Positions 1-64,000 of a DNA stretch of 64,000 nucleotides are shown here, piece after piece. The position numbers were made by a program, and so were the translations under genes. The DNA lies in contig JAOZUQ010000003.1 of assembly GCA_029938635.1 (NCBI GenBank), forward strand, positions 34,786 through 98,785. The letters run 5' to 3'. Source of the stretch: Candidatus Aminicenantes bacterium. Its GTDB lineage: Bacteria > Acidobacteriota > Aminicenantia > UBA2199. The first letter of the stretch is position 1. Each line of letters starts with the position of its first letter. The notes beneath the pieces are model-generated. The model saw only the letters and a program-made list of their open reading frames with translations. It ran no database searches and was not told the origin of the DNA.

Positions 1-231
1 TATTAATTCATCTACTGCCTCTTTGTCCTGAACAGATGCGAAAGATAAAGCTGCATATTTTCTATAAAGCGGATTTTTGTTTTTGAAGTAAGGAAAAAGG
101 CCCTTACTATCCCTGTGATCCTGTAATGTATAAATCTCCCTTAACGCTTTATCCTGAAATATATTCTTTTCCTTGTTCCCCGTGCAGGATAATAAAAGTA
201 ATAATGCAATAATAACAGTGAAAATTCTCAT
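1..231 (-). CDS. Partial lipoprotein, HEAT-repeat-like (C-terminus lies beyond the window edge)
   Basis: Not in the ORF track because it runs off the window. Reverse-strand ATG at 231 follows GGAGAT. It translates MRIFTVIIALLLLLSCTGNKEK (signal peptide plus LLSC lipobox), then ...YRKYAALSFASVQDKEAVDELI, which resembles a HEAT/PBS-lyase repeat. Confidence 0.45.
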   Translation of the reverse strand, partial: MRIFTVIIALLLLLSCTGNKEKNIFQDKALREIYTLQDHRDSKGLFPYFKNKNPLYRKYAALSFASVQDKEAVDELI

Positions 232-445
232 TATATCTCCTTTTTTTATTATACTCGATTTAAAAAAAAATGCATTTGAATGTAAAAAAAGAGAAAAAAC
301 CTCTGTACGGGAAGAATTTTCGCCATAAAGATATCGATACTATTATAAAGGAAATAAAAGTATAAAAAAAAGTGTCAGGAAATGGTATTATACTTTTTTC
401 AGATAACAAAGGGTTAGATTTATCAAATTTTTTAAAGGAGTAATT

Positions 446-1954
446 ATGATGATAGGACCGAAAAAGCTAGTAATTCTTACAATTGCTGTTGTTCTCGTAT
501 TACTTTGTATGTTTTCAGCCAACTGCAGCAAAAAAAAAAATACAGAGAATTATAATGTTGTTTTAATAGTATCGGATGCACTTAGAAGTGATGTTTTGGG
601 TTGTTATGGCGGCGATGCTTCCACTCCGAATATTGACTGGCTTGCAAAGAGAGGTGTACTTTTTGAGAATGCTTACAGCACTGCCCCAAGTACCTTGCCC
701 TCCTCCGTATCTATGTTTACCGGCAATTATGCCGGATCATATGGGATGATAGCTAAGGAAAGCCATAGAAATAAAAAAAGGAATAGGATTGCTTTTTATG
801 TGAATGATAGCGAAACTTTGCTTGCGGAGGTTTTAAAAGATAGATCATACGATGTGCTAATGGAATTGGAGAATCAGATAGCCGGTCTGTCGAATAATTT
901 GCAGGGTTTTAATAGATTGAGAAAGATCAGCAGGGAGAATAAAGCCGGAATTAATTTAGTTGAAAATATCACCGGTATAAGATCCCATCACCCTCGAAGA
1001 ACGGGGAAATCCGGATCAAAACCTATTTATAATCGTATGTACACTTTTCTCCACTATTTATTAACTGTGCCCAGAGAACAGAATTTTTTTGTAATGAAAT
1101 GGATTATGGATCCTCACGGGCCTTATAATCCTCTAGAGAAGTTTAAGAAAAAGATAACCTTTGATCCCACTATCCTGCCCAGGGATGAGAGTTTTTACAC
1201 TAGTGCTATAAAAGTTTTTAAAAAGCTTGCCAGTAAAAATATGCTATTAAAAACAGAGATTGAATATATTAAATCTCTATACAAAGCTGAAGTCGAGTCT
1301 GTAGACGAACGGATTGGTTATATTATAAAAGCCCTGAAACATCGCGACTTATTGGATAACACCATTATCGTGTTTACTTCCGATCATGGTGAGTTATTCG
1401 GTGAACATGGACTTCTGGGGCACGGACAAAATCATTATGAACAATTACTCCATGTGCCATTGATTTTTGCCGGGCCGGGTATTCCGAAAGGTAAAAGGGA
1501 AAAAAATATTATTTCCAATTTGGATCTGATGCCGACATTAAAAGATTTGCTGGATATAGAATATGACCACAATATGAAGGGGAAAAGTTACAATGCTTTG
1601 TTTTCCGGTGGAAAGATCCCTGACAGGATACAATTTTTTGACAAAGCTACAAATATAATTGAAGAAGCAATGAAATCTGCACTTTTGATGGATGGCTACA
1701 AGTTAGTGGTGTCCAAAATGAAATCCAGTTATAGTTATGTATTATTCGATCTTACCAACGACCCCTCCGAATTAAAAAATGTATCATTGGAAAATCAGAC
1801 TATTGTGAAAAAAATGTTAAAAAAGTTTATGGAATTTAGAAAGGAGATACGCATCCGCCTGAAAAAAAATATAAAAAAAATTAAAAAAAATATAAATTTT
1901 GATGAAAAATGGCTGGAAGCTAAGAAGGAATTAAAAACCCTGGGATATTTATAG
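446..1954 (+). CDS. Sulfatase-fold (alkaline phosphatase superfamily) lipoprotein; nucleophile position is Thr, not Cys/Ser-xPxR
   Basis: 502 aa with GGAG 5 nt upstream of the ATG. Signal peptide ends in FSANC. Metal-site motifs VSDALRSD and FTSDHGE..GHG are present. The sulfatase signature position reads T-L-P-S-S...FTG. Lys-rich C-terminal tail. Confidence 0.8.
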   Translation: MMIGPKKLVILTIAVVLVLLCMFSANCSKKKNTENYNVVLIVSDALRSDVLGCYGGDASTPNIDWLAKRGVLFENAYSTAPSTLPSSVSMFTGNYAGSYGMIAKESHRNKKRNRIAFYVNDSETLLAEVLKDRSYDVLMELENQIAGLSNNLQGFNRLRKISRENKAGINLVENITGIRSHHPRRTGKSGSKPIYNRMYTFLHYLLTVPREQNFFVMKWIMDPHGPYNPLEKFKKKITFDPTILPRDESFYTSAIKVFKKLASKNMLLKTEIEYIKSLYKAEVESVDERIGYIIKALKHRDLLDNTIIVFTSDHGELFGEHGLLGHGQNHYEQLLHVPLIFAGPGIPKGKREKNIISNLDLMPTLKDLLDIEYDHNMKGKSYNALFSGGKIPDRIQFFDKATNIIEEAMKSALLMDGYKLVVSKMKSSYSYVLFDLTNDPSELKNVSLENQTIVKKMLKKFMEFRKEIRIRLKKNIKKIKKNINFDEKWLEAKKELKTLGYL

Positions 1955-2011
1955 TTTTCAACATCTGACCAACCCGGCTGACAATCTAATGATTTAAATA
2001 TTCACTAAATA

Positions 2012-4222
2012 TTAAAACGGTATCACCCTGATATTGATTCCACCCTCTAGACAATAACAAAAGTTAAAATTTAGTGTGTAATAATACCTGACACCTCTTC
2101 TTTTATATTTAAGATGTTCTAAAGTTACCAATTTTTCCAATCCTTTTCGGACAGCTATTTCTTCAGGATGCCTGTCAAAATTAATAAGATTTAGATCCCC
2201 TCGATTGGAATGCCCATAAAGATAAAGATCTATTTTCTTCAGCTCTTTTATTGAAGAGATTGTTAAAGCAACACTTGAGCTGTTTGTTTTACGGATAACA
2301 TACTCACTCATAATATCCGATTTTGGGTATGGATTTCCATGAACAAGAAATGATACTCCCCTTTCAGTCCTGACTTTCACAGGATTAAAAAGTGCAACCC
2401 TCGGGAATAGGGAAAAAATAACAAATAGAAATGTAAATACGATGAATTGAAGACCCACAGGCTTTTTGAGTTCGGCTCTCCTTAGTGATAATGATATAAA
2501 TACAATTACCATAATCAAAAATATAAGATTGGGAAGATGCGAAAAGTTTCCTTCCACTTTTACAAAAGACGGGAGTATTGAAGAGAGATCGATGTTAATA
2601 TTACCCAGCTTCTGAAAGATCAGTCCACCCCTGGCCAGATAGTTGTGAGTTGTACTCTGATACAGGGTAAATGGGTTGAATATCTGGAATATAATTATGA
2701 AAGTAGAATAAAAGGGTATAAGAATAAATAATTTTTTAAATATCTTGTTTTTGCTCTCAATATAATAAATTATTACAAACAGCATAAGTGTCCATGCTAC
2801 GGGAAGAAGGTATCTGGCCTGGGGGCAATATCCGGGGCGGACAGTTGAATATCCATGATAGAGAATGTAAACAAAAGAGGCAATTGAAATTATAAGATGA
2901 GGATAATATCTCCTGAAATTTTTAAGTGCAAGGATCAACCCGGGGAAAAAGAACAAGTATATAGGGCTATACAGAATCAGTCCATCCCGTTGATCAAAGA
3001 AATAATCAAATAATGTTTCAATTCTGTTCTGAATTTTAATACTTTTCATACCCTCCAGATATTCAATTCTCTGGGATTCGGTTAGGACTCCTGTATAAAC
3101 CGACATCGGTGAAAGACTGCCATATGCAAAGTATAAATATACAAAGAAGGCCAGAATAAATGCAGCAGGAAAAACAGCAAATAACAACCCCGATCTCACA
3201 TCCCTTTCACGAATCTTCTTTATGAAAAAGAATAATGAAAATAATGAAATAAATATGAGATATTTCATTCCCCAGAATATTGTCATTCCGAGAAGGAAGC
3301 CTGCAAGAAGTATATCTTTTCTTCTGATATTATCTTTAAATAGTGAGAACCATATCGACAAAAGTATCAAAAGCAATACCTGCAATTCAGCAAAAATATG
3401 GAAAGAATAGAAAAAAACAGGTGCAGTGAACAAAAAAACAAAAAATATGTATAAAGATAATTTTTCTCTTCTCCATATTTTTAAAGACAACATATATACC
3501 AAAACTCCAAGCGAGGCTGCAAATAATCCAAGATATATCCTGATAAGAAAATAGAGTAGCGGAATGGGTATCTTCAGGAAAAAGAAAGGGATAAGAGTAA
3601 ATGATAATCCGGGGAGATGGAAAGAATACCATTTTTTAAATCCCTTTCCTACTTTAGAATGATGGGTTAACCTGTAGTTTATAAATTCTCTATATTCGTC
3701 TCTGGCATATTGATTGAAAACATTCAGGTCTCCATCCTTTGCCAGAGATTGAGATATGGCAAGATAGTGAGGTTCATCACCTGCCAGCTCCACCCCTTTT
3801 AACACAATAACAGCAGAAGCCATAATAAAGATCATCTGTGATAAGAGAAATAGTATTACCAACCTGGTGCGGAGACTTTTCCCGTTAAAAAAACCGATAA
3901 GTTTTCCAACGATCCTGTTCTTTTTGAAGATCGTATATATTGAAAAAAATAGAGTTATCAACAACAGGTTCCCGACTCTTACTTTAAAATCCGGCAGATC
4001 CCAATAAAACAAATTCATTACAAATATTAATAGCCCGGAAATAAAAGGGAAGAAATATTTGACAGATCGGAACTTTCGTCTTTTTTTAGAGAGAATTGAA
4101 TTACAAAAAGCAATAAACGGGACAAACAATAGAGGAGACCAGAATGGATAATTCAGGAAGAATTTTACAAAACCGGAAAAGGTTAAGATAATCAGAAACC
4201 ATTCGCTCCTGCTGAATTTCAT
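2012..4222 (-). CDS. Large polytopic membrane protein, putative GT-C (ArnT/PMT-like) glycosyltransferase
   Basis: 736 aa with more than 12 hydrophobic segments. The loop motif GDEPHYLAISQSLAKDGD resembles the DE-containing first periplasmic loop of GT-C enzymes. C-terminal soluble domain of about 130 aa. Confidence 0.5.
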   Translation of the reverse strand: MKFSRSEWFLIILTFSGFVKFFLNYPFWSPLLFVPFIAFCNSILSKKRRKFRSVKYFFPFISGLLIFVMNLFYWDLPDFKVRVGNLLLITLFFSIYTIFKKNRIVGKLIGFFNGKSLRTRLVILFLLSQMIFIMASAVIVLKGVELAGDEPHYLAISQSLAKDGDLNVFNQYARDEYREFINYRLTHHSKVGKGFKKWYSFHLPGLSFTLIPFFFLKIPIPLLYFLIRIYLGLFAASLGVLVYMLSLKIWRREKLSLYIFFVFLFTAPVFFYSFHIFAELQVLLLILLSIWFSLFKDNIRRKDILLAGFLLGMTIFWGMKYLIFISLFSLFFFIKKIRERDVRSGLLFAVFPAAFILAFFVYLYFAYGSLSPMSVYTGVLTESQRIEYLEGMKSIKIQNRIETLFDYFFDQRDGLILYSPIYLFFFPGLILALKNFRRYYPHLIISIASFVYILYHGYSTVRPGYCPQARYLLPVAWTLMLFVIIYYIESKNKIFKKLFILIPFYSTFIIIFQIFNPFTLYQSTTHNYLARGGLIFQKLGNINIDLSSILPSFVKVEGNFSHLPNLIFLIMVIVFISLSLRRAELKKPVGLQFIVFTFLFVIFSLFPRVALFNPVKVRTERGVSFLVHGNPYPKSDIMSEYVIRKTNSSSVALTISSIKELKKIDLYLYGHSNRGDLNLINFDRHPEEIAVRKGLEKLVTLEHLKYKRRGVRYYYTLNFNFCYCLEGGINIRVIPF

Positions 4223-4345
4223 TTTTCGATTATTGCATAACTACTTTTCTTCTACAACTATAAGCAGGATATTTATTTCAGTTAAAATAAAAATGGACAA
4301 ATAGTTTAATAAATTTCATTATATTCATGAAATGAGTTTAATGAA

Positions 4346-5968
4346 ATGAAGAGCCCAACGAAGATCTGGATAAGCCGTATTTTTGTTTATCTCTCTATCA
4401 TTATAATATTATTCATTTTTTCCCTCCATTATTATGTGAAAATTAACAGCTCTGAAATTTTCGAATCATATATAAACAGCCTCTTGAATAAAAAAGGAAA
4501 TATTTACAAAATTGATCATAATCAGGTTGATATTGATCTTTTAGGAAAACAGATAATATTAAAAAATATAGAGATATCATTTGACCGGGAACAATTGAAA
4601 AGTTCAGGTATTAATCAGAATTTTCTTTTTAATGCAAAAATCCCTTATCTTTCTATCACAGGGATCTCTTATTTCGATCTTATTTTGTTCAGAAAGATCA
4701 ATGTTGATAGAATACACTTAAAAATGGGTAATTTGAGATTGTATAATCTTCATGGAGCACCCGGTAAAGGAGAAACTTCAAAAAAACAAAAAAGGATCTC
4801 ATCTATCTCACTTGGCAGGATTACTATTGAAGATACAGATGTTGAATTTTATACTCAATTTAACTCTTCTCCGAAAATCGGAGTGGAAAATATTTTAGTA
4901 GATTCAGGAAAAATTGTGTATGATCCTGAAAAAACACCTGGAGAGAACTTTAGCAAAGGAGCTCCCGATTTAACATTTACTACCGGGAACTCCTTTTTTG
5001 TTTTTAAAAGAACCGGATATAAAGCAGAGACAGAGAGTATCAGGCTCACCACTTCAAGCTCCTCGATATCACTTAAAAACTTCAAATATGCCCCATCAAC
5101 AGAGAAAATCAGAAAGAGAATTACATCCTCAAAGGGGAGCTTTCATCGCTTCAACATTTCTGAGATAAATTTGAAAAACATTGATCTTGATGAATTAAAA
5201 GTGAATAAGAGAATTCGAGCAAGTGAATTGTATATAAAAACACCGGAAATATACGTTTTAAGAAACCGTAATATAATAAGGAAATCTAAGAAAAGGGAAA
5301 AAAGACTTCCCCAACAGATATTTCGTGAATCCAACCTTAAAGTTGAGTTGAAACTAATAAGGCTGAATAATGGAGTTATCAAATATTCCGAAATAGCTCC
5401 CGGAGAAAGAATAGCTGAATCAATATTTTTCACAGAGGTCGAATCCTCTTTGAGTGACATCACAAATTTTCCTGAAATTTTGAAGACCGGAAAAGAGTCT
5501 TTTTTAGCAATTTCGGCTAAGTTAATGGGAAAGAGTACTTTGAAAGGGAAGATCGCTATTCCCATTAATAACAAAGAAAACAGATTTTCATTCTCAGGAT
5601 CTCTGGAGAAAACAAATGCACATATATTCAATAATTTCCTGAAGAGAAATATCAGGGTTCGCATTAATAGTGGTGAAATCAGCCATATGGACTTCGCTGT
5701 AAAAGCTGACGAAGGAAAAGCTTCCGGGAAATTATTGCTTGCATACAGGAACCTGAAAGTAACATTATTAAGGAAACATGATCCCGCAAGGAAAAGCAGG
5801 TTCAGGACTTTCCTGGCTAATACTCTTATTTATAGAAACAACCCGACTAAGAAGTGGAGAAAGATACGGACTGGAAAGATCTCTTATGAAAGAAAATTTA
5901 AGGGATCAATATTTAATTATATGTGGAAATGTATCCTGAAAGGGATCAAATCAAGTATTAAATTATAG
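4346..5968 (+). CDS. Hypothetical membrane-anchored protein (possibly AsmA/DUF748-like)
   Basis: 540 aa with a single N-terminal TM (IWISRIFVYLSIIIILFIF) followed by a long beta-rich soluble region. I recognise no catalytic motif. Confidence 0.55.
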   Translation: MKSPTKIWISRIFVYLSIIIILFIFSLHYYVKINSSEIFESYINSLLNKKGNIYKIDHNQVDIDLLGKQIILKNIEISFDREQLKSSGINQNFLFNAKIPYLSITGISYFDLILFRKINVDRIHLKMGNLRLYNLHGAPGKGETSKKQKRISSISLGRITIEDTDVEFYTQFNSSPKIGVENILVDSGKIVYDPEKTPGENFSKGAPDLTFTTGNSFFVFKRTGYKAETESIRLTTSSSSISLKNFKYAPSTEKIRKRITSSKGSFHRFNISEINLKNIDLDELKVNKRIRASELYIKTPEIYVLRNRNIIRKSKKREKRLPQQIFRESNLKVELKLIRLNNGVIKYSEIAPGERIAESIFFTEVESSLSDITNFPEILKTGKESFLAISAKLMGKSTLKGKIAIPINNKENRFSFSGSLEKTNAHIFNNFLKRNIRVRINSGEISHMDFAVKADEGKASGKLLLAYRNLKVTLLRKHDPARKSRFRTFLANTLIYRNNPTKKWRKIRTGKISYERKFKGSIFNYMWKCILKGIKSSIKL

Positions 5969-5998
5969 CCTTGCTATGTCAGGTGCGAGTTGCTCTTC

Positions 5999-6574
5999 TC
6001 AGAGCAACTCTTCCATTATTTTTTTAGATTTCTCTAAAACTTCTTTATGCAGACTTCCTTCGTGTGAATCCATTGTTACGACAACGGGAAAATCTTCTAC
6101 TTCAATTACCCAGAAAGCCTCGGGTGAACCGAACTCTTCGAGTTTAAAAACCTTTTTTACTTTTTTTACAGAATTTGCGATCAGAGTACCTGCACCACCG
6201 ATTGCATGAAAATAGACTGCCCCGCATTTTTTCAATCCCTCTAATGTTTTTGCACCCATTCCACCTTTACCAATCACTCCTCTTACATTATATTCACATA
6301 CTACAGTTGACTGATATGGTTCCTCTCTGGCTGATGTTGTAGGCCCGGCAGAAACAAAACTCCATTCTCCGCTTTCATTCTGTTTTACAACGGGGCCGCA
6401 ATGGTAAATTACAGACTCTTTCAGGTATTCTCTGATAAATTCAGGTTTCTCATCCACCATTAGTTTATGTGCTTCATCCCTGGCAGTTACTATAGTGCCG
6501 GAGAGTAATACTTCGTCTCCAACCTTTAAGCTTCTGATATCTTCTTCCGAGATTGGAATTTGTAATTTAATCAT
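5999..6574 (-). CDS. Class I (Fe-S) fumarate hydratase / tartrate dehydratase family, beta subunit
   Basis: Family-typical N-terminus MIKLQIPISEEDIRSLKVGDEVLLSGTIVTARD plus GPTTS and IGKGGM motifs. Start moved to the ATG at 6574, which has GGGGAGG 6 nt upstream. The track start at 6589 lies inside that SD. Confidence 0.9.
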   Translation of the reverse strand: MIKLQIPISEEDIRSLKVGDEVLLSGTIVTARDEAHKLMVDEKPEFIREYLKESVIYHCGPVVKQNESGEWSFVSAGPTTSAREEPYQSTVVCEYNVRGVIGKGGMGAKTLEGLKKCGAVYFHAIGGAGTLIANSVKKVKKVFKLEEFGSPEAFWVIEVEDFPVVVTMDSHEGSLHKEVLEKSKKIMEELL

Positions 6575-7433
6575 AAATAACCTCCCCATTTTTCAAGACC
6601 ATAGTTTTCCTTCTAAAGGCCCAGCACATATATGAGATAGCCACGAAAAATGTAGCAGGATGCCTGGCTTGTGATGAAATGAATACATCCAGAACAGTAG
6701 TTTTACCACCGAATCCCATTGGACCGATCTGAAGTTTGTTTAAAGTTTCATTCAGGTCTTTCTCCAATTTGGCGATTTCAGGATCAGCACTCCGCTCACC
6801 TATCTTCCTGAAAAATTGAACTTTGGACAAAGCATATGAAGTAATTCTGTCACCGCCAATACCGATTCCAAGAGTTCCGGGAGCACAACCCAGTCCCTGT
6901 GCATTTACTACTGCATCAATTACTACTTTCCTGACCCCTGCAAGGTCTCTTCCGGCTTTCAAAGGCGGAAAGGGAAGTTTATATTGTGTGCCGACATTCT
7001 CACTTCCTCCACCTTTAAGCATAACCCTGATTCTGACCTCATCTTTATCCCATTGATGGAAATGTATATATGGAGCGTTCACTCCAATATTATTTCCCGA
7101 GTTTTTGGATGTCACCGGATCTACCGCATTGGGCCTCAGGTATTGTTTTTTTGTTGCTTCAATTGCTGCTCCTTCTATTGCTTCGGAATATTTCTTCTCT
7201 GATTCTCCTTCAGGGAAATCAATATAAAATAATAATGATCCCGTATCCTGACAAATTGGAGTTGACTGCTCTTTAGCCATTTTGACATTTTCAAGAATAG
7301 TCTTAAAAACCCCTCTTGCAGGAGTACCTTCATCTTCATTTTCATAAGCTTCAGAAAGTGACTTGACCACATCTTCAGAAAGATCGGTGGAAGCTCTCCT
7401 GATAAGCTCGAGGATTGAATCCTTTAAGTCCAT
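6567..7433 (-). CDS. Class I (Fe-S) fumarate hydratase / tartrate dehydratase family, alpha subunit
   Basis: 288 aa with CQDTG, MLKGGGSEN and GIGIGG motifs typical of the Fe-S hydro-lyase alpha region. Overlaps the beta subunit start by 8 nt. Confidence 0.9.
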   Translation of the reverse strand: MDLKDSILELIRRASTDLSEDVVKSLSEAYENEDEGTPARGVFKTILENVKMAKEQSTPICQDTGSLLFYIDFPEGESEKKYSEAIEGAAIEATKKQYLRPNAVDPVTSKNSGNNIGVNAPYIHFHQWDKDEVRIRVMLKGGGSENVGTQYKLPFPPLKAGRDLAGVRKVVIDAVVNAQGLGCAPGTLGIGIGGDRITSYALSKVQFFRKIGERSADPEIAKLEKDLNETLNKLQIGPMGFGGKTTVLDVFISSQARHPATFFVAISYMCWAFRRKTMVLKNGEVIYD

Positions 7434-7548
7434 ATTTTTCTCCTTTATTTCCTTATATTAAAAAAATATTTTATGCCAGCGATTTTAGTTTGTAAAGGAG
7501 GATTTGTTAAAAAATTAAATTAATATATATAACCGTTTTAAGTATATT

Positions 7549-8460
7549 TCACTGATTAAACACCGGGAAAAATGAGATCACAGGAAGGTGGTCAGAAATG
7601 TTTTCAAAATAATCTGAGATCCGGCTGTCAATTAAGAGAGTCGTAGTTGTACCCCCGGTATAATCATCAAAAAGTGACCTTGAAATCAGGATATGATCGA
7701 TCAGTGAGCCCCATGAAGGATACGAGGAATAAATGGGGTCATCAGCTATCTCCAGGGTAAGGAACTTATAGGATTCGGGATCATTCAGCAGAAGGGTAAA
7801 ACAATTCTCAGAAAGACCGTCAGTCAATTCATCATTCCAGTCACCGGCAATAATATAATCCTTCTCATCATCTACTTTTATTCTTGAATCCATATACTCC
7901 TTTAAAAGTCTTACAGCACCCCTCCTCCTGTCAAGTTCCTCTGCTCCCTGAAAAGCTTTCAGATGAATAACGATGAGGTAGAACTCATTTGAAAACTCTC
8001 CTTTCACAAGCCTGAGCTTTACTATTAATGGAGGCCTTGGGAATTCATATGCTCTTTCTTCATAGATCTGATCTTTGGATAGAACGGTGATCATATTTTT
8101 TCTGTAAATGATCCCTGTCTTCTGATAGCTGGTCCCATATGTATCATCTGAATATAAACCATCATATTCACTCAGATCATTTATGAGATTATCAAAGAAC
8201 CACGTGTCTGCTATTTCCTGAACTGCATAGAGATCCACATCCAGATTTTCAATGATCAGTTTATATGATTCAACCGATTTGTTCCCGTTATCAGGAAAAT
8301 TATGCATATTCCAGGTAACAAGTTCAAATGAATCTTCAACTCCAACCTTCTCGAGTGAGTGAGTTATTTCATCTTCATTATCGATTTCTGCAGGAGTTTT
8401 ACATCCGGAACTCAATAATAAGAGAGAGATAAGTAAAAGAAAAATTGAAGTTTTAAGCAT
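7549..8460 (-). CDS. Endonuclease/exonuclease/phosphatase (EEP) family lipoprotein
   Basis: 303 aa with signal peptide plus LLSSGC lipobox. Motifs TWNMHNF, QEI, GDWND and the terminal SDHLPV signature. Confidence 0.8.
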   Translation of the reverse strand: MLKTSIFLLLISLLLLSSGCKTPAEIDNEDEITHSLEKVGVEDSFELVTWNMHNFPDNGNKSVESYKLIIENLDVDLYAVQEIADTWFFDNLINDLSEYDGLYSDDTYGTSYQKTGIIYRKNMITVLSKDQIYEERAYEFPRPPLIVKLRLVKGEFSNEFYLIVIHLKAFQGAEELDRRRGAVRLLKEYMDSRIKVDDEKDYIIAGDWNDELTDGLSENCFTLLLNDPESYKFLTLEIADDPIYSSYPSWGSLIDHILISRSLFDDYTGGTTTTLLIDSRISDYFENISDHLPVISFFPVFNQ

Positions 8461-8491
8461 CTGATATTTTTACCTCAACTGAGATGAATAA

Positions 8492-9181
8492 TCAAATTTT
8501 GTTTGAACTCTTCAGTATTATCCTCATACCTTCTTTCACACTCAGTGGAGACAATTCCGTGTCAGCTATGAACTCAGAGACAGAATCCGGAGATGTTTTT
8601 GAATATTCCCTTAACGCCCACCCTATAGCTTTCCGAATAAAAAACTCTTCCCTTTCAGATAACTCCTTTATAAGTGATAACAACAATTTCTCATCTGTTC
8701 CATTCCTATATTTCAATTGAAAAAGGAGAGAAGTCCTCTGCAGCCACATATTTCCCGAACTCATCCATTTTCCGGTAATTTCAGGGATGATATTTCTACT
8801 CCCTGCCAGAACTGGGCCAACCAGATTGGAAGCAATGGCATCGACAGTATCCCACCACGATTTGTTAACGATCAGAAACTCGAATAATGGAATATGATCT
8901 TTATCAAGTTGCCTGATTTTCTTTTCCAGCAGAAAGATCGTGAAATACTGGTACTCCCTTTGCGGCATCTCCCACAATTCTTTTACAATATCTTCTATCT
9001 CCCCGGTTTCAGGTAGTCCGTTGGCCTTGAAAAATTCCTTATAGATCTCTTTTCTCGGAACTGAAGTTATTCCGAAGAACTCAAACTTCTCCCTCATATA
9101 TTTTTTCATCGGAACAGCCCTGATCGGATCAGCATGCCTGAGATACAATTCCTCTAATTTGTTCAGATAATTGTTCTTCAT
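8492..9181 (-). CDS. DNA alkylation repair protein (AlkD-like HEAT-repeat glycosylase family)
   Basis: 229 aa with FFGI, WWDTVD and IRKAIGWALREY motifs typical of the DNA_alkylation family. Confidence 0.75.
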   Translation of the reverse strand: MKNNYLNKLEELYLRHADPIRAVPMKKYMREKFEFFGITSVPRKEIYKEFFKANGLPETGEIEDIVKELWEMPQREYQYFTIFLLEKKIRQLDKDHIPLFEFLIVNKSWWDTVDAIASNLVGPVLAGSRNIIPEITGKWMSSGNMWLQRTSLLFQLKYRNGTDEKLLLSLIKELSEREEFFIRKAIGWALREYSKTSPDSVSEFIADTELSPLSVKEGMRIILKSSNKI

Positions 9182-9195
9182 ACTTTTTACTTATT

Positions 9196-9525
9196 TTATT
9201 TTGGTTTTTTTTTCTTAGGTTTTGGTAAAGGCAACTCTTCAGCCGATACTTTTATCAGCATACTGACCCAATCCCTGTTTTCGATCATTTCTTCGATCAG
9301 GAAATAGTTCTTTGCTCCAGGGTAAGGCGGTGCCTCAACCGGATCCTTAATAAACTTTCTACCTGCTTCGGTAGGTTTAACGAAAAACCGGTCATCACAG
9401 ATAAGGGCCACAATCTTTCCGTCACAATAAAGTCCGTACTCACCGAACATCATCTTATAAGTGATCTCCCCGGCCCCCTCCATCTGATCCGCAACAAACT
9501 CAACAAAATTTAAACTTGATCCCAT
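9196..9525 (-). CDS. TfoX N-terminal domain protein
   Basis: 109 aa. MFGEYGLYCDGKIVALICDDRFFVK matches the TfoX_N core. Lys-rich tail. Confidence 0.7.
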   Translation of the reverse strand: MGSSLNFVEFVADQMEGAGEITYKMMFGEYGLYCDGKIVALICDDRFFVKPTEAGRKFIKDPVEAPPYPGAKNYFLIEEMIENRDWVSMLIKVSAEELPLPKPKKKKPK

Positions 9526-9628
9526 TTTTCAACTCCTGAAACTGAGTGCTCAGTATATGATTTCCACAAAAATATTGCGAGCTATTTTCGTTAATGAACT
9601 TAAAAAACCATCCGTTTTAGTCATAAAT

Positions 9629-9967
9629 TTAGTTTGTTGCAAAGATTATAATTCCTGTAAATCCTCTGAATAAACTTATTCCTGCGATAAATGCGAAAAA
9701 CCAGTTCACTGATGGTAAATACATATAGATAACAGCCATGGCAATTGTCAGAAGTATTGATTTTATTGTATCGGTTTTATAAATGAGCTGCATATCCCTT
9801 TCATCCGGCTTGTAATCCATAAGCGTTGTAATCATTCCGATCAGGAATGGTATAAAAGAGAATATCAATCCCTTTACTACCCCGAACTCAATCATAAGAG
9901 GATATGCAATGATCCCTGATATTATTTGCATTCCGAACATCCAATAATAGTTTCCTTTTAATTTCAT
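9629..9967 (-). CDS. Small integral membrane protein (4 TM), partner of the upstream XRE regulator
   Basis: 112 aa with four hydrophobic helices. Overlaps the regulator stop by 4 nt (translational coupling). Confidence 0.65.
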   Translation of the reverse strand: MKLKGNYYWMFGMQIISGIIAYPLMIEFGVVKGLIFSFIPFLIGMITTLMDYKPDERDMQLIYKTDTIKSILLTIAMAVIYMYLPSVNWFFAFIAGISLFRGFTGIIIFATN

Positions 9968-10173
9968 TTTTCTTCTCCTTTCAATGAAAAAATTTGTTCA
10001 ACGTCTGTATTAAAAAATACAGCTAGTTTAAGTGCCGTCTGAACTGACGGAACAAATCTACTTCTCTCTATCGAATTGATGGTCTGCCTGCTCACACCTA
10101 TCTCATTTGCAAGTTCTTCCTGAGTCACATCCGCTTTCGCCCTCCAGATTTTTAAATAATTTTTTAACTCCAT
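9964..10173 (-). CDS. XRE-family helix-turn-helix transcriptional regulator
   Basis: The HTH motif VTQEELANEIGVSRQTINSIERSRFVPSVQTALKLA is present. Start moved to the ATG at 10173 (AGAGGAG 5 nt upstream); the track start at 10191 is a GTG. Confidence 0.8.
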   Translation of the reverse strand: MELKNYLKIWRAKADVTQEELANEIGVSRQTINSIERSRFVPSVQTALKLAVFFNTDVEQIFSLKGEEK

Positions 10174-10193
10174 ATTAACTCCTCTGTACACTT

Positions 10194-10222
10194 AACATAA
10201 AGCATGCTTTACTTTTTGTCAA
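10194..10222 (-). promoter_or_regulatory. Sigma70-like promoter of the XRE regulator gene, overlapping repeated TAACATA motifs and an AAAGCATGCTTT palindrome
   Basis: Reverse strand reads TTGACA-17 nt-TATGTT. The palindrome lies in the spacer, and a TTAACATA copy overlaps the -10. Confidence 0.4.
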
Positions 10223-10301
10223 GTATTTTTTACATTTTATCTAACATACTTTACTTTTATGAATGTTTTATGCTCAGCATGTTAAATTAATCATTTCATT
10301 T

Positions 10302-10330
10302 TTGACAATATTTTGTCCATTCATTAGAAT
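10302..10330 (+). promoter_or_regulatory. Sigma70-like promoter for the cupin / acyl-CoA ligase genes
   Basis: TTGACA (10302-10307), 17-nt spacer, TAGAAT (10325-10330), 25 nt upstream of the ATG at 10356. Confidence 0.5.
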
Positions 10331-10355
10331 GAATTGAATAAAGCGAGGTGCAAAA

Positions 10356-10676
10356 ATGGGTTTTATAAATTTAAAAGATCTTGAGCAAAAGGAAATAGTA
10401 AAAGGATATAGGGTAAAGTTCGTTCACTCTGTAACTATGACAACTGCATATTGGACAGTAGAAGAAGGGTCCGTATTGCCGGAGCACTCACATATGAACG
10501 AACAGGTGTCAAATGTTACAAAAGGAAAATTTGAGTTCAATCTTGATGGAGAGATTAAAATATTAGAACCGGGAGATGTAGTTGTTATCCCGTCAAATGT
10601 TCCTCACTCCGGAAAGGCACTCACTGATTGCCTTATAATTGATACTTTCCATCCTGTCCGTGAGGATTACAGGTAA
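10356..10676 (+). CDS. Cupin domain protein
   Basis: 106 aa with PEHSHMNEQ...G...LEPGDVVVIPSNVPHSG, the two-motif cupin signature. Confidence 0.8.
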   Translation: MGFINLKDLEQKEIVKGYRVKFVHSVTMTTAYWTVEEGSVLPEHSHMNEQVSNVTKGKFEFNLDGEIKILEPGDVVVIPSNVPHSGKALTDCLIIDTFHPVREDYR

Positions 10677-10681
10677 ATAAA

Positions 10682-12397
10682 ATGAATAATACTGAAAACA
10701 CACAAAAAGAATTTTTTACAATTAAGGAAATGATCGAGGATAGTATAAACAAATATCCGGGAAAGCCGGCGTTATCTTTTTTCGATTCCGAACCAGTCAC
10801 TTATGGAGATCTCGGTATCAGGATAAAAGAGCTTTCACAATTATTGAGAGATCATGGGATAAGAAAAGGGGATAAAGTTGCCATCCTCGGAGAGAACTCA
10901 CCGAATTGGGGGATTTCCTACCTGAGCATTGTTTCACTGGGAGCAGTAGCAGTCCCGATACTTCCCGACTTTCAACAAGCCGATCTTGAAAACATCCTGA
11001 ACCATTCCGAAAGCAAATTATTGTTTGCAACAAAAAAACAATTTGATAAATTAAGGTATGAAAAGTGCGGCAATATAACAAAGGTAATTATTCTCGATGA
11101 CCTTCATGTGGAAGAGACCGGATTCGAGACCGTAGGATTCGCTGACTATATTAATGAAACAAAAGTAAAGATCTCCGCCATAATTCATGATATCGGTGAA
11201 TTTACAGGGCTTATCTCTGCTGAAGTTTCAAAAGATGATCTTGCTGCAATTATTTACACTTCAGGCACAACAGGATTATCAAAAGGGGTTATGCTTGCCA
11301 ACGGGAACATAATGGCAAATGTATATGCTATGAAAGAGTTGATCGGATTTGATACAAATGACCGATTCCTCTCACTTCTCCCTCTATCCCATGCACTTGA
11401 ATGTACCATCGGATTCCTCCTTGCAATGGCAAGCGGATCATCTTCCTGGTATACAGGCGCAGTTCCTACACCTCCGGTAATTAAAAAAGCTGCTTCAATA
11501 GTTAAACCGACCTGCATACCTCTTGTCCCTCTGATAATTGAAAAAATATACAAAAAGAGAGTTCAGGCACTGCTTGAGAAAAATTTTCTCACAAAAGCAA
11601 TCGCCAAAACCCCTTTTCTAAAAAAGAAACTTTATAAAAAAGCAGGCAAAGCCATTCTTGAGTTCTTCGGTGGAGAAGTAAGGATGATAGCCATCGGTGG
11701 TGCACCGCTGGGTTCAGAAGTGGAGAATTTTCTGAGGATAGCGGAATTCCCTTACGTTATGGGTTACGGCCTCACAGAAACATCCCCACTCCTGACCGGT
11801 GAAAAGGTCAGTGAAACCAGAAAGGGCTCATCCGGTTATCCGATAAGAGATGTAGAGATCAAAATAGTTGATCCGAATCTAAAGACAGGTATAGGCGAGA
11901 TATATGCACGGGGCCCTAATGTAATGAAGGGGTATTATAAAAATGAGAGTATAACTAAAGAAGTTCTAACTGATGATGGATGGTTTAAAACCGGAGACAA
12001 AGGTTTTCTTGACAAGGACAACTATCTCTATATCAGGGGAAGGTCAAAGAACATGTTCCTCGGGCCCAATGGGGAGAACATTTACCCCGAAGTTATTGAG
12101 GAAAAACTTAATGAAATTCTCATTGTTCAGGAGGCTCTTGCAATAGAAAATAAAGGGGATGTGGAAGCATTGATTTACCTTGATCATGATATACTCGGGC
12201 CGATGCTTGAAGGAAAATCTGAAGCAGAACAGAAAAAAATAATCAGTAATATTCTTGAAAATATTCGTGTTGAAGTTAACGAAAAGATGCCACCATCCTC
12301 AAGAATAAAGAGAGCCTTTCACCAGCTTGAAGAGTTTACCAAAACGGCAACAAAGAAGATTAAAAGGTATCTCTATTATCACCCGGCTTCAGATTAG
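10682..12397 (+). CDS. AMP-dependent synthetase/ligase (long-chain fatty acid-CoA ligase-like)
   Basis: 571 aa with the AMP-binding motifs YTSGTTGLSKGV, GYGLTET and GWFKTGD. Confidence 0.85.
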   Translation: MNNTENTQKEFFTIKEMIEDSINKYPGKPALSFFDSEPVTYGDLGIRIKELSQLLRDHGIRKGDKVAILGENSPNWGISYLSIVSLGAVAVPILPDFQQADLENILNHSESKLLFATKKQFDKLRYEKCGNITKVIILDDLHVEETGFETVGFADYINETKVKISAIIHDIGEFTGLISAEVSKDDLAAIIYTSGTTGLSKGVMLANGNIMANVYAMKELIGFDTNDRFLSLLPLSHALECTIGFLLAMASGSSSWYTGAVPTPPVIKKAASIVKPTCIPLVPLIIEKIYKKRVQALLEKNFLTKAIAKTPFLKKKLYKKAGKAILEFFGGEVRMIAIGGAPLGSEVENFLRIAEFPYVMGYGLTETSPLLTGEKVSETRKGSSGYPIRDVEIKIVDPNLKTGIGEIYARGPNVMKGYYKNESITKEVLTDDGWFKTGDKGFLDKDNYLYIRGRSKNMFLGPNGENIYPEVIEEKLNEILIVQEALAIENKGDVEALIYLDHDILGPMLEGKSEAEQKKIISNILENIRVEVNEKMPPSSRIKRAFHQLEEFTKTATKKIKRYLYYHPASD

Positions 12398-12450
12398 ATT
12401 TTATAGATTTATTAAACAATATAGCAATAAACAAGTATAATGCTCTTGAT

Positions 12451-14406
12451 ATGGGAATAATTCTCGACAAGTTTCAAAAAGATGCCATCAGACTTATCGG
12501 AGAAGGTAAGTCAGTAATCGTCTCGGCTCCTACAGGTGCAGGAAAAACTAAAATCGCTGAGCATGTTATGCAAAAAGTGCTTAACTCCGGAAAAAGGGTG
12601 ATCTACACGTCACCGGTTAAGGCTCTCTCCAATCAAAAGTTCAGGGATTTTTCAGTTCAATTTCCCGATAAGACCGGAATCGTTACAGGTGATGTTTCTA
12701 TCAATCCATATGCTCCGTTACTAATAATGACAACCGAGATCCTGAGGAACAGACTCTTTTCTGAAAATTCTTCATCTGTAGATTATTCATGGGTAATATT
12801 TGATGAGATTCACTATATTGATGATCCTGATCGGGGCACTGTATGGGAAGAATCTCTGATGTTCCTCCCTGAAGGTATGAAATTCCTCGGACTGTCCGCC
12901 ACTCTCCCTAATGTCGATGAATTTGCATCATGGATAAGCCAGATAAGAGGTGAGGATATTTCAGTTGTAAAAGAAAACAAAAGGCCTGTCCCCTTAAACT
13001 TCTATTTTATTTCAGGAAGGAAAGTATATAAGGACCCTGTATTTATTAAAAAAAGATCGCATAGTTATAGTATTGGTGAACAACGATACGGGAAACGGAA
13101 GAAACTCCCGCATGATAATGATGTGATAAGCCTGATAACCGGCCTCAGGTCAAGAGACAGGCTGCCTGCGATCTATTTTACAATGAACCGTAAAAGAACT
13201 GTTTCATTGGCTGAATCGCTTGCTTCATTTGATTTTCTTGAAAAAACAGATAAAAAGAAAGTGACTGATTTCATAGATGTTGCATTACAAAGACACGGAA
13301 GTGAAGATAATCCGGGATTTAATGATATCATCCCTCTACTGAAGAGAGGTATCGCATATCACCACGCAGGAATGCTCCCCACTGTAAAAGAGCTTGTAGA
13401 GAAACTTTTTACTACAGGGCTTATCCGGATAGTCTTTGCTACTGCTACTTTCTCTCTTGGAATAAACATGCCGGCAAAAAGTGTGATCCTCGATGAATTA
13501 AAGAAAAGATCAGGCAATTCTTTCAGGATCATGCCTAGACGGGATTTCTTCCAGATGGGAGGCAGAGCAGGGCGCAGAGGTATTGACAAGACCGGATATG
13601 TATACAGTTTTACAGATCCATCGATCCAGTTGCATTCTATTAAATCACTTATAAATGGGATACCGGAACCGGTTACCAGCAGGTTCGCTCTTTCCTATGC
13701 AGGAATCCTGAATTTGTATAAAAGATATGGTGAAGATATATATTCAATTTATTACAGATCATTTAAACATTTTCTTGAAAAAAAGAAGGAAGATGGAGAA
13801 AAACTATCCGGGCTCAGAAGAAAAGTAAAACTATTGAAAGAACTTAAACATCTGGATCAGGGAAGTGTAACCGAATCAGGAAAATTTGCCTGCGAAATTC
13901 ATGGATATGAACTCCCGCTTGGCGAAATATTTAAAAGCAATCTTATAAAAGGCCTCTACCCTAAAGATCTGGTATATATAACACTTGCTCTCGTATATGA
14001 ACCGAAGAGGGGGGAAAAAGCAATCCCTGAGCATGGAAGGTCAAAATACTTATACAAACTGACCAAACCTCTTATTACAAGAATTCACAGATATGAGAAA
14101 GCAAATAATATAAACAACACAAGCCCTGCATTTAATTTCAACCTTTCTCCAGCAGCTGAAATATGGATGAAGGAGGAACCTTTCTTCTGGTGTGTGTACA
14201 ATGCCGGGATAGATGAAGGAGATCTTGTCAGATATTTCAGGATGTCTATACAGATATTGAGAGAATTGCTGAACACAGATATTTCTATGCAATCAAAATC
14301 TAAAGTAGAGAAAGCGATCTCTCTGCTTAACAGGGATATCATAGATGCAGAAAGAGAATTGAGAGGAGAAAATGTTAGAGATCAACAATTTAAAAAAGAG
14401 TTTTAA
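12451..14406 (+). CDS. Ski2-like DExH-box superfamily 2 helicase
   Basis: 651 aa with motif I APTGAGKT, motif II DEIH, motif III SAT, plus HHAGMLP and motif VI QMGGRAGRRG, which are Ski2/HelY-like. Confidence 0.85.
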   Translation: MGIILDKFQKDAIRLIGEGKSVIVSAPTGAGKTKIAEHVMQKVLNSGKRVIYTSPVKALSNQKFRDFSVQFPDKTGIVTGDVSINPYAPLLIMTTEILRNRLFSENSSSVDYSWVIFDEIHYIDDPDRGTVWEESLMFLPEGMKFLGLSATLPNVDEFASWISQIRGEDISVVKENKRPVPLNFYFISGRKVYKDPVFIKKRSHSYSIGEQRYGKRKKLPHDNDVISLITGLRSRDRLPAIYFTMNRKRTVSLAESLASFDFLEKTDKKKVTDFIDVALQRHGSEDNPGFNDIIPLLKRGIAYHHAGMLPTVKELVEKLFTTGLIRIVFATATFSLGINMPAKSVILDELKKRSGNSFRIMPRRDFFQMGGRAGRRGIDKTGYVYSFTDPSIQLHSIKSLINGIPEPVTSRFALSYAGILNLYKRYGEDIYSIYYRSFKHFLEKKKEDGEKLSGLRRKVKLLKELKHLDQGSVTESGKFACEIHGYELPLGEIFKSNLIKGLYPKDLVYITLALVYEPKRGEKAIPEHGRSKYLYKLTKPLITRIHRYEKANNINNTSPAFNFNLSPAAEIWMKEEPFFWCVYNAGIDEGDLVRYFRMSIQILRELLNTDISMQSKSKVEKAISLLNRDIIDAERELRGENVRDQQFKKEF

Positions 14407-15109
14407 TGGCAGGCCTGCATTAAGAGGAGTTGATCTTCAACTTAATGAAGGAGAGATCTACGGCCTGCTTGGGCCAAACGGAGCTGGGAAAACAACTACG
14501 ATCAAAATATTGGCTGGATTATTGTCGATAGATTCAGGAACAATTAAGATCGATGGTAAATTGTATTCAAGGAATGATCCCGACCAGAAAAGAAAGATTG
14601 CATATGTCCCGGATGAGCCTTTCGTATATCCTAAACTGAGCGGGGAGGAGCATATGCATTTCTATGCCGATCTTTATGGATTCCCGGTAAAAGGGAGAGA
14701 GGAAAAATTTGATTATTTTTTCAAATATTTTGAGTTCGAGTTTTACAGACACGAACTTGTAGAAACCTATTCTCAAGGGACAAGGCAGAAGCTGCTGATC
14801 TCCCAGTCTATACTTGTTGAGCCGAGGATATTATTGCTTGATGAACCTCTTGTCTCAATCGATCCGATAGTGGGGAGGAAATTCAAACTTTTAATAAAAG
14901 AACTGGCTGACAAAGGAACTATCATTATATTTGCTACTCATATATTACCGTTAGCCCAGGATGTGAGTTCAAAGATCGGAATAATTATTAACGGGAAAGT
15001 TAAGGTTGAAGGTACGATGAGTGAATTAAAGAAACAGTCAGGAACTGTTAATCTTGAAGATTTTTATTTTGAACAGGTGATTGCACATGAAGGCACTGCT
15101 AAAAGTTAA
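14372..15109 (+). CDS. ABC transporter ATP-binding protein
   Basis: 245 aa with Walker A GPNGAGKTT, signature-like YSQGTRQKL and Walker B LLLDEP. GAGGAG precedes the ATG. Overlaps the helicase 3' end by 35 nt. Confidence 0.9.
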   Translation: MLEINNLKKSFNGRPALRGVDLQLNEGEIYGLLGPNGAGKTTTIKILAGLLSIDSGTIKIDGKLYSRNDPDQKRKIAYVPDEPFVYPKLSGEEHMHFYADLYGFPVKGREEKFDYFFKYFEFEFYRHELVETYSQGTRQKLLISQSILVEPRILLLDEPLVSIDPIVGRKFKLLIKELADKGTIIIFATHILPLAQDVSSKIGIIINGKVKVEGTMSELKKQSGTVNLEDFYFEQVIAHEGTAKS

Positions 15110-16733
15110 GCTTAGAAGTATCTTCAACACAATAAGGAATTCCCCGGGAAGGAAATATATTCTATTCACACTTTTCGGCATTATGATCTTTGCATTCCTC
15201 TCTTTCATATCTGTAAAACTTTTTGGTTACATCTATTTTCAGGACGATTTTCCACTTCAATTAAAATATTTCCTGGCAGAGAAACTCATGACAATGGTAT
15301 TTCTTACGATGTATACAATGCTGATCCTTTCATCATTGATATCAACATTGAATATATTTTTTCTTTCAAAAGATCTTAATCTGTTATTCTCTTCTCCAAT
15401 GAGATCAGGCAGAATATTTCTCTGGAAAAGTTTTGAAGTCACTCTGAACAGTTCAATAATGGTAATATTCTTTGCTTCTCCTGTGATCAGTGCATACCTT
15501 TATTATTTTTCAGCCGGATATCAGAACTATATTCTTGCCATGATCCACTTTGTGATATTTATTCTCTCCGGAGTTATTACCGGAATAATGCTCGGCTTCA
15601 TTATCCCCGGTTTTATTTCGATCAAAAAACTACAGCCGGCCCTTTCTGTAGTGTCAATCATTATTATCTCCATCGTTGTGATCTTTCTGAGACTCCTGCA
15701 GCCCGAAAAATTCGGAAATCCTGATATAATTGATAATGTTTTTGAGTATATTAAAGGATTATCAACTCCTTTCTTTAAATACTTCCCATTCGAATGGCTT
15801 TCAAAATCACTTGTGTCACTTTCGGAAAACAGCCATTCAGAATTTTTCGGTTTCTTTTTCACTACCGTTATTTTTGCGACGATCCTTTATTTTTTCCTAT
15901 GGCTATTGCAGAAGAAATTCTATTTTCAACTATTCGACAAAATAAACAGAGGATCTTTCGGAGGTAAACATTCTAAATGGGAGAGAGGTTTTATTAAAGG
16001 TGATTACGGGATCCTATTCAAAAAGGAGATGAAATCATTTCTCAGGACACCTGAACAATGGTCCCAATTGCTGGTGATCGGAGCTATTATTGTTGTGTTT
16101 GTTATGAACATGAAAGTGATCCCTCTCCCTTCCGGACAGATAAAAAACATTATCGGATACATGAATATCGGAATGGCAGCATTTATCGTAACCGGTCTTA
16201 ATTCCAGATTTACTTTTACATCAATGCCGATGGAAAATCCGGGCATTTCTCACATTTTCGCCTCACCTTTTGATAAAATGAAGATACTTAAGTTTAAGTT
16301 GGTCTTTTATCTCATACCTATGTTCATTATCTCTTTCGGGTTATTCTTTGCAGGTGAAATAATCCTTAAACTTGATGAGATCACAAGAGTATCAGGAATT
16401 TTATACCTGACCCCGGTAGTTACTCTGATCACCCTTATGGCATTCCATTTCAGCCTTCAGCTGAAAGGATCAAAGCAGCTCTCACCCCAGCATTTAATAA
16501 CCAGCAGAGAGGGAATATCATTCATGCTCTGGAGCCTGGTTTACATAGTCCTGTCCCTCATTTTTATGATAAGACCCCTTTACCTTTACTTTTTTGCGAA
16601 ATTCACCGGGAGGATAATTCCAATTGGTGAAATATCATTGTGGATAGCAGCTTTTTTTCTTATCAACTTTCTTCTTATTTACCTTTTCTCAAGGAAAATG
16701 AAGAGAAAATGGTTTGATAAAGAATTTATTTAG
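15087..16733 (+). CDS. Multi-pass permease partner of the ABC ATPase (putative ABC exporter membrane protein)
   Basis: About 548 aa with roughly 12 hydrophobic segments. Start moved to the ATG at 15087 (AGGTGA upstream); the track start at 15081 is a TTG. Overlaps the ATPase stop. Confidence 0.65.
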   Translation: MKALLKVKLRSIFNTIRNSPGRKYILFTLFGIMIFAFLSFISVKLFGYIYFQDDFPLQLKYFLAEKLMTMVFLTMYTMLILSSLISTLNIFFLSKDLNLLFSSPMRSGRIFLWKSFEVTLNSSIMVIFFASPVISAYLYYFSAGYQNYILAMIHFVIFILSGVITGIMLGFIIPGFISIKKLQPALSVVSIIIISIVVIFLRLLQPEKFGNPDIIDNVFEYIKGLSTPFFKYFPFEWLSKSLVSLSENSHSEFFGFFFTTVIFATILYFFLWLLQKKFYFQLFDKINRGSFGGKHSKWERGFIKGDYGILFKKEMKSFLRTPEQWSQLLVIGAIIVVFVMNMKVIPLPSGQIKNIIGYMNIGMAAFIVTGLNSRFTFTSMPMENPGISHIFASPFDKMKILKFKLVFYLIPMFIISFGLFFAGEIILKLDEITRVSGILYLTPVVTLITLMAFHFSLQLKGSKQLSPQHLITSREGISFMLWSLVYIVLSLIFMIRPLYLYFFAKFTGRIIPIGEISLWIAAFFLINFLLIYLFSRKMKRKWFDKEFI

Positions 16734-16748
16734 GATCCAAAATCAGGA

Positions 16749-18422
16749 TTACAGCCTTTTCCCCTTCATCTTTACCTTGCCCTGATAGAGTGTTAATCCG
16801 ATTATATTCCCTGATTCATCTTTTGTGAACTCTATCTCTGCATCAACTACTTTTAAAAAATATCTTAATTTGGAAAGGGGAAAAATTTGAGCAGCATTCT
16901 GGCCTGTAGCCTGGATCATCAGCTTCCCTGAATCGATTGAGACAGCAATAAGAAATCCCTCCATCTGATATCTTCCGGTCAATTTTTTATAAATAGATTT
17001 ATCAATATTAACAGCCTTCTTTATTTTTATCTTCTTCGCAATCTTTTTTGCAAAATCTTTTCCACTCAAAGAATGCATCGTCATGGCAATCACTTTGCCG
17101 TCTCTCTTATCTCTCTCGAATGTAAACCAGGTGAACGATTTTTTATAGAAAAATGTATCGTTAGATCTGTTAAAAGCTTCCTGTTTTATACTGCCTGATC
17201 TTTGAGTAAACAATTTATTTCCTTCACGTGTAACAGCCCTTTCATCATCTTTACTGATCTCATAAACTCCGACATATTCATCAAGTTCCTTTTCAGTGAG
17301 TATCCTGCCGGATTCTTCCGAATATGGTTTCCCGAGAAGCAGGGCTGTGATCCATTGTGATACAAATTGCGGAGAGATCTTGTTTCCTGTCGAGTTGGTA
17401 AGAACAGTAACAAATATTTCCGCCTCTGGAATATAGACCTCATGAGTTATGAATCCGTTGATACCACCACCATGATGAATTTGTGTATATCCGTGAAAAT
17501 CAACATTAATAAATCCGAAGGCATAACTAATATCTTTACCATTATTCAGTTTCGTTTTTTTGTAAACCATTTTAAGTGACTCTTTTGAGATCAGTTTCCC
17601 GGCATTCAGTGATCTGTTCCACTTGTAGAGATCGTCAACAGTAGATAAAAGAGAACCGGCGGCATAGGGTAATGTCATGCTTAGATACGAGGAATTAACA
17701 ATTCCTTTTTCATTTCTTCCGTAGCCCTTAGCTCTGTTTTTTATTATCGCTGCTGCTTCCCCGTAAAATGAGTTCTTCATTCCTGCTTTATCAAATATCA
17801 TTTTCTTTACAAAATCAGCATATTTCAGGCCACTCACCTTTTCTATTATCGCTCCGAGAAGAATATATCCGGAATTGTTGTATAAATATTTTTCTCCCGG
17901 CTCAAAGTCAAAAGGTTGATCCTTGAATACATCAATTATTTTTTCAACTTCCGTATCCGTTCTCATCATCTTTCCAAACTCAGGCATCGACGTATAACTC
18001 TTTATACCGGAGGTATGGTTAAGAAGATGCCTGACAGTGACCTTCTTCCCTTTCAGAGGGTATTCAGGCAGATAAACCGTAATCAGATCTTCAAGTTTAA
18101 TCTTTCCTTCCTCTACAAGCATCATTATTCCTACCGAGGTGAATTGTTTTGTGATGGATCCGATCCGAAACACCATTTCCGGCCTTACCGGAACATTCAA
18201 TTCCATATCGGCCATACCATAGCCCTTTCGAATAATGACCTTACCGTTCTTCACTGCAAGTACTGCTGCTCCGGGCATATCCCGTTTATAAATACCTGAA
18301 AGATATTTATCGATCTCTTTTTTTTGTAGTTCGGGGTTACTATGCAATGCAGTAGATAGAGTACCGAAAAGAAAAAATATTGTGATAGGAAAAAGAAGAC
18401 TTTTTTTAATATTGAATTTCAT
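16749..18422 (-). CDS. Serine hydrolase, class C beta-lactamase/penicillin-binding family, with an extra C-terminal domain
   Basis: 557 aa with a signal peptide, SxxK motif SITKQF and YxN motif YNNSGY. C-terminal extension of about 190 aa. Confidence 0.85.
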
Positions 18423-18489
18423 AACTCCTCCTGGAACATTTTATACGTTTCAATCCCGGAATTGTTTAAGGAAATCAACATGATATCTA

Positions 18490-18518
18490 TTGACAAAGAC
18501 CCCTTTTTGTCCAATACT
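18490..18518 (+). promoter_or_regulatory. Sigma70-like promoter for metH
   Basis: TTGACA (18490-18495), 17-nt spacer, AATACT (18513-18518). It lies inside the 5' extension of the track ORF, which supports the downstream start. Confidence 0.4.
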
Positions 18519-18548
18519 ATTCAGAATTATAGAGGGGCTGGAATTTTA

Positions 18549-21500
18549 ATGAAAAGTAGAAAAATTATTGAGGATATCCTTAAAAAAAGGGTCATGGTCC
18601 TTGACGGGGCCATGGGGACAATGATACAGAATTTTCATCTCAATGAAGAAGACTTCAGAGGAGAGAGATTTAAAACCACAACAATTCCCCAGAAGGGTAA
18701 TAATGATATCCTATCTCTCACAAGACCTGATATCATCTCCTCAATTCACAAAGACTATCTGGAAGCCGGTTCCGATATTATTGAAACAAACACATTTAAC
18801 AGTAATGGAATTTCCATGTCCGATTACGGAATGCAAGATCATGTTTATGAAATAAACAAAACCTCAGCAATACTGGCAAGGAAGGCTTGTGATGAGTTCT
18901 CCGGAAAAAATCCTGAAAATCCACGTTTCGTAGCCGGTTCAATGGGCCCTACAAATAAGACAGCTTCAATGTCACCGGATGTTAACCAACCCGGTTACAG
19001 GGATATAACATTCGATGATTTAAGAGAAGCTTATTTTGAACAGGCTCAAGGCCTTATAGATGGAGGAGCAGATATTCTTCTGGTTGAAACCGTATTTGAT
19101 ACCCTGAATGCAAAAGCTGCATTATTTGCTATTGAAGAATTAAAAGAGAGAACAGGAAAGGACATTCCGGTAATGGTATCCGGGACAATCACCGATTCCA
19201 GCGGCAGGACCTTGTCCGGACAAACTCTTAAAGCCTTCTATCATTCTGTTTCTCATATCGACCTTCTCAGTATAGGACTGAATTGTGCAATGGGAGCAGA
19301 ACAATTAAGGCCATATATAAAAGAGTTATCAGGGATATCAAAATATTCTGTAAGCATGCATCCTAATGCAGGCCTCCCCAACCCTTTTGGTGAATATGAA
19401 CAGACAGCTGATGAATTCGGACAATTGATCGAGGATATAACCGGATCCGGATATGTAAATATCATAGGAGGTTGTTGCGGTACTACTTCTGACCATATAA
19501 AAAAGATCTCGAGGATCATAAAAAACAAACCTCCAAGAAAAATCCCGGAACTTGCAAAATTTACTGCTTTATCAGGATTAGAGACTGTGGAGATGAGGCC
19601 CGGCAGGAATTTTGTTAATATTGGAGAAAGGACAAATGTTGCAGGTTCAAAAAAGTTTGCCAGACTCATAAAAGAGGAGAAATATGAAGAGGCACTCTCG
19701 GTTGCACGTCACCAGGTTGAGGGTGGTGCTCAAATAATTGATGTCTGTATGGACGATGCAATGTTAAATGCCGAAGAAGCGATGAAACTCTTTCTGAACT
19801 ATATTGCTTCGGAACCGGACATAACAAAGCTTCCGATTATGATCGACTCATCAAAATGGAGTGTGATCGAGGCGGGGTTGAAGGTAGTCCAGGGGAAGTC
19901 GATCGTAAACTCCATTTCATTAAAAGATGGTGAAGATCAATTTTTAAAGCAGGCCGGGCTGATAAAACGGTACGGAGCTGCATTGATAATTATGCTATTT
20001 GATGAGAAAGGACAGGCGGATACATTTGAAAGAAAAATTGAAATTGCAGAACGGTCATATGAACTACTGACAAAAAAAATAGGATTTCCTCCTGAGAACA
20101 TTATTTTCGATCCGAATATTCTCGCTATTGCAACCGGAATTGAAGAGCACAACAACTATGCTGTTAATTTTATAAATGCCACAAAATGGATTAAAGAAAA
20201 TCTCGGCCCTGTAAAAGTGAGTGGAGGGGTAAGCAACCTTTCATTCTCATTTCGCGGAAACTCGACAATAAGAGAAGCAATGCATTCAGTATTCCTGTTC
20301 CATGCAATTAAAGCCGGAATGGATATGGGGATTGTTAATCCTGCACTACTTGAAGTTTATGAATCAATTCCGAAAGACCTGCTTCAACTTACAGAGGATG
20401 TGGTCCTTAATCGAACAGATGATGCAACAGATAAACTGATAAAATATGCAGAGAAGGCCGGACCCACCGGAAAGACAAAAAAAAGAACTTTGGAATGGAG
20501 AAACAAACCTGCAAATGAGAGATTGATCCATTCACTGATAAATGGTATTACCGAATTCATTGAGACAGATACTGAAGAAACGAGAATACAATCTGATTTT
20601 GCTTTAAATGTAATAGAAGGCCCGTTAATGGAAGGGATGGACATTGTTGGTGACCTTTTCGAATCAGGCAAGATGTTCCTCCCTCAAGTTGTTAAAAGTG
20701 CAAGGGTAATGAAAAAATCAGTTGCACTTCTTCTCCCTCATATTGAAAAGGAACGCTCACCCGGGGAAAGTACAAATGCGGGAAAGATCCTCCTTGCAAC
20801 TGTTAAAGGTGATGTTCACGACATAGGTAAAAATATTGTCGGAGTGATATTATCCTGCAATAATTATGAGGTGATAGATCTCGGAGTCATGGTACCTGCA
20901 GAAAAAATTCTCCGCACAGCTATCGAAAAAGAAGTTCAGATCATTGGCCTCTCCGGACTTATAACACCCTCACTGGAGGAGATGGCCAATATTGCTTCTG
21001 AAGCTGAGAGAGCAGGGATCAACATCCCGATAATCCTGGGAGGGGCCCCGACTTCAAAAATTCACACAGCTGTCAGAATAGATCCACAATATTCAAAACC
21101 CGTTGTATATGTGAAAGATGCATCTAAAGCAATAGGTGTAGTATCAAATTTGATCTCTCCTGAAAAATCGGGGAAATATTCAAAGGATGTGAAGACTGAA
21201 TATTTAAAGATCAGAAACAATTATGAAAATCTGAGAAAAGCATCTCAATATCACAGTCTGGCAGATGCACGGAAAAACAGGTTCATGATTGAGAGGGAGA
21301 CATATAACCAATACAAACCGATTCTGAGTGATCTTCAGATATTCAGGGAATACTCTCTTGAAGAAATATCAAAGTTCATTGACTGGACATTCTTTTTCAT
21401 TCAATGGGATATTAAGGGGAAATATCCTGATATTCTGAGTGATCCTGTGAAAGGAGAAGAGGCCGGGAAACTTTTTTCAGATGCAAAAGCAATGTTGGCA

Positions 21501-22229
21501 CTGATTTTAAAAGAGAAATGGGTTATTGCAAATGGTGTCTGTAGAATATTCCAGGCTGACTCTGATGGGGATGATATCATTATCTATGATAACAGCGGGA
21601 AAGAAATTGAAAGATTATATCATCTGAGAAGCCAGCAGGTTAATAAAAACGGATCACCCAATTATTGCCTTTCAGACTTCATCCTTCCCGGAAATGGAGG
21701 GAGAAGCCGGGATTATATCGGAGCCTTCGCCCTTACTGCAGGACTTGGGATCGATAAACACATAAAACGATTTGAAAAGGATAATGATTCATATAGTGCA
21801 ATAATGCTTAAAATTCTGGCTGATCGACTGGCAGAGGCATTTACAGAACTGATGCATCTCAAAGTAAGGAAAGAAATTTGGGGATATTCAAAGAATGAAA
21901 ACATTGGTTTAGAAGATCTCTTCCGCTCAAAGTATCAGGGGATACGACCGGCTTCCGGCTATCCCTCCTGCCCGGACCACAGAGAGAAAAAAACCATTTT
22001 CAAACTACTTGATGCAGAGAAAAACACCCTTATTAAACTTACAGATAGTTTTGTGATGGACCCTGCAGCATCAGTAAGCGGACTTTATTTCTCTAATATT
22101 GAATCAAAGTATTTCAGTGTAGGCAGAATGTCCAAAGATCAGATTATCGACTATTCAAAAAGAAGGGAAAGCAGCATCAATGAAAGTGAAAGATTCCTCG
22201 CATCAAATTTGAATTATCTGAAAGAATAG
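18549..22229 (+). CDS. metH: Cobalamin-dependent methionine synthase
   Basis: All modules are present: Hcy-binding (GGCCGTT), pterin-binding, the B12-binding motif [10 protein letters not shown] (DxHxxG) and the AdoMet activation domain. Start moved to the ATG at 18549 (GAGGGG upstream), because the track start at 18462 lies upstream of the putative promoter. Confidence 0.95.
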
Positions 22230-22290
22230 AGTATAACCTTAAATTCATTCCGACGATCAAAATTCACGATCATAAGGATCCATTGGAACT

Positions 22291-23244
22291 ATGAAAATTA
22301 CGGAATATTTAAAAAATAGGAAACATACACTTTTTACTTTCGAACTACTGCCCCCTCTGAAAGGGACGAGTATCGAATCTATATTTAATATTATCAACCA
22401 GCTTACGGAATTCAAACCTCCATATGTGAATGTAACCTACCACAGAGAGGAACTTGTTTATAAGAAAAGAAGTGACGGATTGCTGGAGCCGTTTGTCGTG
22501 AGAAAAAGGCCTGGTACGGTCGGAATTACAGCTGCGATCCAGACTAAATATAAAATGGAAGTTGTCCCCCACATAATCTGCGGAGGATTTACAAAAGAAG
22601 AGACTGAAAATGCCCTTATTGATCTCGATTTCCTTGGAGTCGAGAATATACTACTTGTAAGAGGAGACATTGAAAAAGATACCGGGACTTTCAAGCCTAA
22701 ACCAGGAGGCCATGAGCATACAACAGAATTGATCAGTCAGGTTGTTGATATGAACAATGGCAAATATCTGGATGAAAAGCTCGTGAATACCATCCCAACA
22801 AAATTTTCAATTGGTGTAGCCGGATATCCTGAAAAACATGATGAAGCACCGAATATGGAATGTGATCTTTTTTACCTGAAAAAAAAGGTAGAAGCCGGTG
22901 CAGAATATATTGTTACACAGATGTTCTTTGACAATAAAAAATATTTCGATTTTGTAAAAGCATCAAGGAAAGCAGGGATCACTATCCCGATAATCCCGGG
23001 ATTAAAACCTGTTTCATTAATGAGACATATCAATATCCTTCCCAAAGTTTTTCATATTGACCTCCCTGCCGATCTGTCTTCAGAGATCAGAAAATGCAAA
23101 GATAACAAATCTGTCCGTGAAGTAGGTGTTGAATGGGCCATTGAACAATCAAAAGAACTAAAAGCTGCGGATGTACCGGTCATACATTACTATACAATGG
23201 GGAAATCGGACAACATCGCAAAGATCGCTAAATCAGTCTTTTAA
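22291..23244 (+). CDS. metF: Methylenetetrahydrofolate reductase
   Basis: 317 aa with FEL.PP..., NVTYH and ITQMFFD family motifs. Lies immediately downstream of metH. Confidence 0.9.
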   Translation: MKITEYLKNRKHTLFTFELLPPLKGTSIESIFNIINQLTEFKPPYVNVTYHREELVYKKRSDGLLEPFVVRKRPGTVGITAAIQTKYKMEVVPHIICGGFTKEETENALIDLDFLGVENILLVRGDIEKDTGTFKPKPGGHEHTTELISQVVDMNNGKYLDEKLVNTIPTKFSIGVAGYPEKHDEAPNMECDLFYLKKKVEAGAEYIVTQMFFDNKKYFDFVKASRKAGITIPIIPGLKPVSLMRHINILPKVFHIDLPADLSSEIRKCKDNKSVREVGVEWAIEQSKELKAADVPVIHYYTMGKSDNIAKIAKSVF

Positions 23245-23263
23245 TAAAATCCTCGTAAAAAAT

Positions 23264-24739
23264 TTATCTGATATTAAACAGCAATCTCAAGATATTACCA
23301 CTCTGATCGATAGCTGAGAACTGACCATTATTAGATGTGATATAAACAATGATCTTTTCTTCAGGATAAATATACATGTCATTCTGAATATATGGATTTC
23401 CACCATTGTGGGTAATAACATCTGTTCCTCGGCTGGATTTCGTCCTTACCCAACCATAAGCATAATAGCTGTCACCTTCCGGGCCCTCCGGCACATATGG
23501 AGTAAGATATTTTTTCTTTTCTGATTTTGAAAAAACATCATCCCCAAGAATTGCCATCCCCCATTTCAACATATCATCAATAGTTGTGAGTATCCCTCCA
23601 TTACATTTTAAATGCCAGCCGGGCCCTCCTTTGCCCCACAGTTTTTCCATTGGAGTTCCCCATCTTCTTTTTCCGTTATACCCCACAACAAGATCATCCA
23701 TTTGCCAATCCGGCAGAACATATCCTGTTTTCGCCAACCCTGCAGTAACCAAAATGTTTTTATTCAGAAAAGTTTCAAAATTGTTACCAGTGAGCTTTTC
23801 CAGTATTATCCCTGCAATGCTGAAACCAACATTTGAGTAACTATACCTCTCTCCCGGTTTATAATTCAGTTTGCTTTTTAATGCTTTCCGAATAAAGTCC
23901 TCTCTGGAAATTATTTCATAATCACTGCCTATTGCTCCGGGGAAACCCCCGGTATGTGTCAGGAGTTGGTGAACAGTAATATTCTTCTTGTCATCAGGTA
24001 CTTCTTTGAAAAATTTTGAAAGAGTATCTGAAAATGATATCTTCCCGATCGATTCCAATTTCACCAATGCGGCACCGGTAAATTGTTTAGTGATAGATCC
24101 AATCGTAAAAACAGTATCTCTGTTAAAAACTTTCTTTTTCTCCCGATCAGCATATCCATATCCCTTTGCAAGGATAACCTCACCCGCTTTAACAATGCCA
24201 AGTGCACCGGAAAACCCGATTGACTCAATCCTGGTCATGAATCTGTCTATTTTCTGAGCAATTTCACCTTTTATTATCGAACCATCATTATCAGGTCTTT
24301 CAATCTTTGTTTTCTTCGATGAATTAAAATAATTTTCAGGAGGAGAGGCCATATTAATATCCATTCTGATAATCCTGCCAGGCTGATTTTTATCAGTTCT
24401 GATCTCGATTCGTCTCCAGGCCTTCGACTTTATTCCGATGCCTATCACCTTGATCTCGTGCTCAGTGGAAAGGGAGATTTTAAAGATCGAAAAAGTTCCA
24501 TGATGACTTTCAATCATTTTTAAAAAACGAATTTGCCTCTCTTTCGGGATCTTATCAAATAATCCAACAGATATATGATCAATGACAAAACTTTCCACAT
24601 TGCCATTTTCAAGAGACCCCAGAAAGAGAGAGAGCATCTTTCCTGCTGATGTTTCCGGTAGTTTTACGTCTGTAGCAATTCCCGAAATTGAAAAAGAAAT
24701 AATGAAAACAATTATTAATACTTTTCTAAATACTCGCAT
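23264..24739 (-). CDS. Serine hydrolase, beta-lactamase family, with an extra N-terminal domain
   Basis: 491 aa with a signal peptide, SxxK motif SITKQF and YSNVGF (YxN). N-terminal extension of about 160 aa. Confidence 0.8.
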   Translation of the reverse strand: MRVFRKVLIIVFIISFSISGIATDVKLPETSAGKMLSLFLGSLENGNVESFVIDHISVGLFDKIPKERQIRFLKMIESHHGTFSIFKISLSTEHEIKVIGIGIKSKAWRRIEIRTDKNQPGRIIRMDINMASPPENYFNSSKKTKIERPDNDGSIIKGEIAQKIDRFMTRIESIGFSGALGIVKAGEVILAKGYGYADREKKKVFNRDTVFTIGSITKQFTGAALVKLESIGKISFSDTLSKFFKEVPDDKKNITVHQLLTHTGGFPGAIGSDYEIISREDFIRKALKSKLNYKPGERYSYSNVGFSIAGIILEKLTGNNFETFLNKNILVTAGLAKTGYVLPDWQMDDLVVGYNGKRRWGTPMEKLWGKGGPGWHLKCNGGILTTIDDMLKWGMAILGDDVFSKSEKKKYLTPYVPEGPEGDSYYAYGWVRTKSSRGTDVITHNGGNPYIQNDMYIYPEEKIIVYITSNNGQFSAIDQSGNILRLLFNIR

Positions 24740-24953
24740 AATAGTCCTCCTCTTTAATAATAGTATAGACTGAACTTACCACTCCAGGGTTGCATAAACA
24801 TGATAATCTGATTCTCTGGAAAATTTAGCATGAAATTATCTGGTAATAATTGGAAGATACTTTGATCAATAATTTCGATCTAATATTTGTTTTACATATT
24901 TGAAATTTAATAATAATTAATTTATTATATAAATATAAGGAAGAATACTAATC

Positions 24954-25343
24954 ATGACAGAAGAAATATATGAGATTCCTGATAAAGATGCTTTTGAAGT
25001 ATTGTCTTCGTATTTCCCGTTTTTCAATGACCCTAGCAATGATTTTTATGAGTTAAGGGTAACTGACTACTTCTACTCTGATGAAGTATTAAAATTTGTC
25101 GATGATTTTTATAAGAAAAAGTTTGATTATCCGTTTGACTGGACAAAATGGACAGATGATTTCTGGGAACTTTCAAACAATAAAGAGAGCTTTGAAAAGG
25201 CTGACATAGAAACTCTGATCAAATTTCTTTCAACAATTGTGAATGCAGACAGGTTCATCGAAGGGACAATGGCATTCGCGATAGATAATGGACATATCCT
25301 GGCAATCCTTAATAAATTCCAGGAGTATTCAAAAAACCTTTAA
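24954..25343 (+). CDS. Hypothetical acidic protein
   Basis: 129 aa ORF that is rich in D, E, F and W. AAGGAAG lies about 10 nt upstream of the ATG. I recognise no motif. Confidence 0.5.
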   Translation: MTEEIYEIPDKDAFEVLSSYFPFFNDPSNDFYELRVTDYFYSDEVLKFVDDFYKKKFDYPFDWTKWTDDFWELSNNKESFEKADIETLIKFLSTIVNADRFIEGTMAFAIDNGHILAILNKFQEYSKNL

Positions 25344-25406
25344 TCTTCTATAAGCAAATACTTTATTTTTTTTCGATCGAATTGGCAATAAAAAAGACTG
25401 TTTTAA

Positions 25407-25592
25407 TATTTAGAAAAAACCGAGAATATTCTAACAATTAAGAAAATAAATCCTTTAATCCAGAGTATAGGAAGAGCAAAAGGGTATACGGCCATCTATG
25501 ATGTACAGAGATCGGGAACAATTTATATAAATAAATCTGTAAATATCACTAAAAGTATTATTGATGCAATAAACCGAAAATACCCCAATTAG
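25407..25592 (+). pseudogene. Orphan C-terminal fragment of an OmpH/Skp-like periplasmic chaperone gene
   Basis: Open frame with no start codon. It reads ...ILTIKKINPLIQSIGRAKGYTAIYDVQRSGTIYINKSVNITKSIIDAINRKYPN*, which resembles the conserved OmpH C-terminus (I..IAKEKGY..VLD......LY.....DIT..V...LN). Confidence 0.35.
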
Positions 25593-25612
25593 AAAGATTC
25601 AGACAGCATAGA

Positions 25613-27238
25613 TTATAGCTCTTTGTCACCATCCCTTGTCTCGGTCAGTTTATGCTGCTTTCCTTTCTCTTTAGCTTCTTTTTTTAACCATTCATCAGAG
25701 TAACCTATCTCCTGCGGTCTGTTCTTCTCGTTCTGGATATATCCGTCATTATATTTTGTAACAAGCAGATCACCAAGATCCCGCCACTTTCTAACTATCA
25801 TTTCCGCATTCTCAACGCAATATTTTGTGAGATATTTTCCTGCGAGTTCCTTATCTGTTTTTAGAAGATATTCTGCCGTATGTTCTATCGCCGGTTGCAG
25901 CCCGAATTCAAGATCCTCTATCTCTTTCTGAACTTTTCGAATATCTTTTATCATATAGCTGTATCTGAGATTTGCATAATTTGCAACAAAGTTAAATGTC
26001 CACCATGCAGAGTCTCTTGTATATTTTTTCAGAGAACCAATCGTATAAGAAAGAGGAAGTTCAGTAACGGAAGTATAGATGGGAACAAAAACATTCGTAT
26101 ACGGGTTGTCCATACCATACCAGACCACACCTCCGATCTCATCAGGGACATATGCTCTGGATTCAGATACAAATACAAATCCGGCCTGTTGTGTAGCAAT
26201 AGGCCTTTCCCATGCATATAATTTCCCTCCGGACTTCCATTTCATCGGCCTCCACCTGTCAGGTGCTTCAAAAGGGCCGGATACCAGATCTTTCGTCATA
26301 TCAAATTTTGTATTTTCATAATGATCTCTATGTAATGCGATCACATCTCTTACATTGAGTTTACTATCCGGTTTTATATAAAGTTCGTAAGGTTTAAGAT
26401 TGGTATTACCATTACTGTATTTCGAGGAAATATTCATTGAGGGTGAGATCCTTCTGAATATGCTCCAAATCCTTCGGGAAGAATACCTGATCTGTTCTTC
26501 AGTGGGAGGATTATAGGCTTTTGAAAAACTGAAATTTCCATCCTTCTCAGGATCATAATACCCATGCTTTACTGCAAATGAGATAACATTTTCAGAATAT
26601 AAAACATTTCCAGGATCATTTAACGGGAACTCATGGATCCTTGACATATTAGCTGTTGCACTTACCATCCCGTCCGGGATCTTTATTGCCACCCAGACTG
26701 CTCCTATACCATCTTTCCCGGGTCCAACAATTTCCAATAGCCAGGCTTCATGTTTATCAGCTATAGATATTGATTCTCCTTCACTTCTGTATCCATGTTT
26801 CTCAACCAATGATGTCATTACTATTATTGCTTCTCTGGCAGTTTTTGCCCTCTGTAATGCAATCCTCATAAGAGGATAATAATGAAATATTCCTTTATTG
26901 CTAATAAGCTCTTTTCTCCCGCCAAAGGTTGTTTCCCCTATTGCAAGCTGAAACTCATTCATTAAGCCAATCACCTTATAGGTCTCAGGAACCTGAGGTA
27001 TTTTTCCCAATGCGCCCCTCCATCCTCTTATTTCCACCATTTCTCCGGGTTTATATTTTGCTGCAGGAGTAATTCTTAAATGGGGGTGGAATTCCCCATC
27101 ACACGAATAACTGATCATCGGAGCTCCTTTTTCCGATGCACCTTTCGTTACAAGGATAGAGGTACATGGGAACATATCAGAAGTAAAAACAAACAGTATC
27201 AACATAAAGAGAATTGATTGAAAAAACTTTTTATACAT
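25613..27238 (-). CDS. C69 family dipeptidase
   Basis: 541 aa. After the signal sequence comes the mature N-terminal Cys nucleophile context FPCTSILV, followed by C69-like conserved blocks. Confidence 0.8.
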   Translation of the reverse strand: MYKKFFQSILFMLILFVFTSDMFPCTSILVTKGASEKGAPMISYSCDGEFHPHLRITPAAKYKPGEMVEIRGWRGALGKIPQVPETYKVIGLMNEFQLAIGETTFGGRKELISNKGIFHYYPLMRIALQRAKTAREAIIVMTSLVEKHGYRSEGESISIADKHEAWLLEIVGPGKDGIGAVWVAIKIPDGMVSATANMSRIHEFPLNDPGNVLYSENVISFAVKHGYYDPEKDGNFSFSKAYNPPTEEQIRYSSRRIWSIFRRISPSMNISSKYSNGNTNLKPYELYIKPDSKLNVRDVIALHRDHYENTKFDMTKDLVSGPFEAPDRWRPMKWKSGGKLYAWERPIATQQAGFVFVSESRAYVPDEIGGVVWYGMDNPYTNVFVPIYTSVTELPLSYTIGSLKKYTRDSAWWTFNFVANYANLRYSYMIKDIRKVQKEIEDLEFGLQPAIEHTAEYLLKTDKELAGKYLTKYCVENAEMIVRKWRDLGDLLVTKYNDGYIQNEKNRPQEIGYSDEWLKKEAKEKGKQHKLTETRDGDKEL

Positions 27239-27429
27239 TTTTAATCTCCTTTACAACTTTTTGATATAAGAAGAAATATTATGAAAAATAGATTCTAATG
27301 TCAAAAACCATAAGAGTTATATCGCCCATTTATCACATGAAAAACCTTACTCTATAATTAATTCAATTTTATTGTATAATGGATTTTTAATGTTGATATT
27401 TTTAACAATACTTTAGAGAAAGATCATAT

Positions 27430-28803
27430 ATGGAAATAAATAACAAAGAACAGAAAAAAAATGCCCTGATCGCTGCTTCGCTGGCATCATTTCTTACACC
27501 CTTCATGGGCTCATCAATAAATATAGCTCTTCCTGCTATCGGTTCCGACTATCAGGCGAATGCGATCCTGTTAAGTTGGATTGCAACATCTTATCTCCTG
27601 GCCTCGGCAGTTTTCCTTGTCCCGTTCGGCAGAGTGGCAGATATCAAGGGGAGAAAAAAAGTTTTTATTCTCGGGATTATTATCTTTACCATATTCTCAT
27701 TCCTCTGTGGAACTGCAGGTTCAGTTCAACAACTCATAATATTCAGAATTTTCCAGGCTGCCGGAAGCGGTATGATATTCGGAACAGGTATGGCAATATT
27801 GACATCAGTATTCCCTGCGAATGAACGGGGAAAAGCCTTCGGCCTGGCAGTTATGGCAGTTTATATCGGATTGTCGCTGGGCCCGTCCGCAGGCGGAATC
27901 CTGACGGAGTACTTCGGTTGGAGGAGTATTTTTTATCTGGTTACAATTCTCGGTTTTATTACAACTTATATTGTCATCAGAAAATTGAAAGGTGAATGGA
28001 AAGAAGCAGAAGGGGAAAAATTTGACTTCACCGGTTCTATTCTATACGGGCTCGCACTGGTTCTTATAATGTATGGTTTCCCTAAACTGAACAGCAAAAC
28101 AGGGCTGGCTATTTTTCTCTCTGGATTATTATTTTTAATAACCTTTATTTACTGGGAATTAAGATCTGATTTCCCACTCCTTAATCTTCGCCTGTTCAGG
28201 CAGAATATGATCTTCAGATATTCTAATCTTGCAGCACTTATAAATTATTGCGCCACATTTGCTGTTGCTTTTCTTTTAAGTTTCTATCTGCAATATGCAA
28301 AAGGATTCAGTCCGAAAGAAGCAGGATTCATACTCGTTGTCCAACCGATAATCATGGCCTTATTTTCTCCACCTGCAGGCAGACTTTCAGACAGGATCGA
28401 TCCTGGGAAGGTAGCATCGATCGGGATGGCGATCTCAACATTCGGTCTCTTTATTCTCAGTTTCATTTCAAAGGATACATCTGTCCTGTTTATAATAGGA
28501 GTACTTATTATGCTGGGAACCGGTTTTGCTCTCTTCTCATCGCCGAACTCAAATGCAATAATGAGCTCAGTTCAGAAAAGAGATCTTGGTATCGCATCGG
28601 GTACCCTCGGAACCATGAGACTCGTCGGACAGATGCTCAGTATGGGTATAGTAATGATGCTGTTCGCTCTTTTTATCGGCCAGGCAAAGATCGGACCAGA
28701 AAATGTAGCAAGCCTTTTAAAATCTGTAAAAATATCTTTTTCTATCTTTGCCTTTCTCTGCTTTTTAGGAATATTCGCTTCCCTTGCCCGTCAGAAAAGA
28801 TAA
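27430..28803 (+). CDS. MFS transporter (14-TM drug:H+ antiporter-like)
   Basis: 457 aa with about 14 hydrophobic segments and the MFS motif GRVADIKGRKK between TM2 and TM3. Confidence 0.85.
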   Translation: MEINNKEQKKNALIAASLASFLTPFMGSSINIALPAIGSDYQANAILLSWIATSYLLASAVFLVPFGRVADIKGRKKVFILGIIIFTIFSFLCGTAGSVQQLIIFRIFQAAGSGMIFGTGMAILTSVFPANERGKAFGLAVMAVYIGLSLGPSAGGILTEYFGWRSIFYLVTILGFITTYIVIRKLKGEWKEAEGEKFDFTGSILYGLALVLIMYGFPKLNSKTGLAIFLSGLLFLITFIYWELRSDFPLLNLRLFRQNMIFRYSNLAALINYCATFAVAFLLSFYLQYAKGFSPKEAGFILVVQPIIMALFSPPAGRLSDRIDPGKVASIGMAISTFGLFILSFISKDTSVLFIIGVLIMLGTGFALFSSPNSNAIMSSVQKRDLGIASGTLGTMRLVGQMLSMGIVMMLFALFIGQAKIGPENVASLLKSVKISFSIFAFLCFLGIFASLARQKR

Positions 28804-28808
28804 TCTTA

Positions 28809-30974
28809 TTATTTATCCATTCCAAGAAGATCAAATATGAATGCATATTCAAGAGCTGTCTCTTTATATCGTCTGAATCTTCCGGAAGCTCCGCCATGCC
28901 CTGCATCCATATTAATATTAAGGTAAAGAGGATTCTTATCTGTTTTTTTGTACCTCAGTTTTGCCACCCATTTTGCCGGTTCCCAATACTGTACCTGGGA
29001 ATCATGAAGCCCGGTGGTTACAAGCATTGCTGAATAATCCTTACGCTCTACATGATCATATGGTGAATAGGAGAGCATATAATCATAATATTTCTTTTCA
29101 TTAGGATTCCCCCATTCATCATATTCTGAAGTAGTCAAAGGTATTGTGTCATCAAGCATTGTTGTAACAACATCAACCCATGGGACATGTGCAATAATGC
29201 CTTTGAACAGATCCGGCCTCATATTTGCAATTGCTCCCATGAGAAGCCCTCCTGCACTTCCTCCCATAGCAAAAACCTTTGAAGGATCCCCATATTTCTC
29301 ATCGATCAGGAATTGAGTACAATCGATAAAATCTGTAAATGTATTCTTTTTCTTCAGAAGTTTCCCGTCCTCATACCAGTGACGCCCCATCTCCTGTCCG
29401 CCCCTTACATGAGCTACGGCATAAACAAATCCACGGTCAAGAAGACTCAATCTATATGAACGGAAGCCTGCACTCATACTTGCTCCATATGAACCATATG
29501 CATATACATAAAGAGGGTTTTTCCCTTTGTTGAACTTATCTTTTCTAAAAACAAGTGAAATTGGGATTTTCATATCGTCCCTGGCAGTAGCAAAATATCT
29601 TTTTGTTTTGTAATTTGCAGGATCAAATCCCCCCAGGATCTTCTCCTGTTTAAGAAGTTTCCTCTCCCTGGTTACCATATCAAAATCAAATTCTGAATCA
29701 GGAGTGGTCATCGAAGAATATTTATACCTCAATATCACAGTATCAAATTCATAGTTCCTCCCGAGGTAGGCAGAATATGCCTCTTCTCCGAATTCCATAA
29801 AATATTCACTTTTATCAATCCATTTTATGATCCTGAACCTGTTAAGCCCGTACTTCCTCTCATTAACCACGAGGTAATCTTTAAAAAGATCAAAGTCCGA
29901 GAGGAAAATATCATCTCTGTTCGGAATGATCTCCTGCCAGTTCTCTTTTTCAGTTTTATTTATCGGAGTGGAAACCAATCTGAAATTTTTTGCCATATAA
30001 TTGGTCTTTATATAAAATTTTTCACCGAGATGATCAACATCGTACTCTATTCCTCTCTCTCTAGGATGAATTATTTTAAACTTATCATCAGGAGAATCAG
30101 CTTTTATAAAGCGGTATTCAGAAGTGAGAGTGCTTCCCGACCCTATCATAATAAACCTTTCTGATTTTGTCTTAAAAGCAAAAACTGAAAAAGTTGGGTC
30201 CGTTTCATGGAATATCAATTTATCTTTACCCGGATCACCACTCAGTATGTGTTTAAATATCTTGAATGATCTGAGAGTTTTATCTTTCTTTGTATAGAAA
30301 ATAGTTTTGTTGTCATTTGCCCATATTGCAGATCCGGTTGTGTTTTTGATCTCATTCTTGAGCATCTTACCGGAAACAAGATCTTTAAAATGGATCGTAT
30401 ATTTCCTTCTGCTTACTTTATCAACACCATATGCAAGGAGTTTATTATCTATACTTATTGAAAGGCCTCTGACATTAAAATATTTATATCCTTCTGCCAT
30501 TTTATTTACATCAAGAAGTATCTCTTCTTTCATATCAAGCGTCCCTTTCTTTCGGCAATGGATAGGATATTCCTTCCCTTTTTCATATCTGACATAGTAG
30601 TAATATCCATTCTTCTTATAAGGAACGGTCGAATCATCTTTCACAATTCTACCGGTAATCTCTTTGTACAGCTTATTCTGAAGAACCTCAGTATGTTTCA
30701 TTGAATCCTTCAGATATTTATTTTCAGCATTAAGATAATTGATAACTTCCGGATCTTCCCTTTCTCTGAGCCAGAAATAATTATCAATTCTGGTATCACC
30801 GAACTTTACAAGTTCTTTTTTTATCCTCTTTGCAACAGGGTGTTCTATTTTTTTCTTCAATTTTTCACCTCCACCCGCATCTTCTTTCGATAGGATATCT
30901 CCCGGAATACTGAGAAATAAGATAATTATCAGAAAAGTAAGGATAGAACTCTTAAATACAAATTTAATACTCAT
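28809..30974 (-). CDS. ptrB: Oligopeptidase B (protease II), S9A family
   Basis: 721 aa with catalytic GGSAGGLLMG. The C-terminal block PLTTSEYDEWGNP..YYDYMLSYSPYD...TTGLHDSQVQYWEPAKWVAKLR...GHGG.SGRF closely resembles E. coli PtrB as I recall it. N-terminal signal peptide. Confidence 0.9.
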   Translation of the reverse strand: MSIKFVFKSSILTFLIIILFLSIPGDILSKEDAGGGEKLKKKIEHPVAKRIKKELVKFGDTRIDNYFWLREREDPEVINYLNAENKYLKDSMKHTEVLQNKLYKEITGRIVKDDSTVPYKKNGYYYYVRYEKGKEYPIHCRKKGTLDMKEEILLDVNKMAEGYKYFNVRGLSISIDNKLLAYGVDKVSRRKYTIHFKDLVSGKMLKNEIKNTTGSAIWANDNKTIFYTKKDKTLRSFKIFKHILSGDPGKDKLIFHETDPTFSVFAFKTKSERFIMIGSGSTLTSEYRFIKADSPDDKFKIIHPRERGIEYDVDHLGEKFYIKTNYMAKNFRLVSTPINKTEKENWQEIIPNRDDIFLSDFDLFKDYLVVNERKYGLNRFRIIKWIDKSEYFMEFGEEAYSAYLGRNYEFDTVILRYKYSSMTTPDSEFDFDMVTRERKLLKQEKILGGFDPANYKTKRYFATARDDMKIPISLVFRKDKFNKGKNPLYVYAYGSYGASMSAGFRSYRLSLLDRGFVYAVAHVRGGQEMGRHWYEDGKLLKKKNTFTDFIDCTQFLIDEKYGDPSKVFAMGGSAGGLLMGAIANMRPDLFKGIIAHVPWVDVVTTMLDDTIPLTTSEYDEWGNPNEKKYYDYMLSYSPYDHVERKDYSAMLVTTGLHDSQVQYWEPAKWVAKLRYKKTDKNPLYLNINMDAGHGGASGRFRRYKETALEYAFIFDLLGMDK

Positions 30975-31215
30975 TGTTTACTCCTTTAGCGATTCTTTTG
31001 ATGTCTGCATTTATTAATTTTCATTATATAGGAGTAAAAAATTAAAGGAAAGAAAATTTGTTGTTCAGACAAAAAAAACTAATATTTTCAGATAATAAAA
31101 TTATTATTTATTTTTAACGAATAGGGATTTAGCATTAGCATAATCTACAAACTTGAATATTAAAGCTATTTCTGCTAATAGTAACAACAATAATGTTGTC
31201 TTAAGGAGGTTCCGT

Positions 31216-32994
31216 TTGTTCATTTCAAACCTGGACTGGGTAATTATTATATTTGTACTTCTTATCTCACTTTTTATAGGTATCCTTTCAATGAAAAGAG
31301 CAGGGAAAAATCCTGATGAATATTTTGCAGGCGGCAAGAACATGCCGTGGTGGCTTCTGGGTATATCGATGGTTGCGACAACATTCTCAACAGATACACC
31401 CAATCTTGTTACAGATATTGTAAGGGAACACGGAGTCTCAGGTAATTGGGTATGGTTTGCATTTCTCCTTACCGGGATGTTCACCGTTTATGTTTATGCA
31501 AAATTATGGAAAAGGTCAGGCGTTCTGACCGATATCGAATTCTACGAACTCAGATATAGTGGTAAGAGCGCTGCATTTCTCAGAGGATTCAGGTCTATCT
31601 ATCTTGGGGTTTTATTTAACATTATTGTAATGGCAGCAGTGACCCTTGCTGCAATTAAGATCGGCAATATCCTGCTGGGCCTCAGGCCCATTGAGACAGT
31701 GATGTTTACAGGGATCATCATCGTGATCTATAGTTCACTCGGGGGATTGAGAGGAGTGCTGATCACAGATTTTTTTCAATTCTTTCTAGCAATGTCAGGT
31801 TCCATCTATCTTATGTTCCATTCTGTTAAGAAAGCAGGAGGTATGGAAAAGATTGTTAATAGTGAATTTGTGGTTGGTAAGCTTAGTCTCCTCCCGGATT
31901 TCAAGGATACGGAAACCCTGATCGCCCTGTTCGTGATCCCTATTGCGGTTCAATGGTGGGCGGTCTGGTATTCAGGCTTTGAACCAGGCGGTGGTGGATA
32001 CATTGCTCAGAGAATGTTTGCAGCAAAAGATGAGAAAAATGCATTAAATGCTACTTTACTTTTTAATATATCAAATTTCGCCCTTCGCCCATGGCCCTGG
32101 ATAATCACGGCTCTGGCATCATTGGTGATCTTTCCCGACCTGGCCTCATTATCATCAGCATTTCCCCATCTTGATCCGGAACTTATAAGAAATGATATCG
32201 CCTACCCTGCTATGATCACATTCCTCCCTCCGGGAATAATGGGATTAGTCCTTGCTTCCCTGATTGCTGCATACATGTCTACAATCTCCACTCATCTCAA
32301 TTGGGGCTCATCATACATAGTTAATGATTTCTACAAAAGATTCATCAAAAAAGATGCTGGTGACAGGGAACTCGTTCGGATCGGGAGAATATCTACTGCA
32401 ATATTGATGGTAGCTGCAAGTTTTATGGCACTCTTTCTTGAAAATGCTCTTCAGGCATTTAATATCCTTTTACAGATCGGTGCCGGAACAGGCCTTCTCT
32501 TCATGCTCAGATGGTTCTGGTGGAGAATAAATGCGATAAGTGAACTATCTGCAATGATCTCGGCCCTCAGTATAGCAATATATTTTGAATTTATTCACTC
32601 TGCAATAGGTTTTGCTGAACCGGCGAACTGGGTCAAACTCCTCTCCGCAGTAATAATTACGACTATTATCTGGATAACAGCTACATTTCTTACGAAGCCG
32701 TCCGATCATGAAGCTCTTCTGAAATTTTACAAAAAAATACAACCTGGAGGATGGGGCTGGAATGGTTTTATCAACATGATGGCAAAAAGAGGGGTCATTG
32801 TTAAAAAAGCAGACAAAGAGAAAGGGGAATTTGCACAAAAACTATTAAAAATTTTTCTCGGGACATTTTCCGTCTATTCATTCCTGTTCTCAATAGGATT
32901 CTGGATCGAACAAAAACAACTCCCGATGACAGTATCAATTGTTGTCTTTTTCATATCAACAATATCATTATGGAAAAGTCAGAAAAAAATATAA
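31216..32994 (+). CDS. Sodium:solute symporter (SSS) family transporter
   Basis: About 13 TM and a family-typical N-terminus (DWVIIIFVLL...AGKNPDEYFAGGKNMPWW). Start moved to the TTG at 31216, 7 nt after a perfect AAGGAGG (31202-31208). The track start at 31153 is also a TTG, with no SD. Confidence 0.85.
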   Translation: MFISNLDWVIIIFVLLISLFIGILSMKRAGKNPDEYFAGGKNMPWWLLGISMVATTFSTDTPNLVTDIVREHGVSGNWVWFAFLLTGMFTVYVYAKLWKRSGVLTDIEFYELRYSGKSAAFLRGFRSIYLGVLFNIIVMAAVTLAAIKIGNILLGLRPIETVMFTGIIIVIYSSLGGLRGVLITDFFQFFLAMSGSIYLMFHSVKKAGGMEKIVNSEFVVGKLSLLPDFKDTETLIALFVIPIAVQWWAVWYSGFEPGGGGYIAQRMFAAKDEKNALNATLLFNISNFALRPWPWIITALASLVIFPDLASLSSAFPHLDPELIRNDIAYPAMITFLPPGIMGLVLASLIAAYMSTISTHLNWGSSYIVNDFYKRFIKKDAGDRELVRIGRISTAILMVAASFMALFLENALQAFNILLQIGAGTGLLFMLRWFWWRINAISELSAMISALSIAIYFEFIHSAIGFAEPANWVKLLSAVIITTIIWITATFLTKPSDHEALLKFYKKIQPGGWGWNGFINMMAKRGVIVKKADKEKGEFAQKLLKIFLGTFSVYSFLFSIGFWIEQKQLPMTVSIVVFFISTISLWKSQKKI

Positions 32995-33010
32995 TTTTAA
33001 AGGAGATAAA

Positions 33011-33703
33011 ATGAGAACTATTGGCCTTTTGGGAGGAATGACATCGGAATCTTCAGCAGAATATTACAAACTTATAAACACTTTTGTACGTAAAGAACTG
33101 GGCGGGAACCATTCGGCAAAAAGTGTGATGGTATCGGTAGATTTCGGGGAGATGGAGCCGCTGATGGAATCCGGAGAGTGGGAAAAGCTGAAAAGTGAGC
33201 TTACAGAAACCGCCCGTCAGATAGAGAGCGGTGGTGCAGATTTTCTTGTGATCTGCACAAACACTATCCATAAGTTTGCCGATCATATCCAAAACTCCCT
33301 GAGCATCCCTCTCCTGAACATAATTGATGCTACCGCAGCGAAAATAAAGGAAAGAGGATTTAAAACGATAGGCCTATTGGGAACAAGATTTACAATGGAA
33401 GAAGATTTTTACAAAGGCCGCCTCTTAAAAAAACACGGGATAAGTTCTGTGATCCCGAATGAAGTTGACAGAATAACCATTCACAATGTAATAATGGAGG
33501 AATTATCAATAGGAGTTGTTAGCAACTCCTCAAGAAATAAGTATCTGGAGATCATAAAAAAATTATCAGAAAAGGGAGCTGAAGGGATAATCCTCGGCTG
33601 CACTGAGATTCCTCTTCTGGTAAAGAGTGACGATACCGATATCCCCCTTTTTGACACGACCACGATCCATGCCAGAGCAGCAGTAGATCACGCACTTATG
33701 TAA
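33011..33703 (+). CDS. Aspartate/glutamate racemase family protein
   Basis: MRTIGLLGGMTSESS plus the ICTNT and GCTEIPLL motifs (two catalytic Cys). Start moved to the ATG at 33011, which follows AGGAG (33001). Confidence 0.85.
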   Translation: MRTIGLLGGMTSESSAEYYKLINTFVRKELGGNHSAKSVMVSVDFGEMEPLMESGEWEKLKSELTETARQIESGGADFLVICTNTIHKFADHIQNSLSIPLLNIIDATAAKIKERGFKTIGLLGTRFTMEEDFYKGRLLKKHGISSVIPNEVDRITIHNVIMEELSIGVVSNSSRNKYLEIIKKLSEKGAEGIILGCTEIPLLVKSDDTDIPLFDTTTIHARAAVDHALM

Positions 33704-33759
33704 TAATGTCCCTCACTTCCATCCATCCCAGGCTACTTTCTCTTCGCATAAGAAATTTG

Positions 33760-33985
33760 GGGACGGTCTTTTAATTTTTTAATTTTTTGAATCTATAGCT
33801 GTTACAGGGTCGGTCTTTTGAAGTATTGATTTGTCATGTGATATGGAGTACGTCATAACTTTTTAACAATTACAAGATAAAAACGTCTGAACCATGAATC
33901 GTGTGATTAAAGAATAAACACTTTATTTTCAACTGAATAGAAGAAAAGAAGATCGCAAAAAATTAAAAAATTAAAAGACCGTCCC
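33760..33985. repeat. 226-bp non-coding element bounded by perfect 30-bp inverted repeats (MITE-like or long-stem RNA)
   Basis: Left arm 33760-33789 is GGGACGGTCTTTTAATTTTTTAATTTTTTG. Right arm 33956-33985 is its exact reverse complement. A partial third copy, GGGTCGGTCTTTTG, sits at about 33808-33821. Confidence 0.7.
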
Positions 33986-34128
33986 TCATCAGTGACTGAA
34001 CCTGTCGAAGCTACCATCTCATAATATGACATCTTTTGAAAATGTTACAACTTTTATCTTAAACTATTTAGGCAATTGCATAATTAGGTAATTATACAAT
34101 TGGCTCATAATCTGATATATTTTTACCA

Positions 34129-35238
34129 ATGAAAATTGGTTATGACATAAGGCCGTTCCTTTCAGGAGAGACCGGTGTAGGAGTATATTTTAAAAATCTC
34201 CTTCATGCAATGTCAAAAATAAACAGAGATGATATTTTTTATTTATTCTCATCTTCATTTAAAGAGAGATTCCCGGAGGAATTACTCCCGGATTTTAAAA
34301 ACCGGAAATTCAAAAACTTCCGGATACCTGTATCTCTCCTCAATTTTCTCTGGTTCAGGCTCTCTCTTCCTCCAATGGGAATATTCTTCGGGGATCGGCT
34401 TGATATGACCCATTCACCGAATCCTCTCTACATTCCCGGGGGAAAGAAAAAAATAATTACAGTTCACGACCTCTCTTTTATGGACTCCCCGGATCTGGCA
34501 ATGCCTGATGCTACAAGATACTTTTCAAAAAGGATCGGCAGATCTATAAAGAAAGCTGATGCGATCATTGCAGTTTCTGAATTTACAAGATCAAGGATAA
34601 AGGAAATTTTTGGAAAAAACGCTTATGAAAAAACATCTGTAATTTACCACGGATCGGATATCAATGAAGTGACAGAAAAAAAACCATCATTTGAAGTCCC
34701 GAAAAAATACTTTCTCTTTACCGGGACCATTGAGCCAAGGAAAAACCTGGCGGTACTTATAAGGGGATTCGCACTTGTTTTAAAGGAACTGAAGGGGATT
34801 AAACTTATCCTGGCAGGGAAAGAGGGGTCACAAGCCTCAGAGATCAGGAGGCTTATATCGGTATTGAAACTGGAAGAGAATATTACTATAACAGGCTATA
34901 TTCCGAGGGAAGAACTAAAATATCTTTATGTTCATGCTGATTCTCTGGTATTCCCCTCCCATTATGAGGGATTCGGGTTACCTGTACTTGAAGCTGCATT
35001 TTCAGGAATTCCATCTATCGTATCTGACATTGAGGTGTTAAGGGAAATTTTCAAAGAATACCCTGTCTATTTTGACAAGGATGATCCTGAAAGCCTCACA
35101 AAAGCATTGATCCTGATTTCTTCTGATAACAAACTCCGTGATAAAAAAAAGAGAGAGGGAATAGAAACCGGAAAAAAATTCAGCTGGGAGAAAGCTGCAA
35201 AACAAACTCTGGAGCTGTATGATAAAACAGGAAAATGA
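34129..35238 (+). CDS. Glycosyltransferase family 4 (GT-B fold)
   Basis: 369 aa with the EX7E-type motif EGFGLPVLEAAFSGIP and a typical GT4 layout. Confidence 0.85.
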   Translation: MKIGYDIRPFLSGETGVGVYFKNLLHAMSKINRDDIFYLFSSSFKERFPEELLPDFKNRKFKNFRIPVSLLNFLWFRLSLPPMGIFFGDRLDMTHSPNPLYIPGGKKKIITVHDLSFMDSPDLAMPDATRYFSKRIGRSIKKADAIIAVSEFTRSRIKEIFGKNAYEKTSVIYHGSDINEVTEKKPSFEVPKKYFLFTGTIEPRKNLAVLIRGFALVLKELKGIKLILAGKEGSQASEIRRLISVLKLEENITITGYIPREELKYLYVHADSLVFPSHYEGFGLPVLEAAFSGIPSIVSDIEVLREIFKEYPVYFDKDDPESLTKALILISSDNKLRDKKKREGIETGKKFSWEKAAKQTLELYDKTGK

Positions 35239-35284
35239 GAATTCTTCCCTGGAACAAAATGCCGGGGAATTCCCTCTATTTTTC
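35239..35284 (+). terminator. Putative rho-independent terminator after the GT4 gene
   Basis: Imperfect hairpin GAATTCttCCCtGG / CCGGGGAATTC (35239-35272), followed by CTCTATTTTT. Confidence 0.4.
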
Positions 35285-35309
35285 AACCATTTAATACTAA
35301 GGAGAAAAT

Positions 35310-36398
35310 ATGAAAAAAGTTGATCTGAGAAAACTATCTTCGGTCTCATCTGCAGAACGGGCATTCCTTACAATATACATATCTGAAAAAAGTACGAGAG
35401 AAGATGTAGAGAAAGCACTGAACATAAAAAAGAAAGTTTTAAAAAAGGGGACAGACGATTTTGAATACTTCTCTGAAAATTACAGGATAATCATGGATGA
35501 TATTGAAAAAAATCCTGTAAAAAAGGGAAACCATGCCATTTTTTGTTGTTGGGCACTCGATTATTATGAAAGAATAGCTCTCAAAATGGCTGTTGAAGAT
35601 CTGATCCGGATAGATTCATCACCCTATATTCTTCCTTTAGCTCAATTTGAAGATGAATATGAGAATTATCTTGTAATTGCAGCTTCCAATGAGAAGACTA
35701 AGATTTATATGGTTGCAGGTCAGAAGACAATAAAAGAAGATGATATTAAAGGAAATATTAAGAACCATGTAAAAGTCGGGGGCTGGTCACAACAGAGGTA
35801 TGAACGGAGACGGGATAAAGAATTTTCAGTGTATGTCAAAGACATTGTGGAAAAGATTCGGGACCTGGCCAAAGGGATCGACTTCCGCCGGATAGTCATT
35901 GTAGGCTCAAAAGAAACGATAAGGGAATTAGGAGATGTGCTGCCTGATGATCTGAAAAAACTTGTAGTGGGTGAAAAAGCTCTTGATCTGAAGAAAGATG
36001 AGAAATCTGTGAATGAAGAGATCTTCAGACTCCTTTGGGAAGAAGAGAGGAGGACAGAGAGAGAACTCTGGAACAGGACAAAGAGCCTCTACCTGAAGGG
36101 AGAATTGGGAGTGACAGGAACTTATGATGTCCTCTATTTTGCAAAAAGAGGAAGGGTCGATAGTGTTATTGTTAATAAGAATGCTGACCTTAAAGGTATC
36201 AGATGCAGGGATTGTGAAGAGTTATCAGATAGTAAAACTGACAAATGTCCCGAGTGCGGATCCTCCTCCATATTCGAGATAGATCTTGTCAATGAGATAA
36301 CAGAATTGTTGAAACTCTCCGGGGGTGAGATCGAATTTGCCGAAAATATTGATGAATTAAAAGATGCTGGAGATATTGCTGCTATATTAAGATATTAA
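35310..36398 (+). CDS. eRF1/Pelota-like (bacterial aeRF1-type) protein with an inserted zinc ribbon; GGW replaces GGQ
   Basis: 362 aa. HVKVGGWSQQRYERRR aligns with the eRF1 motif GRGGQSALRFARLR. The C-terminal GDIAAILRY matches the eRF1/Pelota terminal GGIGAILRY. A CxxC...CxxC ribbon (CRDCEE...CPECG) lies in domain 3. Confidence 0.7.
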   Translation: MKKVDLRKLSSVSSAERAFLTIYISEKSTREDVEKALNIKKKVLKKGTDDFEYFSENYRIIMDDIEKNPVKKGNHAIFCCWALDYYERIALKMAVEDLIRIDSSPYILPLAQFEDEYENYLVIAASNEKTKIYMVAGQKTIKEDDIKGNIKNHVKVGGWSQQRYERRRDKEFSVYVKDIVEKIRDLAKGIDFRRIVIVGSKETIRELGDVLPDDLKKLVVGEKALDLKKDEKSVNEEIFRLLWEEERRTERELWNRTKSLYLKGELGVTGTYDVLYFAKRGRVDSVIVNKNADLKGIRCRDCEELSDSKTDKCPECGSSSIFEIDLVNEITELLKLSGGEIEFAENIDELKDAGDIAAILRY

Positions 36399-36697
36399 GA
36401 TTCAGCTAAAAATTTTTTTACAAACTCAACATATTCTTTTGGAGGGTCTTTTAATTTTATTCCAATATCTGAAAGTTCAGGATACTTTTTATTCCAGCCT
36501 TCCCAGGCAATTTCTCCTGTTAGAATAAATTCCGTTTTATCCAGTATCAATGTTATTTTTATCTCTTCTTCAACAGGTTTTTGGGATATGGAAACACCTA
36601 AACCGTCTTCAGAAAGATCTATTAGAAATCCTTCAATTCCATTTACTATCAAAAAGGATTTCTGCCGTATTCTATTGAAGTTTCTCCTTTCCATCAT
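36395..36697 (-). CDS. Single-domain PilZ protein (c-di-GMP receptor-like)
   Basis: 100 aa with RRNFNR (RxxxR) and DLSEDGLGV (D/NxSxxG), the PilZ signatures. Confidence 0.75.
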   Translation of the reverse strand: MMERRNFNRIRQKSFLIVNGIEGFLIDLSEDGLGVSISQKPVEEEIKITLILDKTEFILTGEIAWEGWNKKYPELSDIGIKLKDPPKEYVEFVKKFLAES

Positions 36698-36784
36698 TTT
36701 ATTTTGGCGGCAGATACTTTGTCTATCCGTTCTTCTTGTTTTATATCATATGCCATCAACACTCATTTTAACAAAAAATTAATA

Positions 36785-37909
36785 TCATTTACCAGTTTTA
36801 TTTTCAATTCCTGATTTTCTTGCATGTGCTGTCTTACAAAATGAATCTACCCATTTATCGAAAGAACCGGTTTCAAGATAAGTGTGGGCGGGACACCACA
36901 GGCAGAGATTGATAATATTGCATGAGTGGCATTTCGCATGAAATTCGGGATTCTCGGATCTGGTATCAAGCACATTCGGCACAAAATTTTCCCATGCGTC
37001 TTTTAATGATCCTTTTTTCAGATCATAGATGAAATCCGGATGCCATAATGATGAGCACAATCGGAAGATCCCATCCGGGCTGACCGTAAAACTGCTCTGA
37101 CCCGCCCCGCAATGGAAAAGGTGATCACAATTATGATGTCCATCACCTTCAAAAATAAATTCATCACAATTCTCTTTGAGACTGGAAGACCTCTCAGGAT
37201 CATCCTGTTCAAGTTTAACTATCTCTTCAGGTGCCAGCCTTTCACTTTTAATTTCTTCATTCCTGGATTCATCTCTGTCATATCTCAAATGGAGCATAGG
37301 GTCGAACTTGTAATAATCTTTTGTCCTCTCTTTGCAAAAAGTTTCAATCTTTTTAAATTCATTTAGATTTGACCTTAACGCCATTGTTTTGAGGCGTACT
37401 TTGATACCATTATCCAGGAGCAGGTTAAGGCCATTCATAAACTTCCTGAAAGAACCCGGGACTCTGGATACTTTTTCATATGTTTCTTCAGTGACCCCGT
37501 AAACAGTTATCTCAATTTCTCTGGGGGGGTATTTCCTGAACAATTCTATATGGGTTTCATTAATGAGGCAGGCAGAAGTAAAAACAGATACAAGAAGGCC
37601 CTTCTTTTTAAGCATCATATAAATATCCTGAAAATCTTCTCTCAATAGAGGTTCACCCCCGGAAATAAGGCACCAGAGGGCGCCAAGCTCAATAGCCTGA
37701 TCGGTAATACTTTCCAGTTCTTTCAATGAAAGCTCTTTGGATTTTGCTTCTTTATCACCGGCAGGAAGATTTATATAACAATGACGACAATTGTTTGAGC
37801 ATCTGGAAGTGATCTCCAGGTCGAATGAAGCCAGTATCCTCTTTTTATTTAATTTTTTCCATAAAGGGAAATCTTTGAGATCAGACAATTCTGAATATTC
37901 AGTTCCCAT
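36785..37909 (-). CDS. Radical SAM / SPASM-domain peptide-modifying enzyme (third of three)
   Basis: 374 aa with CxxxCxxC in ITSRCSNNCRHC, plus GGEPLL. Cys-rich C-terminal region reads CGAGQSSFTVSPDGIFRLC...CHSCNIINLCLWCPAH. Confidence 0.85.
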   Translation of the reverse strand: MGTEYSELSDLKDFPLWKKLNKKRILASFDLEITSRCSNNCRHCYINLPAGDKEAKSKELSLKELESITDQAIELGALWCLISGGEPLLREDFQDIYMMLKKKGLLVSVFTSACLINETHIELFRKYPPREIEITVYGVTEETYEKVSRVPGSFRKFMNGLNLLLDNGIKVRLKTMALRSNLNEFKKIETFCKERTKDYYKFDPMLHLRYDRDESRNEEIKSERLAPEEIVKLEQDDPERSSSLKENCDEFIFEGDGHHNCDHLFHCGAGQSSFTVSPDGIFRLCSSLWHPDFIYDLKKGSLKDAWENFVPNVLDTRSENPEFHAKCHSCNIINLCLWCPAHTYLETGSFDKWVDSFCKTAHARKSGIENKTGK

Positions 37910-38405
37910 TTAAATCCTTTTTATTTCTGAACAACTTAATAATTTTCACAGCTTTTCTTCTTAGATTCATTATGAAAGGATAAAATTTTAATAGAATTGC
38001 ATGAATAAAAAAATTATCCACCATACCTGCACAAAATTTAGTCCTCCCGTTCCTTTCAATTCCTGTGACTACACCATATATCATATTTCCTGTAACCCAG
38101 CCATCAGATTCATCAGAGTTATCTCCTCTCATGAGATAGTTACTGCTCCTCTTTTCTATTATACGATGAACTACTATTTGTGAATTTTTTTCTTTTCTAA
38201 AAAGGACTATATCTCCCCTTATCAGATCTCTGTCAGGCAAAGGAGATACGGTTATGACATCATTATGTCTTATTGAAGGGGTCATGCTGTATCCTTTTGC
38301 AGTGAACCTGAGAGATCCCCCTTTCAAATGAACATCCTTCATCAGTTTCAATAAATTCTCACCTGATAAAGAAAGTTCAGCCGATTCCGGAATAACTTCC
38401 ATCAA
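37899..38405 (-). CDS. S26B-like (SipW/Sec11-type signal peptidase fold) protease with no N-terminal TM anchor; candidate leader peptidase
   Basis: 168 aa with the Ser motif KGYSMTPS, the His motif VVHRII and an RGDNSDESD box. No N-terminal hydrophobic segment. Overlaps the next gene by 11 nt. Confidence 0.65.
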   Translation of the reverse strand: MMEVIPESAELSLSGENLLKLMKDVHLKGGSLRFTAKGYSMTPSIRHNDVITVSPLPDRDLIRGDIVLFRKEKNSQIVVHRIIEKRSSNYLMRGDNSDESDGWVTGNMIYGVVTGIERNGRTKFCAGMVDNFFIHAILLKFYPFIMNLRRKAVKIIKLFRNKKDLNGN

Positions 38406-38415
38406 TTTTCTCCTG

Positions 38416-38715
38416 TCAAACGGCCTCTATGATCTGCCTTGATAACAATTCGTTGAGAAAACCTGTAACATCATCTGTTATTCCGCTTGCTTCACTATCA
38501 TATTTCTTTTCTAGTAGATCAATTATCTCCTGGACACTATGTGTCCCGTCAAGATAGCCCCAGACTGCTTTGCCTGTTTCATTGAGGGAAAAGAGATCAT
38601 CTTCTGCATCACCAATTCCTGCAGTAAGAGGAACTATTATGATCTCACCCTCAATTTCTCTTGATACCACATTTTCTGTCAAACGGTATTTTAAATTTTT
38701 ATCTATCTCTGTCAT
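38416..38715 (-). CDS. PqqD-family protein (RiPP recognition element)
   Basis: 99 aa. The pattern ...GEIIIVPL....LFSLNETGKAVWGYLDGTHSVQEIIDLLEKKYD....DVTGFLNELLSRQII matches PqqD/RRE proteins. Overlaps the upstream rSAM gene by 17 nt. Confidence 0.85.
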   Translation of the reverse strand: MTEIDKNLKYRLTENVVSREIEGEIIIVPLTAGIGDAEDDLFSLNETGKAVWGYLDGTHSVQEIIDLLEKKYDSEASGITDDVTGFLNELLSRQIIEAV

Positions 38716-39874
38716 CGCCTTTTTCCTCCAGTTTTTTAATCCTTTCCTTCCAATCTGTTATTTCCCATCCCTTTTCATCTCCTTTTAATAATCCGATATC
38801 TTTTGCCTCTTTATGAGCAACTTTGCACAAATATTCCACAGGGGTATCGAATGTACCATTCTCACTCCATGCACGGGATGGGCATTGCAGACATAAGCCT
38901 TTCAGGAAACAGTTGCTGCATCTATTAAGATATTCCGGATTTGAAGCTTTTACTTTTAATTTTTCAGGAAAAAATTTAAAAATAGCTTCTTTGATCGTCC
39001 CGTCTTTCAGGTCATATGCAAATTCATCCGCCTTGAGGGTCAGACATGGATGAATAAATCCATAAGCATCGACACTACCTGATTGTCCTGCTCCACAGGA
39101 AAACAAATCAGGCCCGGACGGCCCGATGAACTTCTCTAAAAAATCTAATCTGGATCTTGTCAATTCTTTCTTCTCTGCATTAAGATCAGAATTGATTCTA
39201 AGAGAAGCAATTATTTTGTTTTTTGAATCCGAATCCCTCCTCTCCCTGAATTCAAAACTACCGGAATAAGATGGAGACTGATCCATCCACGGCAATGTAG
39301 ATGCCCAGGATTCGAATTCCTCTTTTTCCGATAAATTATCCGGAAGATGTATTCCCTTTACAATAAATGGAATATTAGATTTTAAGAGGAGGCCAACACC
39401 TGACCTGAATTCTTTATAAGATCCGGGGACCCGGGATACTTTCTCATATGATGACCTGCTCATCCCGTACACACTTACTTCCATCTTTTCAAGAGGTGGG
39501 ATCTTTGACAGCAGTTTTGCTATCTCTGAAGTTATTTTTCTGGCATTAGTAAATATTATCACCTTTATCCCCAGCTTCCTGGTAAATAAATAGAGCTCTG
39601 AAAAATCTTTTCTCAAAAGAGGTTCTCCACCGGTAAATCTGATTGACAACACTCCGAGATCTGCGGCCTCACTAATTATTTTTTTCCATTCAGATGTATT
39701 AAGTTCTCTTTTTTGTTCCGGAGAATTTTCAGGAATATTTATACTGCAATGGACACAATTATTATCACACCTTTCGGTGAGTTCAATATCTATATGCCCG
39801 AGCCTGTTTGAACCGGTCGTCATGAAACCATCTTCATGAGGTTTTATTTTTTCTACAAAATCTGAACCATTCAT
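38699..39874 (-). CDS. Radical SAM / SPASM-domain peptide-modifying enzyme (second of three)
   Basis: 391 aa with LTERCDNNCVHC (CxxxCxxC) and GGEPLL. C-terminal region reads CGAGQSGSVDAYGFIHPC...CSNCFLKGLCLQCPSRAW. ATGA overlap with the upstream gene. Confidence 0.85.
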   Translation of the reverse strand: MNGSDFVEKIKPHEDGFMTTGSNRLGHIDIELTERCDNNCVHCSINIPENSPEQKRELNTSEWKKIISEAADLGVLSIRFTGGEPLLRKDFSELYLFTRKLGIKVIIFTNARKITSEIAKLLSKIPPLEKMEVSVYGMSRSSYEKVSRVPGSYKEFRSGVGLLLKSNIPFIVKGIHLPDNLSEKEEFESWASTLPWMDQSPSYSGSFEFRERRDSDSKNKIIASLRINSDLNAEKKELTRSRLDFLEKFIGPSGPDLFSCGAGQSGSVDAYGFIHPCLTLKADEFAYDLKDGTIKEAIFKFFPEKLKVKASNPEYLNRCSNCFLKGLCLQCPSRAWSENGTFDTPVEYLCKVAHKEAKDIGLLKGDEKGWEITDWKERIKKLEEKGDDRDR

Positions 39875-41832
39875 TTTTTTTTTAATTTAATAACTTTCGT
39901 AAAGTCCTTTACTACCCTGGCGATCTCTCCACTCTTATCAAATTTAATGATATAGAACGGAACTGCATTTACCAACCGGTCCAGTGTTGCAAGTGTTTTA
40001 TCCCACCAGTCCGAAGTGACCAGCGGCTGCATGATCCGGGGCATGATCCTTGTGATGATCTCCTGGGTGTCCTCTAACGTTATGATCTCATTCACATTCG
40101 ATTTTTCAAGAAACAATATTGCTTTGAGGGGCACTTCTCCGTTTGAGACCTCATGGATATCCCCATGGCTCCATGTACCATGGACCCGGAATCCATCCGG
40201 CCATTTCCGGATGATATTGTATTCATCACAGAGGAGCGTGCCCTCTTCTTCAAGAAGGGTAGAAATAGTAGACTTTCCGGCTGTCGATTTGCCGGAAAAA
40301 ACAAGTCCCGTTTGGTCAATAACCATGGCCGAGGAATGGAGTGTCAGAGCCTCCCGGTCGGCAAAGATCCGGCTCAGCAGCAGTTGGTCCGAAGGGAATA
40401 GGGAAAGTGCATGCTGTGGGGATCCGAAGATCAGATCGTGACTTTTGAGATAAATTTCAGCCAGGGTGTGATCATCATTAAATATTACAATACGCCTTGG
40501 GGGATCATTTTCTCTGTTTTCAAGTATCTCCCTGTACAACCACGATTTGTTCTTCCGGTATATTGCCCAGGGGATCTTCCTGTATATCTCTTCTCCCGAA
40601 TCTTCAATAGACAATTCGGGGATTTCAAAGTGATACCGGATCAATACAATGTCATCGCCCGGTTCTTCCATCCTGAATTGTTCAAATTTCGGGAGGAAGG
40701 AATCTTTTTCAAACGGAAGGTCGGAATCCACCTGAATGGTCACGCCACCGATCTCATAATATCGTCTGTGGTTTTTTTCCCACTCTTTTTTATATTCCAC
40801 TTTTTTGTCTGTAATTTCACATAAATATTTTAAAGGTAAATCATACTTCCCATGTTCCAGCCATGAATAGACCGGGCACCAATTACACAATTCTTTATTA
40901 TCACAGGATCCGCAATGCTCCCAATACTCCTCTCCCCCCCTGATTTTCTCTCCGATAGAGGGGATAAATTTTTCCCACCCTTCTTCAAATGTCCCCTTTA
41001 TAATGTCATATCTAAGTTCAGGATCTTTGACAAAGATACAATTGGCCATTTTCCCGTAAGGATCGATATGGAATGAGTTCCTTGTGGAGACACATTTATG
41101 AAGAAGTCTGTCATCTGGATTTGTTTTAAGATTATTCTGATCACTCTCAAGCAATTTGTGTTTTGAATTATATCTGGGATTGGGGGGATCAAGCGCAACC
41201 ACCTGTTCCGGTGTCAGCCGCTGATCTTCGATCTCCCGGTTCATAGATGCTGATCGGCAGGCGGAATAAAAAAGCCAGGATGATCCGATCCGCCAGGAGG
41301 AGCTCAGGGATTTTGCCAGTTTGGTCATTTCATCCAGCTGATGGAAACTGTCTTTCATCGGTACGACCTGAACAGTAAATCCCGCTCCCGCCTCTTTTAA
41401 AAAAGAGAATCCTTTCATGGCTTTCTCAAATGATCCTGGTTCCCGGGTGATGTGGTCATGGACCGCTGCATCCGCCCCGTAAAGGGCAATCATTTTACTC
41501 CCCTTCCGTTTCATCAATTCTGCAATTTCCGGAGTGATTTTAGTCCCGTTGGTATTGATCGTATATGTTAAGAACTTTGAAGTGAGGTAATCGAATATCT
41601 CAGTAAAATCAGGATGGAGCATGGGTTCCCCACCGGAGACCACCCACTCACGTGTTCCCATGGCCCTGGCCTGATCAAAAATCATTTTCCACTGATCAAA
41701 TCTCAGCTCACTCTTTTTTGCTGTTGAATCCTCACCCAGCCAGAGCCAGCAATGTCTGCAGGTGTTGTTGCAGCGGTAAGTCAGGTCAATGCTTCCCTCC
41801 AGGGGAAGTCTCGGGATCTTGTTATTACTCAT
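39871..41832 (-). CDS. Fusion protein: N-terminal radical SAM/SPASM enzyme plus C-terminal HPr-kinase-like P-loop domain
   Basis: 653 aa with C21/C25/C28 in LTYRCNNTCRHC. SPASM-type Cys at 247, 265, 307, 310, 316, 319 and 338. The C-terminal 300 aa or so contain LHSSAMVIDQTGLVFSGKSTAGKSTISTLLEEEGTLLCDEYNII. The P-loop maps to nt 40267-40293 and matches the HprK-like pattern LHA.av...G.a.lf.G.SG.GKSTl...L...G..l.sDd. Confidence 0.85.
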   Translation of the reverse strand: MSNNKIPRLPLEGSIDLTYRCNNTCRHCWLWLGEDSTAKKSELRFDQWKMIFDQARAMGTREWVVSGGEPMLHPDFTEIFDYLTSKFLTYTINTNGTKITPEIAELMKRKGSKMIALYGADAAVHDHITREPGSFEKAMKGFSFLKEAGAGFTVQVVPMKDSFHQLDEMTKLAKSLSSSWRIGSSWLFYSACRSASMNREIEDQRLTPEQVVALDPPNPRYNSKHKLLESDQNNLKTNPDDRLLHKCVSTRNSFHIDPYGKMANCIFVKDPELRYDIIKGTFEEGWEKFIPSIGEKIRGGEEYWEHCGSCDNKELCNWCPVYSWLEHGKYDLPLKYLCEITDKKVEYKKEWEKNHRRYYEIGGVTIQVDSDLPFEKDSFLPKFEQFRMEEPGDDIVLIRYHFEIPELSIEDSGEEIYRKIPWAIYRKNKSWLYREILENRENDPPRRIVIFNDDHTLAEIYLKSHDLIFGSPQHALSLFPSDQLLLSRIFADREALTLHSSAMVIDQTGLVFSGKSTAGKSTISTLLEEEGTLLCDEYNIIRKWPDGFRVHGTWSHGDIHEVSNGEVPLKAILFLEKSNVNEIITLEDTQEIITRIMPRIMQPLVTSDWWDKTLATLDRLVNAVPFYIIKFDKSGEIARVVKDFTKVIKLKKK

Positions 41833-41900
41833 TTTAACGGCAGATCTTAATTTGTTTTTAACAATTAATCAAGTTCAGCAAATCCGGATCTATATTTAAA

Positions 41901-42677
41901 TTATACCCTTTTCTTTAATAAAGCGCAGGCATTGTTGGAATTTTCAGGAAAGATAAAATCGATCACCTGAAAACCGGCTTCATCGAATTCAGAGATCAGA
42001 TTTTCCTTGTCATAGAATGCATGAAGGAATTCAAGGTTATCTTTGTAGATATCTCCTTTTTCATATGTTGTATTTCCGAATGTGATTCGGGATAAAAACT
42101 TCCCCAGTTTCCACCTCAAATTTCCCCCTGCAGCTGATGGATTCCAGTAGAAAAAGCAGGCGATAAAACCATCCGATTTCAACATCTCACCAGACCATTT
42201 CAGGTTTTTTATACGTTTCTTCCTTCCGGGAATCGATGAATAGATGGAGCAGGAGTACCATATAACATCAAAACTATCAGGATCGACATTAATATTGGCT
42301 ATATCTGAATGAATTCCCTTGATCTCAATTCCGGCCTCTTTTCCATTTTCAATAGCTTTATCCAAAAGTTCCTTCACAAAATCGACACCGGTGATATTAA
42401 ACCCGGCCTTACCCAGGACAAGCGCTTCCCGGCCTCCCCCGATTCCGAGCAGGAGTAGATTCCCTTTTTTTTTATTTAATAATTCAAAGACCTCTTTTTC
42501 TCCCGGGAAAAACCCCTGATTTACAAAATTTTTATCCCCCCAGAATTCTGCAGAATTTGTTGTATTGTAGGATTGCTTACTAATTCTTTTTAGTTGAGAA
42601 GGTCTGAGAAGAAAAACCGGTGAGTTCTGAAGAAACTTTCCTAATTTATTTATAAAAAAGGTAATTGGAATTCTCAA
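41901..42677 (-). CDS. Class I SAM-dependent methyltransferase
   Basis: 258 aa with motif I LLLGIGGGREALVLGKAGFNITGVDF. Apparent TTG start; there is no in-frame ATG near the N-terminus. Confidence 0.8.
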   Translation of the reverse strand: MRIPITFFINKLGKFLQNSPVFLLRPSQLKRISKQSYNTTNSAEFWGDKNFVNQGFFPGEKEVFELLNKKKGNLLLLGIGGGREALVLGKAGFNITGVDFVKELLDKAIENGKEAGIEIKGIHSDIANINVDPDSFDVIWYSCSIYSSIPGRKKRIKNLKWSGEMLKSDGFIACFFYWNPSAAGGNLRWKLGKFLSRITFGNTTYEKGDIYKDNLEFLHAFYDKENLISEFDEAGFQVIDFIFPENSNNACALLKKRV

Positions 42678-42707
42678 TGATCATTCCGTTCTATTCAGAG
42701 AAAAATA

Positions 42708-42911
42708 TTAACTTTGACCCCTGGCGTTGCAGGCAGCACAATTTGCAGTATCGACCGCACCGCATTCCTGAATAGTATTTCCCGGATCAAGTGGAATTCC
42801 TGCACCATTCTGTTTGCACCGGGTAAGAATAAATTCCTCGGGAGTCAGGCGGCTGAGTATTTTTAATTTCGGGGTTGTCCACTTTACTCGTTTCATATTT
42901 GTAATATACAT
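42708..42911 (-). CDS. Candidate RiPP precursor peptide (67 aa, or 62 aa from the ATG at 42896)
   Basis: First gene of the operon. Sequence is MYITNMKRVKWTTPKLKILSRLTPEEFILTRCKQNGAGIPLDPGNTIQECGAVDTANCAACNARGQS. The N-terminal half is basic and Leu-rich with a WxxPxL motif. The C-terminal half is G/A/N/D/T-rich with Cys at 32, 50, 58 and 61 and a terminal Ser. Confidence 0.6.
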   Translation of the reverse strand: MYITNMKRVKWTTPKLKILSRLTPEEFILTRCKQNGAGIPLDPGNTIQECGAVDTANCAACNARGQS

Positions 42912-42931
42912 AATATAACCTTTGATGTCAA
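42903..42931 (-). promoter_or_regulatory. Possible sigma70-like promoter of the RiPP operon
   Basis: Reverse strand reads TTGACA (42931-42926), 17 nt, TATATT (42908-42903). If used, transcription would start about at the second ATG (42896). An alternative, TTCAAA-17 nt-AATAAT, lies further upstream, so this is uncertain. Confidence 0.3.
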
Positions 42932-43041
42932 CAATAAAGTTTAAGAATTGTTAAAAACATTATTTTTGATTTTTTCTCAGATTTGAAGCTAATTACACCT
43001 CTTTTATTAAAGAATTTGAACATGATATAATATAATCCTTT

Positions 43042-43929
43042 ATGAACATTGATGAATCTATCAATACACTTCTGGATACGGAATTTCCGGGATTATTTTC
43101 AGAAATAAAAGAGATCATTGAAACATCTGAGCAATCATTTGATTCAAAGATGAAGGACTCTCACTTGTGGGAACACACCCTTAATGTTTCCTCAATCACA
43201 TTAAGGTTAGCCAGGAAAGAGAAAACAGATGCATTGCCGGTTGTACTCGCAGCACTATTCCACGATTCCGGGAAATTCTCCGAAGGCACTTATCATAAAG
43301 ATGATGTCCCCGAGGAATCTGTGAGTATAAAAATAGCTGAAAGTACTATGAAAAAGTTTAATGTCCCGGGTGAACAAATAGAGATCATAGTCGAAGCAAT
43401 AAACGCCCTCTATATGGAGGGAGCCAGAAGAAATAAATTGACAGATATAATACACGATGCAGATTTTCTTTCAAAATCAGGCCCGCTGGGGATAGGAGAA
43501 TTTTTTATTAAAGGTGCTATCAGAGGTAACAATCTTATTAACAGACTGGTCAATGCTGCATCCAAAGAACTTACTTATTCAGAAAACATGTCTGGCAATA
43601 TGAGAACTGCCTCCGGTAAGATAATGGCCAGAAAAGATAAATCTTTCACCCGAAAATTTTTTCTGACACTCTTTTCAGATATTAAAAGGAAAGGAATTAT
43701 TGATCTTGTTATTAAGGACCTGAAAATAAAGACAGAAAAATGTAAAAAACTCATTAAAATAGTAGCGATATCAGAGAGGGTCTGCCGGAATTGCGGTCAC
43801 AAGCCTGACTTCAAAACTTCATTCGAATCAGGAATAAAATGTGAAAAAATAATCCTTACCCTTTCCTGCAATAAATGCAATGAAGAGATCAGGGATATAT
43901 CTTTTTGCCTTCCTGAGATATGTAATTAG
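43042..43929 (+). CDS. HD-domain phosphohydrolase-like protein with a C-terminal 4-Cys zinc ribbon
   Basis: 295 aa with H...HD (AALFHDSGK) and a downstream IHDADF. C-terminal CRNCGH...CNKCNEE. Divergent from the precursor gene. Confidence 0.7.
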   Translation: MNIDESINTLLDTEFPGLFSEIKEIIETSEQSFDSKMKDSHLWEHTLNVSSITLRLARKEKTDALPVVLAALFHDSGKFSEGTYHKDDVPEESVSIKIAESTMKKFNVPGEQIEIIVEAINALYMEGARRNKLTDIIHDADFLSKSGPLGIGEFFIKGAIRGNNLINRLVNAASKELTYSENMSGNMRTASGKIMARKDKSFTRKFFLTLFSDIKRKGIIDLVIKDLKIKTEKCKKLIKIVAISERVCRNCGHKPDFKTSFESGIKCEKIILTLSCNKCNEEIRDISFCLPEICN

Positions 43930-43930
43930 A

Positions 43931-45019
43931 TTATCTTCTGCCTGAGTTAGAGGAATTACCCAGATATTTCGGCCATTGTGCTTTTTTAGATAATGTTCCC
44001 TTAGTTTTTAAAACATAGATATTTTTGTCAAGAGAACAGGAAATAAGTATTTTTTTATCCGGCATTATAACAAGTGGCCTCCTAACAAAGTCACCAGCTT
44101 TATATTTCCACAATATTTCTCCGGTATAAGAGAAACAAAAAATATTCCCGGAACTGTTTCCAGCATAAATATTCCCCTTTGAATCAATGACCGGGGTAGC
44201 ATTAAAGGACCCCTTCCCCTCTTTTTTCCATCTGAGTTTCCCGTTTTCTGTAATTGAATAAAAGAATCTGTCATAACTCCCGAAATAAACATTCCCATTT
44301 ACATCTATAACAGGTGAAGAAATTATCCACCTGCCTGTTTTAAATTTCCATATTAATTTTCCATTTTTTCCGATCTTATACAGATTGTGATCCATACTTG
44401 TAAGATAAACTGATCCGTCAGATGCGATTGCCGGTGAAGAAAAAATAACCCCCTTCGTTTTGAATTCCCATTTTTTTTCACCATCAGGTGTAACAGCAAG
44501 CAACAACTTGTTCTTCATTGGAATGAGGATCAAACCTTCACTATAGACAGGAGAAGAGAAACACTCATTATCAAACTTCTTTTCCCACACCTTTTTTCCT
44601 TTATTCTTATCAAATGCAAAAATTCTCCCTTTTTCAGAAACAACAATAATCCTGTTATCTATCAATAGAGGAGTTGACCTTAAATTTGATCCGGTGTTAA
44701 TCTCTATCAATTTCTCACCTTTCATATTGAGTTTAATAAGTTTTCCATCCTGCAATGTGATAAAAATATTTCCCTTCTTATCAATGACGGGTGATGAAAA
44801 GATCGCTGAACCTGAATTGAAAGACCAGAGTAGTTTAGAATCAGAATTAAAGCAGAGGATATCTCCGTTCTTTACACCTGTAATTATTTTTTCTTCATAA
44901 ACCGCAGGTGATCCGATTATTTCAGCTTTAATTCCCTGTTTCCAGATAAGGTTCGAAGGATTGATGAACAATGGGAAAAAGATAAACAACAACAATAAAG
45001 ATATTTTAGTTTTCAGCAT
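43931..45019 (-). CDS. PQQ-like beta-propeller repeat protein (BamB-fold), secreted
   Basis: 362 aa with a signal peptide and about 7-8 repeats of G..lW.f.t...i.SSPvid..GniY.gs.d..ly. Confidence 0.75.
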   Translation of the reverse strand: MLKTKISLLLLFIFFPLFINPSNLIWKQGIKAEIIGSPAVYEEKIITGVKNGDILCFNSDSKLLWSFNSGSAIFSSPVIDKKGNIFITLQDGKLIKLNMKGEKLIEINTGSNLRSTPLLIDNRIIVVSEKGRIFAFDKNKGKKVWEKKFDNECFSSPVYSEGLILIPMKNKLLLAVTPDGEKKWEFKTKGVIFSSPAIASDGSVYLTSMDHNLYKIGKNGKLIWKFKTGRWIISSPVIDVNGNVYFGSYDRFFYSITENGKLRWKKEGKGSFNATPVIDSKGNIYAGNSSGNIFCFSYTGEILWKYKAGDFVRRPLVIMPDKKILISCSLDKNIYVLKTKGTLSKKAQWPKYLGNSSNSGRR

Positions 45020-45021
45020 AT

Positions 45022-45052
45022 GATTAATAAAGGGGCGGGTGTTCCCCGCCCC
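45022..45052 (-). terminator. GC-rich hairpin terminator/attenuator between the OMP and propeller genes
   Basis: GGGGCGGG-tgtt-CCCCGCCCC (45032-45052). On the minus strand it is followed by TTTATT. Confidence 0.5.
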
Positions 45053-45060
45053 TTATATTT

Positions 45061-45630
45061 TTAAATATCAAATTTTACGGCAAGACCTGCAAGCAACCTG
45101 ATCCCGCCTGAATTGACGCTATTTATAAATGGCTTCACCTCAAGGAAAAGATAGTCAACTTCACCGGTAATAAAAAAGCTCTTACTCAGCGGGAAACTTA
45201 TCCCGCCGCCTAAAATTATCCCTGAACCTTTTTCGGAAAATTCATATTTCCCCATTTCTTCAGAAGTAAAACTATTTTTTACAGTGTAATAACCGTATCC
45301 AAGTTTCAGATATGGTACCAGTTTTTCGGATTTGAATTTGTATTCTGCAAAGAGTTGAAATCCTGAGATCTCCAGAGTTGCCACATCATCAAAGATCCCC
45401 ACATCCCCATCCTTTTTGTATCCGCCTTCATATCCTATTCCCAGTGAGAACTGACCTGCAATACCGAAACTAATGTAAGTATTATAAACAAATCCGTTTC
45501 CATAAGTTTCATTCAGATCTGAATTTGATACCATCCCCAATCCGAGTCCGACACCTCCGGTTAAAGTCATTGAATAAGAGTATGAGACTACAAAAACTAC
45601 TGCCAATAATGTATAGATAATTCTTTTCAT
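45061..45630 (-). CDS. Small outer-membrane beta-barrel protein
   Basis: 189 aa with a signal peptide, alternating hydrophobic/Gly-rich strands and an aromatic-containing C-terminus (LAVKFDI). Confidence 0.55.
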   Translation of the reverse strand: MKRIIYTLLAVVFVVSYSYSMTLTGGVGLGLGMVSNSDLNETYGNGFVYNTYISFGIAGQFSLGIGYEGGYKKDGDVGIFDDVATLEISGFQLFAEYKFKSEKLVPYLKLGYGYYTVKNSFTSEEMGKYEFSEKGSGIILGGGISFPLSKSFFITGEVDYLFLEVKPFINSVNSGGIRLLAGLAVKFDI

Positions 45631-45644
45631 TCTGTATTCCTCCG

Positions 45645-48539
45645 TTAATTGGAAACAATTACCGGATCACTCTCTTTTCCTCTATAGGAAACAGCAGTGA
45701 TCTTATAAGTGAAGTACTGATCCTCTTCAAGGCCTCTGTCATCATATCCCATTACAGTCGGATCAAGTTCAGCGATCAGTTCATATGTATCATCTCCATT
45801 CCCTTTAACCTTCCTGTATATTCTGTAATTGAGCAGTTCGACCTGATTTTCAGGATTTTCCATCCAGGTGATCCTGTTGACATATTCATTAACAAAAATA
45901 AGGTTATTGACAACTCTTTCAAGATTAACTCCTGCAGGAGGTAATACCGGTATGAATTTTGCAGTGATCCATTGAGAGTAGGTCTTGGGGCCATCCCAGA
46001 TCGTGTCGTTGATTGCAAGGCTTATCCTGTACATCCCTTCTATTTCAGGATCAACATTAAGGGTTGCTTTATCATTATCTATTATGAATTCAGGATTAGC
46101 TCCCTCCGGAATATCCTCCAGAACCCAGAGATAAGTGATAGGAAAATCTTCAGGATCATATGATTTAGAGCCGTCAAAGTTAACACTTTTATCTGCGTTG
46201 TCAAGAATAACCTCTATTCTATCCTGGGTCAGAACTGCAATGGCATCTCTGTTAAGAGGGAGAACATTCAGTTTCCCTGATCCAAATGCATTTTTCCCCA
46301 TTGAACGTGCAGCGTTGTCCTTTATTGCCCAATTCGAAAATGATCCACGGATCTGATTTACATTTCTTTCCGGAAATTTTTGAAGTACCAGCGCAACTGC
46401 TCCGGTTGTAATAGGAGCAGACATTGATGTCCCTGACATCTGCCCGTGCCTTCCGTCAGGATCAAGATTTGAATTACTCCAACCTGCATCTTTAGACGCA
46501 GCAGATAAAATGATCTGCCCCGGTGCAGCAATATCAGGTTTCACTCTTCTGTCCCTTGAAGGGCCGGGTGAGGAAAAGTCTGCAATAGTCCCGACCCATG
46601 GTTTCTTTGCATAGGTCCAGGTGCTACCATCACTTCCATCCCATTTATCTCTGGTCGACCACGCCCCGACAGAGATCTCGTACTTGGATGCCCCTTCATC
46701 AATTATATAATTTGAATGGGAAAAATTCCCTGTAAAATATGAGTTAATGTCATTAACATAATAGCCACCAGCGTATATAAACTCTGAGCACCAGACATCA
46801 TAGTTCACGGAACCGCCACCAATGGCCTCAACAATAATGGTCCAGTTACCCAGGGCCGGTTGATATGGCCCCCAATATGGCCAGTAAAGGTCCAGAGATC
46901 CGTAATTGTCTCCATTCGAGGCCGGAGGATTGTCCATGTACCAATCGATCCACCCGTCTCCCACTACTCCGTCCCATGTACCGCCATCGGTCCCGTGAAG
47001 GAACGGCCCGATGACAAAACCGTTGGGTGAAGTAAAGGTTATCTGAATAGGAGCATCCGACCAGTAACCAAAAGATAACCAGGGGAATACACTATTGTCA
47101 GGCCCCCCGAAGAGATTATATGGCCACACCGTTGTGTAATCGATTACCGTATATGTGTGAGATTGGGCTCCACTGCTCTGGTGTCCTTCCATATGGTATG
47201 ATCCGTTCATATATGGATAAGACCCTCCGGTAAGATCAGTATAGGTATTCCAATGCCCTTCATTCCCTGCTGACTTTACAGGGATATGTCCACCACCATA
47301 TGATACATTCCAGCCGGCGATCTCCTGTGCTTCACTGCTTGTACCGTCCGCGGGAAAATCCTGGGGCCACCAAGACATATAATGCATCGGATATCCGGGT
47401 CCGTATGACATATTTACTGAACAGGGCATCCCTAGCTGACTCGACAACTCATAGATAAAAAGGATACCATTATTATCGAGCCCTTTCACGAAAATCATAT
47501 CCGAATTTGGGGCAATACCGGTATATTTTCCTGTTGCAAATCCGTTCCCGGCAGCACTGCCGGATACATGGGTTCCATGCCCGTTTGTATCAACTTCAGT
47601 GCAGCTCCCTCCATCGATCTCTGCTTTGGTCCAGACAGTACCATATGAAAGGCCTGAAAGTACCCCTCCGAAAACATCGGCAGGAGTTCTTCCTGGTGTT
47701 GTAATTTCCGTATCCCAGATATATCGTATCCGTGTCTCTCCTGTATCAGGATCAACAAAATCTTCATGGGTCCAGTCAATGCCGGAATCAATAACTCCTA
47801 CGATCACCCCTTTGCCCGTATAACCTTTTGTATATTTGGGCCCGGATTTCAACCTTATCCTGGAAGCCCTTACTGCATTCGAAGCAAGGTTGTTCTGGGA
47901 AACTTTTTTCAAAACCGGAGTAATTCTAATCACCTGGCTTAGTTTTGCAATTTTTTCAATTTCAGTTGAAGCAACTTCAGCAGAAACAATTGTCTTTCCT
48001 TCGAACTCAGATGTTGCCCTTATTTTCAGATTGAAATTATTCAGGACCTGAATCCCGCCTGTCATATCAATATTACATTCGATAACGTCATAAGGTGGAT
48101 TCCCCCATCTCTCCTGAAGCTCATCCCTGATAAGAGCACTGATAAAAAAAGGTCTCTTGAATTTAGATTCAACTTCTCTTTCACTCAGGATATCCCCGGT
48201 TGAGAGATTTACTTTTCCCCTTTTTGGAGGATAAGACAAAATTTCCTTTGACAGGGTTGAACCGGGAGGCTGTGCTGCGACCTTTGCCCCCTTGATAATA
48301 TTCTGTAGTTTTTTTGAACCATACTTCAAAAGACTTTCAGTAGTCAGCCTTTTTTCATTCCTATAGATATTTAAAATCTCTTTCAAAGGCCCGATCAGTT
48401 TATGGTGATGTAAAGATTTAATATTACCCGGATCATCTCCTCTCTGATCAGTCCCATTCAAGTAATTTCCACTTCCAGAAAAGGAAATAATTAACATTCC
48501 TGTAAATATATACAGGAATACCTTTGAATAGTTCTTCAT
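45645..48539 (-). CDS. Secreted subtilisin-like serine protease (S8) with C-terminal Ig/FN3-like domains
   Basis: 964 aa with a signal peptide. Catalytic triad motifs are VGVIDSGIDWTHEDF (Asp), HGTHVSGSAAG (His) and SGTSMSAPITTGAVAL (Ser). Confidence 0.9.
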   Translation of the reverse strand: MKNYSKVFLYIFTGMLIISFSGSGNYLNGTDQRGDDPGNIKSLHHHKLIGPLKEILNIYRNEKRLTTESLLKYGSKKLQNIIKGAKVAAQPPGSTLSKEILSYPPKRGKVNLSTGDILSEREVESKFKRPFFISALIRDELQERWGNPPYDVIECNIDMTGGIQVLNNFNLKIRATSEFEGKTIVSAEVASTEIEKIAKLSQVIRITPVLKKVSQNNLASNAVRASRIRLKSGPKYTKGYTGKGVIVGVIDSGIDWTHEDFVDPDTGETRIRYIWDTEITTPGRTPADVFGGVLSGLSYGTVWTKAEIDGGSCTEVDTNGHGTHVSGSAAGNGFATGKYTGIAPNSDMIFVKGLDNNGILFIYELSSQLGMPCSVNMSYGPGYPMHYMSWWPQDFPADGTSSEAQEIAGWNVSYGGGHIPVKSAGNEGHWNTYTDLTGGSYPYMNGSYHMEGHQSSGAQSHTYTVIDYTTVWPYNLFGGPDNSVFPWLSFGYWSDAPIQITFTSPNGFVIGPFLHGTDGGTWDGVVGDGWIDWYMDNPPASNGDNYGSLDLYWPYWGPYQPALGNWTIIVEAIGGGSVNYDVWCSEFIYAGGYYVNDINSYFTGNFSHSNYIIDEGASKYEISVGAWSTRDKWDGSDGSTWTYAKKPWVGTIADFSSPGPSRDRRVKPDIAAPGQIILSAASKDAGWSNSNLDPDGRHGQMSGTSMSAPITTGAVALVLQKFPERNVNQIRGSFSNWAIKDNAARSMGKNAFGSGKLNVLPLNRDAIAVLTQDRIEVILDNADKSVNFDGSKSYDPEDFPITYLWVLEDIPEGANPEFIIDNDKATLNVDPEIEGMYRISLAINDTIWDGPKTYSQWITAKFIPVLPPAGVNLERVVNNLIFVNEYVNRITWMENPENQVELLNYRIYRKVKGNGDDTYELIAELDPTVMGYDDRGLEEDQYFTYKITAVSYRGKESDPVIVSN

Positions 48540-48709
48540 AATTCCTCCTTATTTAACAAAAACAATAGAATAATCTAATTTATAAAAAAGAAAAAATCAA
48601 TAAGTTATAAGTAAAAATTTAATATTTATAACGAACAAATTTCCAACAAAAAAATCAGGGAGACAGACACTTCATACAAATTCGGGGACTTCTTAATATA
48701 TTTTTTTTA

Positions 48710-48738
48710 TTGACATCGAATAAAAAAATACATATTAT
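48710..48738 (+). promoter_or_regulatory. Sigma70-like promoter for the 48799 membrane-protein gene
   Basis: TTGACA (48710-48715), 17 nt, TATTAT (48733-48738). Confidence 0.45.
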
Positions 48739-48798
48739 CAAAAATCCAGAGAGGCAGGCAAGACTATTATATATAGGCATGACAACAAGAGGAAAAAA

Positions 48799-49653
48799 AT
48801 GAAAATTACACGGCCTTTTACAGGAATAGTAGCATTTGCGGTTGTATTGTTCACAATGCCATTAGGACATGCAGTTATGATCCTTATGGAAAAGGGTTTC
48901 GGGCATGATCATATTTACATTGCAGCATTATTACTGGGTTTCCTGGGATTGCTACTGTTAATAATCGGGGTGATCTCTTCAAGTGAGAGCAAGGCTACAT
49001 TCCTCGGCTTTTTCGGAGGTTTATTTATCTGGACCGGCTGGATAGAATTTGCTTATGTTTATTATGCAAACAGGTACGGAGTAGAGCCGCTCATTTCAAA
49101 CGGAGAAATTGTCACAAAGCCTGAGTACCTGATAATGCCATCATCTGTCGGTTTCTGGGCTGTGATGATGATCTATTATTTTTTCGGGACAAAAACAGGT
49201 TGTAAGTTTTTCAACTGGCTTCAGAAGAAATTAAAATTCTCGAATATTACAGATCTCAAACCTGCAAAAAGAAACATAACAATGACCACATTTTTAGAGT
49301 TGATCGCTTTGTTATGGACATTTTATCTGGTCTTGCTTTTTCTTTACGACAATAATTTTGTGGGTGAAAAACATTTAGTTACTTATATTGTAGCATTCGG
49401 ATCATTGTTATGGTCCCTCTATTTATTTTTAAAACTCATCAAAATTACCAAAATCCCTTATGCTGTGAGATATGCCATACCCACCGTGATCATTTTCTGG
49501 AATTTTATTGAGATACTCGGGCGTTGGGATTTTTTTAAAGAGATCTGGATAGAGCCTGAAAAATATTGGATCGAAATGCTATTGATCCTGGCTGTTTTTG
49601 TTATCCTTATTTTTATTGCTACTGTTAAAAAAAAAAAGAATAAAATCACCTGA
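48799..49653 (+). CDS. Hypothetical integral membrane protein (about 8 TM)
   Basis: 284 aa with multiple hydrophobic helices. GAGGAAAAAAATG start context. No recognised motif. Confidence 0.6.
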   Translation: MKITRPFTGIVAFAVVLFTMPLGHAVMILMEKGFGHDHIYIAALLLGFLGLLLLIIGVISSSESKATFLGFFGGLFIWTGWIEFAYVYYANRYGVEPLISNGEIVTKPEYLIMPSSVGFWAVMMIYYFFGTKTGCKFFNWLQKKLKFSNITDLKPAKRNITMTTFLELIALLWTFYLVLLFLYDNNFVGEKHLVTYIVAFGSLLWSLYLFLKLIKITKIPYAVRYAIPTVIIFWNFIEILGRWDFFKEIWIEPEKYWIEMLLILAVFVILIFIATVKKKKNKIT

Positions 49654-49720
49654 GGGTAGGCTGTATACCTCTCCCTGTTCCATTTGAAAACAGATATTAT
49701 TAGTGTTAAAATCTGTGCTT

Positions 49721-50167
49721 ATGAACGAGGAAAAAATTTCTCTTGTCCGTGATACTCTGAATAATCTTGAAAAAAAGAAGTCGGGGATCAAAAAAATCCA
49801 TAAACTGGTGAATAAGAAAATAGACCGAAAATTCCATCTCGACATTAATGACCTGACCCCTTCCGAACTTGACTTTGAAATGGGAAGAAGGGCAGCTAAC
49901 CTGAGAGAAAATGCAGATCCAAGGGTTTACATGAATTTGAAACCCGGGAGAAATAAACTCGTTAAAATCCTGATGCTTTTCCCATTTGCGATCAGAATGA
50001 TCTTTGTAAAACCGATCAGCATCATCAGGGATTTTATTTTTTTTAATAATGCCATGATAGTAAGAATGAGAAAAACAGATACCCGGCTAAGTGAACTTGA
50101 AGAAAAATTAAGCTCATCCCTGGATGAGACCGGAAGTGATCCTGCAAAAGAACAAAATGGTGAATAA
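49721..50167 (+). CDS. Hypothetical protein
   Basis: About 148 aa counted from the first ATG (the track start at 49703 is a GTG). Basic N-terminal half and acidic tail. No recognised motif. Confidence 0.45.
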   Translation: MNEEKISLVRDTLNNLEKKKSGIKKIHKLVNKKIDRKFHLDINDLTPSELDFEMGRRAANLRENADPRVYMNLKPGRNKLVKILMLFPFAIRMIFVKPISIIRDFIFFNNAMIVRMRKTDTRLSELEEKLSSSLDETGSDPAKEQNGE

Positions 50168-50170
50168 TAA

Positions 50171-51526
50171 TTGAAGCATGAAATCTTAGAGAAAATACGA
50201 ACTGCTATTTCTAAAAATACAGAGCCATTTCATGTTATCTCCGGAAAGGTCATTCAATTACTTAATTCAAATGATATTGAAAAAATTGATCAATATCGAT
50301 ATGTTCTTAATGAAACGATATCAATTTTAAAAGTAAAATACGGGATCCAGGGAGCAATTAATTTTCTAAGGCACTATGAGATCTCAACTGGAAAACGGAA
50401 ACCTTCACTTGCAATTTACGATCATGCTTTTCACTTCATTGGAGGAGCGCAGAAATACGGCCTGACTTTTATTAAAGCACTTGAGGATGATTTTGATATT
50501 ACGATAATAGCAAACAGAGATGTCACACATAAAGATTTTATGAAGTGGTACGGACTCGACCTTGAAAAAGCAGCAATAAAAATTGTCAGGCTCCCTTATT
50601 TCGAAAACAGAAAAACCTCGCATATCGATCCTCACAGAATAATGAAAGGGACACCTAACCCATTCCATTCTATCAGCAGGGAAAGTGGAAATTACGATAT
50701 TTTCATAAATAACGGTATGCTTGAGATGGTTTATCCCTTATCATTGATATCCGTCCTTGTCTGTCATTTCCCCGAGAGAAGGCCACAAAGTTATTTTTAT
50801 TCCGATCAATATACCTACACAGTCTATAATAGTAAATATACGGAACAATGGATCAGAAAAAGGTGGAAATATACTCCTCACAAACACATATATCCACCCG
50901 TAGATATGGAAGTTTTCAAAACAGGTTCTAAAAAAGAAAAACTCATTCTATCTGTTGCCAGGCTGGAAGAAGGGGGAACAAAGAAACAAAAAGAGATGGC
51001 AACCGCATTCATTACATTGAAGAAAAAATTTCCAGATATCTCCAAAGGGTGGAAACTGATAATTGCCGGTGGAAGCACAGGTGAAAATTCATATGTTAAG
51101 GAGCTTAAGGAGATAATCAAGGAAGCGGAAGATAATACTATTGAATTGAAGATAAATATCAGCGACAGTGATCTTAAGGATCTGTACAAAAAAGGTTCCA
51201 TATTCTGGCACTTATGCGGCCTCGGGCAAAATGATCCGGCGAAGGTGGAACACTTCGGAATGACTATCGGTGAAGCCATGCAAAACAGGATCGCCCCTAT
51301 CGTTTTTGACGGTGGAGGGCAGAGAGAAATAGTAGAACACGGGACCTCAGGGTTCAGGATATCTTCTTTAAAAGGACTGATCAGGTATACAGTGAAAATT
51401 ATGGACGAAAACAAACTGAGGAAAAATCTCGGTGAGAGCGCATATGCAAAGAGCCTTCAATTCAACAGAGAAAGATTTGAAAAAGAAGTGAAACAGTTTT
51501 TTAAAAAAATAATACCCGGGAATTAA
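50171..51526 (+). CDS. Glycosyltransferase (GT-B fold, GT4-like)
   Basis: 451 aa with the C-terminal motif EHFGMTIGEAMQNRIAPIVFDGGGQREIV (EX7E-like). TTG start. Confidence 0.7.
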   Translation: MKHEILEKIRTAISKNTEPFHVISGKVIQLLNSNDIEKIDQYRYVLNETISILKVKYGIQGAINFLRHYEISTGKRKPSLAIYDHAFHFIGGAQKYGLTFIKALEDDFDITIIANRDVTHKDFMKWYGLDLEKAAIKIVRLPYFENRKTSHIDPHRIMKGTPNPFHSISRESGNYDIFINNGMLEMVYPLSLISVLVCHFPERRPQSYFYSDQYTYTVYNSKYTEQWIRKRWKYTPHKHIYPPVDMEVFKTGSKKEKLILSVARLEEGGTKKQKEMATAFITLKKKFPDISKGWKLIIAGGSTGENSYVKELKEIIKEAEDNTIELKINISDSDLKDLYKKGSIFWHLCGLGQNDPAKVEHFGMTIGEAMQNRIAPIVFDGGGQREIVEHGTSGFRISSLKGLIRYTVKIMDENKLRKNLGESAYAKSLQFNRERFEKEVKQFFKKIIPGN

Positions 51527-51535
51527 AGAAATATC

Positions 51536-51563
51536 TTGACAAAACCGGTGAAAAAAATAAAAT
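51536..51563 (+). promoter_or_regulatory. Sigma70-like promoter for iorAB
   Basis: TTGACA (51536-51541), 16 nt, TAAAAT (51558-51563). AGGAGGG SD precedes the ATG at 51583. Confidence 0.45.
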
Positions 51564-51582
51564 CAATACTTCAGGAGGGAAA

Positions 51583-53388
51583 ATGAAGCGAGAATTACTA
51601 TCCGGAAATGAAGCTATCGCCAGGGGTGCTTATGAGGCCGGTATCACATTTGCATCTGCATATCCAGGAACACCCAGTACAGAGATACTGGAAAATGTGG
51701 TCAGGTATAAAGATGATATCCACTGTCAATGGGGAACAAATGAGAAAACGGCATTTGAAGAAGCCATGGGAGCAACCTTTACAGGGGCAAGAGTATTGGT
51801 AGCAATGAAACATGTTGGACTTAACGTGGCTGCAGATCCTTTATTCTCCTCCAGTTATCTCGGGGCTGACGGTGGATTTATTATTGTATCTGCAGATGAT
51901 CCGGGTATGCACTCTTCACAAAATGAACAGGACAACCGGAATTATGCGATCGCGGCAAAGATACCCGTACTTGAGCCTTCAGACTCTCAGGAAGCCAAAG
52001 ATTTTGTTATTGAGGGAATTAAGATCAGTGAGAAGTTCAACACTCCTGTAATGCTGAGATCAAGCACAAGAGTATCTCATTCCCGCTCTGCAGTTGAAAC
52101 CGGTGAAAGAGAAACTCCTCCAGAGCTTCACTATGAGAAAGATTTTCAGAAAACGATGCTTCTGCCTGTGATTGCAAGAAAAAAACACATAATCGTCGAA
52201 GAAAGGCAGAAAAAAATAAAAGAGTTTAGTGACACTTTTAAACATAATTATATTATTGAGGGCAAAACCAGGATAGGGATTCTGGCATCAGGTATTGCAT
52301 TTCAAAACGGGAGAGAGATTTTTAAAGATGACTGGTTCCTGAAAGTTGCCATGCCCTATCCATTTCCTGAAGAATTATACAAAAAATTTGCCGATAAAGT
52401 TGACAAAATATATGTACTTGAAGAGAACGATCCAATCATGGAGAATTTTGCAAGACTGATCACTCCCGACAAGGAAATAATCGGAAAGGATTTTTTCCCG
52501 TTAACAGGAGAAATGACTGAGGATGTAATATTGAGCAAACTTGGGAAAAAAGACCTTACTCCTGAATTTGATACAAATTCAATTCCGCACAGGCCTCCAT
52601 CTTTATGCCCGGGATGTCCTCATACGGCAACATTCCATAACCTTAACATTCAAAAGGTCACTGTAACGGGAGATATAGGTTGTTATACACTTGGAGGGCT
52701 ACCTCCGCTGAATGCAATGGATACCACAATAGATATGGGTGCTTCAATTACTGCAATGCTGGGAATGGAAAAAGCGATGGCAAAAGCAGGGAAAAAATTG
52801 AAACAGGCTGCAGTGATCGGGGATTCAACATTCTTCCATTCAGGTATAACCGGACTCCTGGATCTTATTTACAATGATAGCAAAGGAACTGTAATAATTC
52901 TTGATAATTCAATTACTGCCATGACAGGGCATCAGGACAATCCAGGAACAGGCAAAACCCTGATGGGTGATGATGCACCTGTTGTTGATATACTCAAACT
53001 TGTCAGAGATGGACTGGGAATAGAACATTCATTTGAGATAGACGGATATGATGTGAAGGGGATCAGGACACTCCTTCGCGAAGAATTAAAAAGAGAAAAA
53101 TTATCTGTGATTGTTGTAAAGAGGGTATGTGCACTCCTTTTCAAAAAACCAAATTGGTCCCCTACTGTTGTTGATCCTGATAAATGTATCAAATGTAATC
53201 TCTGCCTGAAATTGGGATGCCCGGCTATAACATCTAAGGATGGGAAGGCATTTATAGTTTCAAGCCTTTGTACAGGATGTTCAGTATGTATCCAGGTCTG
53301 TCCGCATGACGCAATGAATCATGCAAACGAAGATGGGATGCACATCAAGGATACAAGCCTTGCAGACTTTTTTAAAGGGGGAAAATAA
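51583..53388 (+). CDS. iorA: Indolepyruvate:ferredoxin oxidoreductase, alpha subunit
   Basis: 601 aa. N-terminus LLSGNEAIARGAYEAGITFASAYPGTPSTEI, a TPP-binding region, and two C-terminal 4Fe-4S ferredoxin motifs (CIKCNLCLKLGCP, CTGCSVCIQVCP). Confidence 0.9.
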   Translation: MKRELLSGNEAIARGAYEAGITFASAYPGTPSTEILENVVRYKDDIHCQWGTNEKTAFEEAMGATFTGARVLVAMKHVGLNVAADPLFSSSYLGADGGFIIVSADDPGMHSSQNEQDNRNYAIAAKIPVLEPSDSQEAKDFVIEGIKISEKFNTPVMLRSSTRVSHSRSAVETGERETPPELHYEKDFQKTMLLPVIARKKHIIVEERQKKIKEFSDTFKHNYIIEGKTRIGILASGIAFQNGREIFKDDWFLKVAMPYPFPEELYKKFADKVDKIYVLEENDPIMENFARLITPDKEIIGKDFFPLTGEMTEDVILSKLGKKDLTPEFDTNSIPHRPPSLCPGCPHTATFHNLNIQKVTVTGDIGCYTLGGLPPLNAMDTTIDMGASITAMLGMEKAMAKAGKKLKQAAVIGDSTFFHSGITGLLDLIYNDSKGTVIILDNSITAMTGHQDNPGTGKTLMGDDAPVVDILKLVRDGLGIEHSFEIDGYDVKGIRTLLREELKREKLSVIVVKRVCALLFKKPNWSPTVVDPDKCIKCNLCLKLGCPAITSKDGKAFIVSSLCTGCSVCIQVCPHDAMNHANEDGMHIKDTSLADFFKGGK

Positions 53389-53960
53389 TGAAAACCATAA
53401 TCATAGCGGGTGTCGGTGGACAGGGTGTCCTGACTGCAAGTGATCTTTTATCAGATGTACTCCTTGACGCAGGATACAATGTAAAGAAAAGTGAAGTACA
53501 CGGGATGAGCCAGAGGGGTGGTGACGTGATTGCTACCATTAAATTTGGTGAAGAGGTTTTTTCTCCTTTACCGGCAATAAAAAATGCCGACTACATTCTT
53601 GCATTCGAAAAACTTGAAGGGCTTAGAAATATTAATTTTCTTAAAAATGACGGAGCAATGATTGTTAATGACTTTGTATGGGAGCCACTCCCTGTTGCAT
53701 CAGGTACGGTTGAATATCCGGATGATATTGAAGATAATCTAAAAAAATACTCATCAGATCTTATTCTTATCCCTGCAACAGATATTGCAACAGAATTGGG
53801 AAACGTCCGTACCACAAATGTTCTTCTTGTTGGTGTGCTTGCATCCAAGATGGATATAGACAAAGAGATCTGGATTAATGTTGTAAAAAGAAAAGTTCCT
53901 CCAAAATCCATAGATCTTAACCTCTCTGCTTTTGAAAAGGGATATTCATTTAGAGCCTGA
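53388..53960 (+). CDS. iorB: Indolepyruvate:ferredoxin oxidoreductase, beta subunit
   Basis: 190 aa with IIAGVGGQGVLTASDLL...VHGMSQRGGDV. ATGA-type overlap with iorA. Confidence 0.9.
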   Translation: MKTIIIAGVGGQGVLTASDLLSDVLLDAGYNVKKSEVHGMSQRGGDVIATIKFGEEVFSPLPAIKNADYILAFEKLEGLRNINFLKNDGAMIVNDFVWEPLPVASGTVEYPDDIEDNLKKYSSDLILIPATDIATELGNVRTTNVLLVGVLASKMDIDKEIWINVVKRKVPPKSIDLNLSAFEKGYSFRA

Positions 53961-53987
53961 CAATTATTCAGAGAATGTAGCACTTCA

Positions 53988-54257
53988 ATGACTCTTTATT
54001 ACCGTGTCGAAGGGAGAGTTCAGGGAGTTGCTTTCAGATACTACACCAGCATTGAAGCAAAAAAACTCGGAATAACAGGGTCTGTAAGAAATCTTTCGGA
54101 TGGAAGTGTTGAGATATATGCAAGTTCCAATAGAGAGACACTTTCAAGGTTTGAGAATTTTCTCAAAGAAGGTCCCGGCCATTCAGTAGTAGAAAAAATT
54201 GAAAGATCTGCTGCTGATGTAAACAGAATTTTCAAGGATTTTCTAATATTAAGTTAA
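53988..54257 (+). CDS. acyP: Acylphosphatase
   Basis: 89 aa with the signature V.GRVQGVAFRYY....A..LGITGSVRNLSDGSVE. Confidence 0.85.
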   Translation: MTLYYRVEGRVQGVAFRYYTSIEAKKLGITGSVRNLSDGSVEIYASSNRETLSRFENFLKEGPGHSVVEKIERSAADVNRIFKDFLILS

Positions 54258-54270
54258 AAATATTTTCTTG

Positions 54271-54299
54271 TTGACAATGAAATTTATATATGCTAATTT
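54271..54299 (+). promoter_or_regulatory. Sigma70-like promoter for the FmdB-family gene
   Basis: TTGACA (54271-54276), 17 nt, TAATTT (54294-54299). Confidence 0.45.
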
Positions 54300-54330
54300 T
54301 TTATTTAAGAAATAAATTAAGGTGAAAAAA

Positions 54331-54612
54331 TTGCCAATTTATGAGTACAAATGTGATGATTGTGGACAAATTTTTGATGTCCTTCAGAAAATAAATTCTG
54401 ACCCGGTAAAAGAATGTATACACTGCGGCGGAAATGTCAAAAAAATGATCTCAGCTTCCTCTTTTCAATTCAAAGGAAGCGGATGGTATGTTACCGATTA
54501 TAAAAAGACCAAATCAGATAAAGACAAGTACAAAAATCCGGAAACTTCTGTAAAAGGAACCGGAAAAGATAATAAGAATAAAGATAAAGAGAAACAAAAA
54601 AATGTTGCATAA
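54331..54612 (+). CDS. FmdB-family zinc-ribbon protein with a Lys/Asp-rich tail
   Basis: Canonical family N-terminus [12 protein letters not shown]...CIHCGG. Start placed at the TTG at 54331, 6 nt after AAGGTG. The track start at 54322 is a GTG that would add three residues. Confidence 0.75.
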
Positions 54613-54666
54613 AAATTGCCTTTCCATCTCTCCCCCCTTAATATAAATACATATCTCCCACCTAAA

Positions 54667-54711
54667 CAGAACAGGCCCCCCGCTAAACGGGGGGCTCCTG
54701 CCTGTTTTTTT
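54667..54711 (+). terminator. Rho-independent terminator after the FmdB-family gene
   Basis: GC stem GGCCCCCCG-ctaaa-CGGGGGGCT, extended by CAGG/CCTG pairing and followed by a T7 run (54705-54711). Confidence 0.6.
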
Positions 54712-54729
54712 CCGGTCCGTTTAAACTGA

Positions 54730-54758
54730 TTGACAGTCAATAAATAAAGTGAGAAAAT
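54730..54758 (+). promoter_or_regulatory. Sigma70-like promoter for the trm112-like / O-antigen ligase genes
   Basis: TTGACA (54730-54735), 17 nt, GAAAAT (54753-54758). GGAGGAG SD precedes the ATG at 54789. Confidence 0.35.
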
Positions 54759-54788
54759 TTGAATTGATATATTTCCGGAGGAGTTGAT

Positions 54789-55001
54789 ATGCCTGATGGT
54801 TCTAAAAAACCGGTTTCTGATCGCCTGCTCAAGATTCTTGCCTGTCCTGTATGTAAAGCTTCAGTAGAGATATGGCCTTTAAGTAAAAGTGATTCCGGGC
54901 TTAAATGTTCAAAATGTAACAGAATTTACCCGATCCGCGACGGGATACCCTTGATGCTGGAATCGGAAGTTCTGTCGGGAGAGAACAAAACCGAAAAATG
55001 A
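54789..55001 (+). CDS. Trm112-family zinc-ribbon protein
   Basis: 70 aa with LLKILACPVCK...LKCSKCNRIYPIRDGIPLML, the Trm112p-like signature. Confidence 0.8.
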   Translation: MPDGSKKPVSDRLLKILACPVCKASVEIWPLSKSDSGLKCSKCNRIYPIRDGIPLMLESEVLSGENKTEK

Positions 55002-56182
55002 ATATAGAAACTGGCTTCGAAACCGGTGACAAAATTCCGGGGAAAATATCTTTTATACTCACACTGGTATTTCTCTTCTCTATCAATTTTTCAATTGCAC
55101 TATGCTATATGGTTTTTCCTCTCCTTTTAATTTCAAGTTCAATCTGTTTTTTCAACAACGGTAGAAAAATAGTTTTGCCACCCTACTTTAAATATCTGGT
55201 AATCTTTTCCATCCTGACATTTATTTCCACAATTTTTTCTGTAGATAGAATTGCAAGTATTAAAGATAACAAAGAATTTTTTGTATATCTTCTGATCCCT
55301 GTATTCATCCTGACAATAAAGAGAGCTGCAATGTTCCGGATAGCTGTTCATACGGTTTTCTATTCAGCAGTTGTTTCATCTCTTATCGGCATCATGATCT
55401 CAGCCAGGGAAGGGATCTCACTTTCACACCGTTTAAAGGGATTTAGTTCACACTGGATGACCTATTCCGGGCTTCTTATGATGGTCTTCGTTTTTTTTGC
55501 AGTGTTTAATATTTATGAGAAGAACAAAAAAATGAAAATATTTAATTATATTTTATTGATCCCCGTATTAACATCTATACTGTTTTCACTGACAAGATCA
55601 ACATGGATCGGGATATTTGCCTCAATAGGTATTTTTTTCATATACTATTTTCGGAGCCGTCCCAGGATCCTGATAGTATCCGCCATTGTACTTTCCATCC
55701 TGTTCCTGATCCTCCCCGGTTCTATAAAATCAAGGATGTTCTCAATTTTCGACATTAACAATGTAACAAACAAGGACAGGCTGCATATGGCTTATACTGC
55801 ATTGCAGATTGTAAAAGAGCACCCTTTGACCGGAGTCGGTTCTGATAATGTAAAGAAAGTATATCCCAATTACAGGCACAAGAATGCGACTAAAAACAAT
55901 CCTCATCTTCATAACAATTTTTTTCAAGTAGCAGCAGAAAGAGGGATTTTCACACTGATCTCCTTTATTGTATTTTTTGTATCAATCTTCATAGGACTGT
56001 TCCGGAAAATCAAAAACGGTACCGTCCTGGAAAAGAGAGTCTCTTCAGCCGTATTGTTCATGCTCATTTCATTTCTCATTGCCGGAATGTTCGAATATAA
56101 CTTCGGTGATACTGAATTAAAATTCCTCTTATTATTCTTTATCTCTCTCCCCTATTTGAAAATTTATCAAATTGAGAATTAG
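54998..56182 (+). CDS. O-antigen ligase/polymerase family (Wzy_C) membrane protein
   Basis: 394 aa with about 10 TM, an LTRSTWIG motif and a periplasmic loop containing HLHNNFFQVAAERG. ATGA overlap with the upstream gene. Confidence 0.7.
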   Translation: MNIETGFETGDKIPGKISFILTLVFLFSINFSIALCYMVFPLLLISSSICFFNNGRKIVLPPYFKYLVIFSILTFISTIFSVDRIASIKDNKEFFVYLLIPVFILTIKRAAMFRIAVHTVFYSAVVSSLIGIMISAREGISLSHRLKGFSSHWMTYSGLLMMVFVFFAVFNIYEKNKKMKIFNYILLIPVLTSILFSLTRSTWIGIFASIGIFFIYYFRSRPRILIVSAIVLSILFLILPGSIKSRMFSIFDINNVTNKDRLHMAYTALQIVKEHPLTGVGSDNVKKVYPNYRHKNATKNNPHLHNNFFQVAAERGIFTLISFIVFFVSIFIGLFRKIKNGTVLEKRVSSAVLFMLISFLIAGMFEYNFGDTELKFLLLFFISLPYLKIYQIEN

Positions 56183-56272
56183 TATTCATATTCCTGAACA
56201 TTTCACTATGTCCAAGTACAGAATTATTTGATTTTAATTGCATTTTTATTTTTTCTTTTTTATCATTTATAA

Positions 56273-59200
56273 ATGAAGACCTTCAATTTATCCAAATGTA
56301 AAAGGGTCATCTATCTATCTTCCCTCATGATAATAATTAGTCTGATATTCACTTCATATAATATTTTCCCCCTTGATGCTTTGAAAAAAGTACACACATA
56401 TCCTGTGTCACAATGGGATGTGGATGACGGTCTTCCACAAAACTCTGTGATGTCCATCATTCAGGCCAGAAACAAATACCTTTGGCTTGGGACCGAGAGA
56501 GGAATAGTCAGGTTCGATGGAGTTAATTTCACCATATTTAATTCGGCAAAGAGTAAAAATATCAGAAACAACAGGACAACTGCTCTCCTCGAAGATCAGC
56601 ATGGGAACATCTATTCCGGAAGCCGTGGTGGAGGACTTAACAGGATCAAAAATGGAATTATTGAATGCCTCCTTAAAGAGGATGGCCTCGAAGATAATTT
56701 TATCCTCTCCCTCTTCGAGGATTCCCGGGGAGTAATATGGATAGGAACTTTTAAAGGACTTTCCAGAATAGATAAAAAAGGTAATCTCTCGATCTTCGAT
56801 CCCAATGGGAAATTTAAAAACAAAATCATCCTCGCATTGACTGAAACACCTGACGGAAGGATATGGATAGGAACATATAAAAGTGGTATCTATTCCATAT
56901 CCGGAGACAAGATCAATGATTATACAATTAAAAGGACCCGGGCTGATATTTCTATCAGGACATTTCTGGTAGACCACAAAGGAAGGCTCTGGGCAGGAAC
57001 GAACGGGAAGGGACTCGCTTACTTTACTGACAATAATTTTATCCGGTACAAGAACAATGCTCTCCTTTCAGGGCAAAACATATTTTCATTATTTGAGGAT
57101 AGTGATAATAATATCTGGATCGGTACTGCTCATGGACTTAACAGGTTGACTGAAGGGAAAATCTCAAAATGGAATGAAGAGAGCATCATGTCAAAAATTA
57201 TTGTCAGATCTCTCTTTGAAGACCACGAGGGAAGTATATGGGTAGGGACAAATACTCAGGGCCTTTTCCGTCTCATGGATGGAAAATTTAATTCTCTTTC
57301 TTTAGCAGACGGACTCAGTGCAGACAATGTGACATGCGTTTTCGAGGATAGTGCAGGCGGAATATGGATCGGAACTGATGGACAGGGACTAAATTATTTA
57401 AGATCTGACGGAGACGGTTTAATCAGAATATTGACTTCCGCTCAGGGGCTGAGCAGTAATTTCATTTATTCAATTACTGAAGATTTTGAAGGAGAAATAT
57501 GGGTTGGAACCAGTAAAGGGATCAATATTCTGGAAAGATCAACTCAGTTTGTCAAATCAGTTATAAACAGAAGAAACGGCCTCCCGAATAACATAATAAA
57601 TGTCCTTTACAGAGGAAACTACGGATCTGTCTGGGCTGGTACTTCAGGAGGGGGAGTAGTCCATTTTTCAGAAGGAAAGTCAATCACATATTCTACAGAA
57701 AATGGACTTTCAAATGACTTTATCCACTCTATATATGAAGACAAAGAAGAGCATATCTGGATTGGAACCTATGGAGGCGGAGTTGATCGCTTCAGCAATG
57801 GAAAATTCACTAATTATAACTCTGATTCCGGACTTTCCAATGAATTCATCTTTTCTATAACCGGAGATAAACAAGGGAACATATGGCTTGGTACCGGAGG
57901 AGGAGTAAATAGAATCCATAAAGGGAAAATAATCCCGATATCAGATAATGCTCCAATGTTCACAGACACGATCTATAACATCTTCATCTCTGAAAACAAC
58001 GACTTCTGGTTAACCTCAAGTATCGGATTGTTCAATATAAAAGGGTCAGACATGGAGAAATATTTGAAAGGAGTATTGGAAAATGTCCCATATCAATTGC
58101 TTAATTCCAAAGATGGACTTAATAGTGATGAATGCAGGGGCGGAGTACAACCTGCCGGATGGAAATCGATCACAGGTAAAATATATATCCCTACTACAAA
58201 GGGAATATCAATATTTGATCTGTCGAAAAAATTGAATAACTCATCCCCACCTCCGGTTTATATGGAGAAAGTTGAAGGGGATCATCCTTATACTATGGAA
58301 AATGGAATAGCTGTTTTCCCGGGGAAGACAAAAAAAATTGATTTCAATTTTACAGCATTAAGTTTCCTGGTCCCTGAGCGGATCAATTTCAAGGTGAAAA
58401 TGGAGGGATTTGATAAAGATTGGTCAGTCATAAAGGATACAAGAAACCGGATGGTATCGTACACAAACCTTTCTGCCGGGGAATACAAATTCAGAGTTAT
58501 TGCTTCGAACAGTGACGGCATGTGGAATAACACCGGAGCATTTTTTAAGTTCAAGATCCGCTCACTCATTTACACTTCACCTCTATTTTACTCTTTTATC
58601 GGTTTAATTTTCCTGATACTCCTGGTTTACTTTAATGTCCGCAGGATAAAAAACATAAGAGGAAGAGAATCAGAACTGAAACTTCAGGTAAACGAACGGA
58701 CAAAGGAGCTCAGATCATCCAATCTGAGACTGACAGAAGCAAATGAGCAGAAAAGTGAGTTGTTAAGCATGGCTGCTCATGACCTTAAAAATCCTCTGCA
58801 GGCAATAATCGGATTTTCTGAATTGATCAGTCTCAGGAAAGATTGTCCTGAGAATATTAAAAAGAACTCCCATCTTATACTTGAAGCATCCAGGGGAATG
58901 CTGGAGACCATAAACAATACACTTAATACCACTGTGATCAGAGAAGGAAAAGTGACTATTTCAAATGAAGAGGTCATAGACCTTAGTGAATTGTCCCGCC
59001 TCGTTGTAGAGATATATTCTGAATTTGCAAAAAAGAAGAACCAGATAGTTATTACAAGATTCTGGAGTGACTGCTTTATCAAAGGTGAGAAAGAGAGGAT
59101 AAAAATCGTAATTGAAAATCTTCTGAGCAATGCAATCAAATATTCTCCACTAAACAGAAATATTATCTTATCTGTAGAAAAACTCGGTCAAAATGTGGTC

Positions 59201-59449
59201 CTCTCAGTTAAAGATGAAGGAAGTGGATTTTCCGATGAAGATAAAAATAAAATGTTTGAAAAGTTTCGCAGATTAAGTTCCAAACCCACAGCAGGTGAAT
59301 CATCGACGGGTATAGGACTCTCTATAGTGAAAAAGATCGTGGAAATGCATAAAGGGAAGATCTGGCTGGAAAGTCAGGAGGGAGAAGGATCGATATTTTT
59401 CGTTAATTTCCCGGCCGTAGAACCTGTTGACACCTGGAAAGTGAAGTGA
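56273..59449 (+). CDS. Hybrid-architecture sensor histidine kinase with periplasmic two-component-regulator propeller repeats and a Y_Y_Y-like domain
   Basis: 1058 aa with a signal anchor and about 14 repeats of the W(I/V)GT..GL type. One TM (LFYSFIGLIFLILLVYF), H-box AAHDLKNPL, and N and G boxes (LLSNAIKYSP, GIGLSIVKKIVEMHKG). No adjacent response regulator. Confidence 0.85.
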   Translation: MKTFNLSKCKRVIYLSSLMIIISLIFTSYNIFPLDALKKVHTYPVSQWDVDDGLPQNSVMSIIQARNKYLWLGTERGIVRFDGVNFTIFNSAKSKNIRNNRTTALLEDQHGNIYSGSRGGGLNRIKNGIIECLLKEDGLEDNFILSLFEDSRGVIWIGTFKGLSRIDKKGNLSIFDPNGKFKNKIILALTETPDGRIWIGTYKSGIYSISGDKINDYTIKRTRADISIRTFLVDHKGRLWAGTNGKGLAYFTDNNFIRYKNNALLSGQNIFSLFEDSDNNIWIGTAHGLNRLTEGKISKWNEESIMSKIIVRSLFEDHEGSIWVGTNTQGLFRLMDGKFNSLSLADGLSADNVTCVFEDSAGGIWIGTDGQGLNYLRSDGDGLIRILTSAQGLSSNFIYSITEDFEGEIWVGTSKGINILERSTQFVKSVINRRNGLPNNIINVLYRGNYGSVWAGTSGGGVVHFSEGKSITYSTENGLSNDFIHSIYEDKEEHIWIGTYGGGVDRFSNGKFTNYNSDSGLSNEFIFSITGDKQGNIWLGTGGGVNRIHKGKIIPISDNAPMFTDTIYNIFISENNDFWLTSSIGLFNIKGSDMEKYLKGVLENVPYQLLNSKDGLNSDECRGGVQPAGWKSITGKIYIPTTKGISIFDLSKKLNNSSPPPVYMEKVEGDHPYTMENGIAVFPGKTKKIDFNFTALSFLVPERINFKVKMEGFDKDWSVIKDTRNRMVSYTNLSAGEYKFRVIASNSDGMWNNTGAFFKFKIRSLIYTSPLFYSFIGLIFLILLVYFNVRRIKNIRGRESELKLQVNERTKELRSSNLRLTEANEQKSELLSMAAHDLKNPLQAIIGFSELISLRKDCPENIKKNSHLILEASRGMLETINNTLNTTVIREGKVTISNEEVIDLSELSRLVVEIYSEFAKKKNQIVITRFWSDCFIKGEKERIKIVIENLLSNAIKYSPLNRNIILSVEKLGQNVVLSVKDEGSGFSDEDKNKMFEKFRRLSSKPTAGESSTGIGLSIVKKIVEMHKGKIWLESQEGEGSIFFVNFPAVEPVDTWKVK

Positions 59450-59484
59450 TAGAATTCATTTTGCTGTAAACGGGTGACAAAAAC

Positions 59485-60201
59485 ATGAAAACTCTCGAAG
59501 GGAAGGGCATGAGTATATCTTTTAAGAAGAGGAGAGTTGTAAATAACATTTCCGTTAAAGTTTGTTCGGGAGAAATCATTGGTCTCCTGGGCCCCAATGG
59601 TGCAGGAAAGACTACGACTTTTCACATGATCCTTGGAATTCACAGGCCTGAATCCGGGGAAATACTCCTTAATAATATCAATATTACAAAGTACCCTGTC
59701 TACATGAGAGCAAGATCAGGTATAGGATTCCTCCCCCAGGAACCATCAGTTTTCAGAGGTATGTCGGTAATTGACAATATCTATGCTGTGCTTGAACATA
59801 GAAAAGAAAAAAAAGAGGTGAAGATTGAGGAAGTTCTGGATGAGATGGGATTGTCAGATCTGAGAAACAGAAAAGCCTCATACCTTTCCGGAGGAGAAAG
59901 GCGTAGACTTGAAATCGCAAGATCACTTGTATTAAATCCGGATTTTTTACTCCTGGACGAACCCTTTGCCGGAATTGACCCGATACAGATCAATGAAATA
60001 AGGAAACTCATTCTATCTTTCAAGGAAAAAGGGTTGGGAATCATTATAACCGATCATAATGTAAGAGAAATATTGAAAATCACCGACAGGTCATACATAA
60101 TAAATAAAGGAGAGTTAATATTTCAGGGTAACTCTTTAGAGCTGATTTCAAACAAAAGAGTGAAAGAAGAATACCTCGGAAAAGAGTTCAGGTGGAATTG
60201 A
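59485..60201 (+). CDS. lptB: LPS export ABC transporter ATP-binding protein
   Basis: 238 aa with GPNGAGKTT, LSGGERRRLEIAR and LLDEPFAGIDP. Position immediately upstream of rpoN is the conserved lptB context. Confidence 0.85.
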   Translation: MKTLEGKGMSISFKKRRVVNNISVKVCSGEIIGLLGPNGAGKTTTFHMILGIHRPESGEILLNNINITKYPVYMRARSGIGFLPQEPSVFRGMSVIDNIYAVLEHRKEKKEVKIEEVLDEMGLSDLRNRKASYLSGGERRRLEIARSLVLNPDFLLLDEPFAGIDPIQINEIRKLILSFKEKGLGIIITDHNVREILKITDRSYIINKGELIFQGNSLELISNKRVKEEYLGKEFRWN

Positions 60202-61595
60202 TGGCGACGAAACTTGTATTGAAGACTCAGCAGAAACTGTTGATGAACCCTGTCATACACACATTCATCGGCTTCCTCCCATTAAGCAGAATCGAATTCC
60301 TGGATAAGATAAAAAACGAGATCGATTCAAACCCGATGCTTGAACTTGATGCACCGGAACCGGAAAAAGCAGAACCGGAAGCTACGAATGTTATGGAAAA
60401 GAAAATTGAAAGGGCTGATCAGTCACTTTTCAATACATATATAGAAGACGGGTTCCTCAGGAACAAAGATAAACTTGACAAGAACAGTGTTATTGAACTT
60501 TTCGGATCATCCCGGATCACACTTGCAGACCATCTTATCCAGCAAGCTCAGGTTCAGTTCACTGAGAAAGAACTGGAACTGGCAAAATATATAATCTACA
60601 ACCTGAAGGATGACGGTTACCTTGATTTCGAAGTGGAATCAGTTGCCTCTTCCCTCAATTCTACTCCTGAAGAAATAGAGAATATTAGAAATATCATTAA
60701 GACATTTGACCCTCGAGGAGTAGCTTCCAAATCCCTTTCTGAATGTTTGTTAAGCCAGATTGAAGAAATAGAAGAAAACAAAACCCTTATTCAACTGATC
60801 ACATACCATCTTGAAGATCTTTCAAAATCCAAGTTTTCCGGTATTTTATCAAAGCTGAAAATAGAAAATGAAGATTTAAACCTTATTATCAAGAGGCTCA
60901 AAAGACTTAATCCGAAACCCGGCTATGAATTTTCACAAAATGAAGTAGACTATGCGGATGTGGACCTGATCCTTGTGAAAGATCCCAAGAAAAATGATTA
61001 CCAGGTTAAATATGTGAATGATGGAGTTCCAAATATAGTTCTTTCTCAATATTATGATAACATGGCCGGGAAAGCTAAAGATAAGGAAACCAAAAACTAT
61101 CTTAAAGAAAAACTGAAGAGTGCCAGCCTGTTTATAGAAGGGACATCCCTTAGAAAATCAATGATCGAAAAAATCGCAGATTATCTTGTGAAAGCGCAAA
61201 AAGACTTTCTGGAATTTGGTGAAAAATGGAAGAAACCGCTGACCATGAAGAAAGTGGCGGATGATCTGGGGTTTAATGAATCAACTATTTCAAGAACTGT
61301 TAACAATAAATTTATTGCAACAGAGAATGGGATAGTAAGTCTTAAAAAATTTTTCTCTCACGGGATTAAAGGAGATTTCGGATTTATACATTCAGTAGAT
61401 ACAGTAAGAGATAAACTCAAAAATATAATTGAAGATGAGCCCAGGGGAAAGCCCCTCTCAGATCAGATACTCGCAGAAAAACTAAAGAACCTTGGGATCA
61501 AGATTTCAAGAAGGACAGTGAGGAATTACAGGGATGAGATGAATATTTTGAATTCATCGGAAAGAAAAGAGGAATATAAATTAAAAGGAGATTAA
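60201..61595 (+). CDS. rpoN: RNA polymerase sigma-54 factor
   Basis: Region I-like N-terminus (LKTQQKLLMNP), a core-binding region and an HTH. The C-terminal ESTISRTVNNKFIAT... and RRTVRNYRDEMNI resemble the RpoN box region. Start at the ATG at 60201, sharing one nt with the lptB TGA. Confidence 0.9.
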   Translation: MATKLVLKTQQKLLMNPVIHTFIGFLPLSRIEFLDKIKNEIDSNPMLELDAPEPEKAEPEATNVMEKKIERADQSLFNTYIEDGFLRNKDKLDKNSVIELFGSSRITLADHLIQQAQVQFTEKELELAKYIIYNLKDDGYLDFEVESVASSLNSTPEEIENIRNIIKTFDPRGVASKSLSECLLSQIEEIEENKTLIQLITYHLEDLSKSKFSGILSKLKIENEDLNLIIKRLKRLNPKPGYEFSQNEVDYADVDLILVKDPKKNDYQVKYVNDGVPNIVLSQYYDNMAGKAKDKETKNYLKEKLKSASLFIEGTSLRKSMIEKIADYLVKAQKDFLEFGEKWKKPLTMKKVADDLGFNESTISRTVNNKFIATENGIVSLKKFFSHGIKGDFGFIHSVDTVRDKLKNIIEDEPRGKPLSDQILAEKLKNLGIKISRRTVRNYRDEMNILNSSERKEEYKLKGD

Positions 61596-62150
61596 ATGAG
61601 TATTAAATTCACATCAAAGAATGTAAAGTTTCCGGGTGCATTAAAAGGGTATGCAGAAAAATCTCTAAAGAATATTGAAAAATTCAGTGGAGGAATAATT
61701 GATTCTGAAGTATTGGTAAGCGAAGAAAAGCATGGTTTTAAAATTGAGATAAATATTAAAACAAAAATGAACAACTATCACGTTGTATCAACCGAACCGC
61801 TGATAAAACAAGCCCTCAGGAATGCTCTGAATTCCATAAAAACTCAGGCAAAAAAAAATAAGGAAAAACTCAAGGGTGATAAAAGGAGAAGCAAAGGAAA
61901 TATCTTTCAGGGATTCTTTGGTGGAGATCAACCCGCGCCGGAGGCTAAGGACGAAAGTGGACAGGATAGGATCCAGATATCAAGGAACTATTCACAAAAA
62001 CCCCTCTCCCTCGAAGAGGCTGTATTTTTTCTGAAAGAAAGTGGTGAAAATGCTTATTTGTTTCTCAATGTTGAGACTGACAATATTGCCGTTGTATTTT
62101 TTACCAAAAATAATGAAATATCTTTAATTGACGCAAAAATAGAAAAGTGA
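61596..62150 (+). CDS. hpf: Ribosome hibernation promoting factor, long form
   Basis: 184 aa with an N-terminal S30AE/HPF fold pattern and a C-terminal dimerisation-domain-like PLSLEEAVFFLKESGENAYLFLN. Conserved position after rpoN. Confidence 0.85.
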   Translation: MSIKFTSKNVKFPGALKGYAEKSLKNIEKFSGGIIDSEVLVSEEKHGFKIEINIKTKMNNYHVVSTEPLIKQALRNALNSIKTQAKKNKEKLKGDKRRSKGNIFQGFFGGDQPAPEAKDESGQDRIQISRNYSQKPLSLEEAVFFLKESGENAYLFLNVETDNIAVVFFTKNNEISLIDAKIEK

Positions 62151-62614
62151 AGCTTTCAAATATAATTGATCAGGAACTTCTCCTGATAGAACTTAATTCT
62201 GACAACACAAATGAAGTTCTGAAGGAAATGACAGAGGTTCTAAAAGAGAAGAACAAAATATCAGACAGTAAAACAATCCTTATTAAGTTATTGGAAAGGG
62301 AAAAACTTGCATCAACATCAATCGGGAAAAATACAGCAATACCACATGCAAAGATAAGAGACCTGAAGAATCCGATCATTATGATTGCAATATGCAAAAA
62401 AGGATTTTTATACCACCCAAGTGATGAAGAGCCTGTGCATCTTATTATTCTTGTGCTTTCACCATCCGGAGCACCAGCATTGCATCTCCAGATACTTGCA
62501 GCTGCTGCATCTTTAATTAAAAAACCGGGAGATCTTATTGGAGAATTATTAAAAGCGAAGAACAATACTCAACTTGCGGAAACGATAATAAAATTTGAAG
62601 AAAAAAATGATTAG
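62147..62614 (+). CDS. ptsN: PTS EIIA(Ntr)-type regulatory protein
   Basis: 155 aa with the active-site His context STSIGKNTAIPHAKI. GTGA overlap with hpf. Confidence 0.85.
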   Translation: MKLSNIIDQELLLIELNSDNTNEVLKEMTEVLKEKNKISDSKTILIKLLEREKLASTSIGKNTAIPHAKIRDLKNPIIMIAICKKGFLYHPSDEEPVHLIILVLSPSGAPALHLQILAAAASLIKKPGDLIGELLKAKNNTQLAETIIKFEEKND

Positions 62615-63530
62615 ATCCAAAAAAGGAGTCGAAATAAGTAGTTTATTGAATGTCCCGGATATAAGCATAAAAAAAACCTTCAATGAGAAGTGGCTGAATA
62701 AAAAAATAACACATCCGGACACACAGAAACCCGGGCTGGCTCTGGCAGGATACATGGAATTTGTGAACAGAGGAAGCCTTCAAATATTCGGAAAAACTGA
62801 AACAGGATATTTGAACAGCTTGAAACCTGCTGAGTGTAAAAAAAGCCTGGATGGTTTTATTTCTTTGAAGCCTCCTGCTGTTATCATAGCTGAAGAACAG
62901 AAATTAAAACCTGCAATAATTGAGATACTTAATATTAACAGAATATCTGTTCTGGTCTCTGACCTGAAATCATCACTTCTGATATCAAGGACATCTTCAT
63001 TTCTATTCAAACACTTTTCAAAAAAAGTAAGGATCAATGGTGTCCTGATGGATATAATGGGACAGGGTATACTCATAAGAGGTGAATCAGGTATAGGGAA
63101 AAGTGAAACTGCAATGGAACTTATCAAGAAAGGGCATCAACTCATTTCTGATGACCTTATTGAATTCTATCTTGATTCAAATGACGAGCCAGTCGGGAAA
63201 TATATAGATTCTATAAAAAAATGGATTGAAGTAAGAGGTTTGGGGATAATAAACATTGTTGACATGTTTGGGTTTGGAGCAATGCTTGAAGAGAAGAAAC
63301 TTGATCTTGTTATCGATATGGAGAGCTGGGATCCAAAGAAAAAATATGACAGGCTCGGTGAAGAAAGTTTATATTTTCCGATCCTCGGCAAAGATATTCC
63401 AATGTTTAAACTGCCTGTATCTGTAGGAAGAAACCTTTCAACATTGATTGAAATTACTGTAAAATATTTCATATCCAGAAAAAGCGGAAGTGAATCATTT
63501 CTGGAACATTTAAACAGGGAAAAGAGATGA
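62607..63530 (+). CDS. hprK: HPr kinase/phosphorylase
   Basis: P-loop GESGIGKSETAMELIKKGHQLISDD and a downstream signature similar to IEVRGLGIINI. First ATG is at 62607; the track start at 62595 is a TTG. Confidence 0.9.
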   Translation: MIRSKKGVEISSLLNVPDISIKKTFNEKWLNKKITHPDTQKPGLALAGYMEFVNRGSLQIFGKTETGYLNSLKPAECKKSLDGFISLKPPAVIIAEEQKLKPAIIEILNINRISVLVSDLKSSLLISRTSSFLFKHFSKKVRINGVLMDIMGQGILIRGESGIGKSETAMELIKKGHQLISDDLIEFYLDSNDEPVGKYIDSIKKWIEVRGLGIINIVDMFGFGAMLEEKKLDLVIDMESWDPKKKYDRLGEESLYFPILGKDIPMFKLPVSVGRNLSTLIEITVKYFISRKSGSESFLEHLNREKR

Positions 63531-63961
63531 AGATAAAAGGTGTGATTATTACCCATGGAGAACTTGGGAAAGCAATTATAGATGTAGCTGACAGCATTCT
63601 CGAACGAAAGAGTGATATAGAATGCTTCAGGTTCGAATGGGATGAGGACGGGACAATAATTGAAAAAAAGATCAGGGCATTTCTGAATAAGAATAAAGAT
63701 TCAGGAATAATTATCTTTACAGATATGTTTGGGGGATCTCCTGCAAATCTAAGCCTCAGATTTAACAGGCCTAATTTAGAGATCATAACCGGGATCAACC
63801 TTCCGGGAATCCTGAAGTTCCTCACATATAAAGAAAAGAAGATCAGTTTTAAAGAATTATTAAAAATAGTAAGAGATGGTGCAAGGGACGGTATCAGTAT
63901 CATCAGTGAATACTTAGGAGACAGAAAAAATGGAAAAAGAAAAGATCAAAATAACAAATAA
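63527..63961 (+). CDS. PTS EIIA (mannose/fructose family) domain protein
   Basis: 144 aa with GVIITHGELG (phosphorylatable His near residue 10) and TDMFGGSP. ATGA overlap with hprK. Confidence 0.8.
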   Translation: MKIKGVIITHGELGKAIIDVADSILERKSDIECFRFEWDEDGTIIEKKIRAFLNKNKDSGIIIFTDMFGGSPANLSLRFNRPNLEIITGINLPGILKFLTYKEKKISFKELLKIVRDGARDGISIISEYLGDRKNGKRKDQNNK

Positions 63962-64000
63962 ATTGGGCCTTCATGCCAGAGCAGCAGCAAAGCTGTCTCA
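63930..64000 (+). CDS. ptsH: HPr/NPr phosphocarrier protein (5' part only; continues beyond the window)
   Basis: The ATG at 63930 gives MEKEKIKITNKLGLHARAAAKLS, the HPr His-15 region. Overlaps the end of the EIIA gene. Confidence 0.75.
   Translation, partial: MEKEKIKITNKLGLHARAAAKLS

Follow-up and report, generated by a model that had tools for sequence, protein, structure and literature searches.

A seven-gene operon on the minus strand (36785-42911) was identified in a Candidatus Aminicenantes bacterium and is one copy of a widespread but undescribed pathway in anaerobic bacteria and methanogens. The window analysed was a 64,000 nucleotide stretch of contig JAOZUQ010000003.1 (assembly GCA_029938635.1). 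The operon is a real and uncharacterised RiPP locus, and no paper on it was found. It was inferred to make a small cysteine-bridged peptide using three radical SAM (rSAM) enzymes, a fused kinase domain that probably phosphorylates the conserved last Ser/Thr of the peptide, and a signal-peptidase-like protease. This chemistry is inferred.

Organization of the operon

The following features were predicted, all on the minus strand.
42903-42931 (-), promoter-like site TTGACA-17 nt-TATATT (11 of 12 matches), just upstream of and overlapping the first ATG of the precursor ORF.
42708-42911 (-), precursor peptide gene, 67 aa from the first ATG or 62 aa (gene call P0132) from the second ATG at 42896. 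The leader is about residues 1-33 (42813-42911), ending in the conserved Cys-Lys. The core is residues 34-67 (42711-42812) and ends NCAACNARGQS.
41901-42677 (-), class I SAM-dependent methyltransferase of 258 aa.
40798-41832 (-), rSAM/SPASM half of the fusion protein (residues 1-345), with CxxxCxxC at C21/C25/C28 and seven auxiliary Cys (247, 265, 307, 310, 316, 319, 338).
39871-40797 (-), ScmC/HprK-like P-loop kinase half of the fusion protein (residues 346-653), with H499, Walker A GKST with K520, and D536-E537.
38699-39874 (-), second rSAM/SPASM enzyme of 391 aa.
38416-38715 (-), PqqD-family protein of 99 aa, the presumed leader-binding recognition element.
37899-38405 (-), cytoplasmic S26B (Sec11/SipW)-type serine peptidase homologue of 168 aa, the presumed leader peptidase.
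36785-37909 (-), third rSAM/SPASM enzyme of 374 aa, with three further conserved Cys.
36395-36697 (-), PilZ-domain gene 88 bp downstream of the operon, possibly co-transcribed.

The fusion gene spans 39871-41832. Three overlaps were present, at 37899-37909, 38699-38715 and as ATGA at 39871-39874, where the start of the second rSAM gene overlaps the stop of the fusion gene. The preliminary description extended the locus to 42931, but this coordinate is the -35 hexamer of the promoter-like site and not coding sequence. The promoter-like site was identified by consensus scan only and the total number of such sites in the region was not above the shuffled expectation. The PilZ gene scored 22.8 bits against a cut-off of 22.5 and was found only in the Aminicenantes-like subclade. 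It follows the third rSAM in the window and in related loci L003 and L005. In locus L008 a PilZ gene lies upstream of the precursor, and that contig ends before the third rSAM.

Radical_SAM scored 70-76 bits for all three rSAM proteins. The motifs RCNNTCRHC, RCDNNCVHC, RCSNNCRHC and GGEP(M/L)L were present in the translations. SPASM models were only borderline, with TIGR04085 scoring 26.4 against 27 for the fusion protein and PF13186 scoring 18.5 against 21.5 for the third rSAM. The three rSAM Cys and the seven-Cys SPASM pattern were nevertheless 94-100% conserved in 64-87 orthologues of each enzyme, and all ten Cys of the fusion protein were 100% conserved in 87 orthologues. PqqD (PF05402) scored 57.2 bits against 23.4, although the protein fell below the cut-off of every named PqqD subfamily. 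Methyltransf_25 and Methyltransf_11 scored 37-38 bits, above cut-off, with no named NCBIfam methyltransferase family reached. No Pfam or NCBIfam model matched the small ORF and no curated NCBIfam model reached its cut-off in the operon.

The peptidase scored 32.5 bits against 23.3 for Peptidase_S24 and 49.7 against 51.85 for the archaeal-type signal peptidase model TIGR02228. Its best solved relatives were human SEC11A and SEC11C, with alignment over GxSMxP, HR and GDN. The Ser, His and Asp motifs (GxSMxP, HR and GD...D) were at least 90% conserved in 49 orthologues. Unlike Sec11 and SipW it has no transmembrane segment, is encoded inside a cytoplasmic peptide-maturation operon, and is sometimes fused to a GNAT acetyltransferase.

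Distribution of the cassette

Relatives of the fusion protein were found in 247 species genomes, spanning Aminicenantes, Omnitrophota, Planctomycetota, Chloroflexota, Desulfobacterota, Chlorobiaceae, Methanothrix and Methanomicrobiales. They almost always sit beside the same partners. The arrangement is far more than chance as the same gene set recurs in about 80 independent loci. Of 39 loci with at least 5-6 kb on each side 38 have the second rSAM, 36 the third, 38 a PqqD and 36 the peptidase, while 33 have all four. The three rSAMs form separate orthologous groups, with 450-550 bits to the orthologue compared to 150-250 to paralogues.

The domain assignments of the preliminary description were borne out, as was its proposal that the small ORF is a precursor. 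It had however presented the third rSAM, the fused kinase domain, the protease and the precursor as additions of this locus to the SynChlorMet (SCM) cassette. These are not special to this locus and define a whole family. Only the methyltransferase is an accessory, present in about 13 of 85 loci. In other genomes the accessory genes are a GNAT acetyltransferase (often fused to the peptidase), an NTP_transf_5 (PF14907) nucleotidyltransferase in about 27 of 84 loci, and an ABC exporter in about 28 loci. No exporter, NTP_transf_5 gene or immunity gene was present near the operon in the window.

The precursor family

A family HMM found 144 copies of the precursor in 70 of 85 loci, with 1 to 11 copies per locus. 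The family was defined from 198 non-redundant sequences. The leader is near-invariant (W-x2-P-x-L-x-V-L-x-R-x2-PEE-x-VL-x2-CK), with W, P, L, R, EE, L and CK 95-100% conserved. The core is hypervariable, usually with four Cys. The last Cys lies exactly six residues before the C-terminus in 181 of 198 sequences, and all 181 end in Ser (166) or Thr (15). In an independent metagenome set 119 of 120 precursors ended in Ser or Thr and 108 of 118 had four Cys.

The ScmC/HprK-like domain

The HprK-like assignment was weak by local HMMs, with ScmC (TIGR04249) scoring 34 bits against 125 and Hpr_kinase_C giving E = 0.19. It was confirmed by the precomputed Pfam PF27840 'ScmC' hit, which covers the C-terminal half of the fusion protein, and by predicted fold. 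The AlphaFold model had a pLDDT of 90.3. Foldseek gave 52 PDB matches at E <= 0.001, and of the 50 best all but one (rank 48) were PEP carboxykinases or HprK/P, the best at E = 2.7e-07. TM-scores were modest, at 0.3-0.47 on the query and 0.5-0.57 on the HprK C-terminal domains. The pattern H-x20-K(GKST)-x15-D-D/E aligned to the H, GKS and DD of Coxiella HprK. H499, K520 and D536 were invariant in 32 homologues, while position 537 is Asp in most and Glu in the window protein.

Comparison with known systems

The closest curated relative is the SCM cassette (ScmC TIGR04249, ScmD TIGR04248, ScmE TIGR04250, ScmF TIGR04251), which is itself uncharacterised. Both have a PqqD-like protein, several PqqE-like rSAM/SPASM enzymes and an HprK-related domain, which here is of ScmC type by Pfam PF27840 but not by TIGR04249, and both are found in the same kinds of anaerobes. 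In the present cassette ScmC is fused to an rSAM and there are three rSAM orthologous groups instead of two. The three rSAMs scored 58-93 bits against the ScmE and ScmF cut-off of 400, and the PqqD protein scored 28.6 against 100 for ScmD. In related locus L010 an SCM pair scoring 396 and 346 bits lies immediately upstream of a separate cassette of the window type in the same genome. The two types also sit side by side as separate units in locus L030. The SCM neighbor in L010 also has an S26-like peptidase and a Cys-rich small ORF ending in Ser, but the precursor family defined here is specific to the present cassette.

The HprK-type lasso-peptide tailoring kinases (PadeK of paeninodin, ThcoK, SyanK, PsmK) share the HprK-like P-loop fold and a His-Lys-Asp-Asp-type tetrad. 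PadeK, ThcoK and PsmK phosphorylate the 'extremely conserved' C-terminal Ser of the linear precursor, and PsmN, a nucleotidyltransferase homologue, then decorates the phosphate (PMC9266682). A PqqD-like leader-binding protein and frequent nucleotidyltransferase and ABC exporter partners are also common to both, and PsmN may likewise belong to PF14907. In the present cassette the scaffold enzymes are three rSAM/SPASM proteins and the kinase is fused to one of them. No Asn-synthetase-like cyclase or transglutaminase-like (B2) leader protease was found in the operon or in the related loci examined.

Sactipeptide and ranthipeptide maturation (AlbA, SkfB, CteB/SCIFF, PapB) also uses rSAM enzymes with a SPASM-type domain acting on a leader-bearing, Cys-containing peptide through a PqqD-like recognition element. 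Here there are three dedicated paralogous enzymes rather than one and the recognition element is discrete rather than fused. A kinase and a Sec11-like peptidase are not part of those systems. AlbA (53-63 bits against 850), SkfB (41.7 against 300), PapB (44.9 against 340) and StsB models were all far below cut-off. None of the three rSAMs could be tied to a reaction type. Their solved relatives (SkfB thioether, PqqE C-C, SuiB Lys-Trp, BlsE decarboxylase) are all distant, at E = 1e-12 or weaker.

Proposed pathway and alternatives

The pathway considered most likely, with moderate confidence, is as follows. The PqqD protein binds the conserved leader and presents the peptide to the enzymes. The three rSAM/SPASM enzymes each install a different radical-mediated cross-link, most likely thioethers from the conserved Cys residues (four per precursor, or three if the Cys of the leader Cys-Lys is removed). 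The ScmC/HprK-like domain uses ATP to phosphorylate the hydroxyl of the C-terminal Ser/Thr, as HprK-type kinases do on lasso-peptide precursors. The preliminary description had also predicted phosphorylation, and the conserved terminal Ser/Thr makes this much stronger, although the exact Cys-x5-Ser spacing is not explained by simple terminal phosphorylation. The peptidase removes the leader, and the cut may fall after the small-x-small motif [A/T/S]-[A/T/G]-Cys just before the conserved Lys. Fusion of the peptidase to GNAT in methanogen loci fits a cleave-then-acetylate sequence. In this locus the methyltransferase would add a methyl group. The cleavage site and the order of steps are guesses. 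The hypervariable, often multi-copy core points to a secreted or diversifying bioactive peptide and not a cofactor.

An unlikely but possible alternative is that phosphorylation is an activation step. Phosphate would be eliminated from the C-terminal Ser/Thr to give dehydroalanine or dehydrobutyrine, and the Cys six residues upstream would add to it, forming a C-terminal (methyl)lanthionine-like ring, with the rSAMs acting on the other Cys. The fixed spacing calls for a structural link between the two residues, Ser/Thr interchange is typical of lanthionine donors, and kinase-then-elimination is the established route in class III/IV lanthipeptides. However, no lyase or cyclase homologue was detectable in the cassette, and NTP_transf_5 genes in about a third of loci suggest that the phosphate is kept and decorated, as in pseudomycoidin.

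Almost as tentatively, one rSAM/SPASM enzyme may join the Cys at -6 directly to the C-terminal residue, with the terminal carboxylate as recognition handle, to form a terminal thioether macrocycle. The kinase domain would then have a separate or regulatory role. This would account for the fixed Cys-to-terminus distance, and PapB, an rSAM/SPASM ranthipeptide maturase, can couple an internal Cys to the C-terminal residue of peptides (PMC12373016). That activity was shown on peptides ending in D- or beta-amino acids and not on natural L-Ser termini. Neither the requirement for Ser/Thr at the last residue nor the fusion of an HprK-type domain with an intact catalytic tetrad to an rSAM is explained.

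It is also doubtful that the ScmC domain is not a peptide kinase but an ATP-driven scaffold or chaperone, or a phosphorylase, that helps the rSAM enzymes handle the peptide, with the terminal Ser only a recognition or export signal. In its favor, sequence similarity to HprK is weak (E = 0.03-0.2 against PDB), and no ScmC protein was found to be characterised in the literature that could be searched. Against this, the His, P-loop Lys and Asp are invariant across the 32 bacterial and archaeal homologues with HprK-like spacing, and the only characterised RiPP enzymes with this motif phosphorylate exactly such a C-terminal Ser.

A peptide-derived redox cofactor like PQQ or mycofactocin is very unlikely. 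The discrete PqqD with rSAM/SPASM enzymes, conserved C-terminal chemistry recalling MftA, the lack of an exporter in the window and the mycofactocin maturase model, among the better weak hits for the fusion protein (97.6 bits), are suggestive. The core is however hypervariable apart from the Cys and terminal Ser/Thr, precursors are often multi-copy, exporters accompany the cassette elsewhere, and all cofactor models were far below cut-off (PqqE 67-71 bits against 381, MftC 64-98 against 265). That the locus is simply a copy of the SCM cassette or of a known sactipeptide/ranthipeptide family is the least likely reading, despite weak ScmC, ScmD, ScmE and ScmF hits and the Pfam label, given the scores and the side-by-side cassettes in L010.

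Organization of the operon

Seven ORFs were found head to tail on the minus strand between 36785 and 42911, in the following order:

42708-42911 (minus strand), small ORF (precursor), 67 aa
41901-42677 (minus strand), methyltransferase, 258 aa
39871-41832 (minus strand), rSAM/SPASM-ScmC fusion, 653 aa
38699-39874 (minus strand), second rSAM, 391 aa
38416-38715 (minus strand), PqqD, 99 aa
37899-38405 (minus strand), peptidase, 168 aa
36785-37909 (minus strand), third rSAM, 374 aa

The preliminary description of this region as a seven-gene radical-SAM RiPP-like operon was confirmed. Gaps of 30 and 68 nt are present at the 5' end, followed by an ATGA overlap, a 17-nt overlap, a 10-nt gap and an 11-nt overlap. 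None of the seven proteins has a hydrophobic segment long enough to cross a membrane. The stretch from 40001 to 42000 holding the fusion gene has a G+C content of 44.5%, compared to about 37% for its neighbors, including the other two rSAM genes. Another high-GC stretch (45.6%) lies at 46001-48000, inside a 964-aa ORF at 45645-48539.

A promoter-like site, TTGACA-17-TATATT (11 of 12 matches), is located at 42931-42903. Promoter and terminator scans gave no more sites than shuffled sequence, and this single match is reported only as a lead. The -10 hexamer of this site overlaps the first ATG of the precursor ORF and the second ATG (42896) lies 6 nt after it. The second ATG gives the 62-aa product used in a public gene call (P0132). 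The real product may be 62 aa, read from a leaderless or nearly leaderless mRNA. The YITNM extension is kept in two related loci, L005 and L008, which could reflect conservation of the promoter DNA rather than of the peptide.

The flanking genes encode an HD-domain protein and a baeRF-family protein. A close relative from an Aminicenantes MAG (locus L003) has the same flanks. A PilZ-domain gene (36395-36697, minus strand) follows the third rSAM on the same strand in the window, L003 and L005, while in L008 a PilZ gene lies upstream of the precursor instead. All are in the Aminicenantes-like subclade. The 3' end of the PilZ gene overlaps by 4 nt the end of a convergent baeRF family 10 (release-factor-like) gene (35310-36398, plus strand). 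In L003 (6057-7929), the closest named Aminicenantes relative, the methyltransferase is reduced to a 94-aa C-terminal fragment and the precursor gene lies inverted next to the HD-domain gene. This points to a local rearrangement that removed the accessory enzyme but kept the core cassette.

Domain content

Radical_SAM was strongly predicted in all three large proteins (70-76 bits). PqqD scored 57 bits against a cut-off of 23 and Peptidase_S24 scored 32.5 against 23.3. Methyltransf_25 and Methyltransf_11 were above cut-off. Against NCBIfam release 20 (June 2026) no protein reached the curated cut-off of any named family. The best rSAM hits were heme b synthase, NirJ2, the mycofactocin maturase, ScmE/ScmF and PqqE, all at 60-110 bits against cut-offs of 265-650. 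Pfam and NCBIfam scans of the 67-aa peptide at E values up to 10 found nothing.

The SPASM HMMs were borderline. However, each rSAM group keeps CxxxCxxC plus seven C-terminal Cys in the pattern C-x17-C ... C-x2-C-x5-C-x2-C ... C, and these are 94-100% conserved over 64-87 orthologues. Sequence searches of the PDB could not assign a reaction type to any of the three rSAMs, as only distant SkfB, PqqE, BlsE, SuiB and MoaA hits appeared. The peptidase motifs GxSMxP, HR and GD...D are at least 90% conserved, and its best solved relatives are SEC11A and SEC11C.

The predicted kinase domain of the fusion protein

Residues 346-653 of the fusion protein hit ScmC (TIGR04249) at only 34 bits and HprK models at E values around 1e-3. 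Public precomputed Pfam annotation assigns PF27840 'ScmC'. An AlphaFold model built from 32 homologues has a mean pLDDT of 90.3. Foldseek comparison of the model to the PDB gave 52 matches at E <= 0.001. Of the 50 best, all but one (rank 48, a Euglena respiratory supercomplex chain) are ATP-dependent PEP carboxykinases or HprK/P, which share one P-loop kinase fold. H499, the Walker A GKST with K520, and D536-E537 align with the H, GKS and DD of Coxiella HprK. The H, K and D are invariant in 32 bacterial and archaeal homologues and the fourth position is Asp in most. The domain also exists as a stand-alone protein of about 300 aa. Among 1.84 billion cluster representatives there were 139 hits at E <= 1e-30, 819 at <= 1e-10 and 3,566 at <= 1e-3.

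Distribution and conservation of the cassette

The fusion protein has more than 1,790 homologues, typically 50% identical over the full length, across phyla and across the two prokaryotic domains. A scan of one genome per species found relatives in 247 genomes. All of the 80 loci returned are metagenome-assembled or uncultured-isolate assemblies. The taxa represented are Aminicenantes/Acidobacteriota, Omnitrophota, Planctomycetota, Anaerolineae and Dehalococcoidia, Desulfobacterota lineages, Chlorobiaceae, Bacteroidales, Victivallales, WOR-1, WOR-3 and Margulisbacteria, and Methanotrichaceae and Methanomicrobiales. The cassette is common in uncultivated anaerobes and in methanogens, yet it has no curated family and no named precursor, and no description of it was found in the literature searched. 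The RRE-Finder paper mentions neither HPr kinases nor SPASM.

ORFs were called in 84 loci and matched to the proteins of the window. Of 39 loci with at least 5-6 kb on each side, 38 have the second rSAM, 36 the third, 38 a PqqD and 36 the peptidase. Thirty-three have all four. Gene order varies but the set does not. Each rSAM scored 450-550 bits to its orthologue and 150-250 to the two paralogues. The trio is therefore old, and each member is kept for its own job.

The methyltransferase is present in only about 13 of 85 loci. A GNAT acetyltransferase recurs in about 15 loci and is fused to the peptidase in Methanothrix and relatives. The Sec11-like peptidase is fused to, or sits next to, a GNAT acetyltransferase in methanogen loci and some bacterial loci (L013:7786-8784, L009, L015, L060, L072, L082; L001:5767-6318; L085:16314-16817). 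Other long peptidase forms (for example in locus L063, 361 aa) have an extra region with no Pfam match. A fused ABC exporter is found in about 28 loci. A PF14907 NTP_transf_5 nucleotidyltransferase is found in about 27 of 84 loci and lies adjacent to the exporter in 13 (examples of loci with these two genes next to the cassette are L087:14082-17159, L013, L015, L045, L064, L069, L072 and L083). The window has neither the GNAT acetyltransferase, the exporter nor the nucleotidyltransferase near the operon. Acylphosphatase genes were seen near three loci, but only four loci have one and the copy in the window is 11 kb away, so this was regarded as coincidence.

The precursor peptide family

The small ORF of the window alone found 88 relatives in the loci retrieved. 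A single-sequence phmmer search with this divergent precursor at E = 1e-5 under-counted precursors, and a family HMM was used instead. The family HMM found 144 copies in 70 of 85 loci, ranging from 1 to 11 per locus. Most of the 15 loci without a hit are short or cut contigs. Some loci carry many divergent precursor copies around one enzyme set (L068:5293-15833, L021:11931-15732 and L034 are multi-copy examples), which recalls the combinatorial precursor arrays of other RiPP families. A profile search of the metagenome protein collection gave 187 further proteins. Wherever a source gives a name it is 'hypothetical protein', and none carries a Pfam domain.

Conserved leader residues in 198 non-redundant precursor sequences, numbered from the invariant Trp as position 0
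Position 0: W, 198 of 198
Position 3: P, 198 of 198
Position 5: L, 193 of 198
Position 8: L, 190 of 198
Position 10: R, 192 of 198
Positions 14-15: E-E, 175 and 196 of 198
Position 18: L, 195 of 198
Positions 21-22: C-K, 196 and 193 of 198

The region following the leader is Gly/Ser-rich and hypervariable, apart from three more Cys. About 90% of precursors have exactly four Cys in total. The last two Cys are spaced CxxC or CxxxC. The last Cys lies exactly six residues before the end in 181 of 198 sequences, and in all 181 the final residue is Ser (166) or Thr (15). In the window peptide these residues are C32-K33, C50, C58, C61 and S67.

Proposed maturation pathway

The gene set is conserved, as is the leader, with a variable core. 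The rSAM and auxiliary cluster ligands are intact, and the kinase fold with its catalytic tetrad and the Ser/His/Asp set of the peptidase are present. The interpretation in the preliminary description, in which one peptide was predicted to receive several radical-mediated modifications plus methylation, phosphorylation and proteolysis, was supported, but all of the chemistry is inferred. In the most likely pathway PqqD binds the leader and the three rSAM/SPASM enzymes each make a distinct cross-link at the conserved Cys, most likely a thioether. The fused kinase domain phosphorylates the terminal Ser/Thr, the soluble Sec11-like peptidase removes the leader and the methyltransferase adds a methyl group.

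The phosphorylation step rests on a close precedent. The lasso-peptide kinases PadeK, ThcoK, SyanK and PsmK carry a His-Lys-Asp-Asp motif and phosphorylate the hydroxyl of the 'extremely conserved' C-terminal Ser of the linear precursor. A nucleotidyltransferase homologue, PsmN, then decorates the phosphate (PMC9266682). These kinases are probably homologous to HPr kinase (Zhu et al. 2016). The frequent NTP_transf_5 partner of the cassette mirrors this pairing. The GNAT-peptidase fusions fit acetylation of the new N-terminus after cleavage. The residues before the invariant Lys are [A/T/S]-[A/T/G]-Cys, which fits the small-x-small rule of type I signal peptidases. A cut there would leave three Cys in the core for three rSAM enzymes, although this is only tentatively suggested.

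Simple terminal phosphorylation does not explain why the last Cys is exactly six residues from the end. Two alternatives could account for this, and neither can be decided by sequence. Phosphorylation may be followed by elimination and Cys addition, giving a lanthionine-like ring. Alternatively an rSAM enzyme may make a thioether to the terminal residue, for which PapB provides a partial precedent (PMC12373016).

It is possible, although doubtful, that this is a new RiPP class shared by Bacteria and methanogenic Archaea. In this reading an rSAM enzyme and an HprK-like kinase are fused so that radical cross-linking and phosphorylation act together on a fixed C-terminal Cys-x5-Ser/Thr module. 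The module would give either a phospho-ester-bearing (and in some lineages nucleotidylated or glycosylated) thioether-caged peptide or a phosphorylation-activated C-terminal ring. The three paralogous rSAM/SPASM enzymes would each forge one defined bridge, and a cytoplasmic relative of the eukaryotic/archaeal signal peptidase would be recruited as the leader peptidase.

The precursor signature of an invariant leader, four Cys and a Cys-x5-Ser/Thr C-terminus turns an uncharacterized rSAM cassette into a set of directly testable predictions. If confirmed, the pathway would give the ScmC/HprK-related domain family (3,566 representative clusters at E <= 0.001) its first function and would show a second, independent use of C-terminal serine phosphorylation in peptide natural products. 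It would also add three new rSAM/SPASM activities, document a soluble Sec11-type peptidase working as a RiPP leader peptidase and indicate what the neighboring SCM cassette does.

Comparison with known systems

The cassette is classed as a real, widespread and uncharacterized RiPP-type pathway with a now well-defined precursor signature. Maturation of RiPPs by rSAM/SPASM enzymes plus a recognition element is already known, and the pathway was not considered a categorically new system. Sactipeptide, ranthipeptide, PQQ, mycofactocin, GeoRSP, ACGX and lasso models did not reach their cut-offs. The nearest curated system is the uncharacterized SCM cassette, as noted in the preliminary description. 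The proteins of the window miss all four SCM equivalog models by a wide margin.

In locus L010 (Aminicenantes UBA6072) a near-canonical SCM set (1013-8536) lies immediately upstream of a separate window-type cassette. It comprises an ABC exporter, ScmE at 396 bits with an N-terminal PqqD-like extension, a 200-aa double-PqqD protein, ScmF at 346 bits and a 197-aa HprK-like protein. It also has its own Cys-rich small ORF ending in FVIQS, its own S26-like peptidase and a further PqqD-like gene. Locus L030 (2667-9410) carries homologues of the same upstream genes in the same order. The two are related but distinct systems. The SCM cassette may also be a RiPP pathway with a Ser-terminated precursor. 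A short tandem repeat is located at 3141-3410 in L010, just upstream of the ScmE-like gene, and reads as repeated HVPRSMF-like heptads in several frames on both strands.

Follow-up and report, generated by a model that had tools for sequence, protein, structure and literature searches.

A ScmC-family P-loop module, probably a built-in precursor kinase, fused to a radical SAM/SPASM maturase in a Candidatus Aminicenantes RiPP cluster

In a 64,000-nucleotide stretch of a Candidatus Aminicenantes contig (hereafter the window), one gene encodes a 653-aa protein that is probably a genuine bifunctional RiPP maturase, in which a radical SAM (rSAM)/SPASM enzyme is rigidly joined to a ScmC-family P-loop module that would serve as a built-in kinase for the C-terminal serine of the precursor peptide (Table 1). 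The fusion itself is real, is frequent in uncultured anaerobes and has never been studied. Ribosomal natural products are rarely phosphorylated, and to our knowledge the characterized HprK-like peptide kinases are all stand-alone enzymes of Bacillota and proteobacterial lasso and LPP (linear polyphosphorylated peptide) pathways. Our literature search found no published function for ScmC, and no report of a ScmC or HprK-like kinase combined with rSAM/SPASM in RiPPs.

Table 1. Position and basis of assignment of the fused gene, its modules and motifs, and the surrounding cluster (window coordinates).
Feature	Coordinates	Strand	Basis
Fused gene	39871-41832	(-)	one uninterrupted 653-aa frame
rSAM/SPASM module of the fused protein, residues 1-353	40774..41832	(-)	PF04055 4.2e-19, Foldseek
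ScmC-family, HprK/PEPCK-fold P-loop module, residues 354-653 + stop	39871..40773	(-)	PF27840, TIGR04249, AF2/Foldseek, hhalign
Walker-A P-loop G514-K-S-T-A-G-K520-S-T522	40267..40293	(-)	translation
His499 codon (LHSS), His of the lasso-type His-Lys-Asp-Asp motif	40336..40338	(-)	alignment
Asp536-Glu537 codons (LLCDEY), counterpart of the Asp-Asp pair	40222..40227	(-)	alignment
Precursor peptide gene, 62 aa from the second ATG, MKRVKWTTPKLKILSRLTPEEFILTRCKQNGAGIPLDPGNTIQECGAVDTANCAACNARGQS	42708..42896	(-)	ORF list; mechanical ORF to 42911
Promoter-like site TTGACA-17-TATATT, directly upstream of the precursor gene	42903..42931	(-)	consensus match only
Class I SAM-dependent methyltransferase, 258 aa	41901..42677	(-)	Methyltransf_25, Methyltransf_11
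Second rSAM/SPASM enzyme, 391 aa	38699..39874	(-)	PF04055 3.2e-19
PqqD-family RiPP recognition element (RRE), 99 aa	38416..38715	(-)	PF05402 2.1e-15
Archaeal-type signal-peptidase-I-like (S24/S26) putative leader peptidase, 168 aa	37899..38405	(-)	TIGR02228 sigpep_I_arch 3.6e-13, SipW 9.7e-7
Third rSAM/SPASM enzyme, 374 aa	36785..37909	(-)	PF04055 4.8e-21, weak SPASM match

A preliminary description of this DNA, made from its letters, had proposed that the two modules lie in one frame, and translation of the minus strand bears this out: the gene is a single ORF, the segment given as the P-loop reads GKSTAGKST, and the string quoted for the C-terminal domain (LHSSAMVIDQTGLVFSGKSTAGKSTISTLLEEEGTLLCDEYNII) is found in the 653-aa protein. 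The module boundary lies at approximately residue 353 (HRRYY), exactly where three stand-alone homologues begin (P0006, P0018, P0074), so that 39871-40770, the span originally assigned to the C-terminal module, is the right one. In the AF2 model of the full-length protein (pTM 0.84), the pLDDT remains at 92-96 through the junction, which is modelled without a linker as a continuous, high-confidence transition from helix to strand.

The same one-ORF architecture recurs in the closest genome loci (14 of 20, spread over many phyla), and Radical_SAM and ScmC are combined in proteins of approximately 650 aa in at least 119 database clusters, both bacterial and archaeal. Among the 119 non-self matches listed for the full-length query, all but one have this length and carry PF04055 together with PF27840, the sole exception being a 5'-split copy (P0001). 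From this recurrence in the closest loci and in the listed matches we conclude that the fusion is not a product of chance or assembly. The contrary explanation, an assembly error or frameshift that joined two adjacent genes, could appeal to the A-rich homopolymer runs close to the junction (40770-40815) and to the existence of stand-alone ScmC genes, but it is extremely improbable in view of the single ORF in 14 independent genomes of different phyla, the nearly uniform length and architecture of the listed clusters and the unbroken junction in the model. Moreover, the stand-alone forms sit in clusters without the first rSAM, and are thus not split genes; their reading as split fusions was rejected, since the clusters L004 and L014 lack this enzyme altogether. 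Some matches of 300 aa on short contigs are truncated fusions. The closest named homologue among the matches listed comes from a Candidatus Aminicenantes MAG (69% identity), and the best identity in the scan of species-representative genomes was 47%. The fused homologues carry no database annotation beyond "radical SAM protein". The fusion had been presented as not known to be characterized, and this stands, but it is not rare: a ScmC family exists in Pfam, and the PF04055+PF27840 architecture is common (PF07475 Hpr_kinase_C is also precomputed on two of the fused homologues).

The N-terminal module is a complete rSAM/SPASM enzyme, as had been proposed. Radical_SAM PF04055 matches residues 17-171 (69.7 bits, 4.2e-19), and the CxxxCxxC motif (C21/C25/C28) is accompanied by seven SPASM-type cysteines (C247, C265, C307, C310, C316, C319, and C338). 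All of these are invariant in 60 full-length homologues, with the exception of C307 (59/60). The best Foldseek matches of the full-length model are SkfB, SuiB, PqqE, and anSME (E 5e-12 to 1e-8), which share the predicted structure of this module and the full CxxxCxxC plus 7-Cys SPASM set; together, motif and fold assign it to the radical-SAM/SPASM RiPP maturases. These solved enzymes differ from the fused protein in having no C-terminal kinase-like module, and Foldseek with the full-length model returned no PDB entry that spans both halves (TMq <=0.38).

The C-terminal module is predicted to be two-lobed, with a β-rich N-terminal lobe (residues ~354-480) and a P-loop lobe (~483-653). Modelled with AF2 (residues 350-653; pLDDT 94.9, pTM 0.90), it gave 46 Foldseek matches in the PDB at E<=1e-3, every one of them an ATP-PEPCK or a HprK/P, and the next match had E=0.17. 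The HprK C-terminal domain matches with a TMt of 0.50-0.58, and the best matches, which span both lobes, are to PEPCK (TMq 0.41-0.49). The model thus places the nucleotide-binding lobe in the HprK/PEPCK-like P-loop fold superfamily. The N-terminal lobe of the module is more PEPCK-like than HprK-like. At the level of sequence, the HMM matches are weak but specific: ScmC (TIGR04249) at 2e-8, HprK at 1.5e-3, HprK_rel_A at 1.7e-3 and HprK_rel_B at 6.5e-3. The ScmC equivalog cutoff was missed (33.9 bits against 125), indicating a superfamily relative of ScmC and not an equivalog. Precomputed annotation assigns PF27840 (ScmC) to the window protein (P0230; PF04055.28 + PF27840.1) and to all homologues. 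Our own Pfam scan of residues 350-653 returned only sub-threshold Hpr_kinase_C, PEPCK_ATP, and AAA_29 (E 0.1-0.2), because the model set used did not include PF27840. A profile search against PDB sequences produced mainly generic Walker-A matches of ~24 residues to ABC transporters, with HprK entries at E 0.009-0.07; sequence alone was therefore not decisive, and we relied on the fold comparison. The fold, together with the HprK and ScmC profile matches, supports the earlier proposal of an HprK-like catalytic core.

The proposal that this module is an extra copy of the housekeeping hprK fared differently. The gene at 62607-63530 is a bona fide hprK, as had been stated, with a TIGR00679 score of 300.8 bits (cutoff 240) and matches to both Hpr_kinase_N (PF02603, 3.8e-25) and Hpr_kinase_C. 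In contrast, the fused module fails the thresholds for HprK/P (TIGR00679 17.8 bits against 240; PF07475 Hpr_kinase_C 11.7 against 33.3), and the Pfam scan detected no Hpr_kinase_N in it. An hhalign comparison with the window hprK reached 73% over 34 columns and was confined to the P-loop stretch, whereas the family profile aligned with a 274-aa Paenibacillus LppK-like kinase (L065:9620-10444) at 98.4% (E=4.5e-15, 141 columns). By the failed thresholds and this alignment, the module is not an hprK copy; its sequence profiles place it in the ScmC/RiPP-kinase branch. With HprK/P and ATP-PEPCK, its sole significant PDB matches, it shares the non-classical P-loop nucleotide-binding fold, but it differs from HprK/P in domain content, family scores and genomic context. 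A duplicated HPr kinase/phosphorylase acting on HPr or Crh in carbon catabolite control, fortuitously fused to the rSAM enzyme, would account for the weak matches to HprK models, yet it has almost nothing to recommend it when the module always lies within RiPP clusters, lacks the HprK N-terminal domain, and has a complete hprK in the same window.

The residues expected of a RiPP kinase are present. In lasso kinases a His-Lys-Asp-Asp motif is essential (PMC9266682), and its counterpart, with Asp or Glu in the last position, is kept in the sequences of all 60 fused homologues aligned. G514, G519, K520, and S521 of the P-loop are conserved in 60/60, His499 in 60/60 and in 76/76, and D536 in 60/60, while position 537 is always acidic (D in 47, E in 13, including the window protein). 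In an alignment with Coxiella HprK (3tqf), His, P-loop and Asp fall in matching positions, and the LppK-like kinase has LLSDE where the window protein has LLCDEY. As the rSAM cysteines are conserved as well as the kinase motif, both modules are under selection.

The fused gene is part of a cluster. The ATG of the second rSAM/SPASM gene overlaps its TGA (ATGA), and most related loci likewise place this second gene after the kinase-bearing one; the third rSAM/SPASM enzyme is conserved in related loci as well, and the methyltransferase is found in only some of them (L001, L006, L007, L012, and L016). The PqqD-family protein also matches lasso_PqqD_Bac (1.5e-8) and ScmD (1.2e-6). The promoter-like site is the best match of a 7-kb scan (11/12 positions), in a region whose match total is not above the shuffled expectation. 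Pfam/NCBIfam annotation of the cluster ORFs revealed no MsbA-like exporter or NTP-transferase, and there are no lasso genes in the cluster.

The closest described system is the LPP system of Paenibacillus, consisting of LppA, LppK, LppB, and LppS, in which LppK phosphorylates a core serine, Ser3, and whose described hosts are limited to Bacillota (Popov et al., Nat Commun 2026, PMC13381572). The locus of the LppK-like kinase (L065) carries the published LPP leader motif, an RRE and a SpI-like peptidase and adjoins a lasso cyclase, so that the alignment above is one with the kinase of a bona fide lpp/lasso cluster. The window cluster shares the LPP core set: the precursor leader follows [Y/W]xxPx[L/V], the kinase is HprK-like, the RRE is a separate protein of PqqD type, and the peptidase is SpI-like and of archaeal type. 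The order kinase..RRE-peptidase (K..B-S) is kept across loci, while the position of the precursor varies between related loci. Both peptidases match TIGR02228 (28% identity to the LppS-like protein of L065 by BLASTP, E=4e-14), and ScmC is the best NCBIfam match of both kinases; no BLASTP alignment was obtained between the window PqqD and the LppB-like RRE, and the two are joined in the PqqD family by HMM only. The differences are considerable. The leader in the window is WTTPKLKILSRLTPEEFILTRCK and not YxxPxVLxHQxIxFETxxS; the kinase is fused to an rSAM/SPASM enzyme, with two further rSAM/SPASM genes (three such enzymes in all) and a methyltransferase beside it, whereas LPP clusters have no additional enzymes that modify the core; the MsbA-like exporter and NTP-transferase of LPP clusters have no counterpart; and the hosts of the fused kinase are uncultured anaerobes and methanogens instead of Bacillota.

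A second comparison is with PadeK, ThcoK, and SyanK, which phosphorylate the conserved C-terminal Ser of the linear precursor (PMC9266682; PMC12639078). They resemble the module in the P-loop HprK-like fold family, in the His-Lys-Asp-Asp motif and in the conserved C-terminal precursor Ser (for PadeK by description), but are stand-alone enzymes, encoded in lasso clusters alongside a macrolactam cyclase and a B2 protease. The SynChlorMet cassette likewise combines ScmC with the PqqD homologue ScmD and the rSAM/SPASM enzymes ScmE and ScmF, all of which have weak matches in the window. There ScmC is a separate gene, whereas in the window a third rSAM enzyme carries it as its C-terminal half.

The window precursor has a leader with WxxPxL and PEExxL..CK, a 4-Cys core and Ser as its last residue; its ortholog in the syntenic locus L001 also has 62 aa, and none of the NCBIfam/Pfam models match it. 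With jackhmmer we identified 39 related, mutually alignable small ORFs beside the kinase module in 34 loci. They define a precursor family for the cassettes, marked by [W/Y]xxPxL, PEExxL and CK motifs and by Ser as the last residue. The C-terminal Ser occurs in 38/39 of them, compared with a background of 11% among small ORFs of these loci, although, the precursors being homologous, these do not amount to 39 independent observations. The one exception, in Desulfosediminicola (L020), the only cultured host found here, ends in Cys. The precursors thus provide the conserved acceptor Ser expected for RiPP HprK-like peptide Ser kinases, and the target of the kinase module is likely the terminal Ser of almost every associated precursor, in contrast to Ser3 of LPP.

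Two features of the module call for caution about the kinase reading: its best structural matches, judged from the predicted model, are to PEPCK, a small-molecule kinase and not a protein kinase, and its sequence likeness to HprK itself is weak. The module might be a true phosphotransferase with an acceptor other than the C-terminal Ser hydroxyl, such as another core Ser/Thr, a non-peptide substrate or the C-terminal carboxylate, the last of which could yield an acyl-phosphate for later cyclization or esterification, in keeping with both the methyltransferase next door and the PEPCK-like fold. Besides the PEPCK matches over both lobes, this is favoured by LppK, among the kinases compared here the nearest relative with a characterized activity, whose action on the internal Ser3 shows that the acceptor site is not fixed in the superfamily, and by an HGTWSHG motif that is invariant in the fused family and absent from the LppK-like kinase, suggesting a different acceptor pocket. 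We nevertheless regard it as unlikely, given that no Ser/Thr other than the terminal Ser is conserved across the 39 precursors and that the characterized lasso-cluster relatives phosphorylate exactly such a residue.

Many SPASM maturases carry an N-terminal RRE, and the rSAM module described here, whose CxxxCxxC begins at residue 21, has none of its own. The C-terminal module could be a non-kinase that binds nucleotide, the peptide tail or both, as a docking or chaperone domain or as an ATPase presenting the core to the rSAM site, and would then stand in for the missing RRE. The rigid packing predicted for the two modules agrees with this, and so do the stand-alone ScmC clusters L004 and L014, whose lack of the first rSAM would tie the function of the module to rSAM chemistry. 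Against it, a discrete PqqD RRE is already present in the cluster, and the strict conservation (60/60) of His499, of Asp536 as general base and of the P-loop Lys and Ser goes beyond the needs of nucleotide binding, which makes this explanation somewhat less likely still than an alternative acceptor.

We therefore favour a kinase for the terminal Ser, for which the following scheme can be envisaged. The PqqD protein would first bind the WxxPxL leader. The ScmC module, with ATP, would then phosphorylate and possibly polyphosphorylate the C-terminal Ser hydroxyl of the precursor, as PadeK and ThcoK do on lasso precursors. Next, the three rSAM/SPASM enzymes would modify the Cys-containing core. 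In 28/39 precursors a distance of 5-6 residues separates the last Cys from the terminal Ser, so that the fusion would keep the tail of the peptide in place for the radical module to act close by. Leader removal by the SpI-like peptidase would come last and may depend on prior phosphorylation, as in LPP. Two maturation steps would in this way be coupled in one protein.

More tentatively, and with less confidence than in the bifunctional maturase itself, these clusters may represent an undescribed RiPP class of rSAM-crosslinked Cys peptides, (poly)phosphorylated on the C-terminal Ser by a kinase built into one of the maturases, in which tail phosphorylation would gate or position crosslinking and SpI-type leader removal. 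Such a class would have a wide distribution among methanogenic archaea and uncultured anaerobic bacteria, and could form an evolutionary bridge between the LPP/paeninodin systems of Bacillota and the orphan SynChlorMet cassette. The kinase-like module is joined to an rSAM/SPASM maturase in a cluster family of many phyla, methanogens included, and the orphan ScmC family gains a testable function with a precise candidate acceptor, the terminal Ser of the precursor. If true, this would constitute a new class of phosphorylated, radical-crosslinked peptides, and a natural case of a single polypeptide that couples two maturation steps unrelated in their chemistry.

The fused gene (see the table below) is a single unbroken frame encoding 653 aa, and the protein contains the 44-residue string quoted in the preliminary description. 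The P-loop GKSTAGKST placed there at 40267-40293 was recovered as the same string upon translation of the minus strand. The N-terminal half matches Radical_SAM (residues 17-171, 69.7 bits) and carries the CxxxCxxC motif (C21, C25, and C28) as well as a complete set of SPASM cysteines (C247, C265, C307, C310, C316, C319, and C338). All of these cysteines are kept in 60/60 full-length homologues, with the exception of C307 (59/60). Stand-alone homologues of the C-terminal module (P0006, P0018, and P0074) start precisely at the HRRYY junction, which places the module boundary at approximately residue 353; the span 39871-40770 originally assigned to this module is therefore correct.

Residues 350-653 were scanned alone against NCBIfam and a local copy of Pfam. 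The NCBIfam matches are weak but specific: TIGR04249 (ScmC, "SynChlorMet cassette"; E = 2e-8, 33.9 bits, cutoff 125), HprK (1.5e-3), HprK-related kinase A (1.7e-3) and HprK-related kinase B (6.5e-3). Hpr_kinase_C and PEPCK_ATP gave only sub-threshold matches in the local Pfam copy. The newer Pfam family PF27840 (ScmC) is present on 80/80 homologues and on the window protein. An AlphaFold2 model of the module, built from 76 sequences, has very high confidence (pLDDT 94.9, pTM 0.90). At E ≤ 1e-3 it has 46 PDB matches, every one of them an ATP-dependent PEP carboxykinase (PEPCK) or HprK/P, the next match having E = 0.17. PEPCK spans both lobes (TMq 0.41-0.49), and the match to the HprK catalytic domain extends over the P-loop lobe (TMt 0.50-0.58), so that the proposed HprK likeness is present in both structure and HMM comparisons. 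As the module stays below the HprK thresholds and lacks the N-terminal domain, it is not an HprK/P; nor is it a TIGR04249 equivalog. The separate gene at 62607-63530 is, as first described, a bona fide housekeeping hprK (TIGR00679, 300.8 bits, cutoff 240; both Hpr_kinase_N and Hpr_kinase_C match), and a housekeeping HprK as the identity of the C-terminal module is effectively excluded.

The fusion is real and common. CxxxCxxC and the P-loop lie in one ORF of 650-725 aa in 14 of the 20 closest loci (species-representative genomes), with hosts among Bacteroidales, Chloroflexota, Eubacteriales, Deferrimicrobium, Cytophagia, Aminicenantes, Deltaproteobacteria, Syntrophaceae, Desulfobulbaceae and the cultured Desulfosediminicola flagellatus. 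At a more distant actinomycete locus (L021), the rSAM motif is found in the same ORF without a recognisable P-loop. The full-length query retrieved at least 119 non-self clusters. Among the matches listed, identity is 49-77% and, except for P0001, a 5'-split copy, all are approximately 595-700 aa and carry PF04055 and PF27840 (two additionally PF07475); they include archaeal carriers (Methanothrix, Methanospirillum, and a euryarchaeal MAG), and no annotation goes beyond "radical SAM protein" or "MoaA/NifB/PqqE/SkfB family". When 1.84 billion representatives were searched with the profile, 994 proteins were found at E ≤ 1e-30, the best 150 of which are a mixture of fusions (~650 aa) and stand-alone proteins (~300 aa). 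In a neighbor-joining tree of the kinase module every fused form falls in one clade; nested within it are a few stand-alone forms (L004 and L014) whose clusters are entirely without the first rSAM. The second clade is all stand-alone and mostly from Acidobacteriota. The full-length model (pLDDT 88.7, pTM 0.84) predicts no flexible linker between the modules, because a long helix (335-355) leads directly into the first kinase-module strand with pLDDT 92-96 across the junction. Compared with the PDB, this model found no solved structure covering both halves. An assembly artefact is effectively excluded as an explanation of the fusion, and the window instance is one ordinary case within a large and unstudied family. 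On a Bacteroidales MAG contig (L002:1-10421) a complete rSAM~ScmC fusion gene occurs twice, as does the PqqD/S26 pair, together with three precursor genes in tandem (3938-4108, 4335-4508, and 5061-5240); this cluster has the look of one that was duplicated or is diversifying.

With the window's own HprK, the family profile aligned only over a P-loop stretch of 34 columns (probability 73%); with a Paenibacillus kinase of 274 aa the alignment spanned 141 columns (probability 98.4%, E = 4.5e-15). The latter is encoded in a textbook lpp cluster adjoining a lasso cluster. The precursor at this locus, YSPPMVLSQQPVRFETAQSW, agrees with the published YxxPxVLxHQxIxFETxxS motif, and a PqqD RRE, a signal peptidase of archaeal type, an exporter and a lasso cyclase (NF033535, 415 bits) are also encoded there. 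LppK polyphosphorylates core Ser3, and the leader is removed by the SpI-like LppS with presentation by the RRE LppB (Popov et al., PMC13381572). According to reviews, the lasso kinases PadeK, ThcoK, and SyanK phosphorylate the linear precursor at the hydroxyl of its C-terminal Ser, which is extremely conserved, and a His-Lys-Asp-Asp motif is essential for their activity (PMC9266682; PMC12639078). In the fused-enzyme family H499, K520, and D536 are conserved in 60/60 homologues and position 537 is always acidic (Asp in 47, Glu in 13), with Glu in the window protein and likewise in the LppK-like kinase (LLSDE). In a rival reading, the ScmC module is an ATPase or serves for docking without being catalytic. 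By analogy, we infer that the module works as a peptide kinase like PadeK, ThcoK, and LppK and would phosphorylate its substrate; all testable features of this group were found, namely homology, the motif, a conserved acceptor Ser and the RRE/leader context.

A jackhmmer search identified 39 related small ORFs at 34 loci, all adjoining the kinase module; the 62-aa window precursor has an orthologue of the same length in L001, the closest syntenic locus. Common to the precursors are a [W/Y]xxPx[L/V/I] motif, a PEExxL..CK motif and two or three further Cys, the last Cys lying 5-6 residues from the C-terminus in 28/39. Leaders at fused-type loci (WxxPxL) have Trp in 16/16 peptides with a recognisable motif (one more peptide lacks a match), whereas those at stand-alone-kinase loci (YxxPx[LVI]) have Tyr in 19/22. 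This split parallels the discrimination between Trp and Tyr reported for the RREs of paeninodin and LPP (PMC13381572). A terminal Ser is present in 38/39 precursors, compared with 11% of background small ORFs at the same loci, and no other Ser/Thr is conserved across the 39 aligned precursors. As a rival to this Ser, the acceptor could be a different residue, the carboxylate at the C-terminus or a small molecule, which would agree with the PEPCK-like fold and with the HGTWSHG motif specific to the family. The sole precursor without a terminal Ser (L020:6107-6274, …CESVGVC) is a useful natural exception; it belongs to Desulfosediminicola flagellatus IMCC35005, the only cultured host found among the loci examined, whose fused enzyme still has a P-loop (GHSGAGKS). 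The cluster of this host occupies approximately 6100-12200 of L020 (NZ_CP050698.1, around 1.2467-1.2529 Mb). In the window, the promoter-like site overlaps the first ATG of a 67-aa ORF and the second ATG (42896) gives the 62-aa peptide, both ATGs lying within 42894-42911 of the minus strand; the precursor mRNA may be nearly leaderless.

Organization of the cluster in the window, in cluster order
Feature	Coordinates	Strand	Remarks
Promoter-like site	42931-42903	-	TTGACA-17-TATATT; best such site, 11/12 positions
Precursor	42896-42708	-	
Methyltransferase		-	
rSAM~ScmC fusion	39871-41832	-	
Second rSAM/SPASM		-	ATG overlaps TGA of fused gene (ATGA, 39871-39874)
PqqD		-	
S24/S26 peptidase		-	TIGR02228, 3.6e-13; 28% identity to LppS-like protein, E=4e-14
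Third rSAM/SPASM		-	

The gene order is the same in L001. The cluster is therefore an LPP-like A/K/B/S core with added radical-SAM chemistry; it is likewise related to the ScmC/D/E/F cassette, here with three rSAM genes. It is not LPP sensu stricto, since it differs in its leader consensus and its accessory genes. The ATGA overlap suggests translational coupling. In L001 (9596-14642, 64% identity) each of the three rSAM genes is broken into two ORFs, either through frameshifts introduced by sequencing or perhaps because the radical enzymes are decaying; its kinase module, PqqD and peptidase remain whole. GC content is 0.445 over the fused gene (40001-42000) versus 0.37-0.38 in flanking 2-kb bins, a difference that may be a mark left by horizontal acquisition. 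On its flanks the cluster has a bacterial eRF1-like gene (35310-36398, plus strand; baeRF family 10/VLRF1-like), whose product has a zinc ribbon at its C-terminus, and a small gene for a PilZ domain (36395-36697, minus strand); near the L001 cluster there is a PilZ gene as well. In L023 (10854-20108) the SpI/S26-like peptidase forms the N-terminus of a giant ORF that further encodes approximately 10 DUF11 repeats, CARDB and, at its C-terminus, a gingipain-like Peptidase_C25 domain. Such peptidase-headed ORFs of 2100-3100 aa, an unusual leader-peptidase architecture, occur in Acidobacteriota-type clusters (L023, L024, L027, L032-L035, L038, L046, and L051).

In the proposed pathway, the PqqD protein would bind the WxxPxL leader, the ScmC module would phosphorylate the C-terminal Ser with ATP, and the rSAM/SPASM enzymes would modify the Cys-bearing core, the fusion tethering the peptide tail near the radical active site. 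The SpI-like peptidase would then cut off the leader, perhaps in a phosphorylation-dependent manner as in LPP.

Databases already contain the fused architecture in abundance, and Pfam has named its domain; a literature search found no publication describing the rSAM~ScmC fusion or giving ScmC a function. The value of the finding lies in a testable function and acceptor site, rather than in rarity.
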